Below are positions 1 through 64,000 of a DNA stretch of 64,000 nt, piece after piece (positions within the stretch are counted from its first letter, which is position 1; each line of letters starts with the position of its first letter). Location of the stretch: positions 20,781,292-20,845,291 of the forward strand of contig OZ316898.1 in the NCBI GenBank assembly GCA_973895155.1, written 5' to 3'. The notes beneath the pieces were generated by a model. The model was not told the origin of the DNA and made no database searches. It saw nothing but the letters and a program-made list of their open reading frames with translations. This DNA is from Marsupella aquatica. Taxonomy: Eukaryota; Plantae; Marchantiophyta. The position numbers were made by a program, and so were the translations under genes.

Positions 1-95
1 CTACTAGTGAGACACGGCATGCAGCAGCAGCGAGGTTGGTGGATTTACCAGCACGCCCTGCATTTGAGAGGACTAGGTTTAAACCTAGTGTTGTG

Positions 96-490
96 TCATT
101 GGATAATCGGAGTGGTATCTTCCGATTAGTTGGGCCTTCTGGAGTAGTATACCAGCCAAAGAGAGTGTTACTGGATACTGGTGCTCAGCCCTTGATGTTG
201 GGGAAGTCTGCCATACGTGGATTGGGATTGCGTCCAGAGGATTTGGAGGATTGTCCCTTTCCCATTCAGACTTCATTGGGGGGACCTACACCTACACAGC
301 ATATCACCAAGAGACCACTTGATTTGAGGATTCAGGAAGGTCATACCACAGATAGCTCACAGTTACAGGCGCGAGCTATTCTGACTAAGGCAGAGTCATA
401 TGATGTGTTGGTGGGATGTACAGTGCTCTACCCCATGGGATTTATTCTTGATTTTTGGGAGGAATCAGTGTCATATAGACCTGATTGGCA
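96..490 (+). pseudogene. Retropepsin-like aspartic protease domain
   Basis: VLLDTGAQ catalytic motif (~165-188) and downstream YDVLVG motif. Confidence 0.8.
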
Positions 491-878
491 GTCAAGAGAT
501 GCTCGATTGAGAAAATTGCCAATGAGATTTAGTGGACCTATGGGAGGCCCTAAATCCACACCATTGTCTTTGGCAGCATTCAGTGGTGTAATTGCTGGAC
601 CTAATGATTTGATTGAGGGTAATGTGCATGCAGCCGATGTTCCACCATTGGAGGAGTCTCATGAGGAGCACATCATGCGAGGATTACCTGTTGGCAGTGT
701 TGTGCCACCAGTGTGGGGCACTGCACAGGCCTTGCCACAGGGAGCAGCACGATTGGTACATGATGCATGGCGTCATGTTTTTACACCACAGTCAGGAGCA
801 GAGCAGTCTCTTGCAGATGGACCTGTGACTCTTTCACCATTGGATACCACTCCTATTGCTTGGCAATATCCACCGGAG

Positions 879-1830
879 GGTATTTGTTTGTTGGATCTTT
901 TTGGTGGGATTAGCACTGGATTGGCTGCTGTTCTTCAGGCAGGAATTCATGTGCGTCGTTATTTGTATGTGGAGATAGATGAGACAGCACGGAGGGTCTC
1001 ATTGTGACATGTGGCTATGTTGGTGGATAGATATCCACAGTTGCTGCCAGTGGATGCTGTTCGTGGTTATCAGCATGCACTACCTGTTGATATTTCATTG
1101 CTGGGGGCGGATCATCTACATCGTGTTGGCCCCATTGATTTGGTGATTGCTGGTTGGCCATGTCAGGGCCAATCTAGAGCTGGCATTGGGCATGGACTTC
1201 ATGATCCACGCTCTGCATTGTTGTGGGAGATGTTATGGGTGCTGCGTCATCTCTAGCTACATCAGACACAGTCTCCAACATACATTTTGGAGAATGTGTC
1301 ATTGTTAGGTGATGATCGTAGTCGGATTGTTGCCAGTGTTCACCAGGTGAGGTCTTGGATTGGACCTGTTGTGTTATTGGATGCTGCACGTGTGGGTTCT
1401 CATGCACATCGTCCACGCTTGTGGTGGACTAATTTGATCCCATGTGGGGTGCTAAAGCGCGCATTTGACAACATTCCACGCTCACCAGCCTTAGTGGTGG
1501 ATGATATTTTGGATCCAGGGCGTCGTGCACAGGGTGTGACCCAACCTGATAGACCTCCATTGGCAATGGTCAATGCAGTTGGGTGCCCACGTTGTGCATT
1601 ACCCACTCTTGTAAGCCACTCTGCTTCATATGCATTCAGAGCAGGTGGCCCTGGACTTGTATGGGACACAGCTCTCCAGCAGTTAGTGGAGCCTACTGCT
1701 GATGAGAGAGAGTGTGCTATGGGATTTTTGACTGGCACCACTGTAGTTGCCTCTGTGTCAGAGGGTTTGCGGCGCCAGGTTCTTGGTCAAGCAATGGACC
1801 TGAATTGTTTGACTTGGATTATCAGCTTGG
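879..1830 (+). pseudogene. C5-cytosine DNA methyltransferase domain, DNMT3-like, within the retroelement polyprotein (stops at 1005 and 1254)
   Basis: Motifs appear in canonical order: I LDLFGGISTG, II YVEID, IV IAGWPCQG, V GLHDPRSALLWE, VI ILENV, VIII AHRPRLWWTN, IX ERECAMGF, X RRQVLGQAMD. Confidence 0.92.
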
Positions 1831-2063
1831 GAGTAGCTGAACAGTTGCGGATGCGCTCTACTGGAATTACTGATTATCCCTTGGTGAGCTTGCGGTCCAC
1901 TGAGACAGTATTGACCATAGCTGGGGGCGAGCAGACAGTCCATGGACCTATGGCAGGATTGGCCAAGGCTGGACAGATTGTTGAGCAGGAAGGGACTACT
2001 CAATCTACTACTAAATAGCAATCATCGGCTATCTCTTCTACCCTACAAAGAGATATTAGGGAT

Positions 2064-3518
2064 TTGGTGGAGAGTTGGGAACCACAGCTTGGCCCTAAGT
2101 TAACAGGGGAGGAGAGACGTCGCATGCATCAATTCCTGAAGAGTTACTGGAATTGTTTTGCATTTAGCATGAAAGATTTGGGGACATTAAAGGGTCCTGG
2201 TATTCAGATTGAATTGGCTAGTGATGCGCCAATCTTTCATAGGCCATACCGTTATAATGACATGGAGAGAGCTCTGATTCAAAGCAGAACTCAAGATTTG
2301 TTGGAAGCTGGATTGGTGGAGATTTCATATGGGGAGTATGCATCTGCCATAGTGATGCCAGCCAAGAAGGATGTGCATGGCAACTACACAGATAGGCGCA
2401 TGTGTGGTGATTACAGACCTATTAATCGCCAGACAAAATCTGATCGATATGCCATGCCCACACCTGAGGAGATCTTTGATGTTGTGGGGCATGCAAAGGT
2501 TTTCAGTTCATTGGATCTGAGGGCAGGGTACCATCAGCTTCCAATTAGGCATGCTGACAGGACCAAGACAGCATTCTGGGGGATTGATTCTTATGGCAAA
2601 GATCGTTTGTATCAGTGGTTATTCTTACCATTTGGGTTGAAGAATGCACCAGCTGAGTTCCAGAGAGTCATGGATCGAATCCTTGCAGGTTTGGATTTTG
2701 TTAGATATTATATTGATGATATTTTGGTCTATTCTTCTACTATGGAAGAACATCAGCAGCACTTGCAGATTGTGTTGGAGAGATTGAGAGCACATGGGTT
2801 GAAGCTTCATCCTGGCAAATGTAAGTTCTTCCAAGACCAGATTGAGTATTTGGGCCACACTATATACCCAGGGGGATTGGGTGTACAGCAGACTAAAGTG
2901 GAGGCCATTACACAGATTCCTTGTCCTACTGATGTGAGTAGAGTTTGTGCATTCTTGGGATTGGCGAGCTACTACAGGAGGTATGTTAAAGGATTTAGCC
3001 AGCTTGCTAAACCTTTGACCATACTCACTAAGTTGGATCAGGAATGGATTTGGGGTGATGACCAGGAGCATGCCTTTCAGGAATTGAAGCAAAGGTTGGC
3101 ATCATCCCCTATTTTGAGAAGACCCATTTCAGGCAGACCATTTCAGCTACACACTGATTGGAGTGGAGTAGGACTTGGAGCAATGCTGACTCAGAAGGAT
3201 GATGAGGGGAATGAGTTTGTTGTGGCTTATGCCAGTAGATCAAACAATTTAGCAGAGGCTAAGTATAGCTCTTATGAGGGAGAGTGTTTGGCAGCAGTGT
3301 GGGCTGTTGCACATTTTTGTTGCTACTTGTTTGGTAACCCCTTCACCTTGATCACTGATCATCAGCCTCTTAAGTGGTTAATGGAGTCTGACAAGCTTAC
3401 AGGGAAGCTTGCACGATGGGCATTGTTGTTACAGGAGTATGATTTCCAGGTGGTGCATAGGCCTGGAAAAGTGAACTTGGATGCAGATGGATTAAGCCGC
3501 AATCCATGTACCAGTTAG
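2064..3518 (+). CDS. Reverse transcriptase + RNase H (Ty3/gypsy type) segment of pol
   Basis: RMCGDYRPIN, LDLRAGYHQ, LPFGLKNAP, YIDD; RNase H LHTDWS, EGECLA, TDHQPL, DADGLSR. Confidence 0.95.
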   Translation: MVESWEPQLGPKLTGEERRRMHQFLKSYWNCFAFSMKDLGTLKGPGIQIELASDAPIFHRPYRYNDMERALIQSRTQDLLEAGLVEISYGEYASAIVMPAKKDVHGNYTDRRMCGDYRPINRQTKSDRYAMPTPEEIFDVVGHAKVFSSLDLRAGYHQLPIRHADRTKTAFWGIDSYGKDRLYQWLFLPFGLKNAPAEFQRVMDRILAGLDFVRYYIDDILVYSSTMEEHQQHLQIVLERLRAHGLKLHPGKCKFFQDQIEYLGHTIYPGGLGVQQTKVEAITQIPCPTDVSRVCAFLGLASYYRRYVKGFSQLAKPLTILTKLDQEWIWGDDQEHAFQELKQRLASSPILRRPISGRPFQLHTDWSGVGLGAMLTQKDDEGNEFVVAYASRSNNLAEAKYSSYEGECLAAVWAVAHFCCYLFGNPFTLITDHQPLKWLMESDKLTGKLARWALLLQEYDFQVVHRPGKVNLDADGLSRNPCTS

Positions 3519-3699
3519 CAAGATGAGACTGGAGCCAGATGGCATGATGAGTCAGATAAGGAGATGGTGCCAGGATGGCATGCATCTGCCTTTCTTTGTT
3601 GGGTGCCAGCATACAGTGGATCTGTGGACTCTACCTCATTGGATGGAGTGGATGATGAGTCTTCAGATGTGGATGTTAGTGAGGTAACTACTGGACAGC

Positions 3700-5000
3700 A
3701 AGATATTCACAATGATGTGAGAGTGTTGGAATATCTGCGCAGTGGTTCTATTGTTGGCAGTGTTGATGCCAAGGAACGTGACAGGGTTCTACAGAGAGCC
3801 AAGAGGTTTCGATGGGAGGGAAACCATCTTTTGAGAGTATTGCATGATGGTAGAGTGTTGGTGGTCCCAAAACCATCACAGAGAGTACATTTGGTGCGAC
3901 ATGCGCACGAGGAGTTGGGTCACTTTGGTGTAAAGTGCACTTACAGCTTGCTGTAGACACAGTATTGGTGGTGTGGTATGCACACTCATGTCCAGCAGTT
4001 GATAGCTAAGTGTGTGGTATGTGATAGAGTGAGAGCATCATTTAATGCTCCCACTCCCTAGTTGCACCCGTTGCCGATCATGGATTTGGGATATCGTTGG
4101 AGTTTGGATTTTGCTGGTCCATTACCTCTTACCCAACGTCATAATCGGTATGTTTTGGTCATGGTGGAGCACTTCTCCAAGTGGATTGAGCTAGTGGCAT
4201 TGCCAGATAAAGCCAATGGAGGAGTTGCTGCTACATTTTTGGATCATGTACTCAGTCATTTTGGAGCACCAGCTGAGGTGTTGACTGATCAGGGAACTGA
4301 GTTCCGTGGAGAGTTTGAGAGTTTGTGTGAACAAGCTCTGATTGATCATCGTACTACCTCTCGTGATCATCCTAAGGCAGATGGATTAGTTGAGAGAGTT
4401 GTGCAAACTGTGAAGAGAGGATTGCGTAAGTATGGCTTGCAGGTTGGTCATCTGGGAGATTGGGATCTCCAGCTACCTTGGTTAGCTATGGGCTACCGTT
4501 TCAGTCGGCAAGCATCACTTGCATCCTTCTCACCTTACTTTTTGCTCTATGGTAGAGAGCCAGATTTACCAGCAGCTATTCGTCGTGATGCTGCATCAGT
4601 TGTGAACTTGGATGATCCTGATGTTTGGGTCAAGGTGTGTTCAGAGAGAGCACCGGTATTTCAGAGAGTGATGCCCATGGCTTTCGACAACCTTGTCATT
4701 GCCCAACATCGTGATACTTTGAGGTATGCCACTATTCGTGGAGGAGGTTATCGTGCAAGCATTCGGCGATTTCATCCTGGTGCTTATATTTATTTGCAGT
4801 AGACAGCACCCGAGACAGCACCCACGACACTTGATGTGACCGCAGACCGGACAATCTTACGTGTGCGTGAAGTGTTGCCTTCTGGTGTCCTGATGTTGGA
4901 GGGACGCGATGGTATGGTTTGGAAGGATCATGTGTGCAACTGTGCACCATGTCACCTTCCCAACATTGATGGTACAGTAGATCCAAGCTTGGCACATGTT
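3700..5000 (+). pseudogene. Integrase (HHCC zinc finger + rve core) with in-frame stops at 3954, 4059 and 4800
   Basis: HEELGH...CVVC zinc finger; SLDFAG, TDQGTEF and GLVERVVQ (D,D,E triad); SPYFLLYGR. Confidence 0.9.
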
Positions 5001-5004
5001 CGTA

Positions 5005-5145
5005 TGTATGTTGTGTGGATTTGCTCAGGGAGCAGCTACTATGTTGATTTGTGATAAGTGTTCTAGAGGATGACACATGTCATGTTTGACACCACCATTG
5101 CAGGTGATTCCTAGTGGATCATGGTTGTGTCCTCAGTGTTGGTGA
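5005..5145 (+). pseudogene. PHD finger (C4HC3) at the integrase C-terminus; not in the ORF track
   Basis: Manual translation gives CMLCGFAQGAATMLICDKCSRG*HMSCLTPPLQVIPSGSWLCPQCW*. The stop at 5071 occupies the conserved W/F position. A frame change near 5000 separates it from pol. Confidence 0.88.
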
Positions 5146-5309
5146 AGCCGACTAGTTATCATTTGTGTTCTTTTGGCAGATATGGATTGCAGGTAGGTGA
5201 TCGATGGGGCTCACTTGCACCCGGCCTCCTGATCTTCACACCTAAAAAGGTGTATATCAAACTTGTAAAACTCATGGCTAGCTAGAGTTAGGGGACCTTA
5301 CTCCCAGCT

Positions 5310-5320
5310 AGGGGGGCGAT
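5310..5320 (+). other. Polypurine tract of the DNMT element
   Basis: AGGGGGGCGAT lies immediately before the TG that starts the LTR. Confidence 0.6.
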
Positions 5321-5923
5321 TGTGGGTTTTGGACATGTGTGGACATGAGTTCCACTTGTATTCCATTCTCTTGTGTTTGTGATGTGGCAGTGTGACTATG
5401 TCTGGATGTATGTGACAAGCGATGTATGTTGTGTAGCGATATGTATGCGCACGATAGCTGTCACACCATTCTGAGTAGTGTAGTAGTATATCGTGCTATT
5501 AGAGTATGTATGTTTGGTATGAGTGCTATTGAAGCCGATAAGGTTCCGTCAGGTTTGTGTGAGAGGGTACTTCTTACTTGTGAGGCATTGAAAGGTCATC
5601 TTTCAATGTTGAGCCTTGGAGAGAGAGGAGCTTGAGTGGCTATGGTGGCTGTGAGCTCCGCTTGTGCAACGTGGATTCCTTGAGTAGTGCAAGGTGCGTT
5701 AGCTTGACATACGTGTGTGATCGGATTGGTGCGGGATCGATGGGGTATTGTTGACCGGGATTGTTGTGCCGATTGTATGGAGATTATTGTGGGTTTTGGA
5801 CATGTGTGGACATGAGTTCCACTTGTATTCCATTCTCTTGTGTTTGTGATGTGGCAGTGTGACTATGTCTGGATGTATGTGACAAGTGATGTATGTTGTG
5901 TAGCGATATGTATGCGCACGACA
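5321..5923 (+). repeat. 3' LTR (TG...CA) bounded by a 136-bp direct repeat (5321-5456 and 5788-5923)
   Basis: The two 136-bp copies differ at about 2 positions. The region starts TGTGGG after the PPT and ends CACGACA. Confidence 0.7.
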
Positions 5924-8217
5924 GATACTTTTGTCTTGAAGGACCACCGCCCCAAGGAGGACATCTACTTTGGGCAGTAGGAAGGTCACCTGATTGTCCC
6001 CCGGGATCACCATTGTACTCATGGTGTCACTACCTACAAAGAAGAAAGTGTAAAATGGATATCAAATGCCAAGCCACTCCAACAATTAAAGAAACAAAGT
6101 GAAAAAAATCTCAAACACATTTCTTTTAAGTACTCCTATGTGGAAGCAAAGCCTTTGCACAAAGATACTTTGTCATGCTCTTGGGTTTGTGCATTTTTGG
6201 CCAGTATACCCCCCTCCGATTGGACCCTTGCCTCCCATTGGCTAGCCTAAAATGCCTGAAATGATTAGGATTGTTGGATTTGAGATTGAAGGGAAAAAGT
6301 CTTGTACTATGCCCAAGTCTTGGAAATGATTGTTTTATCACAACAGTCTGTGCTATACTCTGGGTGTTTTTAGAATGGTCAGATCGCTAATTGGAGGGCC
6401 AAAATTACGTCTGGCGGCCCAATTTGGTCAAGGATTTATATTTCACGACCCCATTATAGCTTGGCAAGTGAGGACTATCCTCAAGGCAAAATGAGTCAAA
6501 GTTGGCCTTGATCTGCAGCTTTAAAACCAGCCAACCCAACCAAACAACCAATACACTAGTTTCAAGCTTACTTTTACTCAAAATCATCCATGATTTTTCC
6601 CACTTGTAGATCTTTGCAAGACCTTTCTATTGATCCCGAGGCCACATCGAACAGGGCAGAATTGGAGTCAGGGCGACCAAAAATCACACGGCCTGAAACA
6701 GGGGCTGAGTCCAAAAACTGAGGCCAACACTTGATGCTGCTCATAAATCTGGGCTTCGGGTTACCCGGAGTCCTTTGTACCCGGATTTGCAGTTTAAGAT
6801 GAACATGGAGTTATTGACAATGTTGCGTTGTGGCTGTGTCAGATGCCATGCTCAGAGCTAATGCAACAATATGAGTTTGACACTCAAGTTTACAAGAATA
6901 GAGCATTAGGGGCAGCAACGCCAATGTTTGCAAGAAGGGTGAATGAGCTCACACATCACATTACCAAAAAATTCACCAATAATTAGAAATAGAGATTCCA
7001 GTTTTTGTCACTATGCTCAGGTGGATGATTGACAATCTTGAATCAGGAAAGAAACTTACATTGTATTAATATGAAGCGCTATGTTTCATTTGTGGAAATG
7101 TTCACTCAAAAGTGTTTGGTTTGTCTGAGTCCATCTAATCATCAACCTCAGAGGGAGAATGCTCATGAACAAATGAGCAAGTTCTAAACTCTTTATCTGG
7201 TCGACTCTTTCTCCTTTTCATCATTTCTATGAATTTGTATGACATGTAGTCGTCACAATTGCTGCTAGACTTAGGGAAATTGGAATGCCCAAGACCAAGA
7301 CACTTTTGTTTTGTGTTCACGTGGAAGCCAACCCCCAAGTTTAATGTTTCATAATTTGTGCGAGCCTCTTAGCAATTTCAATTCTCTCTCTTCAGGTCAA
7401 TACAAAGCACCAACTACTGAGTTTACCATAATTGCTCTTTGACAAAACTATTAGTGTAGCTTGGTTAAAATGTTGGTCCATGACAGGTGCTGATGGTAAT
7501 TCTACTACTTGTGACATGCTCAAAATGTTGGCCCGAATGTTGGTTCATGACAGATGGTAATGTTATTCTACTACTTGTGGTATGCTAATTGTGCATACTT
7601 AAGTAACATTTGAGGTAACACAAATTGCTTACTCATAATAGAAGGATAACATTAATTCCACCACACCAAGTTCATAGATATTAAAGATATTCGTAAAGTC
7701 ATAGAATGTTCGATGAGTGGAGGGTAGGTTAATTAGCGTAAACTCAAGATGAACTAGTTCAAAAGTAACTCAGGTTAGTTTAGTCACGTGCAAAGCAAGT
7801 AAGACCAGGGCAAGAAACTTCTGTGGTGTGGAACAATTGGAAAAAAGTTTTTGAGTCGAGATGAAAGGTTGGCCCGGGTCAAGATTGTCGGTGCTTCAAG
7901 CACGTCAAGGGTGGGGATTCAATAGCAATGGCTGCAAAGGGAGCTTCAAAGTTGAATGGTAGTGCTCGATGCAAGCACCATGGAAGCAGTCTCAAAATGT
8001 ACTAAGAAGAAGGGTGTGTGCAAAGCAAAAGAGAAACAACTATCAAAGGTGAGTTGGGAAGTGACCAGAGTACACCCTAAAGTGCTCACAACGATCAAAG
8101 TGTTTGGTATTGGGCGGGGGCTTGTCGATTGAAGAAGAGCACCCTACAGCGCCATCAATTTTGACTAGCAAGGGTGTAGCTACAGCTAAGGAAAGTGACA
8201 AGAACCATCTGGGTATG

Positions 8218-10078
8218 TGTTAAACGCCAACTTCGACCTTGCGATTAATGGCCGTTTAACTACCTTCTCCTCAGTAATCTCATTTAAACGATTAACCGAC
8301 CTTCGAGAGGCGGCACTCCTTCTATCTCGACACAGTCCCCGTAAGTGAATCCGACCAAGTGCTCTTGAATGTCGAGTTTCGTCTTCCACTTCTTAGGCAC
8401 TTCAGCCTCGGCCAACACTAACCCCTCTTTATACACAATCTCAATGAACCCACACCACTCGCGGTAAGTGATCAAGCAAATCAGAATGTTCTCGTATAGT
8501 GACTGACGGGAAATAAGATGGGTGCCGATAGAACAGATCCACAGTTCCAGTGATCTTAAGGTAATCAAAGAGCAAGACTTGTCGTCACTGCTGTCTGCGT
8601 TCATGGTTTTTAGTAGCCGTGACCTGATTAAGTCCGGCTGTCCTTTGAATCAGCCTGCCTGGCAATTGATTTCCGGATTGTGTGGGTGACTATGACAGGG
8701 TTACCCTAAGCAAGTACCCCAGTATCATGTTTACCCTTGTATGATGGAGGTGTATGACGACCAGTGTATCGCCTTCAAAACACACTATCTCCAACCAGAC
8801 ACCGCTTCTCACTAGCTGTCTGTTCAACCTATACCTTGAGGCGCTGGCCCGTAAGGTTCTGGTTCGCAATGAGACGATATTCATTCATCGTTGCGATTAA
8901 CGAGTAACGACTTGCTGCATAAGGCAAATTCCTTCTCTCTCTCTCTCTCTGATTCGAAGTTCTCATTCACTGCTCAAATGCGGACTTCACTCTGTTGCAT
9001 TCATTCCAAGCTCTCTCTTTATACTCAAAGACTACTCAACTGAGTAGGGACACTATTACAAAATTGCTGGCATTCCTAAGGTGAGCGGAGCCCTACCTTG
9101 CCCCAGACTTCTAGCAAAAAGTGACACCGTGACTAGTACTTCAAAGCCCCTAAATACCTTTACCCCGCGTCTATCTTCGCCCGAGGCCTCTACTACTTCT
9201 TGGGGTGCGCTGATTACAGTTGGGCGACTCGCGCCTCCTCTTTGGTCTCCTCCGCTCATTCACCAAGAACGCTAACTAATGCCTACCAGAACGATGAGTG
9301 GAAGCCAAGAACTGCTGATTACTATGTCAAGAAGTTCTGTCTTCCTGGTTACTGAACTGTGCAACGGCCTCCTCGATTCCCTTTGGTTGCGCCTGATCCG
9401 GAAGCTTCCGGACTCCCGATTGTTAATCTTGCCATATGTGCCTCGACCTCTTGACTTCTGTCATCTTCCTTGGGGTTGCTCGGTTCGCCGGCCACGATTA
9501 CTTGTTTGGCGGTGATTAATCGCCACGTAATCCGCTGATCGTGGCTGTTCTCCCGTCTTAGCAGCAGATTCCATTTCTTCCGCATGACCTTTCTGCAGAG
9601 TTCCTCGATGGCCTCGCCAGTGGTGAATCGTTGGCGGAACTCTTCGCCCTTCATTCCGAACAATTGTTGCCCAGCCGCATCCCATACACGACAGCTTCCT
9701 TCTTTGATCCGAATAGTGAACATGAACATAGGCACTCCTTCGCCTAGCGACTTACACTCATGAGCTAACCGATTCCTGCTAACGGGGGTTCTTATATCCA
9801 CCCCCCTTGCCTTTTCTGTCGAGCTCTTGTGCCTAAGGCACATACTCTGCCATCTGCTAGTAGGCCATCGCAGCCTTCATAGCAGAACTCGACTCCTACA
9901 CGACCGTTAATCGAGATGATCGTCGCCTCCCCTACTTCCAGCCTTTCTGTCATCTCAACAAAATGAATAACCGCTGGTCCTTGCTTACTACTTCCTAAAT
10001 ACTCTTGGTTGACCTCTAGTTGACACTTCTAAACCTAAAAAAACTAAAATATCGCCGGTGTAATTTTTATCATTTACA
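8218..10078 (-). repeat. 3' LTR (1861 bp)
   Basis: Near-identical to 19740-21602; minus-strand TATAAA at 9023-9018 followed by (GA)n. Confidence 0.97.
9349..9953 (-). CDS. RPA70 C-terminal (DBD-C)-like zinc/OB-fold protein encoded in LTR U3, split over two frames (9953-9792 and 9843-9349)
   Basis: First frame: MTERLEVGEATIISINGRVGVEFCYEGCDGLLADGRVC..., resembling RPA70 ATI..I...NFCY.AC......DR.C. Second frame: PMFMFTIRI..GSCRVWDAAGQQLFGMKGEEF...KKWNLLLRRE, resembling RPA70 RYILQ.QI.D.T....TAF.EAGEEIMG.SA.DL. Confidence 0.62.
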
Positions 10079-10091
10079 TTCTCCTTTGCTT
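10079..10091 (-). other. Polypurine tract
   Basis: Minus-strand AAGCAAAGGAGAA directly precedes the TG of the 3' LTR. Confidence 0.75.
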
Positions 10092-10155
10092 ACCTACGGA
10101 TTCGTCCTCGATATCCGTTATGCTTGGTACACGTTGGGGACAAGTCGTCACCGGT

Positions 10156-13100
10156 CTACTTCACTCCCCTACCCTCACTAACATTGGTCATCCTGGTTGG
10201 AGTTATCGGAACTCTGTTCTGTGCCTTCAGCTTCCTCACTTCGGATTTTAAATCCAAAATTGATCGTTCCCTATCTTCCAGTTCTTGCGAAAGCTGATCG
10301 TTCTCTGCCCTCAACTGCTCGAGTTCCTTGGTCTGTTCAGTGATACTCTCCTCTCCAGTGCCCTGTAGCTTCACAGTGGCTTCTAACTCAACAATTTTCC
10401 GCTTATAGTTGTCTTCTGTGATTCTCCAACTCTCCGATACTTCATAGTGTTTTCGTCCGAGCTTCCCTAGTTGCTCCTCCAGTAGGGCTTGTTTTTTCAG
10501 ATCCTCCGTGGGGTCCCCTTTGGAATTCTTGACTGCGGTGGTTTGCTGGAGTTGGGTTTCCAGACCCTGGAGCTTTTTCTTCAATTCCTCCACCCTCTGG
10601 CGTTCCACTGCCCATTCCCTGGCTATTCTGCATTGCTTTGCTGCTTCATCCTTGAGTTGCGATTGCAATTCTTCTATTTCCTTGAGTTTCTCGTTATCCT
10701 CCTTTAGTTGTGAATTGATCTTTTGGCTATCTGCTTTGACTGTGGCTATGGCTGCTCCGATGGCCGTGACAACCTCCTGGTAATTTGTCGTTAGTCCCCC
10801 TGGACGTAACCCTTCTATCCCTAGGTAATCAGCCAATTCCTGCGTGGCTGCCTCCTCATGCCTCCAGCTTCTTCCTATGGTTGTCAGTCGATCCCTATCT
10901 GCTATTAGCTCTTTGTTACGATTTAGTAACTCCTTGATGGTCTCCTCGGCCTCCACTGCCCATTTATCTGCCTCCTCCTTCCCGGCTAAGTCCTCGGCGA
11001 TTTCTTCTTCTCGCTTGTTCCACTCCAAGTGTACTAGCGAACTCGTTATTCCCTGATAAATGGCTAATTGACTGGCAATTTGTCCGATCATGACTGTAAA
11101 GATGCTATCTTTTTGCATTGTGCTGATCTTCTCTTTCAATACTTCGATCCCCAGCTTCTCCCGTAATTGTTGTTCATCACCTTCTTTTACGGTTGAGAGG
11201 GCGTACTTGAGGTCGTCGTCATCAATGGGCGCTATCCTATAAGCCTTGGTTTCTGCTCGCATTTTGTCTTCCTCCGCTGGTTCTTGCCCCTCTGATTCTG
11301 ACTCCTTCTTGGTCGGGGTTGGATTGGTTTCTTTCCTCCTGGTGGTGCGCACTGGTGATGCGTCCCCCTCTTGCTCTTTGTTGGCTGCTTCCTCTTCTGG
11401 CAGGGTGCTCTTATGCTTCTTGGCTCCCTCACTCCTCGTCGGTTGGTAAATGGTAGCTGCTAATTCCGTTTTCCCCCCGTCTTCCCCTGTAAGCTGACTC
11501 TCGATTAGCACTTGGAGATGCGACTCGATCTCTACTGGCAGGTTGCTTTTACTGCTGATTAATCGTTTAGCTCGCTTGATGGCTGCATGGAACCCTTCGT
11601 GGAAAAAGGCCGACCAATCCTTTTGCTTCCCGTCTCCCTCCTCTACAATTTTAATCATAAATCGAGGATATTCTGATCTGGGCCTCTTCCAATGTAATGC
11701 ATGGGTTACAAATTCAAGCCTTTCCTTGATTTTCTCATTCGTGCAATGCTTGGTCGGATAGCCCCTGTTGTCGTCTACGTCCTTGTGTTGTGGAAATGTG
11801 GCAGGTTGCCAAGTTTTCCCCATCCGTTTCTTGATCTCTGCTCCTTGCTTTGGCAGTTTGAAAAGCTCCTAAAGCTTCCAAGGATTTGTCTTAATGACTT
11901 GGCCCCTACATATTCCTTGATTTTTGGTGGGTTTCCACGTGGTGATGAACTCGCTGTAGTCCTCTGCTTGTAGCTTCGTGGTTTGATTCCACTTTAGTTT
12001 CACGAATTTCTCCAATCCTTGTGTCTGTAGAAATTTCCTGTGTGCTTGTCCGCGCATAGTTTGCAATATCTGTGGCCCCATTCTCTCAAATTTCAACACA
12101 TGACTTGTTTCCCCTGGACTCGCCTTTGCGGCGCGCGTCGCCTTCCCGGTCCTACTTTTTGCTTCTTCTGCTGGTTCTTCTTCTTCTTCACTGTCGGATT
12201 CTTCCGGTTCTTCCTCCTCGGATTCGACTATTTTGCTCTTTCCCCTTACGGATCGCACCTCCCTCATCGTTGGCGGCTCAAGTTTAATCATTTTGGTTGT
12301 TCCCTTGCGGTTCCTCTTGGTCCTAGAAGGAGTTGTTTCCTCAATTATCGCTGTGGTGACCGCCGTGATCGCTTCCGTGGGATCCGGGTTGGCTAACAAT
12401 TCTGCCATGGTCAGCTTCCGTCTCCCTTCTCGTTGAAGTTCATTCAGCTGGTTTCCCTGTGGTTCTTCTGTCTGCTCGGCCGCTTGCTCCGTTGGTGCCT
12501 CGATTACTGATTCGGTTTGTGTCTCTAGGGTTGGCCCCTCGGCGGGCCCCTGCCCTTCCCTTTTGGCTGTAGTTTCCGAGAGATGGTCAGCCGTTGAAGG
12601 TCCCTGACTCACGATCTCTTGATCATCTTCGGGGTTGCTCCTTTCCCTTTCCGCTGACTCGGAAACTTCCAGCTCCATGCCCTCTGCTGTTGTCGGCCCT
12701 TCTCCCTCTGTGTGCGTGGGGGCTGGTGTCTCCTCCATCGCCGGGGTTTCGAGTAGTTTGCTGATAGTAACGCGCTTCCTCGGTTTATCGTCCTCAAACT
12801 CGTTTGATCGTTTCAGCTTCAAAGTCTTCATGCCCACCGGTAATGTGTAATGCCTATTACCAACCCTCGACCATTCGAATTTCACCTCGCGCTGATAGCC
12901 ACTCCACTCGGGGTTCTCTCGTAATCTCCTTGCCAGTCGGAAATAGGGTTTTTGGTTTAACAATTCTTTTGCGGATGATGGTGCTCGCCCTTTGGATTCT
13001 AGTGTATCCTGAACCTCTAGTATAACATGTAATTTTCCCATGGAGTAGTCCTCAATACATGGTATCGAGTTGGGTCTTATCAAAATCCGATCTGCAATCC

Positions 13101-13711
13101 ATGTGGAAAAGGGTCCGTGTGTACATCCTACGATTACTACTCTATAAGGAAACCTTCTCCTCCTCTCTTCCTGGCCTTTGGGTAATTTGTGCTTCCAATC
13201 GTGGATCTGAAAGATTTCAGATAGGTCCTCCTCCGTTAGAACCACTGACTTGATTTGACCTGATTCCGTTGGTTCGTTTGATGGAATGGTTCCGTTCACG
13301 TAATCCTCTAACGGGTACCCCTTGATCGTTAGTTCTCGTCCTTGTTCATTGGTGCTTTCTTCTCATCGTAGTGTGTCACGTGTGGTGGTTGCAACTAGCT
13401 TCTTTGCGTGTGCTAAGGGTCGTTCCTTGTTCTTGGCGGTGAGTGCCCCTCTGGTGGCTTCCGTAGATGCTTGATCGGGGGTCACGCCGATACAGGCTAC
13501 CATTCTAGTGGGTAGCTCGTACCCTTCTCCATCCGCTTGATTCTCGTTAGGTGGTGCTGTCGGTAGTTGATAGCTGTCGTCGTCCTCGTTGAGCGCCGGT
13601 ACCGTATCGGAGTCGTTGCTGACTTTGCTTTCCCTTGGATAGTCGTTAACCGTATCCTCTACTTCTCGTAAGTACACGTCATTCCTTATGTGGTATGACT
13701 TCATCTTATTC
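10156..13711 (-). pseudogene. Long accessory frame 3' of integrase: acidic low-complexity region, plant-transposon-protein-like domain, C-terminal coiled coil
   Basis: ORFs 13363-13803, 11869-13299 and 10156-11823 share one frame, separated by a single TGA (13365-13363) and a single TAG (11871-11869). It contains the motif EF.....GICRGQVIK....L.ELFKLP..G and heptad-rich E/K/Q/L sequence. Confidence 0.7.
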
Positions 13712-16700
13712 CGTTCACCCGCTGTTGCTCGCTCCCATCCTGGTTGGTAATTTTGAAGGTTCCGTTTCCCCACGCCTTGAGGACGGTAAAGGGTCCTTCC
13801 CATTTAAGTCTCAACTTTCCTTTTTTTATTCGTGCCCGCTTTCGGCACCACAGTACTAATTCCCCGTCCGTGAACGTGGTTACCTCCCGTTGATCGTCTA
13901 TTCGTCGCTTGCGTTGTCCTTGTACATACTCTAATCGCTCTTTGGCCCTTCTCCGGGTTTCGGTAACCTCCAATAGTGCTTTTAACCGTCTAGTTAAACA
14001 CAGGTTCTGATTTATGTCGTATCCCGCTGCGATTTGCAAATTGGGTAATTCGTAGTCTGTCGGCATACGGGCCTCAACTCCAAACATTAATTGAAAAGGG
14101 GTGTGGCCCGTGGTTACCTTATATGCCGTGCGGAATGCCCATACTGCCGCCGGCAGCTGAACGTCCCAATCGTTTTACTGTTCGTTAACCACTTTCCGTA
14201 AAACGTTGAGTAAGACTTTGTTTGTTGACTCTGCTTGCCCGTTACACTGAGGGTAATAGGGAGTCGAAAACCGATGGCTTATATGGTAATTATCCGTCAG
14301 TTCCTGGATAACCTTGTTCAAAAAATGTGAACCTTGATCGCTCACTAGCTCACCTGGTAATCCGTATCTCGTGATGATGTTCTGGTACAAGAACTTGGAT
14401 GTTACTCGGCAGTGTTCTCCCGAGTTGCGACTACTTCCACCCATTTTGTGGTATATTCTGTTGCTGCTAAAATATACTGGTTCTGACTATATCTGGAAGA
14501 TGGAGTGATGGGTCCTATGAAATCTAGTCCCCATTTCTGAAAAATATAAGGGGCGATTATAGGCCTGAACTCCATGTTTTCCTTTATAGGTCCTGTACGC
14601 TGACACAGGTCGCAAGTTTTTACAAACTCCCGAGTGTCTTTATGGACAGTTGCCCACCAACGTCCTTGCTGAAGAATCTTCCTCAGGGTGATCTCGGTGC
14701 CGAAATGTCCCCCTCCTAGTCCTTCATGTGCCGCGATTAAGGCTTCTGGCCGTTCTTCCTCCGGAACTACTCTACATAGTATGTCATCGGGCGGCCCCTG
14801 GTAATAAAGCACGTGGTTGATCAAGGTGTAGGGCCTTGCCTTATAGGCGTAGACCTTCCTTTCCTTACTGGACAACCCCTCGGGGAATACCGCTGTGCGT
14901 AAATACCTTTCTAATGCTGGTTTGTCATCCAAGGTCACTAGATTTACAGGATGCCTTTCCTTGGCGTCTTGAAATAGCTCCATATCCGGTAATTGATCGT
15001 CTTCTTCCTTGCCTGTCTCTCCTGATTCGAGTCTACTCAAATAATCGGGTATGACATGGGTTTTCCTGGGTTTATAAATGGTGGTGTAATCAAACTCAGC
15101 TAATAACAAAATCCATCTTGCAATTCGGCCCGACAGCTGTGGTTTGTTTACTAAGTTGACCAAGGCATTATGATCTACATAGAATATGAATCGATTCCCA
15201 AGTAAATAATGCCTAAATTTCTTTACTGCAAATATCATGGCTAATGCTTCCCTCTCAGTCGTGGTGTAGTTCCTTTCATGCACGTTTAACAGCCTACTGG
15301 CATAGTATACTGGTAAATCGATACCTTGTTCTCCCTTCTGTGCTAACACTGCCCCCACCGCCACTAGAGAAGCATCTGTATGTAGATGGAACTCCCTCTT
15401 CCAATCTGGCTCCTTGAGTATGGGTGCATGGCACAACCGGTCCTTGATTTCTTCAAATGCTTTCTGACAGTCGTCGTCCCAAGTGAACGTTTGATGGTTA
15501 CCCGTTAATCGTGCCAACGGGGCACTGATTTGGGAGTAACTTTTGATGTAACGACGATAGAAACCTCCACTTCCCAGGAACCTTCTGACTTGAGTTGCAC
15601 TATTGGGGACTGGCATCTCTTTAATGATTTTTATCTTATCTGGGTCTAGTAACAAGCCCTGTTTACAAACTATGTGTCCTAATATCTTGCCCGATGGTAC
15701 AAAGAAGGTGCACTTATCAGGGTTCAGGCTGACTCCCCCTTCCCTACATCTTAAGAGGCATAATCTGAGATGACCTATATGTTGCTCTTCCTCTCCGTAT
15801 ATGGTGAAGTCATCTAGGAAGATTTGCATAAATTGATTCAAATACTCATGAAATAACATCATCATTAATCGTTGGAATGTACTAGGCCCATTGCATAATC
15901 CAAAGGGTAATACGAGACACTGGAAAGCGCCCCATTCCGTAATGAAAGTGGTCAGCTCCCTTGCTTCTGTTGCTAACCGGACCTGACTGTACCCGCTGTA
16001 CCCATCTAAAAATGAATAAGCTGACTTTCCTGCTACCACATCCAGAACTGCTTCTAGAAAGGGTACCGGAAAAGGGTCTTTTATGGTCGCTGCGTTTAAT
16101 TTTCTGAAATCAATGCAGACTCTTAACTTCCCATTTTTCTTAGGTACTACGACTATCGGGGATAGCCACGTATAACGCTTAACAGGTTCAATGAATTTGG
16201 CATCAAGGAGCCTTTGGATTTCTTCTTTTACCTTTTCTGCATAGTTGGGGTTCATCCTATATTGTTGTGTCTGCACCGGTACTGATCCTGGTACAAGTCG
16301 GATTTGATGTACGCCAATTGACTCTGGAACTCCCTTTAACTCCGTGTAATCCCAGGCAAAAACATCTCGGAATTCGGCGAGTAGGGTAACAAGTTCCTCT
16401 TTGAGCTCGGGGGAAAGGTGTTTCCCTATCTTTACTTCTCGTGGTCGTTCAGTGTCACTCAAATCGACCTTCTGAATGTGCTCTTCCTCGGTGGCACTCC
16501 ATCCCACCACCTTCTCTGCTAGATCCTGCAAGGTGGTCTGTGCTTCTTCCTCCTTTAATGAGCACTCCTGAATGCCTTGCGGGTCTATGTGTTTAAACAG
16601 ATCGTTTCGTAAATCATGATCCATTTTTTTTTTGGTCATTCCTTGCATCTTGTCGAGCTTGACTATTTCCATATCTGAAATTGGGACTAAGTCTGGACGG

Positions 16701-18814
16701 CATTTTAAATAAGTCTCTTCTTCATCCTCATTCAACCCCTCTGCCCAGTTCAAGGTACAGACTCTGGCCATAGGTGGTACACCGTCCTCGATAGCCTTGG
16801 TTCTGATCTTGAAAGTCTCTCCTCCGTGTTCTATTTTTATATAATCCTTCTCTTCCCCCCAATGTTGTTTTACTTTGGCTTGTCTTAGCCAAGGTCGTCC
16901 TAACAACATGGGTTGTCCTCGGGTGGAATCTGCTTCTCTCAAAACTACCACTCCTAAATTGTACTTGATGCCTGAAATCAGCATTGGTAAGTCTGGCACG
17001 TAACCTAGTGGGTGACAGCTGCTTTGATCGGCCATTATTAAATTAAAAGGGGCTGGTAAGAGTTTGACTCTGCCTAGCAGTTTGTAGGTCTGCTCACTCA
17101 TGAGGTTTACGGCTGACCCTCCATCCAGCAATACGTTCTTTAGTTTGATGCCCCTAAGGCTGATCTGTACTACGGCTCCTTTGTCGATTAGGGGAATCTT
17201 CCCAGCTTGGTACAATGGTACTCCGGGTAATGTGGTAGGACTAATTCTGCCCCCCAACCGTCTCATTACTGCTTCCTTGCACTGTGGTGCTAACTGGAAC
17301 AGTTCCCCGACAGTGATGTCGACTCTGGTCTTCGCGATGAGTTGCACTAGCTTATCCACTATTCACTGGTTTGCTTCGGCAGGGTTATTCGGTGGTTCTT
17401 CGTCTCATGGGAGTTGTCCCGTTTCTTGATCGAATCCCCCCATCGTCACTCCCTCCTCTAGAATTTCCGTATCTGTCTTTGCGTAAGGTTCTGAACGCAT
17501 TAATCGTTCAGGTCGTGGCAAGGTCTCGTTCCGCTGTTTGTGGCGAATTTCATCCGCCATTTCTCGGGTGGTTGCATCCATTTGGCTCCAATCGAATCCT
17601 CCCTCCGTCTCCGGGGAATTGGTTTGGGTTGAGTTCTCTGGCTGCCCTTGAGATCTTGTCACCACGTATGTTGACACCTGCACAGTATTCACAGGTGCTG
17701 GGGCTTTCCCCGCTATTTCTTCTTTTTCTTTCATGTGCTTCATCCATAATTCACAATCGGGCCCCCTGATGTGGCCAGTTAGTCGACAGTAATAGCAAAT
17801 CGGTGGGTATTTAGTACCACCATCCTTATAGGGCCTTCGGTTTGCATTACGATCCGGATTGTAATATCCCTGACTACTCTCCATCCTATCCCCATCTTGT
17901 TTGCTTGTTCCTACCTGATTTACACCTAGGCTAGGTTTCTTTTTAAAAGGATTCTGGTTGCATTCCTGAGTAGTATGTCCAGGCCTCATATGTATTTCAC
18001 AGAATTTACGAGTACTAAGCTCACCTCGCTCTCGGTTTTCCTTGACTTCTACCTTAGAAGGTTCTGTTTTTCGGTTAACCCTCTCTTCATCCTTATTGCT
18101 CTCGTTCTTTTCCTGGTTAAGCATTTGAGTAATGCCTTCTAGCCGTATTAATCTTTTCTCGTATTCGTCAGCATTAGAAGTGGGATTTTGTTCTACCACT
18201 GTGACTAGACTTCCCTTCACAGCCTTTCTCATCCAGCTAATTCGTTGCCCGTCGGACGGTTTGTTAGTTAATCGCCTCATTGTTACCTTTAACCGTCCAA
18301 TATAGTTCTGTACTGGTTCTCCTTTCTTCAGAGTCATGTTTTGCAGAATGCTATACAAATCAGATTCTTCCTTAGCCCTTCTGTAATGATCTAAGAATTC
18401 TTTTGAAAACTCAGGCCAAGTTTTGAAATGGTCAGCTGGGTATTGAGTGTACCATACAAAAGCCTCCTTGTCCAGTGAGCTGGGAAATAGCTCTAATCAG
18501 GCTGTGTCGTTCTGTTCGTGGTTAGCTCTGAGCATTTCTTCGAAATGTGCTAAGTGGGTATCGGCATCTTCATCAGGTGCTCCCTTGAACATGGGTATTT
18601 TAACCCTTCTGGTAGGAGTCGATCTCGAACTAATGCCAACTCCTTGGTGGGTTTTAAGTCGTTCCATGGCTTCTTCCAGGGGTTCTTCGACCTTATCTTG
18701 AGCCCTTGAAGTCTCAATTCGTTCTTCGACCTCAAGTCTGAGTCTGCTTTCTTGGAAAGGTTCGAACTCCTCTGCCATTTCCCCTTCGTTAGGATTGATG
18801 GGCGTCTTGCCCAT
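13701..18814 (-). pseudogene. gag-pol polyprotein (Retrotrans_gag, two Zn knuckles, protease, RT, RNase H, integrase) with premature stops and two 1-nt frameshifts
   Basis: LFPSSL..EAFVWY gag; CEIH....H....C and CYYC....H.....C; LLDGGS; [12 protein letters not shown]; HTDAS; HEG..GGHF..CDLC; WGLDF, SDQG, QAES. TGA at 18497, 17405 and 17363, TAA at 14175, frameshifts near 14405 and 13710. Confidence 0.93.
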
Positions 18815-19036
18815 TTATCTTCTGGGTTAGCAAAGCCTTTTCTCTGCCTTCAAGCAATATACTCAACGATCAGGTCTTTCTTTACAAGGGTGATGTCAAG
18901 ATCTTATTACTCGTTACTTTTCACAAAAATGGAGACCTTCTACTGTCTCCTTTACTTGACTAATGCTATAACTTTTGTTAATCAGTTCCTCTCTCTCCTT
19001 TGCTCAACTGCGGCTATGCCCTCTGCGAAATGACTC

Positions 19037-19351
19037 CTATTCGCTTAAACTAGGAGTGCAGGCTTCTGGAGCCATGAGTTCCTCGTTAAAGCACATCGTT
19101 AATAACTGGTTTAACATAGAAAACTCAAAACTGTCATGTTGACTCCACATCATACATCTTGGGCAAGCTCCTGCGGTTTCCTCTAGTTTAGAACTTAATT
19201 TCCTAGCGATTCTGCCTATCTGGAATGCTATCACAACCGGGTACTCATTTCGATTCCAATGACACCATTCTAAGAGTTTTCTAAGGTCCTCCTTTCTCTT
19301 GGGTAGGCGGTACTGCGTGTAGCCTTGAGGTAATCGATCACTTGGTGGCAT
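19037..19351 (-). CDS. Small leader ORF B (104 aa, CPRC motif), unknown function
   Basis: ATG-initiated ORF between PBS and gag; overlaps ORF A by 14 nt. Confidence 0.35.
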   Translation of the reverse strand: MPPSDRLPQGYTQYRLPKRKEDLRKLLEWCHWNRNEYPVVIAFQIGRIARKLSSKLEETAGACPRCMMWSQHDSFEFSMLNQLLTMCFNEELMAPEACTPSLSE

Positions 19352-19619
19352 GGTTGCTGCTGTAAACGCTGCTCCGAACAGAGGATTGCAAATGAATTGC
19401 TCGCCTCCTCACGTTCCAGGTTCCTCCATGCGTTTCTCGAAGTACCAACTCTGTGTGTGTGGGCGTGGTGTAAGCAATTATCATAACATCGCCTTCTCGT
19501 GCCCTACTTCTCCCGCTGGCTAGTATCAAGTGCTCTTTCTCGTTCAGTGTTGCTATGATTGCTGCTTCGGCATCCTTCTCAAAATAGAACATCGTCCAGA
19601 ACTCCTTCGGCGAGTTCAT
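19338..19619 (-). CDS. Small leader ORF A (93 aa), unknown function
   Basis: ATG-initiated sense ORF about 100 nt downstream of the PBS, with globular-looking composition. Confidence 0.35.
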   Translation of the reverse strand: MNSPKEFWTMFYFEKDAEAAIIATLNEKEHLILASGRSRAREGDVMIIAYTTPTHTELVLRETHGGTWNVRRRAIHLQSSVRSSVYSSNHATK

Positions 19620-19715
19620 GTCACCCGTTCGCCTTTCTGGATTTGCGCGTTTCTCTCTTGGTTCGGACTGCTGGTCGTAGCAGTTGCTCCTCTTTTGGAA
19701 CCCTCAACGAGGCGT

Positions 19716-19733
19716 TCCCCAGTATGGTCGCCA
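19716..19733 (-). other. Primer-binding site, probably tRNA-Arg
   Basis: Minus-strand TGGCGACCATACTGGGGA follows the LTR end and a T-run; it resembles the tRNA-Arg PBS (TGGCGAC....CTGGGGA) of Tat/Ogre-type elements. Confidence 0.7.
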
Positions 19734-19739
19734 AAAAAA

Positions 19740-21602
19740 TGTTAAACGCCAACTTTGACCTTGCGATTAATGGCCGTTTAACTACCTTCTCCTCAGTAAT
19801 CTCGTTTAAACGATTAACCGACCTTCGAGAGGCGGCACTCCTATCTCGACACAGTCCCCGTAAGTGAATCCGACCAAGTGCTCTTGAATGTCGAGTTCTG
19901 TCTTCCACTTCTTAGGCACTTCAGCCTCGGCCAACACTAACCCCTCTCTATACACAATCTCAATTATGAACCCACACCACTCGCGGTAAGTGATCAAGCA
20001 AATCAGAATGTTCTCGTATAGTGACTGACGGGAAATAAGATGGGTGCCGATAGAACAGATCCACAGTTCCAGTGATCTTAAGGTAATCAAGGAGCAAGAC
20101 TTGTCGTCACTGCTGTCTGCGTTCATGGTTTTTAGTAGCCGTGACCTGATTAAGTCCGGCTGTCCTTTGAATCAGCCTGCCTGGCAATTGATTTCCGGAT
20201 TGTGTGGGTGACTATGACAGGGTTACCCTAAGCAAGTACCCCAGTATCATGTTTACCCTTGTATGATGGAGGTGTATGACGACCAGTGTATCGCCTTCAA
20301 AACACACTATCTCCAACCAGACACCGCTTCTCACTAGCTGTCTGTTCAACCTATACCTTGAGGCGCTGGCCCGTAAGGTTCTGGTTCGCAATGAGACGAT
20401 ATTCATTCATCGTTGCGATTAACGAGTAACGACTTGCTGCATAAGGCAAATTCCTTCTCTCTCTCTCTCTCTCTGATTCGAAGTTCTCATTCACTGCTCA
20501 AATGTGGACTTCACTCTGTTGCATTCATTCCAAGCTCTCTCTTTATACTCAAAGACTACTCAACTGAGTAGGGACACTATTACAAAATTGCTGGCATTCC
20601 TAAGGTGAGCGGAGCCCTACCTTGCCCCAGACTTCTAGCAAAAAGTGACACCGTGACTAGTACTTCAAAGCCCCTAAATACCTTTACCCCGCGTCTATCT
20701 TCGCCCGAGGCCTCTACTACTTCTTGGGGTGCGCTGATTACAGTTGGGCGACTCGCGCCTCCTCTTTGGTCTCCTCCGCTCATTCACCAAGAACGCTAAC
20801 TAATGCCTACCAGAACGATGAGTGGAAGCCAAGAACTGCTGATTACTATGTCAAGAAGTTCTGTCTTCCTGGTTACTGAACTGTGCAACGGCCTCCTCGA
20901 TTCCCTTTGGTTGCGCCTGATCCGGAAGCTTCCGGACTCCCGATTGTTAATCTTGCCATATGTGCCTCGACCTCTTGACTTCTGTCATCTTCCTTGGGGT
21001 TGCTCGGTTCGCCGGCCATGATTACTTGTTTGGCGGTGATTAATCGCCACGTAATCCGCTGATCGTGGCTGTTCTCTCGTCTTAGCAGCAGATTCCATTT
21101 CTTCCGCATGACCTTTCTGCAGAGTTCCTCGATGGCCTCGCCAGTGGTGAATCGTTGGCGGAACTCTTCGCCCTTCATTCCGAACAATTGTTGCCCAGCC
21201 GCATCCCATACACGACAGCTTCCTTCTTTGATCCGAATAGTGAACATGAACATAGGCACTCCTTCGCCTAGCGACTTACACTCATGAGCTAACCGATTCC
21301 TGCTAACGGGGGTTCTTATATCCACCCCCCTTGCCTTTTCTGTCGAGCTCTTGTGCCTAAGGCACATACTCTGCCATCTGCTAGTAGGCCATCGCAGCCT
21401 TCATAGCAGAACTCGACTCCTACACGACCGTTAATCGAGATGATCGTCGCCTCCCCTACTTCCAGCCTTTCTGTCATCTCAACAAAATGAATAACCGCTG
21501 GTCCTTGCTTACTACTTCCTAAATACTCTTGGTTGACCTCTAGTTGACACTTCTAAACCTAAAAAAACTAAAATATCGTCGGTGTAATTTTTATCGTTTA
21601 CA
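19740..21602 (-). repeat. 5' LTR (1863 bp)
   Basis: Near-identical to 8218-10078; TATAAA on the minus strand at 20547-20542. Confidence 0.97.
20873..21477 (-). CDS. Second copy of the LTR-encoded RPA70-C-like OB-fold gene
   Basis: Same two-frame arrangement as 9349-9953; one V/M difference in the 164-aa ORF. Confidence 0.6.
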
Positions 21603-22269
21603 GTATGTCCTAATTACTTCAACTCTGTTGTTTTCAACAAACAATGAGCTACTGCAGGATTTATGCAATTTGTTGCAGCTTCAATGTCCATGGACATAAG
21701 AGCAATAGATTGTCCAAATCATGGAGAATGACATTGATCACTGTAAGTGGAATCGGGAAGTGGATTTCAGAGCTAGTTTAGTATTGATCTTGTCTACAGA
21801 CGAGTACATGTCACCGATCAACATGGTTGCTATCAATTTGGACAGTGGGACACAAAATCAATTTCCATCAGTATCTGACTTTGACTATGCTTGTCTGAAT
21901 CTATTTGGCTCCTATCATAGTGAACCTTTCACCCTATTTTGATACCCAAGAGACCTTGAACATGGACTTTGGGTCAAGCTTAGTTTGTGATACATGACAA
22001 AGGCAACAATGCATATGCCTCACATCCATACACACAACTTTGTCTAATCAACCTTTTTCTTATACCACATCTTAAAAGGAGTATTAAAACCAATGTTGCC
22101 AATAGGAGACAATGTTAGCACATAATCTAGAGTGTTGACATCTTTAGCTTAAAAATCCAAAAAAGACTTGTTTGACTCAACATACTCCTTTATCGTTCCA
22201 ACAATGTTGTAAAATCTCTCACACGTACATACCATTCCAGTAAAGATAGGGATTGGTTAAATGAAGGGT

Positions 22270-22470
22270 AACTCTCACAATAGAGGTGAAACTCATTCGA
22301 GATGTACTCACGTCCATTGTCAGACCATAGATAATTCACCTCCTTACTTGTCTGAGTCTCCACCTGCATTTTATGCTTCTTGAAGATTGAGAACACCTCA
22401 AAGTTCTCATGCATGGATAACACTTAGACCATCCTTGAAAAATCATCAATAAATGAAACAAAATACATCA
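22270..22470 (-). mobile_element. Ty1/copia integrase remnant
   Basis: YFVSFIDDFSR...FSIFKK...VETQT...WSDNGREYISNEF. Confidence 0.8.
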
Positions 22471-25400
22471 GACTTGATATGAAAAGCTTCAAAGATTGCA
22501 CCACATTACAATGAATACATGACTCAATGTTGATTGACTAAATATATACAATCCATAAATACCTGAAAATTGACCCAATGTAGCTTACTGAGGACATAGT
22601 TTTTACTAAAATACATCTTGCAAGATTTTGCACCTAGTAGAAGATTATGCTTACACAACTGGAAAAGGTAAGAGATAAAAGTAAAATAGAATAGAAAATC
22701 ACCAAGGTTAACAAGTTAAACCATAAGAAGGAAGTGTGGAAGCAACATTTTGAGTATCACCTTAAGGGGAAGAAATGCAAGACGAGATGGCTGTGAAAAA
22801 AAATGATTTTTAGACAGGGGAAGCGAGAAAGAACCAATTGTAGACTGCATTGGAATAGTAGCTTTATGGGGAATGAGTGGAGAAAGATTTGCATATGAGG
22901 GCAGTACTCTTCCAGTGGCTGACAGAAGGGAGTGTGCCTTGAGCACTGCCAACGCAGAAAGACAGAATACTCGGCCATCAGCAAAAGATAGAATGGGGCA
23001 TGTCTGCAAGCCCAAGGGAAGTGGAAGAGCCATGTACCACTTTGTTATCCAAACAGAGTCAGGTAAATATTAGGTTTGGGGTCAAGTGGGAACTTAACTA
23101 TTTGGATGTGATGGCACTAACTTTGAAGAGATCTATAGGGACCCGGCAGATAGACAGAGGTTCTTCCAGGAGGTTATGCGGACATGGTGCATACTCAACC
23201 GATTGGAGAATTGAAGAGCACAGAGCTAGGCCAAGTAAGTTGTGCATAGAGTGTATCATAGGGAGACAACCAAGCCTTATCGACCACCTGTTACACCTAA
23301 GACAGAAGAAGAACCAAGGCATAGAGAAGACAGAATACTAGCAGCCACGAGTCAATTACAGGTCAGTGAAGAAGAGTTTGCAGAGAAAAGCATATGTGCA
23401 GTATAGTAGTGGACAGGAAGAGACACGTTATAGGAACACTTGGTTATAAATAAATGTTTCGTAGTTAGAGGTTTTTGTGGTAGATTGAGGATACTTGAGT
23501 GTAGGGTTTAGGGTTCTCATTGCCATGTGGCAAGTTGCTACTGGCTAGCCTTGACCCGTTGCGACCCCCTCATCCCCCCTTTCTTCTTCCCTGTTGCAGG
23601 GCACAGTTGCAAGTCTGGCAGGGGAGAAAACACATCATTTGTTGCACACTCCCCTCACAAAAACCCTACAGTTTTGGCCCTAAGGAGAATGCATCAGGGA
23701 AGGGGGTCAGTGCAGGTTAAGGCTAGACAGTAACAACTGGCCACATGACAATGGGAACACATATATGAGTAAATACTAACCCAAATACAAAGTGGGGGGC
23801 AGGTTGATAATTAATTTAGTTTGGGAGGAACATTACTAAAATAGGGTATTTTGGGGGAAAGGTCATTAATAAAAAGCTGTTTGGCCATTTGGGGCATGCA
23901 GAGGAATAGTGTTGTTTGAGAAACATCTAACGTTTATTGAGGATTTGAGTGTGAAGGACTTGCACTCAAAGTGGGAATGAGGTGAGCATGAAGGGAGCAA
24001 ATAATTTGCAAATAAGAGATACATGGCATGTATTAGCAAATTAAGGGTGAATGCTGATTTGTGGAACATTTTTTTAGACTTTCTCGTCCACCCACAATGA
24101 AAACATGAAAAAAAATCCACAATGACAATACTTCAGCAACAACTACGTGGCGACCTTACTATAATTGCAAACAACCCCAATGACAACACTTCAACGACAA
24201 CAACACTACCACACCAACATGATTGCAACAACAATTGTGCAACACAAGGGCTTTGGACCATTCTCATAGTAGAGTATACCTGGCCCATAATTTTTATAGA
24301 GCATGCTAGGGCAAGGGTGATTAAGAATGAACGTCAGTCTTGATTCTAATTAATATTAATGATCCTATGACTAGTCAGACTGCTAAGACCACTTGAATCC
24401 AGTAAAGGTGTGATTCAGTGAATTTAAATATTATTGATGATAGGGGCTGATGGCTGAGCTGAACGTAGCACAATGGTAGGCCATCTTAGCTACAAGGTAA
24501 AGGTTGGGCTTGAGGCTCCATCAGGCACACATCACTTAGTCACAAACCCCACCCAAAAAGGGAGTTCACAAAAAACTTCTCATAGAGAAGCCCTTAGAGA
24601 CTTAGGAGATGGCTGGTCGACAAGGTTAGCAGGCGCAATGCAAGGGGAACCACAAGGGGAGGCTTGAGGCTCAACATGAGACAGGACATCCTGAATGTGA
24701 GGGTCAACCATAGTTGAGCAAGTCTGGGATAGTTATATTTACTAGTCCAGATATAATTTTGTGTGCACAGGAAAGGTTTTTTTAACCCAAGTACTCTGAA
24801 TGAGCCTACTCACAAACATTGTCTAATATCAATTTATTTCTATCACCAGAGAAATTATGACCTCTGGCTTTGATCATGAATTATGGGCCATGGAGTATGT
24901 CATGGCTAGTAGATTCTGATCACAATTAGAGGATAGACATATGAAAGTGATTGACAGTCACTATATAAAACTAGTCCAAGAGTACGAGGACAATATTGCA
25001 CGTCAGGCCACCCTCAATGATTGGGGTTTACACAAGGCTCAAAGTAAACCTTGAGAACTTCAATGGTTGCAATTTCTTCCCACAATTTTGGAGGCAGGAT
25101 GGTGGCCAAAGAGCCCTATCCTTAGTCATTTGAAAAACCCCTTTCATAGGGGCTTCAAGTAGGTAGTCTCAACCTTTAAGTCTGCAGAAAGATCCCTAAC
25201 CCAAAAGTACCAGTTTTGATTTGTGATCACACATATATGGACAAGCTTTTTCGTGTCTGCCTTTCTGGGAAAACTACCTTGACCTTGTTGGGAGGCAGCC
25301 CTTTAGAGTTTCAAGACACCCTAATAAGGCTTCCCAAACATGCAGGTCAGTGGAAAAAATTACCAGTTTAGATCTGCGGTCATGACTGTGTGGACAAGCA

Positions 25401-26212
25401 TTTTCATGTACACCACTTTTTTTCGAGGATCGAGACACCCTTCACCCCGGCCAGAGGCAAAATGAAGAAGATAACTCCTGATAAAATCAACTAATCGAGC
25501 TCCTCTCGAGTGGGCGCACGGTCGCCCATGCCGGACGAGGCCTGGCGGTTTGTTCGTTTCAGTAGTAGGGTACTGTAGCTTGGCTCATGGCTCATTGCAT
25601 GGATCGGGGTCGTATAGGAGATCGACGAATGGTGGATAGAGGGATGCATCCATCCATCCTTGCATACGTGGCTCCTGCCGCTTCAGCACAGCACGGAACG
25701 GTTTATTATTGCATACAGCAACGAAGGGGACCCTAAAATGTCCGCTTACTATTACCGGTAGGGTTTCCTGCACGCACCACCACCACCACCCTCAACTCCC
25801 TGCCTGCCCCTCCTCCGACTCCCCTACTGCGTAGTAGTCCCCTCCGTCCACAGTACTCGGGCCCTCACCCTTTCCCGTCTTTTCCTGTTCGGCTCTGTTC
25901 ATCGTCGCCTCGTTTTGGACTCGAGCATTTCTCCGTTTCAGACCCGCTGATCATCGAGACGAGGGGGTAGAGAAGTAGAGAGAGGCAGACAGGCAGTGCA
26001 GACTCCGCTTTACGCATTCACGGCAGATTCGGCGACGAGATCGATCCGCTCCCGTGCCTGATCGACGACATCTACCGATCCGAATCGTGTAGGAGGCCGG
26101 AGCAGCAAGCAGGACAGGCAGCGGCGCTGGGCCAACGAGCGGAAGGAAGCGCGGTTCCGTTTGGACAAGCAACCATCTTCGGGATCCCCGCAGATTACAC
26201 CCGTTTCAGTTT

Positions 26213-29200
26213 ATGAGGTGCAGTTTTCGTTCTGATGCTTTGCTTCCTGCTTTGCGTTTGCTCATTTTTGCTGAAGGACTTTGAGGTTTGGTGTGTGGAT
26301 TAGGTGAAGGACTGTCCTAGGGTTGTTCCTCTCGATAGGTTTAGTCGGTCCGGCCGGCTGTGACTGTAGTCCCTGCTTGGCGATTTTTTTGGGTCGGGGC
26401 TGAGTCCGATTTGCGCTGCTTTGGTAAATGTCTCCTTTCTTGCTGGCTTTGACAAGTGGCCGAGGGGTTTGGGTCCGGGAAGGTATTGTGAGAATTCTCA
26501 GGGGCAGGAGTTGGGGGATCTTGGAGTCTCTTTTGTGTTTGTTTTTGTTATTGCTGGTCTGGATGACGTGAGCCGGTTAGGCCAAACGCTTTAGTAGGAC
26601 CGTGTCGGCGTCTTGTTATATCAGGTTGTCTGTACCTCTAGCCTGTGACCTCGGTTCTCCAAGTTCTGTTGTAACTTCGCCTTCTCGGACGTCTCTGAGG
26701 TTTTAGGGTTTCCTCATGTGTGTATGCGTGTCCATTGAGGCGGAGCAAAATGCTAGTATTTGGTTTCACAAATAGAGGTGGACCTTTGACCGTGCTGCAA
26801 TCCATTTTTGGCATGGTTGAAACGAGACTGATTGTCTCGAGACGTCCAGTGATATGAAGCATCTTTTGTGTGCGCGTTTGTTGCTGGCCACTCTTTTTAA
26901 TGACGAGAACGCTAAAGATGATCCGATCTAATCTTCCTATGTGTCATAGCTAGCTCTTCTGTTTCGGAAGCTTCTGTGCGATTGCTGACATTGCGTATGA
27001 TTTTTTCGTGTCACATGTACGGGCCCTGCAGCTCGAAGGAGAAGCCGACTCTTGGGTGAGCTACCTGTTCAAAACCTTGTGTTGAACCTGTTTTTGAGGT
27101 CATCTTGTGCCCAAGTGTACTTAAGGTGGCTGTTGCGATTGACTTGATCGGAAGTTCTCATAGATAATGTTTATAGATCGAGTTGCACTCGGTCCCTACA
27201 TTCACGGCTACCAACGTAGGTAGTGGGTAGAATTCTGAGAGGTTTATATTATTGGTCAGCGACTCTATGCCTGTCGGACGTTGTATTGATACTTCTCACC
27301 GTTTCCTTCAGTGGCACGCGGATCAAAACCCGCAAACGGAACATAGCTGTTCCGTTAGATCCATCCAGCTTTGCTGATGAAGTGGTCCGAATCTACCTCT
27401 CGCATGAGGGCAACTTGGTAATTACCCCTATCTGTGTTTCTACATTAAGCTGGCCAATCCCTCTGCAAGAATGGAAGTATCCTCAGGAGAGGTATTTGCA
27501 TTCAGCTTCTGCGCAGCAGCTGATTTGGTTGCGGTGTGCAGGAAAATATCGCGAGGGACGTTGAGGCGGCAGACCTTGACTTCTCCAGATATGGAGATAC
27601 TTTTTTCGAGGTGAGCTCGGCTGAAATAAGAATTAGGTCACACTGAAGATTATTATATCCAAGGTATCGGAGTGGGTTTATCGTTGTTCGCCTCATCTTC
27701 TTGGTCTTTCACCTCGACTCTACAGAATTTTACTCGAATACTGGGCGAACTGGTGCTGTTGTACTCAACGGCTGAAACGGATGATGCCAGTTTGTTGATA
27801 ACTGGGGCCTTTACTAGAGCTATTCACTAGTTCCGCTGTTATTAGAGCGCCTTTTTTGAATCGCTTAACTTGCTGATTTGACATCTTCACGTGATAAGTA
27901 TGTTAGGAGTTGTGATTTTAGAGCCGATACCGTTGATTCCCCTTGAATCATGCCATCCGAGTTCAATTATGCTTGAACATCAATATACTTCAGTTGCTCA
28001 TTTGGTTGCACTGGGCACATGTGGTCTTATTAGGTTGTGTTCACGGGAGGTCGTAACCAACCTGGCACAACCAAGCCCGAGGAGGGTGAACGACAGCCTT
28101 ACTCTGTGCTGAACTGCGAGGCGAGTCGGGAGGGTATCCTCCCTCATGTCCTCTACATCCAGAAGGTGCTCAGACGGCGTCCGTTTATGATAAAGAATCT
28201 CGAAAACGTGATGCGTAGGCTCTTACAGTCGTTGGTAAGTTCCGTTCTTTCTTCCCGTATCTAAGAAGTTGTATACTCTGAGGCGGACTTTGGCTTGGTT
28301 AAATATTGGCATAATTGGAGATTTCAAATATTCTTACTGGCTGCAATAGGAACTCTATGGAACTGATGATCTAGAAGTTGGCGGTCTTCATGGCCCTGAC
28401 ATTTTCTCAGTAATCGTCTGGCTACAACCAACCCGGTTTAGGTGCTATGGTTTTGGGGGCTGTATATAGGATGATGGGAATGAAGATCCATTCCCCACGT
28501 GATTGACACTGATTCAACTGTGCGACATGCTCTTAGGAGCAAAGTCGGAATGCTAACCAAATTACTCTAAATATTTTCATAGAGTGCTGTACTCTCTCTA
28601 AGCAACAACTTCCGGAGTCCAACTTTAGCTAAGTGCGATGACGTGCCGCCGACGGATGTGGTGGCTGCTTCCTCGTGTTCCCTCGCTCGTCCACGGAAGG
28701 CCTTCACACTCTTGCTCGTTTAGCATACACCACTGTCTCACTCTGATGCCTGAGATATTGTCTTCTGTGTCGCAGTTATAGCGATCTTTGCTTGTATTGG
28801 ATGGGAATGAGGATACTTTCCCCATATGATCGACTCTGATTCTAACTGTGCGATTAGCTCCTAGGAGCCAAGCCAGAAGTCTGACCCATCTTGATAAGTC
28901 TGTAGTCTTATCTCGTCGATTTAGAATGCACATTAATTGTCACTGTCAAAGCTGGGTATTCCACGCCCTACATTGGCTCCTCAGAATGTGCTATAGATCA
29001 TGTGAGGGCCATTTTACCTCTGCAAGACGATTGCAGTAGTGGAGGTCTTTCCGCTCATTCCTGAGGTCTAGGTTGCATTTGAGTTGTGTTATTTCCTGTT
29101 TCTGTTTCCGATTCGTGATGAGTTGGGTTTAACTCCGTCCGTTGATCGAGCCGTCGATTAGAACACACCTGTTTTGTGGTTTCCAGTTGCCCAGTGATGT

Positions 29201-30981
29201 ATAATGACAATGTCTTTCGACTGCTTTAGGGCATGTGGGAGTCAATACCAAAAATGGCACTGAGGGTTCAGTCTTGACCACTGTCATGCAGCATAGATTC
29301 GGCCTAACTGGCTCCGATCCCTGTTTCTAATGAGAACTTGAACATGAAGCGAAATCATTTTTGCACATGATTTCTAAATATTAGTTTGTATTCGCTGAGC
29401 GCCAATGGGGCAATAGCATGATAAAGATCCCAATTACAACCCTGATTATATCTCAACAAATCTCATGAATTTTGCCTGTACTTTATGAATACCTTACCTT
29501 CTGGAGTACAAACTGTCAGCTTAGCTTAAGAAGTTTCTGTCTCTTGCAGAGATTGTTACAACAAAAGTAAATCGAATGACAATTACAGAATTTCTTGGTC
29601 TCCTTAGTACTCAATGAATTCTGACATTGTTTGACTCAATGGAATGCTCTTTGTAAGACAATCTTTTGTAATGGTCCCAGACGGACTTTGGCTTGGCTAA
29701 ATATTGGCCTATCGGAGATTATTAAATAATTCTTATTGGCTGCTGCAACAGGAACTCTACGGAACTGATGATCGCAAGAAGTTGGCGGTCTTCACGGCCC
29801 TGACATTTTCTCAGAAATTGTCTGGGCTGCCACCTGAAACAATTTTCGCCGCACTTCTTAGTGACAGTCTAGTTGCAAAGGGGACAGTTCTTTCCTTCGT
29901 GACTGACACGTTCAAGGAGTACCTGGTGGACAATTCTCTCGATGATCTCATTGCTTTGCTCAAACGAGCCAAGATGGAGGACCGACTGCTGGACTTTTTC
30001 CCAATGCAAAAGAGGACTATCGATGCCTTCGGAGAACACTTCAGGTGCTTTGGATTCTTAATTCTGCTGGTTGATCCTCTAATTTGCTCTGCCGGGAAGG
30101 AGGTTAATGTGAAGTGCTTGGAACTGAGCATCATATGTTTGCTTGATGCAGCAAGGAAGGGTTGTCAGTGTTGGTTGATTACAACACCAAGAAGGTGTTT
30201 GACGTGAAATTGAAGGAGTTGAGGGTTGCTTTGACGGATCAGATTGCGGAAAATATCGATGTCACGGAAGTAGTTGAAATGGTGAAACAACGGCGGAAAG
30301 AGGTTGCTTTACCTGACCTGGACGTTGTTCGTACTATTTGGGATGCTATCATGGACGCCGTGCAGTGGTCAGGCAAAAATCAGCAGCAAAACTCAAACCT
30401 TGCTCTCCGACAGGTGCTTAGCCTTACTTATCTTGGTTTTGTCTACACCCTAAGTTTTTTTTTTGTATCACTTGCACACACAAAGTTGTATCTGAACGGC
30501 ATGTTCCGTCTCGCAGGTGAAGACCTGGGGAAAGCTTTTGGGAACTTTCTGCACATCGGCAAAGCTGGAAATGGATTTGATTTACAAAATTCAGATTCAC
30601 TGCTACGAGGATGCCAAGCTCATGAAGCTTTTTCCCGAAATCATTCGGGCTCTGTATGACCAAGATGTGCTTGCTGAGGACACAATTTTAATTTGGTTTC
30701 GAAAGGGTACCAATCCCAAGGGCAGGTACGGAATTGGTTGCGTCCGTAGTTTGTTTTTTGGTGTAAAGTCCGTTCTACTCATATGCCTCGGGACCGTCTT
30801 GGTGAGGTCTTACCGACAAATTTATTGCCTTAACATAGTGCTCTTCCTTTCGGGTTGACGTTATGGTCTCTGCACGATTCTGACTCGCCCTTGTATGCCG
30901 TGGGGGACGAGCAGGCAAACTTTCGTCAAGGGCCTTGAACCATTTGTCAAGTGGTTGGAAGAGGCCGAAGAGGAGGATTAG
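26213..30981 (+). CDS. BZW: BZW / eIF5-mimic protein (W2 domain), 9 exons: 26213-26217, 27032-27055, 27312-27417, 27542-27610, 28034-28234, 29752-30044, 30152-30413, 30517-30725, 30915-30981
   Basis: Spliced translation MSSKEKPTLGGTRIKTRKRNI...DFSRYGDTFFE...DVLAEDTILIWF...LEPFVKWLEEAEEED; all introns GT-AG. Confidence 0.93.
28284..28429 (+). repeat. Degenerate duplicate of the BZW intron-5 acceptor region and start of exon 6 (pseudo-exon)
   Basis: Aligns by eye to 29682-29835; the AG acceptor is retained, with a 2-nt deletion after ELYGTDD. Confidence 0.85.
28473..28558 (+). pseudogene. Decayed copy of the snoRNA candidate at 28800
   Basis: Same 5' GATGGGAATGA and similar body; box D changed to CTAA and 3' stem lost. 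Confidence 0.5.
28800..28890 (+). ncRNA. Intronic box C/D snoRNA candidate
   Basis: Terminal stem GATGGG/CCCATC, box C ATGAGGA, box D' CTGA at 28836, box D CTGA at 28881; target uncertain. Confidence 0.6.
29190..29266 (+). ncRNA. Intronic box C/D snoRNA candidate guiding LSU rRNA 2'-O-methylation
   Basis: CCC/GGG ends, box C GTGATGT, box D CTGA at 29260-29263; the 13-nt guide TACCAAAAATGGC is complementary to the conserved 25S sequence GCCAUUUUUGGUA. Confidence 0.68.
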
Positions 30982-32231
30982 GGGCACAATGGTGTTTGAC
31001 CTGGAAGAATAAAACATCCTTGTATCGGATGTTTTTGGTATCTCTTGAACTCTTCAGTATTCTCAAGTGTACGAAGCTGATGGGTTTCTAGGTATAGTAG
31101 ACTTGGCCTTTCGTATCCCTGCGGATCCCATCAATTTGGTGCTGTTTGTCACTTCAATGGTTTCCTTGAAGAAGGAAGTCGAGCGAGACTTGAGATTTGT
31201 TTATGTTGTGGATGCAATAAGTTGTGGGTGGTATCCGGGGGAGTTATGTCGTTCCAGTCAAGTTTTGATAGTACATTACCATGATACACTTTGTAATTGG
31301 CTTTGGATTCAATCGGGTTGTGCATACTTGTGCCAAGAGTTTTGCATCTGGATGTTGCTGATTCCATGAGTGACAGCTACAAAGAGTTCAACGTCATTTA
31401 AAAATCCTACCAGGGTCATAGATCCTGGTACGTGTGCCAAGCCTGAGCTTTTGGATTTTGCAATTTTGCCTCAACAATATGGAGCAGCACTTGGGCTTGT
31501 AATCGTACGAAGGTCTAATCTTGCGAAACCTGCCTTTCGAGGGTTGTCCATCCTATAAGTTCCCTAGTACTGAACAAATATTTACCCTACCTGATGTGGA
31601 CATTTGTACCTGGTGGCCGGGCACGTGATTCCTGCTTTCGAAGCTGACACGTTGTAGTCCTCTCGTCACTTTTGTTTCTTTAGTGTTGGTACTGTACGGT
31701 TACCCTCATGGTAGTCAAATCGAGTCGTGGTTTCTATACACCCAAATGGGGTTCTGTTTGACGCCTGGTGGCAGGGGAAAGAATTGATCTCTAGAGCTGG
31801 TCCATTCGAGTGGCGGCTGTGAGTGTGCATATGTAGACCATTACTGTGATACGAAAAATGGCACTTTTGTCCATTACTGCTTAAGCCACAATGGCTGCCC
31901 AAAGCAGGTGCGCAATATAAGTCAGCCTCTCAATCGAGCTTTGCTAGCCGAGGATGTGGTTAAAATATCGGGAACCAGTAAGGAAGTTGAATGCTGATAG
32001 GCGGCAGTCTGCTGGGTCGGGCCTGCTTTGTTAGCGGTACTCTTGTGACCTGTGGAGGCGAGGATTTTGAATCGGCTCTACCAACTACATGAAAAGATTT
32101 GGCACCCATAACAAGAAAAGATTTGGCTATGTTATGGAATTGGTTCCATTGCTTCTGCGTATGCTCTGGGACCGCTAGAACGTAGAAGTGAGTGCTCTCC
32201 CGTTCATAAAAGGAAAGTCTACCATTTACGA

Positions 32232-32975
32232 AGGATAATTTTTTGGTCTTCATCCCCTTATTCCCCCCTACCCCTCACCCCCCCCCATTTTGCACGGGCA
32301 TCGGGCAGGTCTTAGATGGGGTAGGGACAATATAACCGAGAAAAAAATGAACCCATCATCGGACAACGAGTACATTTGTTCGTCCCTGGTAGGTTTTGTG
32401 GACACTAGTTTGCAGACTCAAAGGTCCAAAATTTCCTAAGGTCTTGTTGCACATTGTGCCTTGGACAATTGCCAAAATTGTTGAAATGAGGCTTGGGGTT
32501 CACACCTTGTTTGCAAATGATCATCATTAAAGAATGTAAGCCTTCCAAAAGATTCCATGATCAATAACTGGTCCAAGGTAATATACAATCTTGCGAAAAA
32601 TCTACTGTCTGAATGAAAATGATATGATTCTGCCAAATACAAAGGACTCCAAACCGGGAGACATGATCTCTGGCAAAAGACCCAATCAAGTGGGGACACT
32701 CAAAGTACCGAGAAAGGCCAGGAACCAAAGAATCAAAAGAATTACCGTGAACCGTAAGGACCATCCAGGGGTATTCTGAAAATGAAAAGAAAAGTATTCT
32801 TTTCATAACCACGCTTCGACGAAAGAAACACTGGTTGTGAGACGATGGGTCCAATTTTTCACCATTGAGTAGTCCCTACCCCATCCTAGAACCTGCCCAA
32901 TGCCTGCCCAATGCCGATGTAGAGGGGGAGGAGAGAAAGGGAGGGCAGGGGATAGGAAGAAAAGAACCAAAATCC
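32232..32975. mobile_element. MITE-like element with ~150-bp diverged terminal inverted repeats
   Basis: 32232-32385 is an imperfect reverse complement of 32818-32975 (e.g. GGGCAGGT..AGATGGGGTAGGGAC versus GTCCCTACCCCATC..ACCTGCCC). Confidence 0.55.
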
Positions 32976-33536
32976 TCTCCCTCCCTTTGCCCACCCCAGA
33001 ACGTCTATAGCACTGCCATGCCTCAACCCAATGTGCAATGCCTCTCTTAAGTTGTTGCTTTGATAACAATTTCCATTAACCCAATATGAACATCCCCATC
33101 TGTTTCCCATCAACCCTATACCAACAACACCCTTGACAGCAATGTGTTGCCTCCCGACACTTACTCACCTCGATGATTGCTTGCCCTGATGACATAGCGG
33201 GAACTAAACTGTTGCACTCTAAACTTTCACACCCTTTTAATACAACACTTTCACAATGATTGCATGGCCACAACCAGGGTAATCTTTTGCTAGATTGATT
33301 GATTTAAGTGAGTAGCCAAGCTTAGTTGTACTTGTCCGACCCATAATTCCTAGGCACCCTGGCAACAACCCATAATTAAAAATTCTTGGTTGCCAACTGT
33401 CTTTGCCTCTACCAGGAATGGTGAATGACTTCAAACCTTTACCCTTGATACCATGCATTGCTCACCTCTTTTTCCCCTCACTTAGTAGTCTTTGGATAAA
33501 TGGTTCTGGCAAATTTGGTTTGTTGTGAATTTTGAG

Positions 33537-33608
33537 TTTAGGGTTTAGGGTTTAGGGTTTAAACCCTAACCCTAAACCCTAAACCCCTAAACCCTAAACC
33601 CTAAACCC
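33537..33608. repeat. Interstitial telomeric repeat in inverted (palindromic) arrangement
   Basis: (TTTAGGG)3 TTT | AAACCCT-type repeats x~7; axis at 33560/33561. Confidence 0.9.
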
Positions 33609-34761
33609 AAGGTCTGAGAGCTATAATAGCCCCACAATGCCCTGGTAACAAGTAGCAAATACACTTTCATCCCTGAAAGATTTCTCAATATTAATGTTTA
33701 ATTTTTTTTAATGCTCTGACCAGACTTGAAAACAAATCCAAATTTCATGCATGTTCAGATTTTACTCTCTTTAGATAAATCTCAAAATGCATTTGGGCTT
33801 GTGATGGAATTTTCTTTCCATGAAGGATAGAGAAAAACAAAGAGGAAAACCGTAAAGGGAGTTATGACCCTGAAAGTTACCATGGGTCCCTCTGTAACTG
33901 TTGTTTTGATGTGTGAGGTAGGGGTTAAATCAAAGTTGTTGATGGATTATTTATGGCACGGCATGTGCAGAGGAAAACCTCCCTGTCCCAGATTCCCATG
34001 TCCGCCCACATAAACAGTCTAAATAGAAAGAATATTTACTGTCATGAGTAAGTCACGAGCCAAGACCCAAGTCACAGATCATAGTGTAGAGAAAAGAAAG
34101 TAGATTTATTACGGTTTCTCAAACCTGCAGGTCTGTGGAAAAGAACTTCTGAAAACTACTAGTTTAGGTCAACAGTGTGTTGACAAAAGCCAGTAAGGAA
34201 AATCTAAAAGGTCAGGTCCAACTAAACTATATCTGGATTTTAGGAATGAGTTTTTTTGGTTACTGGATCTGCATATGGGAGATATTATACTACAGTTGAC
34301 TCTTTACTGGGTTCCTTGTTGAGTTTTCAAAATCTCAATCTACGGCTATCAGATGTTGATATTTGCTCTTTAGGAAAATGACACAGTCTACTTGGGGCTG
34401 CTTTTCAATTGGTCACTAAAGATACATACAATGGAGTAAATGTAGGATATTGTTAGATTGAGTATTTAATGTACCCCATCAGCAAACCGTGGTGGGTTGG
34501 AGATGTTCTAAACAAAAATGACTGAGAGGCCCTATTGTACATAACTAGAGATAAGACATAGTTCAGGGGAACATTTTCGTTCTTCATTTATTTTCGCGAG
34601 ACACTTATGCTCGTAAACCCTGGAGATGCTATGGGGGCAAGTGCATAGTGTATAGTACAGATACAGAAGTAAGTATACAAGGCCGGGAAACCCAAGTTTG
34701 TTCCACGGTGATACCGACGGCCGTCGGGTTGGAACACGCTGCCTGCGGGGGAGGAGCTGGC

Positions 34762-34775
34762 TTTAGGGTTTAGGG
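34762..34775. promoter_or_regulatory. Telo-box pair upstream of eIF2-gamma
   Basis: TTTAGGGTTTAGGG followed by a CT-rich patch; telo-boxes are typical of plant translation-machinery promoters. A single TAGGGTTT also occurs at 25759-25766 upstream of BZW. Confidence 0.55.
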
Positions 34776-35119
34776 CTGGCTCTTCTAACGTTGCGTCGAG
34801 ACGAGCTTTTGTTCTCTCTCTCGTTCTCTCTCTCGTTCTTTGCCACCTCTTCGTTTCACTAGACTCTTCTCCTTCGCTTTCTTCTTCGTGAATGTCCACT
34901 CGACGATCAGCTCGACTCGCCTAGTCGGGTTGGGTCAGCTTGGGTTTTGGTTTGGTCCTGAACTACACTCAACGCCGGGTGCAACATCATCGTAATAATC
35001 CTTCCACACATCGCCCTGCGATTTTTGCGAAATTGGGAAAGAGGGACGAGCGAGCAAGCACAGGCAGGCAAGAAAGTAAGTAAGCAAGCGGCAGCTGATC
35101 TAATCGTAAGAGCGCCAAG

Positions 35120-38100
35120 ATGGCGAAAAAGGGATTGATGGACCAGGATTTAAAGGCGCTTGACGTCCACAAGCTGCATCCGCTGTCGCCCGAGGTCATC
35201 TCCCGGCAAGCGACTATCAACATTGGTACGTTGTGGTTTGTTTCTGTGCTGATTCGATATGATTTGCGTTTGTTCTGTTGTTCTCCTCGAATTTGGGGCC
35301 TCGGAGAAGGTCTGTTCCGTGTGAGTATTGAAGCCCTTGCATGAATGGTCATACAACGCATTGTGATGGACTTCGTTGATACAGTGGGGCGTATTTAGGT
35401 CGGGCTCTTGTTAAGGTTGAGCGCAGTGTAGTACCCAAAGGGAGTTGTTGGGCATGCGGCTGGCTGCCACTGCCAATTTGATAACCGTTCTCGGGGCCTG
35501 GTTGAGATGCAGTGAATTTCTCTCGTTTTATTATCGATTTGCAGGACGACCTTTGTGGAGAGAGGGGGCCAGGGAGGGATAATGAAGTATCGCGCAAAGC
35601 TTGAAATTACTCCGAGCGGATGTAGTTTTGAGAACTTGAGTTGTCGACTTGAGGGAGTGGGGCGATTAGATCTCTCTCGCGGAGCTGTTTTTCTCTTTTT
35701 GTCTAGTCATAACTCACCTTGTCGTTCATTCCAGCCTTCCGTAAGAGTTTGAGGTCTGAAAAGTACCCAAGTGGTAAGAAATAGGGCGGGAACTCGTTCG
35801 GGGCTTTTTTAAGAGTTTGGAGATGTGTTGGGATTGGACGAGATCGCATTGAGTCTCACTTGTTTTTCCTGGACTGGATGACTGCAACTTAGTACTTTGC
35901 TCACTGGGGCCATCCTCCAGTGAAAGTGTGTAGGGATCAGTCATTCAATTTTCTTTGGAAGAGCTGTTATGCTGAGCAGGGTAGGCAATCGAGGACCCAA
36001 CAAGGACTCTCGGCTACCTCCTGTCCTGTAGTGTCGCAGAAGGGAAAGTTTTGATTTCGCGACTGAATCACCCGATCTTAGTCTCAACCAGTGGACCCAG
36101 TAGTGTCCCGAAGCGGAACATTTACTGATGGACCCATAGTTTTCGAAGGATTGAACTTAGTTAGGAAGGAGTGGATGCACTTGAATATCTACGAAGAACT
36201 TGCGGTCTATTTGACTTCCAGTATCAACCGAGTGAATTTCATCATCGTGAAAGACTACTCAACTAAAATGTATTCTTGACACTGTCTGATTAATTCAGGG
36301 ACCATTGGACATGTGGCACATGGAAAGTCGACAGTGGTCAAGGCGATCTCCGGTGTGCAGGTAAGACATTTCGCTCTAATATTTAATAGCAGCTTTTCAA
36401 TTCTAGCCGTTTCACTTGCTCGAACATAGATGTAGTCATTTTCTGATGGATTCCGTTCGTATTGTGTCTTGCATAGACTGTGCGCTTCAAGAACGAGTTG
36501 GAGCGAAACATCACTATCAAGCTGGGGTACGCTAATGCAAAAATCTATAAGTGCGAAGATGAAAAGTGTCCGCGCCCCATGGCTTACAAGTATGATCTCG
36601 ATTCCCTATTACTTTTTGGTTGTCACATGAGCTGCTCTGCCAGTATAGAAATCTGGCAGAGCAGATTGATTGATGCACGGTTAAAATATTTCCGAGTTTT
36701 CACGGCTGTTATGCACTTCCATTTGTGTTTTTACCTTTTTGCTACTTGAGTTGCCAGATAGATTGACGTAGAAGATGAACTAACGATTTACTGCTTTGTT
36801 CACCTGACACCGTAAAACCGCACGTAAACTCTCCTCGAACGTGCAGGGCGTATGGGAGTGGCAAAGAGGATTCCCCATGGTGTGATGTCCCTGGTTTTGA
36901 GAGCTCTCGTATGAAGCTTTTGCGGCATGTGTCCTTTGTGGACTGCCCGGTGAGATTTTTGGAGATATCCCAATCAGTGCCTAATGCATGCAGTCCCGCT
37001 GGGGGAGATTCCGTTTGTATGTTCTCCTCCCACACCCAAGGTTGATTGTTTCACCTGTTTGTGCAGGGTCACGACATTCTCATGGCTACTATGCTTAATG
37101 GTGCAGCCATCATGGATGGTGCACTATTGTTGATTGCAAGCAATGAAAGTTGCCCGCAACCACAAACGTCTGAGCATCTCGCTGCCGTTGAAATTATGCG
37201 GCTGAAGCACATTATCATATTGCAAAATAAAATTGATCTCATTCAAGAGAGTGTGGCCATCAATCAACATGAATCTATTCAGAAGTTCATTCAGGTATAG
37301 TCCTTTCTCTTGGTGCGTTTGAGCACATTAATTCCACCGATGGGGTTTTTTGGGGGTGGCCGGGCTTCTTGTTTGGTGGTTGGTTTTCTGGGAGTGTCCG
37401 CAAGCAAAGAGATGTTTGAAGGTTATTTTGTTGCGAACAGGTTTGATCCTTAGTTTGAGAGAATAAGGAGTTTTTTCCTCTGAATTAGATCTTTCCGAAG
37501 ACGCCTTAAATGTTCTTGATAGATATCTTACAGTGATTAACAGGTCCGTCAAGATCGCGAAGGAAAGGACTTCTAAGAAATGATTCATGCACAACCGCTG
37601 GGTTAGTTCTATTAGTGAAGGCCATGACTACAGATCAAGAGAAATTCAAAGGATCAGCAACAGATTAGTGTTGGTTTCTTTTTCCCGAATTGTATTCATT
37701 GATTATTATCTGCTACTAATTCCTGTCCTGCCTTGGTTTTATGGTTGCAGGGAACTATTGCTGATGGTGCTCCAGTTGTGCCCATTTCAGCCCAATTGAA
37801 GTACAACGTGGATGTAGTATGTGAATACATCATCAACAAGATTCCCATTCCAGAGCGAAACTTCATCGCTCCTCCCAACATGATAGTCATTCGGTCCTTT
37901 GATGTGAACAAACCTGGTGCCGAGGTGGATGAGATCAAGGGTGGAGTGGCCGGAGGCAGTATTTTGAGGGTAAGCGATTTCGCATATGTTACGTACTCAT
38001 ATGCTACCTACTTAGTATAGACTGCTTGCTTATCCGTGTGTAAAATTATTAACTCTCCCCCTGGTGGTTTCCAAGTGCAGGGTGTATTGAGGGTAGGGCA

Positions 38101-38778
38101 GAAGATAGAAGTAAGGCCTGGCATTACTTCGAAGGATGAAAGTGGGGCAATCAAGTGCACGCCAATCTATTCCAGGATCATCTCATTGCAGGCTGAACAG
38201 AATGACCTACAATATGCTGTTCCTGGAGGCCTAATTGGAGTTGGTACAACCATTGATCCGACCTTGACTCGTGCTGATAGGCTTGTCGGTCAAGTCCTTG
38301 GAGAGGTTGGTGAGCTACCAGATGTATTTGTCGAACTTGAGGTACGTTACCCAATTTGTGATAGTTTTTCGGTTGATCACTGAACTAAGAGTCGTGATTT
38401 AGGCTTTCAATACACTACCAGCCCCGTCTCTCTCCCTGAATAGGAGGCTCAACCATCGGATTTTTGTTTCTGATCCAGGTCAATTTCTTTCTTCTGCGTC
38501 GGCTCTTGGGTGTGAGAACAAAGGGCACAGAAAAGCAAGGAAAAGTGTCAAAGTTGGCTAAAGGTGAAGTACTGATGCTCAACATTGGATCCATGTCGAC
38601 TGGGGCACGTGTAGCGGCTGTCAAGAATGATCTTGCCAAGCTACAGCTAACTTCCCCTGTCTGCACAAGTAAAGGTGAGAAAGTAGCCTTGAGCAGAAGA
38701 GTTGAGAAGCATTGGCGTCTCATTGGGTGGGGCCAAATACAAGCTGGTGTCATGCTCGATGTACCAAGCGTTGGGTAG
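35120..38778 (+). CDS. EIF2S3: Translation initiation factor eIF2 gamma subunit, 8 exons: 35120-35225, 36299-36360, 36477-36589, 36847-36949, 37067-37294, 37751-37969, 38081-38341, 38479-38778
   Basis: [53 protein letters not shown], ...[11 protein letters not shown]; GT-AG introns. Confidence 0.97.
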
Positions 38779-39422
38779 TAATTCAAGTTAGATTAGGAAT
38801 TTTGGCAACTTGTAGTGCCAATCCAGAAGATTAGAGAGGAGGCGATCAACTGTATTGTCTATTGCAGTGCTTGCCACAATGACAATTTGTGTCATCGTGA
38901 CAGTTAGCGGCTCATTTGTTAGCTAGCAGGAAAATCTGGGCAACGCAACTTGCAGTGCCAGCATTATGTATTGTGGAGGGCCCAATCGTTTAGGATTTGG
39001 GTGTCACAGTGGCAACTTATCGCTAATCTGTGGCGTGGTAGGAAATTGGGCACATTGCAATGCTAATGTGGCAAATCATGAAAGGGTGGCCTTGGACTGT
39101 GATGGGAAGCATGGTGATAATTTATGTCTCATCTCCTGGAGCTTAGGAACAGGCCCACTTACACTGCCAACATTACAGATTGCACACCATTGTAACGGCT
39201 GGCCTTGGCTTTGTAATTAGAAGTAGACCTCTTATTGTACAAAAGTCCAATTACACCTACTTGTGATGAGGGCGAGCTTCCAGAGGTTTTTTATTTGCTT
39301 CTTTCCAGTGTTGCGTTGGCAAATGATGGTCCAGAAGTTTTCTTGCACTGACCTGTGACAAGGCATTTTCATCAAGCTGTGATGTTCGGTTGGAAAGTGT
39401 ATGTACAGTAAAGCACTCTCTG

Positions 39423-40120
39423 AAGAGCTTTATCCGGGACAATGCCATAGTGTCATATGTATAGTAATGCCTTGTCTCAAGCACGCCGCGAGCTTTATCA
39501 GGAACAAATGCCCTGAGTGTCATATTTTTTGGAAATCCCGCCCTCAAGCTTTATCCGGACAATGGCTCTCAGTTATGTGTATATCAAAGCCCATCTTTCA
39601 AGCTTGCCCTCAAGCGGCAAAAGGTAAAGGGAGGCCTCTTGGATGTAAGACCAGAGGGCCACGAAATCAGAAAGCCTTTTATGCACTACGGGCCTGCGGG
39701 GTTTTCCGAGACAACCTCAGTGTTCTCAAGCCTGCCCTCGAGCTTTTCCCGAGTCAAACCCTCAATTCTTAAGCCTGCCCTCAAGTTGTATCTGGGAGTA
39801 AGCCCTTCTGATAGGGTTTTAGAGTGCTTGGAGCCAACTCGGATATTCTAGTTCTAGTGTTCTTGAAAGCTGAGACGAAGTTCGCAAGCATGCCCTCAAG
39901 TTTTATGTGGGACAACCGTTACACCAATCGGTTAACAGCCTACCGCCCTACCACAGGCCAGAGGGTTTTAGAGTGGTTGCAGCCAAACTCGAAATACTCT
40001 AGTTTTATGTGGGAGCTGAGACAGCCCTCAGTGTTCTCAAGCATGCCCCCTCAAGTTTTGTGTTGGACAAAGCAATGAGAGCGTTTTAGAGTGCTTCCAG
40101 CCAAACTCTGAAACATTCTT
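39423..40120. repeat. Degenerate tandem repeat region
   Basis: Recurring AGCTTTATCCGG.ACAATG (~65-bp spacing), GCCCTCAAG and GGGTTTTAGAGTG.TTG.AGCCAA units. Confidence 0.6.
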
Positions 40121-40257
40121 AGTTATGTATGTCTGAGGCTGGGGAAGTCTGTTCTTACTTTCAGTAGATTTGAAGCTGAGAAGGTGTGCGCAGGGGTGTA
40201 GTTTTGCCTGGAACATTTACGTTAAATAGCTTCACTGTGAAACTACAAATCAATGCA

Positions 40258-40834
40258 TTTTGAATTTTGAAGCTGAGTGCTATATGGTGGATACACCTTT
40301 CAGATTTTTTATGTCATGTATTTTTTTATTTCAATTTCCCCTAACAAGGGGCATCCTCTGTATCATATACATTTTTTATTAATTTTTGGATCCCTTAAAT
40401 TTATGGTATCTCAGAGAATGGTGAACTCATTTTGGGATCTCTAAATTTTTAATTTTTGTTATCTCTAGACTAACCAATGACTTTAATTTCTACCACTTGA
40501 ACAAAGTTTTCAAGTAGATTCTAAATAAAGTGAACACATAGTGTCTTAAGTTCCCCTCATGTCTTTCTTCTTAAGTTTATGATTTTAATTGAATTGAGTG
40601 TCATTAATAAAGCACATTGAGTTAATAAGTGCACACATGGTAGCACCTTTGTGTCACAGCACTTGACTTGACTGTAGTTTTCATTGGTGGTGCTTTTGTG
40701 TCAGAACTTGACTGAACTTTTCATTGGTCACTTATTATACGAGTTTTTTTGCATATGCTCTATTTATATTATTTTATTTATTTACATCTCATTACAAGAC
40801 AAAATATCAAAATGTTCTAGGATGAGCATGCTAT
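40258..40834 (+). mobile_element. ~560-bp dispersed AT-rich repeat, copy 1
   Basis: Similar to the reverse complement of 58736-59288; flanked by the 9-bp direct repeat ATCAATGCA (40249-40257 and 40835-40843). Confidence 0.6.
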
Positions 40835-40837
40835 ATC

Positions 40838-41305
40838 AATGCAAAGTCAAATAATTTCACTTCCTGTGCCCAAGGGTTCACACACATCTGCCTGGAACAT
40901 TACTTTAAATAACTTCATTGCGAAACTACAAATCCATGCAAAGTCAAGATAGCTTCACTGTGAAACTACAAATCCATGCAAAGTCAAGATAGCTTCACTG
41001 TGAAACTACAAATCCATGCAAAGTCAAGATAGCTTCACTGTGAAACTACAAATCCATGCAAAGTCAAATAGCTTCACTCCCTGTGCCCAGGGGTTCACAC
41101 ACATCTGCCTGGAACATTAAGTTAACTAACTTCACTGCGAAACCACAAATCCATGCAAAGTATTTAACTCCACTACGGAACCACAAATCCATGCAAGGTA
41201 TAACTTCACTGCAGAACCACAAATCCATGCAAAGTCAAATGGCCTCACTGCCTAGTAGAAACTAAAAATCCAAGCCTTGTGCACAGTCATATAATTTCAC
41301 TGCAA
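40838..41305. repeat. Minisatellite with a 40-bp unit (AGCTTCACTGTGAAACTACAAATCCATGCAAAGTCAAGAT)
   Basis: Three near-perfect copies at 40951-41070 plus degenerate 30-40-bp copies and a ~110-bp duplication. Confidence 0.85.
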
Positions 41306-44300
41306 AATGTAAACTGACAATCTAAGCCGAGCTGCTCTCTCTGGTGATGATGCTTTGCTTTCCTATTATTGATGCACCCAAATTGGTCTGCCACCAGTCA
41401 ATCCCGGTGCTATGGATTTGATCACAATGATACAAATGGACATTAGCAGACCCCCAATTGTAAACGATCAAAGTGTAAATTGAACATGGCAGTATCAGGA
41501 GACATATTCAGTGTACCTCCAAACAAAACTTTATTTCCTAGCCAACCAAACTATATATATTTTGTCCTAGTGGACCTTTGGGCCCACCAAAGGTACCATT
41601 TCATGTCAAAAGTTATAATAACACAATTTTTAGTCCTTATAACAAGAGAAAGTCATTGTAAAAATGCAGGATGTTCTACAGTTTTTAACTGTCAAATGCG
41701 ATTGATTACAATCGCAATGTCAAGTGAACCTTTTCGTTGTGGGGCCAGAGCACGATGCAGAGCGCCACATTTAGAATTTGTATACATTGGCAATAATGTA
41801 TACATGTAGTTAAAAGAGTAGGTTTAGGGCAAACCAGCAGTGTATGCGATTAAAATCAAAATGGATATGTGTATCTTGAACAAATAGAATACATTATGCA
41901 AAATGTATTCAATCCAAGACCTGCCAAATTGCAAACATAAACCTGGATTGACCTGATGATATTTTCTGGCCTCTGCTTCATTGCAATTTACACATCTTGA
42001 AGGGTAGCCATAGTAGGAACATGAGCAAGAACATGAGTAAGAACAACAAGAACAAGCAGCACAAGAAAATGTCAAGAAATGATCCTAAACACAATGAAAA
42101 CAAAAACAGGTTTGCAACAAGCAGGCACATTTGTACTTGAAAATTGCTCTATATACAATATTGACAATGTTTTCCCAGAAGCAATGAAGTTTGGGACACT
42201 ATGGCTTTTGCGTGCTTCAATGCAGCAGTAAACTCTTTTTTGTAGGGTGGATACAATAGCCACAATATGTCCAACCAAGTTGGGAGGCAGCTAGGGTGCT
42301 CCAATGCGACCATAAGATCCTTCATTTCTAGTTTGAATACAATAGCCACAGTGTATTCAACCAAGCAGGGTGGCCGTTGCGGCTACGGTGCTTAGGTGCT
42401 CCATTGCGGCCAAGGGCTACGGCCCTTGCATTATCCTCACACTCCACATTTACTTTTTCACATTACTACACAAGACCAACCACAGTGTTATCAGGCTGCA
42501 TAGTTAACCTGAACTGTGTGATAAACTCTTTCACGAGAACATTGGTATATGGAGTGGGCCCAGAGGTCCACTAGAGGAGAATCTGAAACTTTGGGTCAAC
42601 TTGGAGAGGATCTTCATCTTCTGGTCCATTACGGGATAAATTTTGGTTTGGAGGTCCACTAAATATATCTCTCAAAGTATCAGGGATTCGTGTGACCTCA
42701 CAAGAAAGGGGCTCTTGAAATAACACACAAATATCTCATTGCCTACAAATAGACTGTTCCCTATAGGCAAGACTAGGAGGAATGATTCTTGAGCAAGCAA
42801 GGGCTCTAGACACCTAGAATGTCTGTTTGTCCATCCACATGGGAAATTCGGTGCAACAGGGAAGAAATCTAGGTTGGAAGGGAATGAGTGTGATGAGAGT
42901 AGTGTTGCGATTCAACAATTTGGAGGGTCTGTGGGGGTCTTGACACTCGACTATGGACAGCTGCACATTTGTTGCAGTTGATGGGCCAACAGTTGGATAT
43001 CCACCGAATTGGATGACGAACCTTTGTTACCATCTCATGTAGTACCACAACCACCTCTCTAAGTCTGACCCCTGGGTAACACTAGGATGTTATAGAAAGA
43101 CTATCATAAATTTCAAAGGATAGTGTTTGAGGTGCTTCACTTGTTCTGCCTTGGAATCGAGGGGGAGATCCATCCAAGTGTAGATCTCATCATCAGAGTA
43201 TGCAATACTATAGGGTAGCCCATGAGCGGGTACAATACTAAGGATCCAAAAGGGGCTTGCACCAAGAGGGAGAGAGGGTTGAATCAGGATCTCAAAGCAG
43301 CAAACAAGGTTGAAGGGGTAACCAGTACTCCTCCCATTACCTACCCCAGCCACCCATACCCCTTCACTCCCCTCCATGAAGAGGACAGTTGAACTAACTA
43401 TCTTGGTGCAGCTCATCCCCTGGCCAACTGAAGGAAGCCAGTCCTGTGGCTAAAGCACCCACCTCCTAGCTGATGAGATGAGGGCAAGCAAAAACAAAGA
43501 TTTTTCTTGCAGCAAAATTATGAAGTTTAAGCCAGGATAGACAGGCACCTTGTCTCTGGCAACTCCCATGGACTGTGACAGGGATACAATGAGTGACTCC
43601 AGAGAATCAGCTAAAATAATGTGGAATTGTTTTGTACCTAAAAACTTAAGGAAAGTTGAATGGAACATTTGTGGATGTAATGTTTTTGGCTCAGAAACAA
43701 CACGCAAATCCATTGCACCCATACAACAAATACAGAGCAAGATGACCCACAGAACATGGGGCAAGGGCCAAGGGGGGATGTTGGATGGCACTTGGAGCAA
43801 ATCATAAGAAGGAGCAAAATCCATGCCAAACAATTTTATCAATTGAAACCTTCTGCTAGATTGTCAGACCAATAGGGAACCCATTCTTTGCCTGAATCTA
43901 TTTATCATGCAACACATTCCATTGCATAGCCCTATATTGGACAGAGAGACTGATGGAAAGTAAATCAGAAATCTAAAATTCATTCTGTGTTGTCAGTAAC
44001 AACTTTTGTCTTTTGGAGTGATTACTATGACAAAAGTAAATTGAAGGACACAGAATTACAGACATTCATGGCCTCCTTAGTACTTAATCTGACAATGTTT
44101 GACTCATTGGAGTGCTCTTTGTAAGATGTCCTCATCAAATGAAGGAGAAATTTAAAATTGTTTCTTGCAGACTTCATAGCTGGATTCTCAAGCAACCACA
44201 TAAAAAATCATAATCTCCTTAGTACTTTACTAAATCTGGCCACACTAGACTCTTTGTAATGCTCATTCTAAGACTTCCAGGAACCTTATGCACACAAGTT

Positions 44301-45640
44301 TTGTTTGAGAGGTGCCTCAAAGATTCAGAATTATTTATTGCGGATTATTAGTCAAAGTTGAGGCCGGAACGCAAAATTCTAACCAACTGGGAGTGGGTAA
44401 GAGGCTAAATGAACTTACGTGTCCTAATTTCATGAACCCTGGCTACACCAACAGAAAGAAACTCACTGGTCCGGGCTTGTTGTTGAGTTATGCGTCATTT
44501 TGTTAACAGAAGTACAATAGGGCATGTCACAGCACTGCACTAAGCAAGGTCTGAAGGCTTTTCAGAAGTCCAAAAAGGTAGGTATGTATTTGGGTTGCTT
44601 GTTAGGTTTACCTCCTATATAGGTACCTACCTTTTTGGACATCCCAAAAGATCGTTTAGGCACATATTTAGGATAGTATTTTTGTCCTCAGCCATAAAAT
44701 CACTTTATCCCCTCAGCCGTAACTCAGTTGTGGTCATGCTTGACACCCCTAATAATGTTATACAAGCAAATAGAAACATTGCGAGGCAGTCCGTCTAGGT
44801 TTCGCCGGGACACCTGAGCTTCACAGACAACCTTAAGGTCCATTCCGGCTTCAACTTCTAAAAACATTATTGCTTTTCGATGTAGGAAAAAGAAACAAAG
44901 ATTTTTCAGACCACAGAATTGAACTTAATCGACCATATGGAAAAACACGTCTTATCAACGACGAAGTCTCGTGCAACACGGTCTAGTTCTCGAGACTTGA
45001 CAGTTAGTGACTAATTCTTTGAACCCGAAGTCTTTGGCAGCACTCAATTTTTAGCATAATATCCTCTGTAGACGCCGGCAGAGGCCACGTGATCAAAGGC
45101 ACAAACAGCTTAGTGTACGCTACATTCATCCAGTCATATCCCATATCCTGCACCTGGTCACCCGCCATAGTCGAGGAAGCTTTGGTTCCGCAACATCGAG
45201 AAGAAAAAGGATTCTCTAGCGGAGGAAGCTCGAGTGCTGGAGTCAGATCAGGGACATAGTGATTGAGAGACACCCTGCACGTCGTCCGGGCCAGCTATCC
45301 CAAGCAACGACTTGCTTCAACAGCTGATCTCCTCGAAGTATTCCGCAGCTCTACTGACGAAAGGTTGTAGAGCACTTGAGTTTTTAAGGACCGGTACGTG
45401 CTTGCCCAGAAGTCTGGATTTGAGCCAGAGAGTTGCGTGCAGGCTCGTCGAATGACATCTGCAGTTACAAAGGAAAAAGGCTTGTTAGTGCAATTTTGAT
45501 TGATTGAGAGTGTCGTCGAATCCTATTTCAAAGACGCCTGTCGGGGTCAAGGCAGATACCGGTGGAGGCAGACGAAGGGAGAGAAGTCCGTGGTTGAGTC
45601 ATCCAGCCCTACCAAACTTTTCAACCAGCAAGTGAGCACG

Positions 45641-47057
45641 ATGAGTTGTAGCTTAGTTTCTATGGACAATGGGAAGGAAATCGATTCCCCACAGGACAGA
45701 ACTCCGTCAGACATGGACTTCTCCTCGTCCTCAGGTGCTGCTGCCAACGAAGGACCATCGTGGGCAAACCTCAACCCTGACGCTCTTGCAGAGGTATTCT
45801 GCCGTGTACCATTTGAGGACCGAATGAGGACATTGCCGTTGGTTTGCAAAGGGTGGAGGAACGCCTCTTCGTACCCTGCTTGCTGGAGGTACCTGGATAC
45901 TCTAGACTGGTTTCAAAAGAGAGCGGAGAAGGATTATCTCTGGGAGTTTGAGAGTGGACCTACTATTGAGAAGCTTATCATGACGGCAGTGGACAAGAGC
46001 TGTGGTCAACTCAGGGAGCTGCGGACGAAAAATTGCTCGGATGCTGCAGTAGATTACATAGCTGACAGGTCTGTGGTCAAGAAAAGCATTTCGATTGATG
46101 AGAAGTGAATTTCGTCTTTTTCGTCTTGTTTTTGTTTTGTAAATTTGTGTTTTCTCAAGAGATTAGGTGCTTGTCTGCAAATAATTGCCACTGCTTACGG
46201 CAGCTATATCTCGATAAGTATGACTCAGACATAGATCGCAAGAAGTGAATCAATCTTGCAACAAAAGATTATAGACCCGCATGATTTAGGGGTCAGGCCT
46301 TAGTTTTGATGACGAGTAAAGCCCTCAAGAAATTAATCAACCTTTATGTACTGTAACGAGTGGGATTGCAGATTGTGTGTGGACTTTGGTCCAAAGTTTC
46401 AATCCGTATATGCAAAATATTTTTACCTTGTTGATCAATCTTCATTTGAGCCCAAGTCTTTCTCAAACTATTGAATAGGAATGGAAGGATTGTGATTAAC
46501 ATCCTTCATAGGACATGCTTGGGTTTTAACCTCGGGCATGTAATGTGTTCTGCAGGTGTCCTACGCTGACAGTAGTCGCCATCCCCAACAGCCTCTATAC
46601 CACTGATGAATCGATCACGAAACTGGCAGCCAAATGTCCCAACCTTCAGGAGTTGGACTTGAGCGACTGCTATAACATTTCGAACCAGGCTTTGGAGGCC
46701 GTGGGTCGGCATTGCAAATCGTTGGTGTGGCTAGGACGCAACATGCTTCAGAAACAGCATAACCCCATTACGGGCCCAATTCCTGGGGGGGATGAGGAGG
46801 CCATTGTGGTGTCCAAGCATATGGTGAAGCTTAGACACCTTGAGATGAAGAGAACTAGCTTGTCAGATCGAGGACTGGCTCATTTGGCCCGAGGCTGTGG
46901 AAAATTAGAAAGCTTAAATCTGGCATGCTGCACTTCAGTATCTCCGAAGGCCCTAGCCAGAGTGACTGAGAAGTGCCCCAATATTGTCGATTTCACCAAG
47001 CCTATTACTCCAAGGATGCATGTCGACTCCGAAAGACTGAGGATCCTCTTCGGGTAA
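45641..47057 (+). CDS. F-box/LRR protein, SKIP1/FBW2-like; exons 45641-46068 and 46556-47057
   Basis: F-box WANLNPDALAEVFCRVP...LPLVCKGW; Cys-containing LRRs (CPNLQELDLSDC, CGKLESLNLACC); GT-AG intron within ADR/CP; start codon uncertain. Confidence 0.88.
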
Positions 47058-49249
47058 AGAAAGCCATTCATAGGAGATGTCCTCACAGTGTAATTATAAC
47101 CATTTAGACAGAGCGTGCTAGATGGTAACTTCACACTACACTTTACGCGAAATGATTCACGGTTTCTTGTCTTTAAATTTTTGCAAGCAGCTTATTGACC
47201 TCGTGTGAAATTGTACAGTGCCTGACCATGCTCTGATTTCAGCTCTTTGGCTTAGTTTGGATGGGAGTCGGCTATTTGATTGTCGTGATTTGTATTTTAT
47301 AGCGCCCACAGCTGCTCTCTTCTCAAACGGTTGTGGTTTGTGAGTGCAAATGGCGCGTTACTGTAAACGGGATATGTGAATTTTTATAAACATAGGTTTA
47401 TTAAAATAGGTTTATCGATGCAATTAAATGGAGGGCCACCGTAACGGCATGAATTATTGCAGTCGAGCCGGACCCGGTAATGTACTTAGCTCGTAGGTGT
47501 ATCCCGTAAATTATGCCTAGTGTGTATTACTGCGGCAATGACAGTAATCTAGTGGACGATCTAACTACTGTTGGGGATGGGTACAAGCATGGAAACAGAT
47601 TCTGTGGTTTGAAAGCCAAGTCAATTTCCAGACACGAGAAGTGAGCATGAGTAAGAAAACGGGATCGCCAAGTTTCTTAGCTGAATGATCACAATCAGCT
47701 TTTGCCTTCTCAGACCTTTGCCTTCGGTACCCTTTCAAGGAAGCGCCTTTAATGGGGAGCTGATTCGGAATGAAAGTCGAGAATATGGCGTCTAATATCG
47801 CACTTAACCATTAGTTGCCTTTCTAGCCCATGACAATGAGTTGAGTAAATGAAATGTATTTGTGGAAGAAAAGAGAGTGCAGCAATTCAGTGTAAGACGA
47901 CGAATATATTTCACATGATATTTGGGTCAAAATCATGTCGTCCCATTTCATCAAGCTCATTCCGAGAAATTTAATCAAGCATCTTACGGAGCTATTCGAT
48001 GAGCCTGGTTTCCTAACTCATGGAAGCCTAGACAGTTCTGATGAAGCCTAGACAGTTCTGATGATGCAGACATGTCTTTATGGACACGCTCATCCACGTC
48101 TTACATACTTCATTGGGATTTAAATCAAGCTTATGACTGTTTCATTCGTGAGATATTATCTTTGGACTGACGGGATGAAAGTTGGTGGCATTTCAACGGT
48201 TGCTTCTACGATTTATGTTTCTTGGAAAGGAATTAAAATTAAATAAAATTTCAGTATTTATAATATTTGAGAATAAATTGGATAAAACAAAATTTCTATC
48301 TTTTTCAGATTTCTATAGAAAAATATTACAACAAACTAAGTTTGATAAAAGTAGGCCCTGAGATTTTGATGTGCACATCTTATCCAGGTCTCAATGTATA
48401 GGTACGAAGATTGTCGAGGTTGATATCTCATAGCCAACCTACTGTCCAATTTTGTGAGAAATCCCTTTTTCCCTTAGCCGGCGTAGATATGTAGTCTTGC
48501 TTAGGCACTTTTCATGAATATCCTGCGAGGATCATCAAGAAACACGGAAACAGATGAGTAAAGAACACATGGACTTCCATACTGCAAGCATTTTGGAAGG
48601 ATCAAAGACACTCGGTTGTCCAAGAATAGACAAGAATATGGAAAAGAGTTTAAGCCTTCCAAAATGTAAACCAAAGAAAAAGAAAAAGAGGGGAGTCAAA
48701 ATGATCACCCCTGTCCCCAGGCTTTAAGTGCTTTAAGTGGTTTTTGCCTAGCATACAGCTGCAGGATTTATGAATGCGAGCTCACTTTAAGACGCAAGTT
48801 CGATTACCAGGTATTTCAACCTCAAAGTACTCCAAATGATAAGTCGTTCCTTGGCCACGGGTCTGTACTGGAGGTTGGGCTGGCCCTCACCACCTCCTTC
48901 CTTTGCACTTGGGAAGGGAGACCAACTGTTGACATGGGCCGAGCAGACAGACATTTCTGTTCGCGAGCGTCCTTGATCCCATTCCTTCTCGAGATTGTAG
49001 GCGCGATCGGTGGGAGGGGGTGGGTACCGGGGGCGGAGGTTCAATCCAGTTGTAGTGTTAAGGAGCGAACTTCAAATCACGGAGTCAAACCAATAGCTAT
49101 AACATATTGCACCCGATTCGTCTACTTTGACTAGAGGTACAATGCGCGCTGGACAATCTTGAAGAAAAATAATGGGTTTTGGGTTTTAAGGGGTCTAAGA
49201 CTTTTGAGGTCGAATGATTGATTGCTCGTGTGGCGAGGATTGTACGTCG

Positions 49250-51007
49250 ATGGCGCAAGATGAGGGTGAGACTGAAGGTTCTCATAAGCACATGCGGTAT
49301 GACGTGGACGAGCTCTTGAGGTTGCAGCACGGCGCACTGGGGGAACACTTCAGCAGCTGGAGGAATGTTGGATGCATCATTTCAAGGAGTTGGGGCCACA
49401 AGTCGCGGATGAGCTCCAGTAGCTGCAGGCAGTTCCATAATACAGCCACTTCAAGCGGAGGACCAAGAACATTTGAGAGGCGGTTACGAAGCAATGCAAG
49501 ACGCGAGGCCTTAAAAGCAGTCTCCATGAACGCCTTGGGTACGTGTTTCGACCACTGCACCAGAATGCATAAATTGATTCAATTGACTTTCATTGTTGTA
49601 TCCTGACCAGCGGATGAGCTGAAATTACACAGGGTTTTAAGATGTTTAAAATTCTCACTAAGCCAGGAAGTTCTCTCAAAGGAATGAACAATTTGCAGAG
49701 GTATACTAAATTATCGTATTCTTGTGAACTTATTTACAAAGTGTTATGCGGTTCAATGCTCATGAAAGCATTAGGTGGATCGTCAGCTAGAAATTCTGTC
49801 GCATACCAATTAATGTGTTTCCGTACCATTTTGGAAATTTGTGGACATTGCATTGCCCTTGTCTCAAGTCCTAAGTCCTAAAGAAAGAGGTGAAACGGTC
49901 GTAGAGTGAGCGTCGTTTAAGGCGGTTAAAAAATTTCATCCAGCCTGCGTTACTATCATGACATGAAGACCAGTTGAAACCACTTAAGTACGTGCACCAA
50001 GCTGTTCAGACTCTATTGTCACTGCAGGGTTAGGAAATGATGAACATCAAGAAGATTCAAATTTTTTTAGAGGATTTGTTGGACGCAAGCTTACGTAGAG
50101 TCAATGAGAATATCGGTAGTCGAAGACACGGTTGAAAAGGTTCACAGAACTACGAGTCATTCTACGACGAAGACCTGCTTGTAGCGGAGAATTTTCTGCC
50201 CCAAGCTTTTGCCGTCTAAGTTGAACCTGATTTTAAATCGGGAGAGCCTGTGAATTGATGGAAATCCCTACGCCGCGTGAAGTAAGTCAGGCTTCCAACC
50301 ACAACTGGGGCCTTCGATTTCTCGAGCAGGCATCTTTCTAGAATTCACGTAGGTTCCCTCCATGTGCTGGTCTTCATCTGTCTACGGACTTGTTCTGACT
50401 GAAGTCGAAATGCTTGTCACTTGTCCTGAAGTCGCTATGCTTGTCATGCGCTTGTCTATCTGTCAGGTATGCCTATTGGCAATTTCTAAGACTTTTGATG
50501 TCTATGATTGATAACTTCGATCACCAGATTCATAGCTGCACGGTGTCCGAACGTGGTGGTGTCAGAGATCGATCCAGCAAAGTTGGTATCAGGGCAGACA
50601 CCGTACATGCCAGAACGGCAAGAAATTCCGGAGTGTCCCGTGGAAGTGCGTCCGTCGAAGGGGTGGGAGACACAATTTGTAGTGGATTTCTGAGTGCTGA
50701 GGATAGTGCGTTGTTTGTTCGGTCCACCAAATCGAGTCATATCTTTCCTTCTTTCCACAGGTTTTTCTCTGTTTCCTACCTGCACATGTTGCTGATTCGG
50801 TGATTTTGAATGACGCCCAATAAATTCCTGCATTCTGCGCAGGCTCTGTCCAATACACGTGCCCGACCTACAGAGAAAATTCCCACTCTACGGAATAAAG
50901 CAGCTTGGGAGATGTGGTGTTTGGGATCTACTATAGCAATGCGGAGTCCAAAGAACTGGGTACAGTCACAACAAACGAAGCAGAACCTCGGAACGAAGAA
51001 AGTGTAA
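49250..51007 (+). pseudogene. GEMIN2: Gemin2 (SIP1, SMN-interacting protein)-like pseudogene retaining introns
   Basis: Exon-like segments: YDVDELLRL...W; LPQAFAV*VEPDFKSGEPVN*WKSLRRVK|gt (to 50281); ag|RFIAARCPNVVVSEID...QTPYMP..PECP...WETQFVVDF*VLR (from 50528); IPTLRNKAAWEMWCLG (from 50843). At least three in-frame stops. Confidence 0.72.
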
Positions 51008-54000
51008 CTGAGGCTATAAAACGCCTCTACTGCCGTCGGTCGACCTAGTCGAAAGATCAGAACATTGGAATGATGCGAAAGCACTCATAGGGCCTTTCAT
51101 AGAACTGGTCGAGTCCCAAATTGAACCACTGTGCAATGCAGCATCAATAGAGTCAAGCTGCGTTATTGACCTCAGGTTGATCAGTGACTAAGTGCCTAAT
51201 CATGAGCCGGAGGATTTATTTTGTGTACTTAGGAAGTGCATTAGTTGTTAATACAGAGGTGGTTAAAGACGTGCAGCATAATAATTTTGCTGCGGTTTTC
51301 ATGCCAGGGTATGGCTACATTCAAGCCTATTTTCACACTCAAGAGTGGCGTACCAATCATTGTACCAACTGTTTACAGATCTGAAATAAAAATATCAGTT
51401 ACTTCGTGAGGCTTCTGGCAGTTATCACGTTGTCTGAGTCTCCAATTCGCTGAATTGATTTTGCTGAGCATTTAGTCTGTTTTTGGGTCGTAGGTTTCAT
51501 TGTAAGTTGTTAGCACTGTTGCCTCAAACGGTCACTGTTCACCTTGACTAAATTATGCAGAAGAAAATTGGCCCGAATTGCCTAGGTTGTGTTTTTCAAT
51601 TGCAATGGGATGCCAAGTTTTGATGGCACTTTCCTTGAAGCGCTTGAATAATGAACAGAAACAGGATAAGGCCGAAAATGGCTGGGAAGGAAACGTACCT
51701 TTAGTACATTATGTAGTGATTATGTAGTGATGTGAGAACGGAACAAGATTGATTTCCTTCCCTTAACTTGCAGGGCTGCATCCATATCTCCCAGGCTTGT
51801 ATTAAAGCACTGGAGGACTCTCTGCGGAGGTGTCGACTCAAAAGACTGTGAACGGGATCAGCCCATGTCATCATGACATACAAATCTTATGCTGAATTAA
51901 AGACTTTAGATCCAAGCGGATTCTCTGGAGGAAAGCTTCGCCAAGGGCTCTCCAGATTCACCCATTCAAGATGGGACCTCATGATAAATCGAAGACTTCA
52001 GATTTAAGCGAATTCGCTAGAGTAAAGATTTGTCAAGAGCTGTCTACAGGTGCACCCATTCAAGATGTGGACTCTCGAGTTCATCGCACTTCTGAGCCAT
52101 GCATTTCTTTCAATGAGACAAACAATGTTGCTGCTTTGCTCCATGGCGAGTCTCGATCATGAACTCTTATGAGCTTCTAACGAAGTTTGCTAGAAAGCAA
52201 GTTTCGTACGAGATGAACGGAGATGCTATGTAGTCATGTATCTTGGTTGCCCGTCAGGTGGGTCGGGATGCACAGAAGGGCCACTTTGCAGGTCAATCCC
52301 ACCTCCCGAATAACGGAGTGGTTGACCTCAAATTAAGCTGACAAACAACAAAGGGAAAAACAACCTGGGAAATTAGGCCCATTCACCAAATCATGATCTA
52401 AGGTCACCTACTCGCTGCCAGATCAAATCAGATTTTATTGCTCTCCATATTATCAGAACGATTTGCATATGTGTTTTAGTATGTTTCATTTTATAGCAAA
52501 ACCACAGCTCCTGTACTGTGGATGCCATTGCTACTTTGCCTCCCTAAACAAGAGAAAATAGCAGACTGGAGGGATCATCTCAAGGTGCTGCGTGTTCCCC
52601 CTCATATTAACGGACGGTGTTATAATTATGAACCCCCTGACAAGTCCTTTCCAAATTTCCTGGCTCCTCTTTGTGCCACATCATTGATTTCCACCAAACA
52701 TTCACGTTTGGGGTGTCACCAGCAAAAGCCATACGGTTGGTAAGAGTAAAAAACTTCACAGCAAAATAAACAAATGACAAATAACAAAGAGCAGGAGGGT
52801 AAAAAATGCAAAATTTGACAAAAATAAGTGACATAAATTTTTTTATTCATAAGGTGGAAATCAATATTGATTCACTGATACATCATTGTTTCAACCTTGA
52901 TACACTGATACATCAGTGTTTACATTGGTAAGTATAAAAGCTTTGGCAATCAGTGCATGGTGAATGTCTATTTGACAAGGCCTGCTGTGTTTCTAAGGCA
53001 GGGTAGAGGTTTTTGAATGAAAAAATTGACACTTTGCAAAGTGCTGCTTTCGTGAGATTTTTTTGCAAAGTGGTGCCTTTGTCCACTCAACATCATTCTA
53101 GTATACATCTTGAGTGGTCTCAAGGTCTGTAGGAGGGACTGCCAGCCTGCTCCTGAAGTGTGAATTCATCACAGCTGCAAGCATATTGTCCTTGTCATCT
53201 CCTAGGTTTCATCTTCATCCTCGTCTGCTCCATCATAGTTTCTTTGGGGGCCATTGGATTCAAGAGCCCTACTTAGTTTCAGGTGTTGTTGGAGCTTCTA
53301 GCTGAACTACCACTCTCATGCCTGCATATTGAATAACCAATTTCTTCAACCTCCTGGTCTTTTATTGTAGTTCAATAATCTGAATGCCATGTGTCCTTGA
53401 TCCTCTTCTGGATTGTAGAAGTTGCCCTCCAGATTTCCCCCTCACCAGGGGATCAGCCTGCTCATCTTCAACCAGCAAAGGTTGTTTCAATGCTAATGCT
53501 GTCTCAATGGAGGTATTTGCTTGATCAACCCCCAAAATGAAACTTGTTACTTGATCGACCCCCTGAGGTCTGTCAGCGGTCCAGATCTGAGATCGAAAGG
53601 TCCATCAACGGTCCAGATTGGGGAAAAGTATCAAGGGGGTTAATTAAGCAAACTTTTTTCTAGAAGGGGGTCTACTAAGCATATCTCTCGTCTCAATGTG
53701 CTTCTTCCATTTATTGTGATTTTTCTACTGTTTATCAGCAGAAAAGCACTTGTTACGAATTATGTGCAGTACAGTTCTCGTAAATCTTCATCATCTGTAT
53801 TTGCCAATATCTTCAATGGCATCATCAATGTTGAAATCAGGATGGATCTCCATAAGTGAAATGTGACGACAAAAGAGATACAGTAGTTGTTTTGAGGAAT
53901 TTGTATGGCTCTCAATTTAATAAATGCAACTGACTTCTAACCAGCTCTCAAACCAGGTCAGTTCCCAAACCAGGTAACCTCTTAGAGTAGCTTTCCCTGG

Positions 54001-54854
54001 TGGAGCAAAGGACTGGGTGCTTGTGCCCCTTAAGTACAATGCAAACTCTCTAACTGAAGTCTTAATGCTGATACTTCCAAACACCCAAACAATCACCTCT
54101 CTCCAATTTTGGTGGTGACAGTTGTTGGTGGATATCAAGAAGTCTCCAGACTCCTCAATTTCCAGTCCGGAAGAAGAGATTATTAGAAAGTACCATATCT
54201 TGCCAGCCAGGTGAGAAGAGTATTTGTACAGTAGCCAATATCACTGGTTCTTTTGTGACCAAGGTCTGAATGGATTTGCACAATGCTACTGTAGATCTCC
54301 CTTAGAAAGAACATTAGATCGGCTCTGCCAGTGTGATGTAATGTAATCCTCCTAGTATATGGTGCTACTATGAAATATTGTCCCTAGATTTTCTGGCCAA
54401 GGTGAAAATGATTGGAGAAGAATTACAAGAAAGTGTGTCAACAACTTGGATTCTCAAGCCCTTGCACATCAAGTGGAACAAGTGACATGATGTAATCCCC
54501 CATTACAAAATTATAGAATTTGAGACTTTTAATTTAGGAAAACAATCATTTCAAAAGCAAACCAAAAAAACAAAATTTTGTGACACTCCAAAATATTCGA
54601 AATAATGGAGAACTGTCTAGAATATCAAGTGTGGGCCTCTAGACATTAACTACTTTGTGGTGACAAACTAAGAGACAAAGAGAGAAAGAAGAATCTAATA
54701 TTATGTGAGATCCTGAGGTTGGAAATAAATTGTAGACCAGGGCCATAAGCAAATGCTACTGCTTTAGATAAAGCACTCAAGATAAGTTATGATATGAAAA
54801 TGACGCACGAAATTTGGAGGATTGTCTTTAATTGTACAAAGAGTTATTCAGGAA

Positions 54855-55122
54855 TCCAATTTCACTCACTTAATCCGTCCAAACAAGGATGGGGTCCACA
54901 AGTATTTGAGTCCAATTTCACTCACTCGTCGATAAACGATGGGGTCACACGTAATTGAGTTTTTCCATATCCAATTTCATTTATTTCTAATCCTTCCAAA
55001 CATATATAAAGGATGGGGTCCACAAGTAATAATGTTGTATCGTATCCAATGTCATTTGTCACTGACTTCTAATCCTTCCAAACTATATAAAGGCTGGGGT
55101 CCACAAGTAATTGAGTTTTCCT
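54855..55122. repeat. Imperfect tandem repeat, 4 units containing GATGGGGTCCACAAGTA
   Basis: Motif recurs near 54888, 54938, 55012 and 55092. Confidence 0.75.
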
Positions 55123-55549
55123 AAAGATTGCTTTTAAAAAACATGGGCTAGAAATTCAAACCAAGACCACGCCAGCTATATCAATATTACGGCAAGTTCA
55201 ATGTGTGGGTTGTACTTGTGATCGCCTTGTCCTTACAAACCCCCATGGGAAGCTCCTTCTACTCACAAATAGGAACAATGATGTTTTCAACAAAACAAAC
55301 CAAACATATTTGTTTGTGTTTAATGCAAGGCAAGAAAAAACAGTTATACCTGGTAATGGTTAAAAAGATCAAAAAACAGAATGATAAATTTTAGAACAAC
55401 AAACCATAAGGTAAAACAAAGTTACCATGTCTTGTCAGTGATATATCAGTGTTTTATATCAAAATGCTTGTATTTTTTCATTGTTTTTGAAAAACCCAAT
55501 CAAGAAATGTAAGTAGTTATGACCCCTTGAGCTCCACATTGTAAAACAA

Positions 55550-56160
55550 GATCATAAATCTTCTTTAGTACTTGATAAAATATGTCAATGTTAGATTCAC
55601 TATTTGGAAAGCTCTAGAACCTTTAGAAACTCATAACCTTTTTGGTACTTGATAACATCTCCCAGTGTCACACTTATTCAAAACCTAGAGAGAATTAGAA
55701 CCTCATGATATTCTTAGTACTTGACAAAATCTAGATATGTTAGGTTCATTGGACAGAGAAATTCAGAAACACATGATCTCTTTAGTACTTGACTAATATT
55801 TTCAATGTAACACACTAGAAAGCTAGAGATTGAAAAACTCATGATCTCCTTAATACTTGAAAATATTTTACATGAAATTTGTCAACATTGGACTCAATGT
55901 TCAAAATCTAGAAGAACTCATGAATTCATTATCTTTATAGAACTTGACCAAAAATTCTTAATGTCACACTCATTGGAAAGGCAAAGACTCAGCAAAGAAA
56001 TTCAAAAAACTCATTTGGAACTTGACAAGATTTGCCACTATGAGGCTCCTTGGAAACCTAGAGAAACTAATAAACTCAAGATTTCCTCAGTCCTTGACAA
56101 AATTTGCCAAGGTGATGCTCATTCAAAGCCACAAGGAATTCAAAAAATCATGATCTTGTT
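55550..56160. repeat. Degenerate ~70-bp tandem repeat (CTCATGATCT...GTACTTGACAAAAT)
   Basis: About 8-9 diverged units; the 55841-56218 ORF reads through them. Confidence 0.7.
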
Positions 56161-57624
56161 TCTCACTCATTTCTCAATGAAAGGTTTTTGTGCTAAACAC
56201 TTAGAAGAAGCATTTTAGGAAATCACAACATTGAGAATGAGTCTAACATTGGCAGATTTTTTTCATTACTAACAAGATCATGGGCCTTAACCCATTGAAT
56301 GGGTTGAGCAATGGACTCAAACTTCCAAATGACCTACTATAAAATGTTGAGAGGAATGCAAAAACAATCTAGAGATGATATTCCCCTATTGCAATGTTTG
56401 GGTTGGGTTTATATTTAGACAATGATTTGGAGGAAATATATATAATGAACTGCAACATGAAAAGGAAACAAGATTCGAGCTGATCTAGATAATTAGCTTC
56501 AATGATCATGATGGTACAAGCAATTCAAAATTAGGGGGAACCAGATGAGCACTAATACAAGATGCAAATTCCTTTATCTTCCAAGTTGCTCCATAGTCCC
56601 ACATGCTTTGTTCACATAATCATTGATAGTCACGTAGGACTCATGCAACAAGGCACATAACTTTGAAACAACACTTAAAAATATGTTCAAATATTTGTCT
56701 CTCATTGAATTTAAGAATTTATAGAAGGAGATGGGTGCACAAACTAATTATGGTCTGTGTGTGCATGCATAAAAGTTATCATTAAGAAAGTGTTGTTGGG
56801 ACAGAAATATTGTCCATGTTTTTATTTTTCTTCTTTTCTTCTCCTTTCCTCTTTTCCCCTTGTGAGCCATGACTGAGCCATGACACAGTTCTTGTTGCAA
56901 TTTGTTATTGTTGTTGTGTGGACGTTGTGGTGGTCTTGTTTTGCAAAGGAGAGGCATAGAGTCCTTGCCCCTCCAGGAGTCTGTTCCTCTTGCAGTTTCA
57001 CTGTCTCATTGTTGTCCTTTAAATCCCGGTGTACCTTGTACTTGCAATATTGGTACTGCGTGTGTACCTTAGTTTGTCTATGGGACTGTCCTAGCATAGT
57101 CATCAACTCTGTACTCACTGGGGTCTGTTCTCCTTTGCACTTTTTGTCCTACCCACTTCTCCCTTTCCTTCCCCACTCACCCCTCCCCCCCCCCTGGACC
57201 CCATGCTAATGAGCCTTTGCACACCTGCCCTGGTCCCTGGATGGTCTGCACCAGCCTCCCCCGATCGCTCTCGCAAGCTCATCCCACTATCCCAGTGCCC
57301 AGATCCCCTTGGGGACTATTTTGTGCGATTGGACAGATCCATATTAAATTTTCTGTGAATCCGATGGTCGGGAACTATTCCGGCCCAATGTCCATAGTAG
57401 TTATAGCTATGTTGTATAGTGCTGACATCATATATAACATACTGGTTACTGTTCCCGCCAAGTTCATTCTGAAATATGAAAAGTTGTGTCTAACTTTTTG
57501 GGGTTCAGTGTTCTGATGGGCCCTAAAATGATCCACTACTGAAGTCAAATTCTTGGAAATGCATGTATTGCAATTGACTCTCAGCTGGCAGGCAAACTGA
57601 CATTATGTCTTTTTTCCAGAAAAT

Positions 57625-59350
57625 TACTTGATGGGGCCCTCTAGCTAAAGATATTCCTTAAGAGCCCCTAACTTTTCAAATATACTTAATGGGGCCAAGG
57701 CCCCTTGTCCCTGTAACCCTTTCTCAGGACCTGTCATATTAGTTTTTCCATTTTTTAATTGTAACATACTGTACGACTTTATACCTCAGTCCACCAAATG
57801 TACTGTCTAGAAGCAATTCAATGCACTTTTGTTTGGAAATATGTATATAATTGATGTATGAGATAGTTAGCCCTTCTGACTCCCATATTCATTGCACATA
57901 TTCATTTGTTTCATGTTTTGAAATACTCCTACAAGTGAAATTGTACTTAAGGTACATAAGTTTTGCTCTTTTTAGTTATTTTCTCTCAATTGTTTGGAAT
58001 TACTAAAGTATTTCTCCAAAGCATAGTTTCACCTGAACTTTAGGAAGGTGAACCAATGGGTTTGGGTGCTATCCTGGTGCTATTTGGGTGTTATTTTTTA
58101 AAAGTTGTTTTTTGCAAATAAATCATGTGGGACTTAAACAATTCTTTGATACCATTTTTCCAAACATTTTTTGGAAATATTCACCTTAGACATGAGCATT
58201 TCCTTGGTGTCATTTTTGTAATATATTTTTTAGATATGAGCACCTAGGTAGAGTATTTCAGGCACTTAACGCAATGCCACTTAAACAACAATTGTTAGCT
58301 TAGTACACAAGGCATTGATTGAATTCACAAGGCATCAATTGAATCCATAAAAATGAGCATATATGATGCACATAGTAACAAATGTTAAAGTTGTTATATG
58401 ACCTTATAATTTTGAGCTCAATGTCCGTGCAACAAACACAAAATTAGCTATCAAAATCATATCGCAATTCACGTCTCTAGGCTTACTCAAAGTCCATTTA
58501 TGTGCAGGAGTAATTTTAAATGAATATGAGAATGAATATTTTGTACATACCTTGTATACTTATTTTAAACAAAAGTACATTGAAAATTGATTCTAAACAG
58601 TATATTTGATGAACTGACGTAGATAATTGTAAGGTCATGTTACAAATTGGAAAAACTAATATGACAGATCCTGAGAAATCGTTACAGGGATAAGGGGCCC
58701 CATTAAGTATATTTCAAAAGTTTGGGGCTTGTCAGGATATAACATGCTCATCATGCTTGAGTTTTTGTCTTGTAGTGATTTGAAAGTAAATAAAATATGA
58801 GAACATAACTAGAAAAATAAAATAATACAATTAACGTACCTGCCAAGAAAAGCATAGGGACCAATGAAAAGTACAATCAAGTTTTATGACACAAGGATGC
58901 TACTATGTGTGCTAACACAATGTCCTTATGAATGACAACACTCATTTCAATAAAAACCATAAACTTAGGAAAGAAAGACATGAAGGGAACTTAAGACACA
59001 ATCGGAATCATTTATCTTTGTTCATGTGGTGGAACCATTTCAACTCTAATAAATCACAAACATTAATATTTATAAGGAGGCTGCCAAAATAAGTTCAAAA
59101 TACTCTAGAATCCTAAAATTAAAGGGGTCCATAAATTAAATTAAAATGTAAACTAAAGGGGTCCATAAATTAATTAAAAATATATATGATACACATGCTG
59201 CCCCTTGATAAGGCACATTGAAATAAAAATACATGACACCAAAACTCTGAATAAAACAAAATCTGAAAGATGAATTCATCATATAGCAGGATAAATTTCC
59301 ATAAATTTCACCCCTCGGGAATATCTTTCATTAGAGGGGCCCATCAAGTA
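57625..59350. mobile_element. Non-autonomous foldback/MITE-like element with ~230-bp TIRs; right TIR interrupted by an insertion
   Basis: 57625-57850 is the reverse complement of 58553-58730 plus 59315-59350 (TACTTGATGGG..CCCTCTA versus TAGAGGGGCCCATCAAGTA). Confidence 0.7.
58736..59288 (-). mobile_element. ~550-bp dispersed repeat, copy 2, nested in the foldback TIR
   Basis: Inverted homolog of 40278-40837; CAGGATA occurs at both junctions. Confidence 0.6.
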
Positions 59351-59848
59351 TTTTGCTGCTTTTTTCTCTAAGTGTTTGTGAAAAGGATCTCTTGGAGTCC
59401 TGGGGTTTCAAACACTACAACTTACTCTTTTTCCTAACTCAGATGATGTACCACAATACCCATAGCCTGCAGAACAAAATAATGAACTCATTATGAGTGT
59501 TTATATCCATATCATGTGCCTTGGGTAGCAACCGGCAAAGAGATGCAGAATTGCAGATAGTCTGATAGTGTCATTAATGCAATTCCAGGGATCCTTTATT
59601 CCAGTTTTGTCCTGGGACCACAATCTAGCCATAAAACTAAACTGGCCCATAACATTTCGTAAGAACTTAATGTCATAACCCATTATCAAAATAGTACAAA
59701 CTCTAGGCCCAGACGAGTATTGTCAGTGAAGAATTATTATCAAAATAGTACAATCTCTAATCCGTCATATCCTTATTCTCAAAATCTTATCATCAAAATA
59801 GTACTAACTCTAGGCTCAAAATTTTATAACCTGTAGATATTAGTGTAG

Positions 59849-60016
59849 CTTATTACCCAGTAGCTTTGCGCTTTCTGAATGTGAGACAAGGATAACCCTA
59901 GTGCCGCCTTAATGAAGTGTCTAGAGTGTCTTATTACCCAGCAGCTTTGCGCTTTCTGAATGTGAGACAAAGATAACCCTAGTGCCGCCTTAATGAAGTG
60001 TAGTCTAGAGTGTCTT
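59849..60016. repeat. 81-bp tandem duplication
   Basis: Two near-identical copies starting CTTATTACCCAG at 59849 and 59930. Confidence 0.85.
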
Positions 60017-60915
60017 TCTGCAACTGAGCTACTTTTTCTCTAGCCTTTTTAATCGAAGTGTACGGTGTCTATATGCAACAATGCGGATGCATGGCATCAA
60101 GAGCTCCATCTTTTCCTTCAATGTGATGTCGGCCTGTCTTGTCCACTCTACCCTGTCTGGTCAGAGTGTAGCTGAATCGAATGGCCACGCCGCCTATGGG
60201 GTTTTCTTGAGGAACATCGATGTGTAAGGAATCAAATTCATGAAACTTTACTTTTACAAGAGACCTAATCTTAAACTGAATGAGAAGTTTGGTACACCTT
60301 TCAGAAATTTTGAATCCAAAACTTTCGAAACTCACTGTATCCATAATATAGCGCTGAACTTTTGGTGCTACTTTCAGAACAGTTTGAATTAGTGGATCAA
60401 CCTTACTCCAGTCAACATATGTCTAACCACAGAAGGGCCCATAGGGCACACATCTAAGTCTCTCAATGAGTATTTGTCTCATTTTCTCTCCTAAATTCCT
60501 CTCCTCCACGTTCTTAGACATGACTTTAATTTATCTCATGTCATGAATTCAGCTAACCCCATCTCAAAATGATTGACTCGTATGTCAATTGCACTACTCC
60601 CATCTCAACCCCAAACCTCAATTGAGCACTTTAAATCTCTTCACTTGCTGGACATAATCTTCTTCCCTTTCGTTGTCCACTGTATTTTGGGTGGCCTCAC
60701 ACTCAGCTTCATCTATTCTCCCTTCTTCCAGTTCTCCAAGGAAATTTATGCCTGGTTCCCTCTCCTTGCGCATCTCTCCTTGTGCATCTCTCAGTTTTCA
60801 GGGCTAACATTGAAGTCAATCACCTTCCTACAGAGCTTATCTTGATGTAATATATTAGAGCAATAGCTCCAGTAGCTCCACAGGCCAGGGAAAATGGCAT
60901 CAATCACCTCCTAGA

Positions 60916-61271
60916 TGTTAAACATTTACTCTTAGGTGTAGAGTTACAATTGCAGCCATAGTTAGGCTAAGTAACCATAGTCACAGACTTGGTTAGGTTA
61001 GCCATGCTGCATACTATATACGCAAGCAAGTGTTTGCTTGTGATAGGGACTTGGGCTCATTAATATGGAGTCCCTTGAGAGATAGGGAGAGCTTGTGTTT
61101 GGAGACTTGGTATGGCCGGCAGGCCTAGAGTGAAGTAAAACTCTAGTTTGTTACCTTGGACGTAGCCTCATCAAAGGTGAACCACAAATCTCTCTTCCGG
61201 TGTCGACTACTTGTTTGTTGGAGTGTCACATGTGCATGTCATTGCGGAGAGAGTTGCATCTTTGCTCAACA
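60916..61271 (+). mobile_element. Solo LTR (356 bp), copia-like
   Basis: TGTT...AACA ends with 5-bp TSD CTAGA (60911-60915 and 61272-61276); internal GACGTAGCC...GGTGAACCAC motif common in copia LTRs. Confidence 0.85.
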
Positions 61272-62663
61272 CTAGAGTTATTGTCAGCCTGATAAAATCA
61301 GTGATATTTAAGCAACTACAATAGTTATAGTAGCTCCAACAATTCATATAGAAGCTCAAAACCAAGGAATATGCTCAAGGAATAGATTCAAATTGTATCA
61401 CATATTGAGTAGGAAAGATTGAGCCCCCATTGATGTCATAGTGGTTTCCAATACAACCATTTCTATATAGTTGGTCAAATTGATGTCTCTCCGCATTTGG
61501 ATCTGTATTTTTTACACCGATTCCACATATGCAGTTCCAAATGGAAAAAGCTTGAATGTATGCAAAATTCCCACAATATTGGTGTCGCACTAACAACCCA
61601 GGCCTTAATTCCGAGTTAACACTCTTTACGTGCTTACGTCCACCAGTAGGGGTGAGGTTTTGGGCAAGGAGGGGTGTAGTGGTGGGTTTTTACTCGTACC
61701 AGCCTAAGTCAGGTTACTACCATATATATGTATGTATATAGATATCATAGTTATGTTTACATTCCACTGCTTGAATGCACCCACATTTAGTGACTATGAC
61801 TGACTCTTGGCTTGGGGACTTCCAAGCCATTGCCAACAACACAAACTTGCGATGTATTCAGCATACATTTTCTTACAATCCCAACCATTAGTCTACACCC
61901 GATGCATCCCTTGAAATGGTGCCTTCGTTAAAGACAAGGTATACTCAATACACAGATTACTTGCAAAGATCAGAGGGGAAGGCTACGTTTACTCATAGAA
62001 AGAAGTTGACAAAGTTGACTCAACTTCTAAGCAACTAGCAGGCCTAATGGCAGTCAATGCCTAGTCTCCATGAGATCCTATCTCGCACTTGCCCTGCAAG
62101 CTCGACTCTAGCTCTCAGTGCTCAGTGCGCTCTAATCCTAGTACTCAGGTCGGGACTCCCCATGCGCCATGTAATCTTGCTTTACTGAACTAAACCAAAA
62201 ATTTAAGGGGGGTAATTTCATACTACTTGCCGAAGGGTCGGGGAAGACACTACCTCCCCTGCATAATCCCTGCCTAAGTACCTAACTGGTTGCGACCTTC
62301 AAAATTGGTGCAGTTGACCGTTAGCAAGCTGACTCAGTTGATTGTCACCATGCTGGCGTAGTTGATTACGACCCTAATCCCTAGAACTTATTGTCAATCA
62401 CTCATAACAGTCACGTTGATTGGCATCCTACCCTATGTTTGATGATCCTAACAGAGTTTCTTCCTAATCCTATCTACTGCATGTGCTGCTAATCGGCGCC
62501 TAATGGCAGCTGTCCTGCCGCAAAAGTTAGCCAAAAGATGCCATTGCCCTCCTATTGTACTTTGCAGCTGAGTCACCCCCCATCTCCAACCACCCCCCCC
62601 CCTTGCTATGTTTTCGGCCTTGGGTTTGTCCTCTTGTTGGGATAGGACCTCGAGCCACCTTGG

Positions 62664-64000
62664 TCAAAGGCATTTCCCGCCCTGTTCCCTTGGCTCGATC
62701 ATCAGCAGAGTAACCCAAGATTGCAAGGCTTGGTTGTCTCGGGTTGCCTCCTCCGCCTCGTTGGAGATCTTGTCTACCTCGGCTTGCAGACATGCCACCC
62801 TGTGGTTGAGGTTACCAATCATTTTAAGGTTGGTCTGATGTTGCGCCAACCACTTAATATCCTGATCCAAGGTGATGGTATTCACTTGCTGAGCAGCTTG
62901 CCCAAACTGGCTGTTCAGGTCGGTTAGAATCTTAACCCAAGCCGCCAACTCCTCCTCAAGCCAAGCCATGACAGCCTTCTGCCCTTTAAGGTTCTCTTGA
63001 ACCTTAAGCAGTTCTTGATTTAGTCCATCCAATTGATCTGAGACGCAGACAAAATCCCCTTGGGTGGGTGTTTCCGCCGACTCTAGGTGCTCCACAGTCA
63101 TTTGGAGGGCCCCAATCTCATTTCCCTTGGCCATGAGTTCCTCTTGCACGAGGGTCATAAGCCGCTGATGATGCTCCAACATGAAGAAGGCTGGTTGGAA
63201 GTGGTTTGTGACCTGGCAAACTACAATCTTTGCTAGGTCCACCAAAATACGTACTCTGACTAAACCTTTGCACCAACTTGTGGGCTAAGGTTCCGGGTAC
63301 CACTTGGTACTTCTCATCCACGGTTTGAGCCAGAACATAAGGCTCCTCCATGGGTGGGACTACCGTTTCCTCAGTAGTCCGCAAGGGAGAGGGAATGGGA
63401 TCCATAGTGGGCGGTGGAATCGGAGTTGGTCGGGTTGGAGATAGCTGGGTCACAACAACAGGGGAAGGTGGCACGTGGGTGCCATTGGTCAAAATGGTCC
63501 CAAATGGGGTAGACGGGGTAGGTGGGGGAGCCGGTTGTGGCGGACTAAGAGCGCAATTTATCTGTGGTGCAGCCGGTTCATTTGCTGTACTACTAGGGGC
63601 GGGACAGGCGCAGGCCGAGGTCAAGGTTGCGGTATTCTTCCCCTTGACCTTGCGCCTTTGCTTGTACCACTCCAGGATGATCACAATGTGGCTCCCAAGG
63701 TAGGCGGGGAGGTAGGTCTTTCCGCCAATATGCAGGCCCGTCTTAGTTCGCTTAAGCTTCCCCAAGAAATGGCTGCCAAAGAACTTTAGGGTTTAAGGCC
63801 CAATTCCACTTCTTGCATTGCTCCACCTGCATAATAGTGCACAGGGAGATCTTGGATCAAGGCTCGATTATGTGTAAGGTGGTCTTGATGAAGTCAAGTT
63901 GATCGATACAGACCAGATTGATACAAGAGCCTTGCTTGTACCCGTTGTCTATTTTACCCTTGGGGTTGAAATGTCGGGGCACATAGTTACTCCTTATCCC
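62664..64000 (-). mobile_element. 3' accessory ORF region of another degenerate gypsy-like element, continuing beyond the window
   Basis: The 63118-63765 ORF (LGSHIVIILE, Pro-rich) is frameshifted into the 62664-63245 coiled-coil ORF, the same layout as 10156-11823. LTR-like sequence at ~61750-62450 has unresolved boundaries. Confidence 0.5.

Follow-up and report, generated by a model that had tools for sequence, protein, structure and literature searches.

A decayed Ty3/gypsy retrotransposon in a liverwort carries a DNMT3-like methyltransferase domain ahead of a conserved, likely leaky stop codon

Plants fight transposons chiefly through cytosine methylation, and the reason for a transposon to carry a methylation writer itself is a question that has been standing since 2018. 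The known carriers are the alga Klebsormidium nitens and dinoflagellates. The locus described here raises the question for a land plant. It lies in a stretch of 64,000 nucleotides from the liverwort Marsupella aquatica (contig OZ316898.1), called the window below, for which an initial annotation had reported a complete DNMT3-like cytosine methyltransferase in frame between the aspartic protease and the reverse transcriptase of an LTR retrotransposon.

Translation of positions 3-4805 in frame +3 gave one retroelement frame with seven stops. The Pfam matches follow the order DNA_methylase, RVT_1, RNase H and integrase, and a PHD finger that the initial annotation did not contain (PF00628, E 9e-12) lies in a shifted frame. 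The gag region and the 5' end of the element are outside the window. The features, all on the forward strand, are as follows.

84..527, +: aspartic protease domain, DTG at 174-182 (translation and own profile)
879..1853, +: DNMT3-like C5 cytosine methyltransferase domain, non-permuted (PF00145), with stops at 1005-1007 and 1254-1256
2016..2024, +: conserved in-frame stop with its context TAG CAA TCA, likely a programmed readthrough site at the boundary of Gag-PR-DNMT and Pol (homologous stops, motif fit)
2112..2879, +: reverse transcriptase with YIDD (PF00078, E 1.7e-33)
3051..3506, +: RNase H (PF17917/PF17919)
3873..4800, +: DDE integrase, consisting of zinc finger, core and C-terminal part, with decay stops inside (PF17921, PF00665)
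5005..5139, +: PHD finger at the end of Pol (PF00628, E 8.9e-12), out of frame here
5310..5319, +: polypurine-tract-like run directly before the first B repeat (sequence; the same run in loci L002, L051, L055 and L059)
5319..5456, +: terminal repeat B, first copy (99% to the second copy, 73% to B of L055)
5459..5785, +: terminal repeat A, 3' copy, flanked by the B copies, separated from the first of them by a 2-nt spacer and opening with TGTC
5786..5923, +: terminal repeat B, second copy; the element ends with GACA, and the 4 nt that follow are predicted to be one half of a target duplication

The order agrees with the PR-RT-RH-INT arrangement of Ty3/gypsy elements with a DDE integrase. A Pfam search of the element part within the window gave an rve integrase and no match to a tyrosine recombinase, and neither the window part nor the full-length relatives P0325, P0327 and P0328 matched DAM or a chromodomain. 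The window's own protease obtained no Pfam score; its relatives P0022, P0218 and P0329 match Asp_protease_2 or gag-asp_proteas. Unlike in the window copy, the PHD finger is in frame at the tails of related loci.

The surroundings of the element are mixed. On the minus strand at 8218-21400 lies another Ty3/gypsy element, a young one whose long repeats are near-identical. It has no DNMT match in pol, two long extra open reading frames that have no Pfam matches (10156-11868 and 11869-13362) and a CpG observed/expected ratio of 0.78. Host genes for a 5MP/BZW HEAT protein and an F-box/LRR protein are found at 29700-30700 and 45500-47100; the best named match of the F-box/LRR protein is from the leafy liverwort Calypogeia fissa (73%). 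Long inverted repeats at 57655-58737 and at 40323-40810 / 58757-59229 are probably MITE-like or DNA-transposon remnants.

The methyltransferase assignment was well supported. Positions 879-1853 match PF00145 with E 7e-9 (36 bits, cut-off 22), and the motifs stand in canonical order, i.e., LFGG (897-908), PCQ (1158-1166), ENV (1290-1298), AHRPRLWWTN (1404-1433), then ERECAMGF and RRQVLGQ, which bears out the reported location between protease and reverse transcriptase of a Ty3/gypsy element. The DNMT3 pattern, not permuted as in DRM, was likewise upheld, since all PDB sequences matched at E<=1e-3 (29/29) were DNMT3A, DNMT3B or DNMT3C. The profile ranking against the PDB gave DNMT3A (E 4e-28), DRM2 (1e-13), HhaI (1e-9) and DNMT2 (5e-6).

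For the fold, the stop-free relative L002 was modeled from a 65-row alignment with a pLDDT of 94.5 (31 with single-sequence folding). The best Foldseek match of this model was DNMT3 (TM 0.72/0.82), and in a comparison with 48,161 representatives DNMT3B reached a Z score of 29.0 with an rmsd of 2.6 across 278 residues. Other Z scores were 27.8 for DNMT3A, 24.7 for M.MpeI, 22.3 for HhaI, 21.9 for DNMT2, 16.9 for MET1 and 9.9 for DRM2, which aligns over only 127 residues, as expected for a permuted enzyme. Among solved methyltransferases, DNMT3 thus appears the closest by both sequence and modeled fold. The catalytic loop reads PCQGQSRAG in the window and PCNDLSIVN in DNMT3A, so CG specificity should not be assumed for the enzyme of the element.

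The claim that the domain is complete and intact did not hold for the window copy, which has in-frame stops at 1005-1007 and 1254-1256. The first of these positions is a sense codon in 67 of 68 related loci, the remaining one being a gap, and the second is a sense codon in 55/74; both stops are therefore decay. The stop at 1254-1256 is also missing from ~98% of contig depth in run X1, which contains the window's flank exactly. Besides the stop at 2016-2018, four further stops and frameshifts interrupt the rest of the element.

At the family level the domain is intronless and non-permuted, and its key residues are kept. In the full-length domains of the PR-DNMT-RT architecture, the catalytic cysteine is present in 41/42 (one gap), the motif VI glutamate in 42/42, and the two motif VIII arginines in 40/42 and 42/42, respectively. 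Comparison of the window domain with 38 loci gave a median pN of 0.225, a median pS of 0.675 and a dN/dS of 0.155 (35/38 loci with finite dS, synonymous sites near saturation), and the reverse transcriptase gave 0.068 in the equivalent comparison. Near-identical dead loci compared among themselves had values of 0.54 for DNMT and 0.45 for RT. The domain is under purifying selection, with its catalytic residues kept across the family, and neutral evolution, which the initial annotation had named as a ground for refutation, was not what we found.

The window copy itself bears marks of host methylation. Among 40 listed sites where the window has T/A and the run-contig majority C/G (drawn from two listings, one of which covers 40 of 450 rows), 20 are CHG, 14 CHH and 6 CG, against a background of 16% CHG, 48% CHH and 36% CG. 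The CHG excess is consistent with a silenced copy that the host has methylated at CHG, and we infer that the copy is dead, its C-to-T decay biased to CHG as in a transposon methylated by its host. The CpG observed/expected ratio is 0.32 in the element, 0.78 in the neighbouring gypsy element and 0.53 in the remainder of the window; six Sphagnum-like copies have 0.48-0.58 and their flanks 0.25-0.74. CpG depletion was rejected as a sign of self-methylation, since it is strong in the window element and not in the Sphagnum-like copies relative to their flanks. In run X1 the summed contig depth is ~150,000-350,000 over the element against 321 in the flank bin, with a ~1000-fold drop past the second B repeat, and in run X4 it is 2,500-16,000 against 18; these values hint at a very abundant family, although summed contig depth is not copy number. 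No RNA run is among the 16 runs listed for the element, which speaks neither for nor against expression.

How the enzyme would be expressed depends on the stop at 2016-2018. The methyltransferase does lie in the same frame as the reverse transcriptase, as originally proposed, but this TAG intervenes and splits Gag-PR-DNMT from RT-RH-INT-PHD with the frame unchanged. The homologous position is a stop in 50 of 53 junctions (36 TAG, 14 TAA), GAG in one and unalignable in two, and never encodes glutamine. The junctions are those of the window and of 52 of the 80 metagenome loci; 51 are distinct, and most of the 52 loci are near-copies belonging to a single family. They were counted from DNA because the linker does not align, the tblastn count at the junction residue being 12/36 stops.

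Several observations separate this stop from decay. It is kept across three dissimilar linkers, i.e., those of the window, of the main Sphagnum-like family and of L074/L077/L079, and CAA directly follows it in 47/50. Decay hotspots elsewhere have at most ~40% stops and mostly retain the sense codon. For 2016-2018, the host-like runs list no majority difference, and the loose ends of divergent contigs retain the stop. At the protein level, nine Marchantia open reading frames terminate 72-74 aa past the domain, and a clade of Gag-PR-DNMT proteins terminates 80-165 residues past it. On this evidence, the stop reads as a family feature and not as decay. A second apparently conserved stop, in the RNaseH-integrase linker, was rejected as a glutamine decay hotspot.

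The enzyme is thus not simply part of one polyprotein with the reverse transcriptase, since the conserved stop closes the Gag-PR-DNMT frame, and it likely travels with Gag and not with Pol. The type I readthrough signal of tobamoviruses is UAG-CAR-YYA (PMC3542737). The window (TAG-CAA-TCA) and L079 (TAA-CAA-TTA) fit this motif, and in the window no in-frame ATG occurs within 35 codons after the stop. In the main Sphagnum-like family the stop is followed by CAA-CCC-ATG, a partial fit (stop-CAA-YY) with an ATG two codons on, so that re-initiation could occur there. Downstream of the stop, RNA folding gave no significant structure (z -0.7 to -1.0). For the bryophyte branch, these contexts suggest that the enzyme would be made together with Gag and protease, and Pol through readthrough. 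Relatives without the stop exist (Closterium P0203/P0329, P0191, P0325 and P0328), and Gag-level dosage is therefore not required for this kind of element.

A single chimeric copy was the other ground on which the initial annotation would have been withdrawn, and the range of relatives excludes it. The domain search gave 46 long and 314 short relatives (120 of the 314 listed). Named relatives among the matches listed are from Marchantia polymorpha (up to 71% identity across the domain), M. paleacea, Riccia sorocarpa, Calypogeia fissa and three Sphagnum species, and more distant matches are from Closterium, Klebsormidium nitens, Scenedesmus and Cymbomonas. The Klebsormidium protein GAQ93235.1 (P0218) has 38% identity (E 6.5e-50) and shares the PR-DNMT order. 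From 146 metagenome stretches found, 80 were kept as loci, and in every one of these that is long enough the order is GAG-PR-DNMT-RT-RH-INT-PHD; L002 has 90% identity to a Sphagnum protein. The loci were fished via the DNMT domain, and therefore the number of sister copies lacking it cannot be read from them.

Our own profiles separated two architectures. Type II has the order PR-DNMT-RT and its named members are streptophytes, whereas type I has RT-RH-DNMT-INT-PHD and its named members are chlorophytes. Trees of the reverse transcriptase (52 rows, quick search; support 99) and of the DNMT domain (37 hand-picked rows; 100/99) both split the two types, with fragments below ~230 aa and ~290 aa left out, respectively. 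The DNMT tree placed the window with Marchantia, Calypogeia and Sphagnum-like copies (100/100). When rooted with phage enzymes, the only outgroup, type I falls among type II on weak branches (86/74, 93/63); the Klebsormidium domain is homologous and on the window's side of the 100/99 branch, and under this outgroup forms no supported clade with the window. One capture followed by a move would seem likelier than two captures.

Members of the type I set (P0033-P0320, including P0245/P0333 from Scenedesmus and P0044 from Cymbomonas) encode PR-RT-RH-DNMT-INT-PHD in a single open reading frame. Their domains have EC in place of PC in 40/80, and the cysteine is invariant. Separately, the P0351 / P0353 / P0296 cluster contains a 4,799-aa polyprotein of the non-LTR type with OTU, RT, PHD, PCIF1_WW, a related DNMT and RNase H. 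The PCIF1_WW domain is presumably adenine-methyltransferase-like, and this second methyltransferase and the DNMT clade may have come into a LINE-like element jointly.

The viral contigs yielded no relative with the window as query, and an alignment query retrieved only phage methyltransferases at 23-32% identity. In prokaryote genomes, 41 pattern matches included no relative, and the labelling of P0093 and P0379 as bacterial was accordingly read as contamination. A recent bacterial donor of the domain is unsupported for the same reason. As judged from these sequences, the family belongs to liverworts and peat mosses, and because it spans Closterium, liverworts and Sphagnum, the capture appears not to be confined to the K. 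nitens lineage.

The designation as an LTR retrotransposon was partly right. Elements of the family start with TGTCATG and end with CACGACA (TG...CA), and 4-bp target duplications flank relatives in 5/5 independent insertions with both ends (L013, L037, L051, L055/L059 as one insertion, and L068), which indicates insertion by a DDE integrase. The 3' end is a B-A-B split repeat and not a plain LTR, and the 139-nt direct repeat in the window is part of this block. Loci L051, L055 and L059 have the complete A-coding-B-A-B layout, in which the coding region is preceded by A alone and followed by B-A-B. Pairs of A1 and A2 are present in these loci and in L002, and the 5' A copy of the window element is expected upstream of the window. 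The canonical layout of two matching LTRs flanking the coding region was not found in the relatives. No TGG-start primer-binding site occurs right after the 5' repeat A in 17 loci, and no significant self-priming fold was found at the 5' repeat end (z about -1).

The repeats also show some variation. At the inner B-A junction, in the window (5451-5462) and in L002, L015 and L059, a right end, 2 nt and a left end are joined (CA-GC-TG), which resembles a joined-end cDNA junction. An A-coding-B form whose target duplications are intact is seen in loci L013, L037 and L068. The 3' flank is the same in L037 and L046, yet one has B and the other B-A-B; the short form would thus stem from B-B recombination or assembly collapse.

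With moderate confidence, we read the locus as a decayed copy of a bryophyte Ty3/gypsy element in which a leaky stop closes a Gag-PR-DNMT frame, so that the enzyme would be made at Gag levels, be packaged and likely methylate the cDNA before integration. This builds on the observed domain order, conserved stop and context, repeat layout, ends and duplications, catalytic residues, purifying selection and DNMT3 fold; the functional steps inferred from them would run as follows. A transcript starting in repeat A1 would yield abundant Gag-PR-DNMT and, through readthrough, a minor Gag-PR-DNMT-RT-RH-INT-PHD product. The protease would free the enzyme within the particle, where it could methylate double-stranded cDNA before integration. 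The integrase, steered by the PHD finger, would then insert a pre-marked copy, and this pre-methylated copy would read as self or stay quiet.

Some of the same evidence could accommodate an active enzyme that works outside the particle, in the nucleus, where its methylation in trans would fall on the insertion site, on sister copies or on chromatin of the host and would damp its own family. High dosage also follows from a position before the stop, the PHD finger suggests engagement with chromatin, and host-level effects were raised in PMC5890265. We consider this unlikely: fusion to Gag and protease argues for packaging, the PHD finger sits on the integrase and not on the methyltransferase, and the accessible text of PMC5890265 describes the Klebsormidium methylome as plant-typical. 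A slimmer chance is given to the idea that the stop merely ends ORF1 and that Pol comes from spliced or internally started RNA or from re-initiation, in which case the enzyme would still go with Gag. The ATG two codons past the stop in most Sphagnum-like copies, the CAA-CCC context of most loci and the lack of a detectable stimulatory RNA structure point that way, but both open reading frames are in frame in all intact linkers, CAA is kept after the stop across dissimilar linkers, and the window and L079 match CAR-YYA exactly without such an ATG.

Retention of the domain as a nucleic-acid-binding or RNA-methylating module, e.g., for priming or packaging, and not as a DNA marker, is improbable. 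It would touch on priming, which the lack of a TGG-type site after the 5' repeat A in 17 loci leaves unexplained, and the related Klebsormidium enzyme was inactive on yeast DNA (PMC5890265). Against it, all catalytic residues are conserved and the domain is closest to the DNA-specific DNMT3, ahead of DNMT2 (E 4e-28 vs 5e-6; Z 29.0 vs 21.9). It is scarcely credible that the domain is a one-off chimera, an assembly artefact or a neutral passenger, as the broken window copy and the near-copy dN/dS of 0.54 might suggest. In these dead copies RT has a similar value (0.45), and the domain gives 0.16 when compared over deep distances; moreover, the same order occurs in named genomes of several plant lineages, and the two architectures separate in the DNMT tree as they do in the RT tree.

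Packaging with Gag through a leaky stop thus remains the preferred reading, and the conserved stop then predicts many enzyme molecules per particle, unlike reverse transcriptase or integrase. More tentatively, and as a possibility that we would not yet call probable, an ancient green-plant lineage of elements may have kept a DNMT3-like enzyme from algae to land plants and moved it between two polyprotein positions, with a leaky stop of the plant-virus kind in the bryophyte branch loading particles at capsid stoichiometry, copies integrating in methylated form and a DDE integrase opening joined-end cDNA. If true, the opening of joined-end cDNA by a DDE integrase would be a replication route between those of LTR and DIRS elements. 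Marchantia polymorpha is a genetic model among land plants, and it has uninterrupted Gag-PR-DNMT open reading frames annotated as hypothetical (Mp4g09160, Mp5g06330, Mp5g06860, MpVg00370 and MpVg00540), which makes the question testable in a land plant. In bryophytes, such open reading frames could also distort the number of DNA methyltransferase genes counted as belonging to the host.

The initial annotation knew of no characterised family in an embryophyte. We found no land-plant description of such elements in the literature covered, which excludes subscription papers and repeat databases, but the kind itself is published as KnitGypsy-Dnmt3 of Klebsormidium nitens (PMC5890265). The accessible text of that paper places the acquisition in the K. 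nitens lineage and the DNMT in the Pol ORF, and it already proposes co-packaging and cDNA methylation. The KnitGypsy-Dnmt3 enzyme produced no methylation in yeast, a result that its authors deem inconclusive, whereas a retrotransposon DNMT3 of Symbiodinium methylated CG there (PMC5890265). Marchantia, PHD fingers and readthrough are not mentioned in the main text as available to us. Accessible parts of bioRxiv 10.64898/2026.05.21.726589 call the element Gypsy-DNMT3 of streptophytes; there and in PMC12344493, such elements are assigned to 'streptophytes' with land plants unnamed, and the trees may include some.

The window family shares with KnitGypsy-Dnmt3 the Ty3/gypsy domains, a non-permuted DNMT3-like domain, purifying selection and DIRS-like A-coding-B-A-B repeats, of which the window shows the 3' B-A-B and L051, L055 and L059 the whole layout (PMC5890265). 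It differs in its land-plant host and in the conserved stop, found at 50/53 junctions, between DNMT and RT, which as described share one Pol ORF in KnitGypsy-Dnmt3. SymbioDIRS-Dnmt3 of Symbiodinium also has a DNMT3-type domain and A-coding-B-A-B repeats, but is described with a DIRS tyrosine recombinase (PMC5890265), whereas the window family has a DDE integrase and 4-bp target duplications. The EpiLTRs of Cymbomonas and Euglena (bioRxiv 10.64898/2026.05.21.726589) are likewise retrotransposons of the LTR type that combine a DNMT with a chromatin reader; those reported carry DAM, a chromodomain and a DNMT4-sister DNMT, and the window element has a DNMT3-like domain and a PHD finger with no DAM or chromodomain match. 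In gammaretroviruses the stop is described as separating gag from pol, whereas in the window element it comes after protease and DNMT. The tobamovirus type I signal, as given in PMC3542737, is fitted exactly in the window and, with UAA, in L079, whereas most Sphagnum-like copies have only stop-CAA-YY. Rather than a new kind, the element is a variant form of the Klebsormidium family already published, to which it adds a land-plant range, a Gag-linked enzyme by way of a conserved stop, integrase-made duplications on split repeats and a second architecture.

Follow-up and report, generated by a model that had tools for sequence, protein, structure and literature searches.

A predicted OB-fold protein gene inside the LTRs of a liverwort Ty3/gypsy retrotransposon, and its possible role in RNA export

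Plant LTRs are treated as noncoding, and the protein gene described here is overlooked by annotation tools and Pfam. We asked whether the protein-like reading frames in both LTRs of a retrotransposon from the liverwort Marsupella aquatica form a genuine gene and, if so, what its product could do. Our analysis covered a 64,000-nt stretch of contig OZ316898.1 (hereafter, the window), for which a preliminary description, made from the letters alone, had proposed that each LTR encodes an RPA70-like single-stranded-DNA-binding protein. The LTRs delimit an element laid out as follows:

8218-21602, minus strand: complete Ty3/gypsy retrotransposon, 13.4 kb (paired LTRs plus gag/pol)
8218..10078, minus strand: 3' LTR, 1861 bp (LTR self-comparison)
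19740..21602, minus strand: 5' LTR, 1863 bp (LTR self-comparison)
19717..19733, minus strand: primer-binding-site-like sequence starting with TGG, after the 5' LTR (sequence)
10079..10091, minus strand: polypurine tract before the 3' LTR (sequence)
17405..18814, minus strand: gag (PF03732; two zinc knuckles) with one in-frame stop (domain scan)
13701..17362, minus strand: pol, with protease motif, reverse transcriptase (RT), RNase H, and integrase, broken in integrase (domain scan)
10156..13803, minus strand: third sense frame, ~1200 codons, two in-frame stops (ORF list)

The Ty3/gypsy assignment follows from LTRs that run TG...CA in element sense, an identical 5-bp target-site duplication (TSD) on both flanks, a primer-binding site, a polypurine tract, and the order RT, RNase H, integrase. 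The two LTRs are 98.98% identical, differing by 11 substitutions and three small indels, and gag, pol, and the third frame are each interrupted by stops or frameshifts. The third frame contains acidic as well as basic stretches and ends in coiled-coil-like sequence; a Pfam scan assigned it to no family. By identity, the closest named RT is from Calypogeia fissa (77%, with 69% of the query aligned), followed by those of Riccia, the fern Adiantum, and Marchantia (about 48%–54%). As for features relevant to Tat/Athila, there is one RNase H and no chromodomain match in Pfam, and liverwort RTs are the closest named ones by identity alone; liverwort Tat elements Z1 and Z2 have been reported (PMC10508981, PMC13468544). 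Two ORFs of ~120 codons lie between the primer-binding site and gag (19037-19703, minus strand) and have no Pfam match. No tRNA genes were found, and an Rfam scan of 8000-25000 gave 0 matches.

The element was inserted into an old copia integrase remnant (21650-22550, minus strand). Elsewhere in the window there is another decayed gypsy pol (1257-4802, plus strand; 32% identical to that of this element), along with pieces of host genes (a 5MP1/2 HEAT domain at 29701-30207 and F-box plus LRR sequence at 45500-47057, both plus strand), a 40-bp tandem array (40835-41301), and a 1.1-kb element with 200-bp inverted ends (57655-58737).

All the peptides quoted in the preliminary description are present, in both LTRs, and belong to the following features:

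9349..9953, minus strand: OB-fold accessory gene in the 3' LTR, ATG at 9953 to TAA at 9349, frameshifted near 9800 (sequence, profile, selection, fold)
20873..21477, minus strand: copy of the OB-fold gene in the 5' LTR, with the identical break (sequence, profile)
9018..9023, minus strand: TATAAA match, presumed candidate LTR promoter (motif scan)

The ATG sits 125 nt inside the LTR. The TATAAA match (9023-9018) lies downstream of the gene, which agrees with the placement of the gene in a putative U3, as originally suggested. The claim of a gene in the LTR stood as far as real coding sequence is concerned; what had been missed is that this copy is frameshifted. It occupies two frames, a first piece that stops at 9792 and a second that forms a 175-codon frame (9876-9349), and the break near 9800, which adjoins a six-base run, is common to both LTRs. 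Both pieces score on a single profile built from 25 relatives, with the window's own rows excluded, and are therefore pieces of one protein; the upstream piece (E = 1.5e-15) provides an independent test, having played no part in finding the relatives, and the value for the downstream piece (E = 4e-40) is circular. Fusion of the third ORF to the gene through a donor at 10093 was ruled out, as the two are out of frame (checked by hand).

We aligned the LTR with contigs from four out of four DNA runs, which span two studies and two organism codes. Among the contigs listed, all those spanning 9800 are one base longer than the window (4/4 runs), and therefore the gene of the family is a single frame of ~200 codons in other copies. 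An intron cannot account for the shift between frames, since the one-base difference is present in the DNA of the other copies. The break is either private to the lineage of this copy or an under-called base run in the assembly; if it is real, the gene, broken in both LTRs, was not needed in cis for this insertion. Contigs of two runs (X1 and X2) also contain the flank of this insertion, so that these runs may come from the sequenced material itself, and in X1 the LTR contigs are ~16 times deeper than the flank contig, a depth that does not equal copy number.

The contigs also revealed a second subfamily, ~15% diverged over 9490-9947, that retains the ATG (by hand, from a loose end at 9947). 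Its tail is longer by a net three bases, and it realigns over 9346-9414, just past the stop, so that the last 65 nt up to the stop are alignable; the interval 9414-9490, the site of the export-like motif described below, did not align. Roughly 70 differences separate the subfamilies, of which 42 were listed and used, excluding those at 9796-9800. Third codon positions hold 27 of these 42 (p = 4e-5), and 26 changes are synonymous and 16 nonsynonymous. The resulting dN/dS of ~0.13 (corrected; 0.18 raw) is approximate because it uses the 42 listed of ~70 differences and includes two changes private to the window. Four other frames, taken as controls, give 7–10 synonymous changes out of 42; the mirror antisense frame gives 23 out of 42, as expected from shared third positions, and contains no ORF of 100 codons. 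On these sequence comparisons the gene is under purifying selection in the LTR family, and the conservation check suggested in the preliminary description was thus borne out. The interval 9682-9729 is also matched by a third family at a greater distance, in which the adjacent letters preserve frame and motifs (by hand). Similarity islands farther down the LTR suggest that the subfamily genes also lie in LTRs.

A diverged copy was detected outside the element:

22807..23409, plus strand: distant decayed copy of the OB-fold gene (profile of 25 relatives)

It is 34% identical to the LTR gene over 80 aa and adjoins an old copia remnant, with a T-tract-AG site before it and a TATA-like sequence near 23446 after it; a search for TG...CA/TSD borders found none. 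Just past the TATA-like site there is a long rod-like RNA hairpin (23480-23790, plus strand; z = −5.8) with no Rfam match.

A phmmer search of 1.84 billion representative proteins returned 30 matches, 21 of which are full or partial relatives. The other nine were dropped as repeat proteins that match ~25 residues many times (two of the nine were checked, a WD40 and a tandem-repeat protein), and a profile search added two relatives. Three of the 10 relatives looked up are Calypogeia fissa proteins, and one of the clusters comprises three members, each on a contig of its own. The C. fissa accessions are CAM6096102.1, CAM6124012.1, CAM6085841.1, CAM6098574.1, and CAM6089831.1. The longer relatives share 16%–67% identity in the core, a near-duplicate pair aside; the longest has 295 aa, and many are truncated. 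A word-based protein search with the window ORF yielded 0 relatives out of 34 candidates, and no loci related to the gene or to the RT were found in metagenome and viral contigs. The LTR location was observed for this element; the relatives in other species are known as proteins.

Is the gene simply a neutral passenger, a captured fragment of a host or Helitron RPA1? The LTR copy and the copy at 22807 are both broken, many relatives are truncated, as noted above, and Helitrons do carry RPA1 domains (PMC3288121). The selection signal disfavors such an origin without function: changes are biased to third positions, start and frame are kept, the candidate metal ligands are invariant over 20%–67% identity, and the tail has acquired new motifs. 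We consider a passenger very improbable. A Helitron-borne RPA gene was rejected, given that the gene lies inside paired LTRs and that no Helitron family appeared among the 24 ORFs scanned.

At the sequence level, the signs of an OB fold are weak, although they agree in direction. The two window pieces have no Pfam match; PF08646 was hit by four out of 21 relatives (E = 0.024–0.29; 11–15 bits), none of the 21 reaching its gathering score of 28.5 bits; yeast RPA1 DBD-C came third of three matches (E = 1.3); and PDB sequence searches with the pieces gave nothing meaningful. In the Atlas, the top matches of the window piece were to PF08646 at 0.84, which we take as a lead only, and an intact natural relative, P0004, had no usable feature match (pLDDT of the Atlas' own model, 0.31). 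AlphaFold2, run on P0004 with 27 alignment rows, gave a model with a pLDDT of 81. All seven of its Foldseek matches with E ≤ 1e-3 are RPA70 DBD-C, and a wide structural search ranked RPA70C first (Z = 12.3, 140 residues, rmsd 3.7), with Tetrahymena Teb1 OB-C at Z = 11.1 and POT1C and CTC1 below 8. The downstream window piece, which lacks the first strands, has RPA70C in its top five Foldseek matches (E = 0.03–0.2) and none with E ≤ 1e-3 (best 0.028); nor did a viral structure library yield a match at E ≤ 1e-3. Support for the complete fold comes from the P0004 model.

Within the predicted fold we identified a candidate metal site:

9754..9872, minus strand: predicted zinc insert, with Cys 9872-9870, Cys 9842-9840, a basic loop, His 9762-9760, and Cys 9756-9754 (sequence, conservation)

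The four candidate ligands are conserved in 18/19, 19/19, 22/22, and 21/22 relatives, respectively, the loop holds two to eight Arg/Lys residues, and the relatives also have invariant aromatic and basic residues. The zinc ribbon of RPA70 DBD-C has four Cys. The proposed RPA70 DBD-C pattern therefore held for a predicted OB fold with a zinc insert and failed in its details, the ligands being Cys-Cys-His-Cys and the PF08646 cut-off being missed; the structure-prediction check that had been suggested did recover an OB-fold match for the P0004 model. There is no tandem DBD-A/B, as 15 of the 16 relatives with an N terminus begin 14–33 residues before a conserved W-G. We conclude that the protein is predicted to be built like RPA70 DBD-C and is not an RPA1 subunit, having one OB domain, Cys-Cys-His-Cys ligands, and scores below the Pfam cut-off.

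Two readings take this likeness to DNA-binding domains at face value. According to the first, which extends an idea of the preliminary description, the protein would be a cytoplasmic single-strand chaperone that coats or protects ssDNA intermediates of reverse transcription in membrane-associated particles, where export and lipid signals would only retain it. The best structural matches are ssDNA-binding domains, and the invariant aromatic and basic residues are in keeping with such a role. However, gag already has two zinc knuckles, DBD-A and DBD-B, the high-affinity domains of RPA, are absent, and no packaging signal or gag/pol fusion was seen (the longest relative being of the length given above). 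The gag knuckles, together with the tail motifs described next, favor an RNA adaptor over this role, which we regard as rather unlikely. In the second reading, the protein would act on DNA in the nucleus, binding the LTR or single-stranded target DNA and steering transcription or integration. The score of Teb1, a telomere binder, points in this direction, and DNA binding was proposed for the TRP28 proteins among the extra ORFs of Retand (PMC11963269); the export-like and CaaX motifs, on the other hand, point away from the nucleus, and we judge a nuclear role quite improbable.

The C-terminal tail carries two short motifs:

9418..9447, minus strand: class-1a nuclear-export-signal-like motif, V-x3-M-x2-L-x-I (pattern test)
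9349..9363, minus strand: CaaX box C-T-V-Q plus stop (C-terminus comparison)

Both were first spotted by eye, and the statistics were run afterwards. Class 1a export signals follow a hydrophobic pattern with 3-2-1 spacing. Tails of at least 20 residues are available for 11 out of 27 alignment rows (the remaining 16 have no such tail), and the pattern occurs in nine of these 11, or eight of 10 without a near-duplicate, compared to 0.78 tails expected from shuffles. It is also found in 19% of 600 random pol windows; reversed, it occurs in two of the 11 tails, and a heptad pattern in four. The motif lies 12–29 residues past the last strand, a variable distance as for a free linear motif.

A Cys stands four residues from the end in four of the eight complete tails, defined as nonredundant sequences running past the export-like motif (4/28 with truncated sequences included): CTVQ in the window and CVIQ, CRFQ, and CALL in relatives (p = 9e-5; 3/7 and p = 1e-3 without the window). 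The corresponding count among pol proteins is three out of 120. In the CaaX rule for plant prenyltransferases, the last residue is A, C, Q, M, S, or L, with Q and L standard (PMC3927097); the four C termini fit this rule and are candidate prenylation sites. The decayed copy at 22807-23409 has a near match to the export-like motif and a C-A-V with two stops after it. Taken together, the tail likely combines an export signal with a lipid-anchor signal, as read from sequence.

These tail motifs could also serve a host-factor decoy, in which a mimic of RPA70C binds RPA2/RPA3 or another RPA partner and drags it from the nucleus, so that the element would be less strongly silenced or less closely watched by DNA-damage surveillance. 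Both motifs suit sequestration. DBD-C is the RPA1 domain of the RPA trimer core, which is joined by one helix per subunit (PMC10122647); helices at 162–177 of the P0004 model, low in confidence and following a variable linker, align into the RPA trimer-helix region; and Arabidopsis RPA2 is linked to transcriptional silencing in two titles cited by PMC12964672. Against this, identity to RPA70C is 10%–12%, the tail, which has low confidence and comes after a variable linker, fits the export pattern (9/11) better than the heptad (4/11), and the conserved basic zinc loop suggests binding of nucleic acid. We see a decoy as unlikely, if still a serious candidate.

How would a gene inside an LTR be expressed? 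We found the following signals:

10035..10051, minus strand: splice-acceptor-like site (T tract plus TAG) located 82 nt upstream of the ATG, no other ATG intervening (consensus scan)
10088..10096, minus strand: splice-donor-like site just upstream of the polypurine tract (7/9 consensus positions)
8284-8604 and 19806-20126, minus strand: second LTR ORF, 106 aa, possibly coding, in the downstream part of the LTR (ORF list, subfamily similarity)

Strict acceptor matches are found at only three distinct sites in the 13.4-kb element, one of which is 10035. Joined to the donor at 10093, it would remove a putative intron of 59 nt, which is short, comprising the purine tract and the LTR end; donors farther upstream are possible. 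The gene copy in the 5' LTR, upstream of the presumed promoter, would be silent, and the acceptor match makes expression from the 3' LTR copy likely. Integrase holds a possible internal exon (14353-14537, minus strand), in which an acceptor match at 14537 is followed after 184 nt by the element's best donor match, at 14353.

The second LTR ORF has no Pfam match. Over the ten codons that come after 8334, the diverged subfamily retains five residues, four of them through third-position changes (by hand), and the LTR pair differs within the ORF by two 3-base indels. A short upstream exon would be in phase with an acceptor match at 8503 and an AG/GTA donor-like site near 8835.

Our best explanation, to which we tentatively give somewhat less than an even chance, is that the LTR-encoded protein is an adaptor resembling Rev and the large delta antigen, which binds element RNA, exports it, and anchors it at a membrane. 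Unspliced RNA has to leave the nucleus in any element that has splice sites and extra genes. The protein would be translated from the 3' LTR copy via a spliced mRNA that uses the acceptor at 10035. Its OB face and basic zinc loop would bind single-stranded element RNA, the leucine-rich tail motif would recruit exportin-1 (CRM1), and a prenylated CaaX box would hold the complex at the ER or plasma membrane, the site proposed for translation and particle assembly. The broken gene of this copy would be served in trans by intact copies.

The excess of the export-like motif over shuffles, the recurrent CaaX Cys, and the rare acceptor match just before the ATG argue for such an adaptor. Several observations count against it. 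The CaaX Cys is missing in four of the eight complete tails and the export-like motif in two of 11; about half of the consensus-matching export signals tested in a study that names class 1a do not bind CRM1 (PMC5358978); and what looks like a tail motif may be left over from the RPA trimerization helix, into which structural alignments with the model continue. DNA, not RNA, is what the closest structures bind, the sequence-level support for the fold is weak, and a membrane anchor may hinder shuttling. A scan for RNA folds identified no response element, its candidates being modest (z = −3.5 to −4.0). One such fold lies in the OB coding region (9753-9902, minus strand), which is more stably folded than shuffled sequence (z = −3.5, and −3.8 for the second LTR); of eight paired positions changed in the subfamily, six keep pairing, including one compensatory pair, and two break it, a weak signal.

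A broader scenario, which we think unlikely to hold in full, is that a captured RPA70 domain became a prenylated RNA exporter encoded in the LTR, an independent version in liverworts of the strategy of Rev and the large delta antigen, bringing the RNP to membranes and perhaps also to plasmodesmata, through which it could pass between cells. The second gene, in R/U5, would make the LTR an accessory cassette of two genes.

Whatever its role, this is a genuine accessory gene under selection, unusually placed and of an architecture not described before; what is new is the tail with its export-like motif and frequent CaaX box. A plant LTR thus carries one selected protein gene, perhaps two, and a retroelement has reused a host replication domain. 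According to a 2025 review, no direct study has addressed how RNA of plant LTR retrotransposons is exported (PMC12786077, available text); a 200-residue protein with two separately mutable motifs makes the question testable in liverworts. In the open literature that we searched, no OB-fold or RPA-like gene is reported from any LTR; such elements may be described in repeat libraries or in subscription papers.

Retroviruses have genes that overlap U3 and are expressed from the 3' copy, namely, MMTV sag and HIV nef. The gene described here resembles them in lying inside an LTR, whereas the proteins are unrelated and those viruses are retroviruses of vertebrates. With RPA70/RPA1 DBD-C (PF08646; 8rk2_A, 4gnx_C, 1l1o_C) and Tetrahymena Teb1 OB-C (3u50) it shares a predicted OB fold in which the first strands are followed by a metal-site insert; P0004 aligns to these DBD-C-type structures with Z = 12.3–11.1 over 125–140 residues (rmsd 3.6–4.3). 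Unlike them, it has a single domain, Cys-Cys-His-Cys ligands, 6%–12% identity, and a variable tail with motifs, and it is encoded in an LTR. Plant Helitrons are also transposons that carry RPA1-type OB folds, but as DBD-A/B/C beside Rep/helicase in a DNA transposon (PMC3288121), whereas here DBD-C stands alone in a retrotransposon LTR. The env-like, TRP28, and SMC ORFs of plant LTR retrotransposons are likewise family-conserved accessory genes of unknown function; in contrast, they are internal, mostly between pol and the 3' LTR, and the available text of these sources describes none with an OB fold or inside an LTR (PMC7264820, PMC11963269).

For the proposed function, the nearest precedents are CERV and HIV-1 Rev, and the large hepatitis delta antigen. 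CERV, from the C. elegans element Cer1, has a Cys/Arg loop and a candidate export signal and exports unspliced genomic RNA (PMC10309623). Like CERV and Rev, our protein would be element-encoded, made from a spliced mRNA, and equipped with a basic/Cys loop and a candidate export signal; it differs in that there is no common fold and that CERV is large and nuclear, with no CaaX box mentioned in the available text (PMC10309623). The large delta antigen is a small nucleic-acid-associated protein whose terminal export signal and farnesylated Cys link an RNP to membranes, the combination that we propose here, but its fold and agent are unrelated, and it docks on the envelope of a helper virus (PMC5537664).
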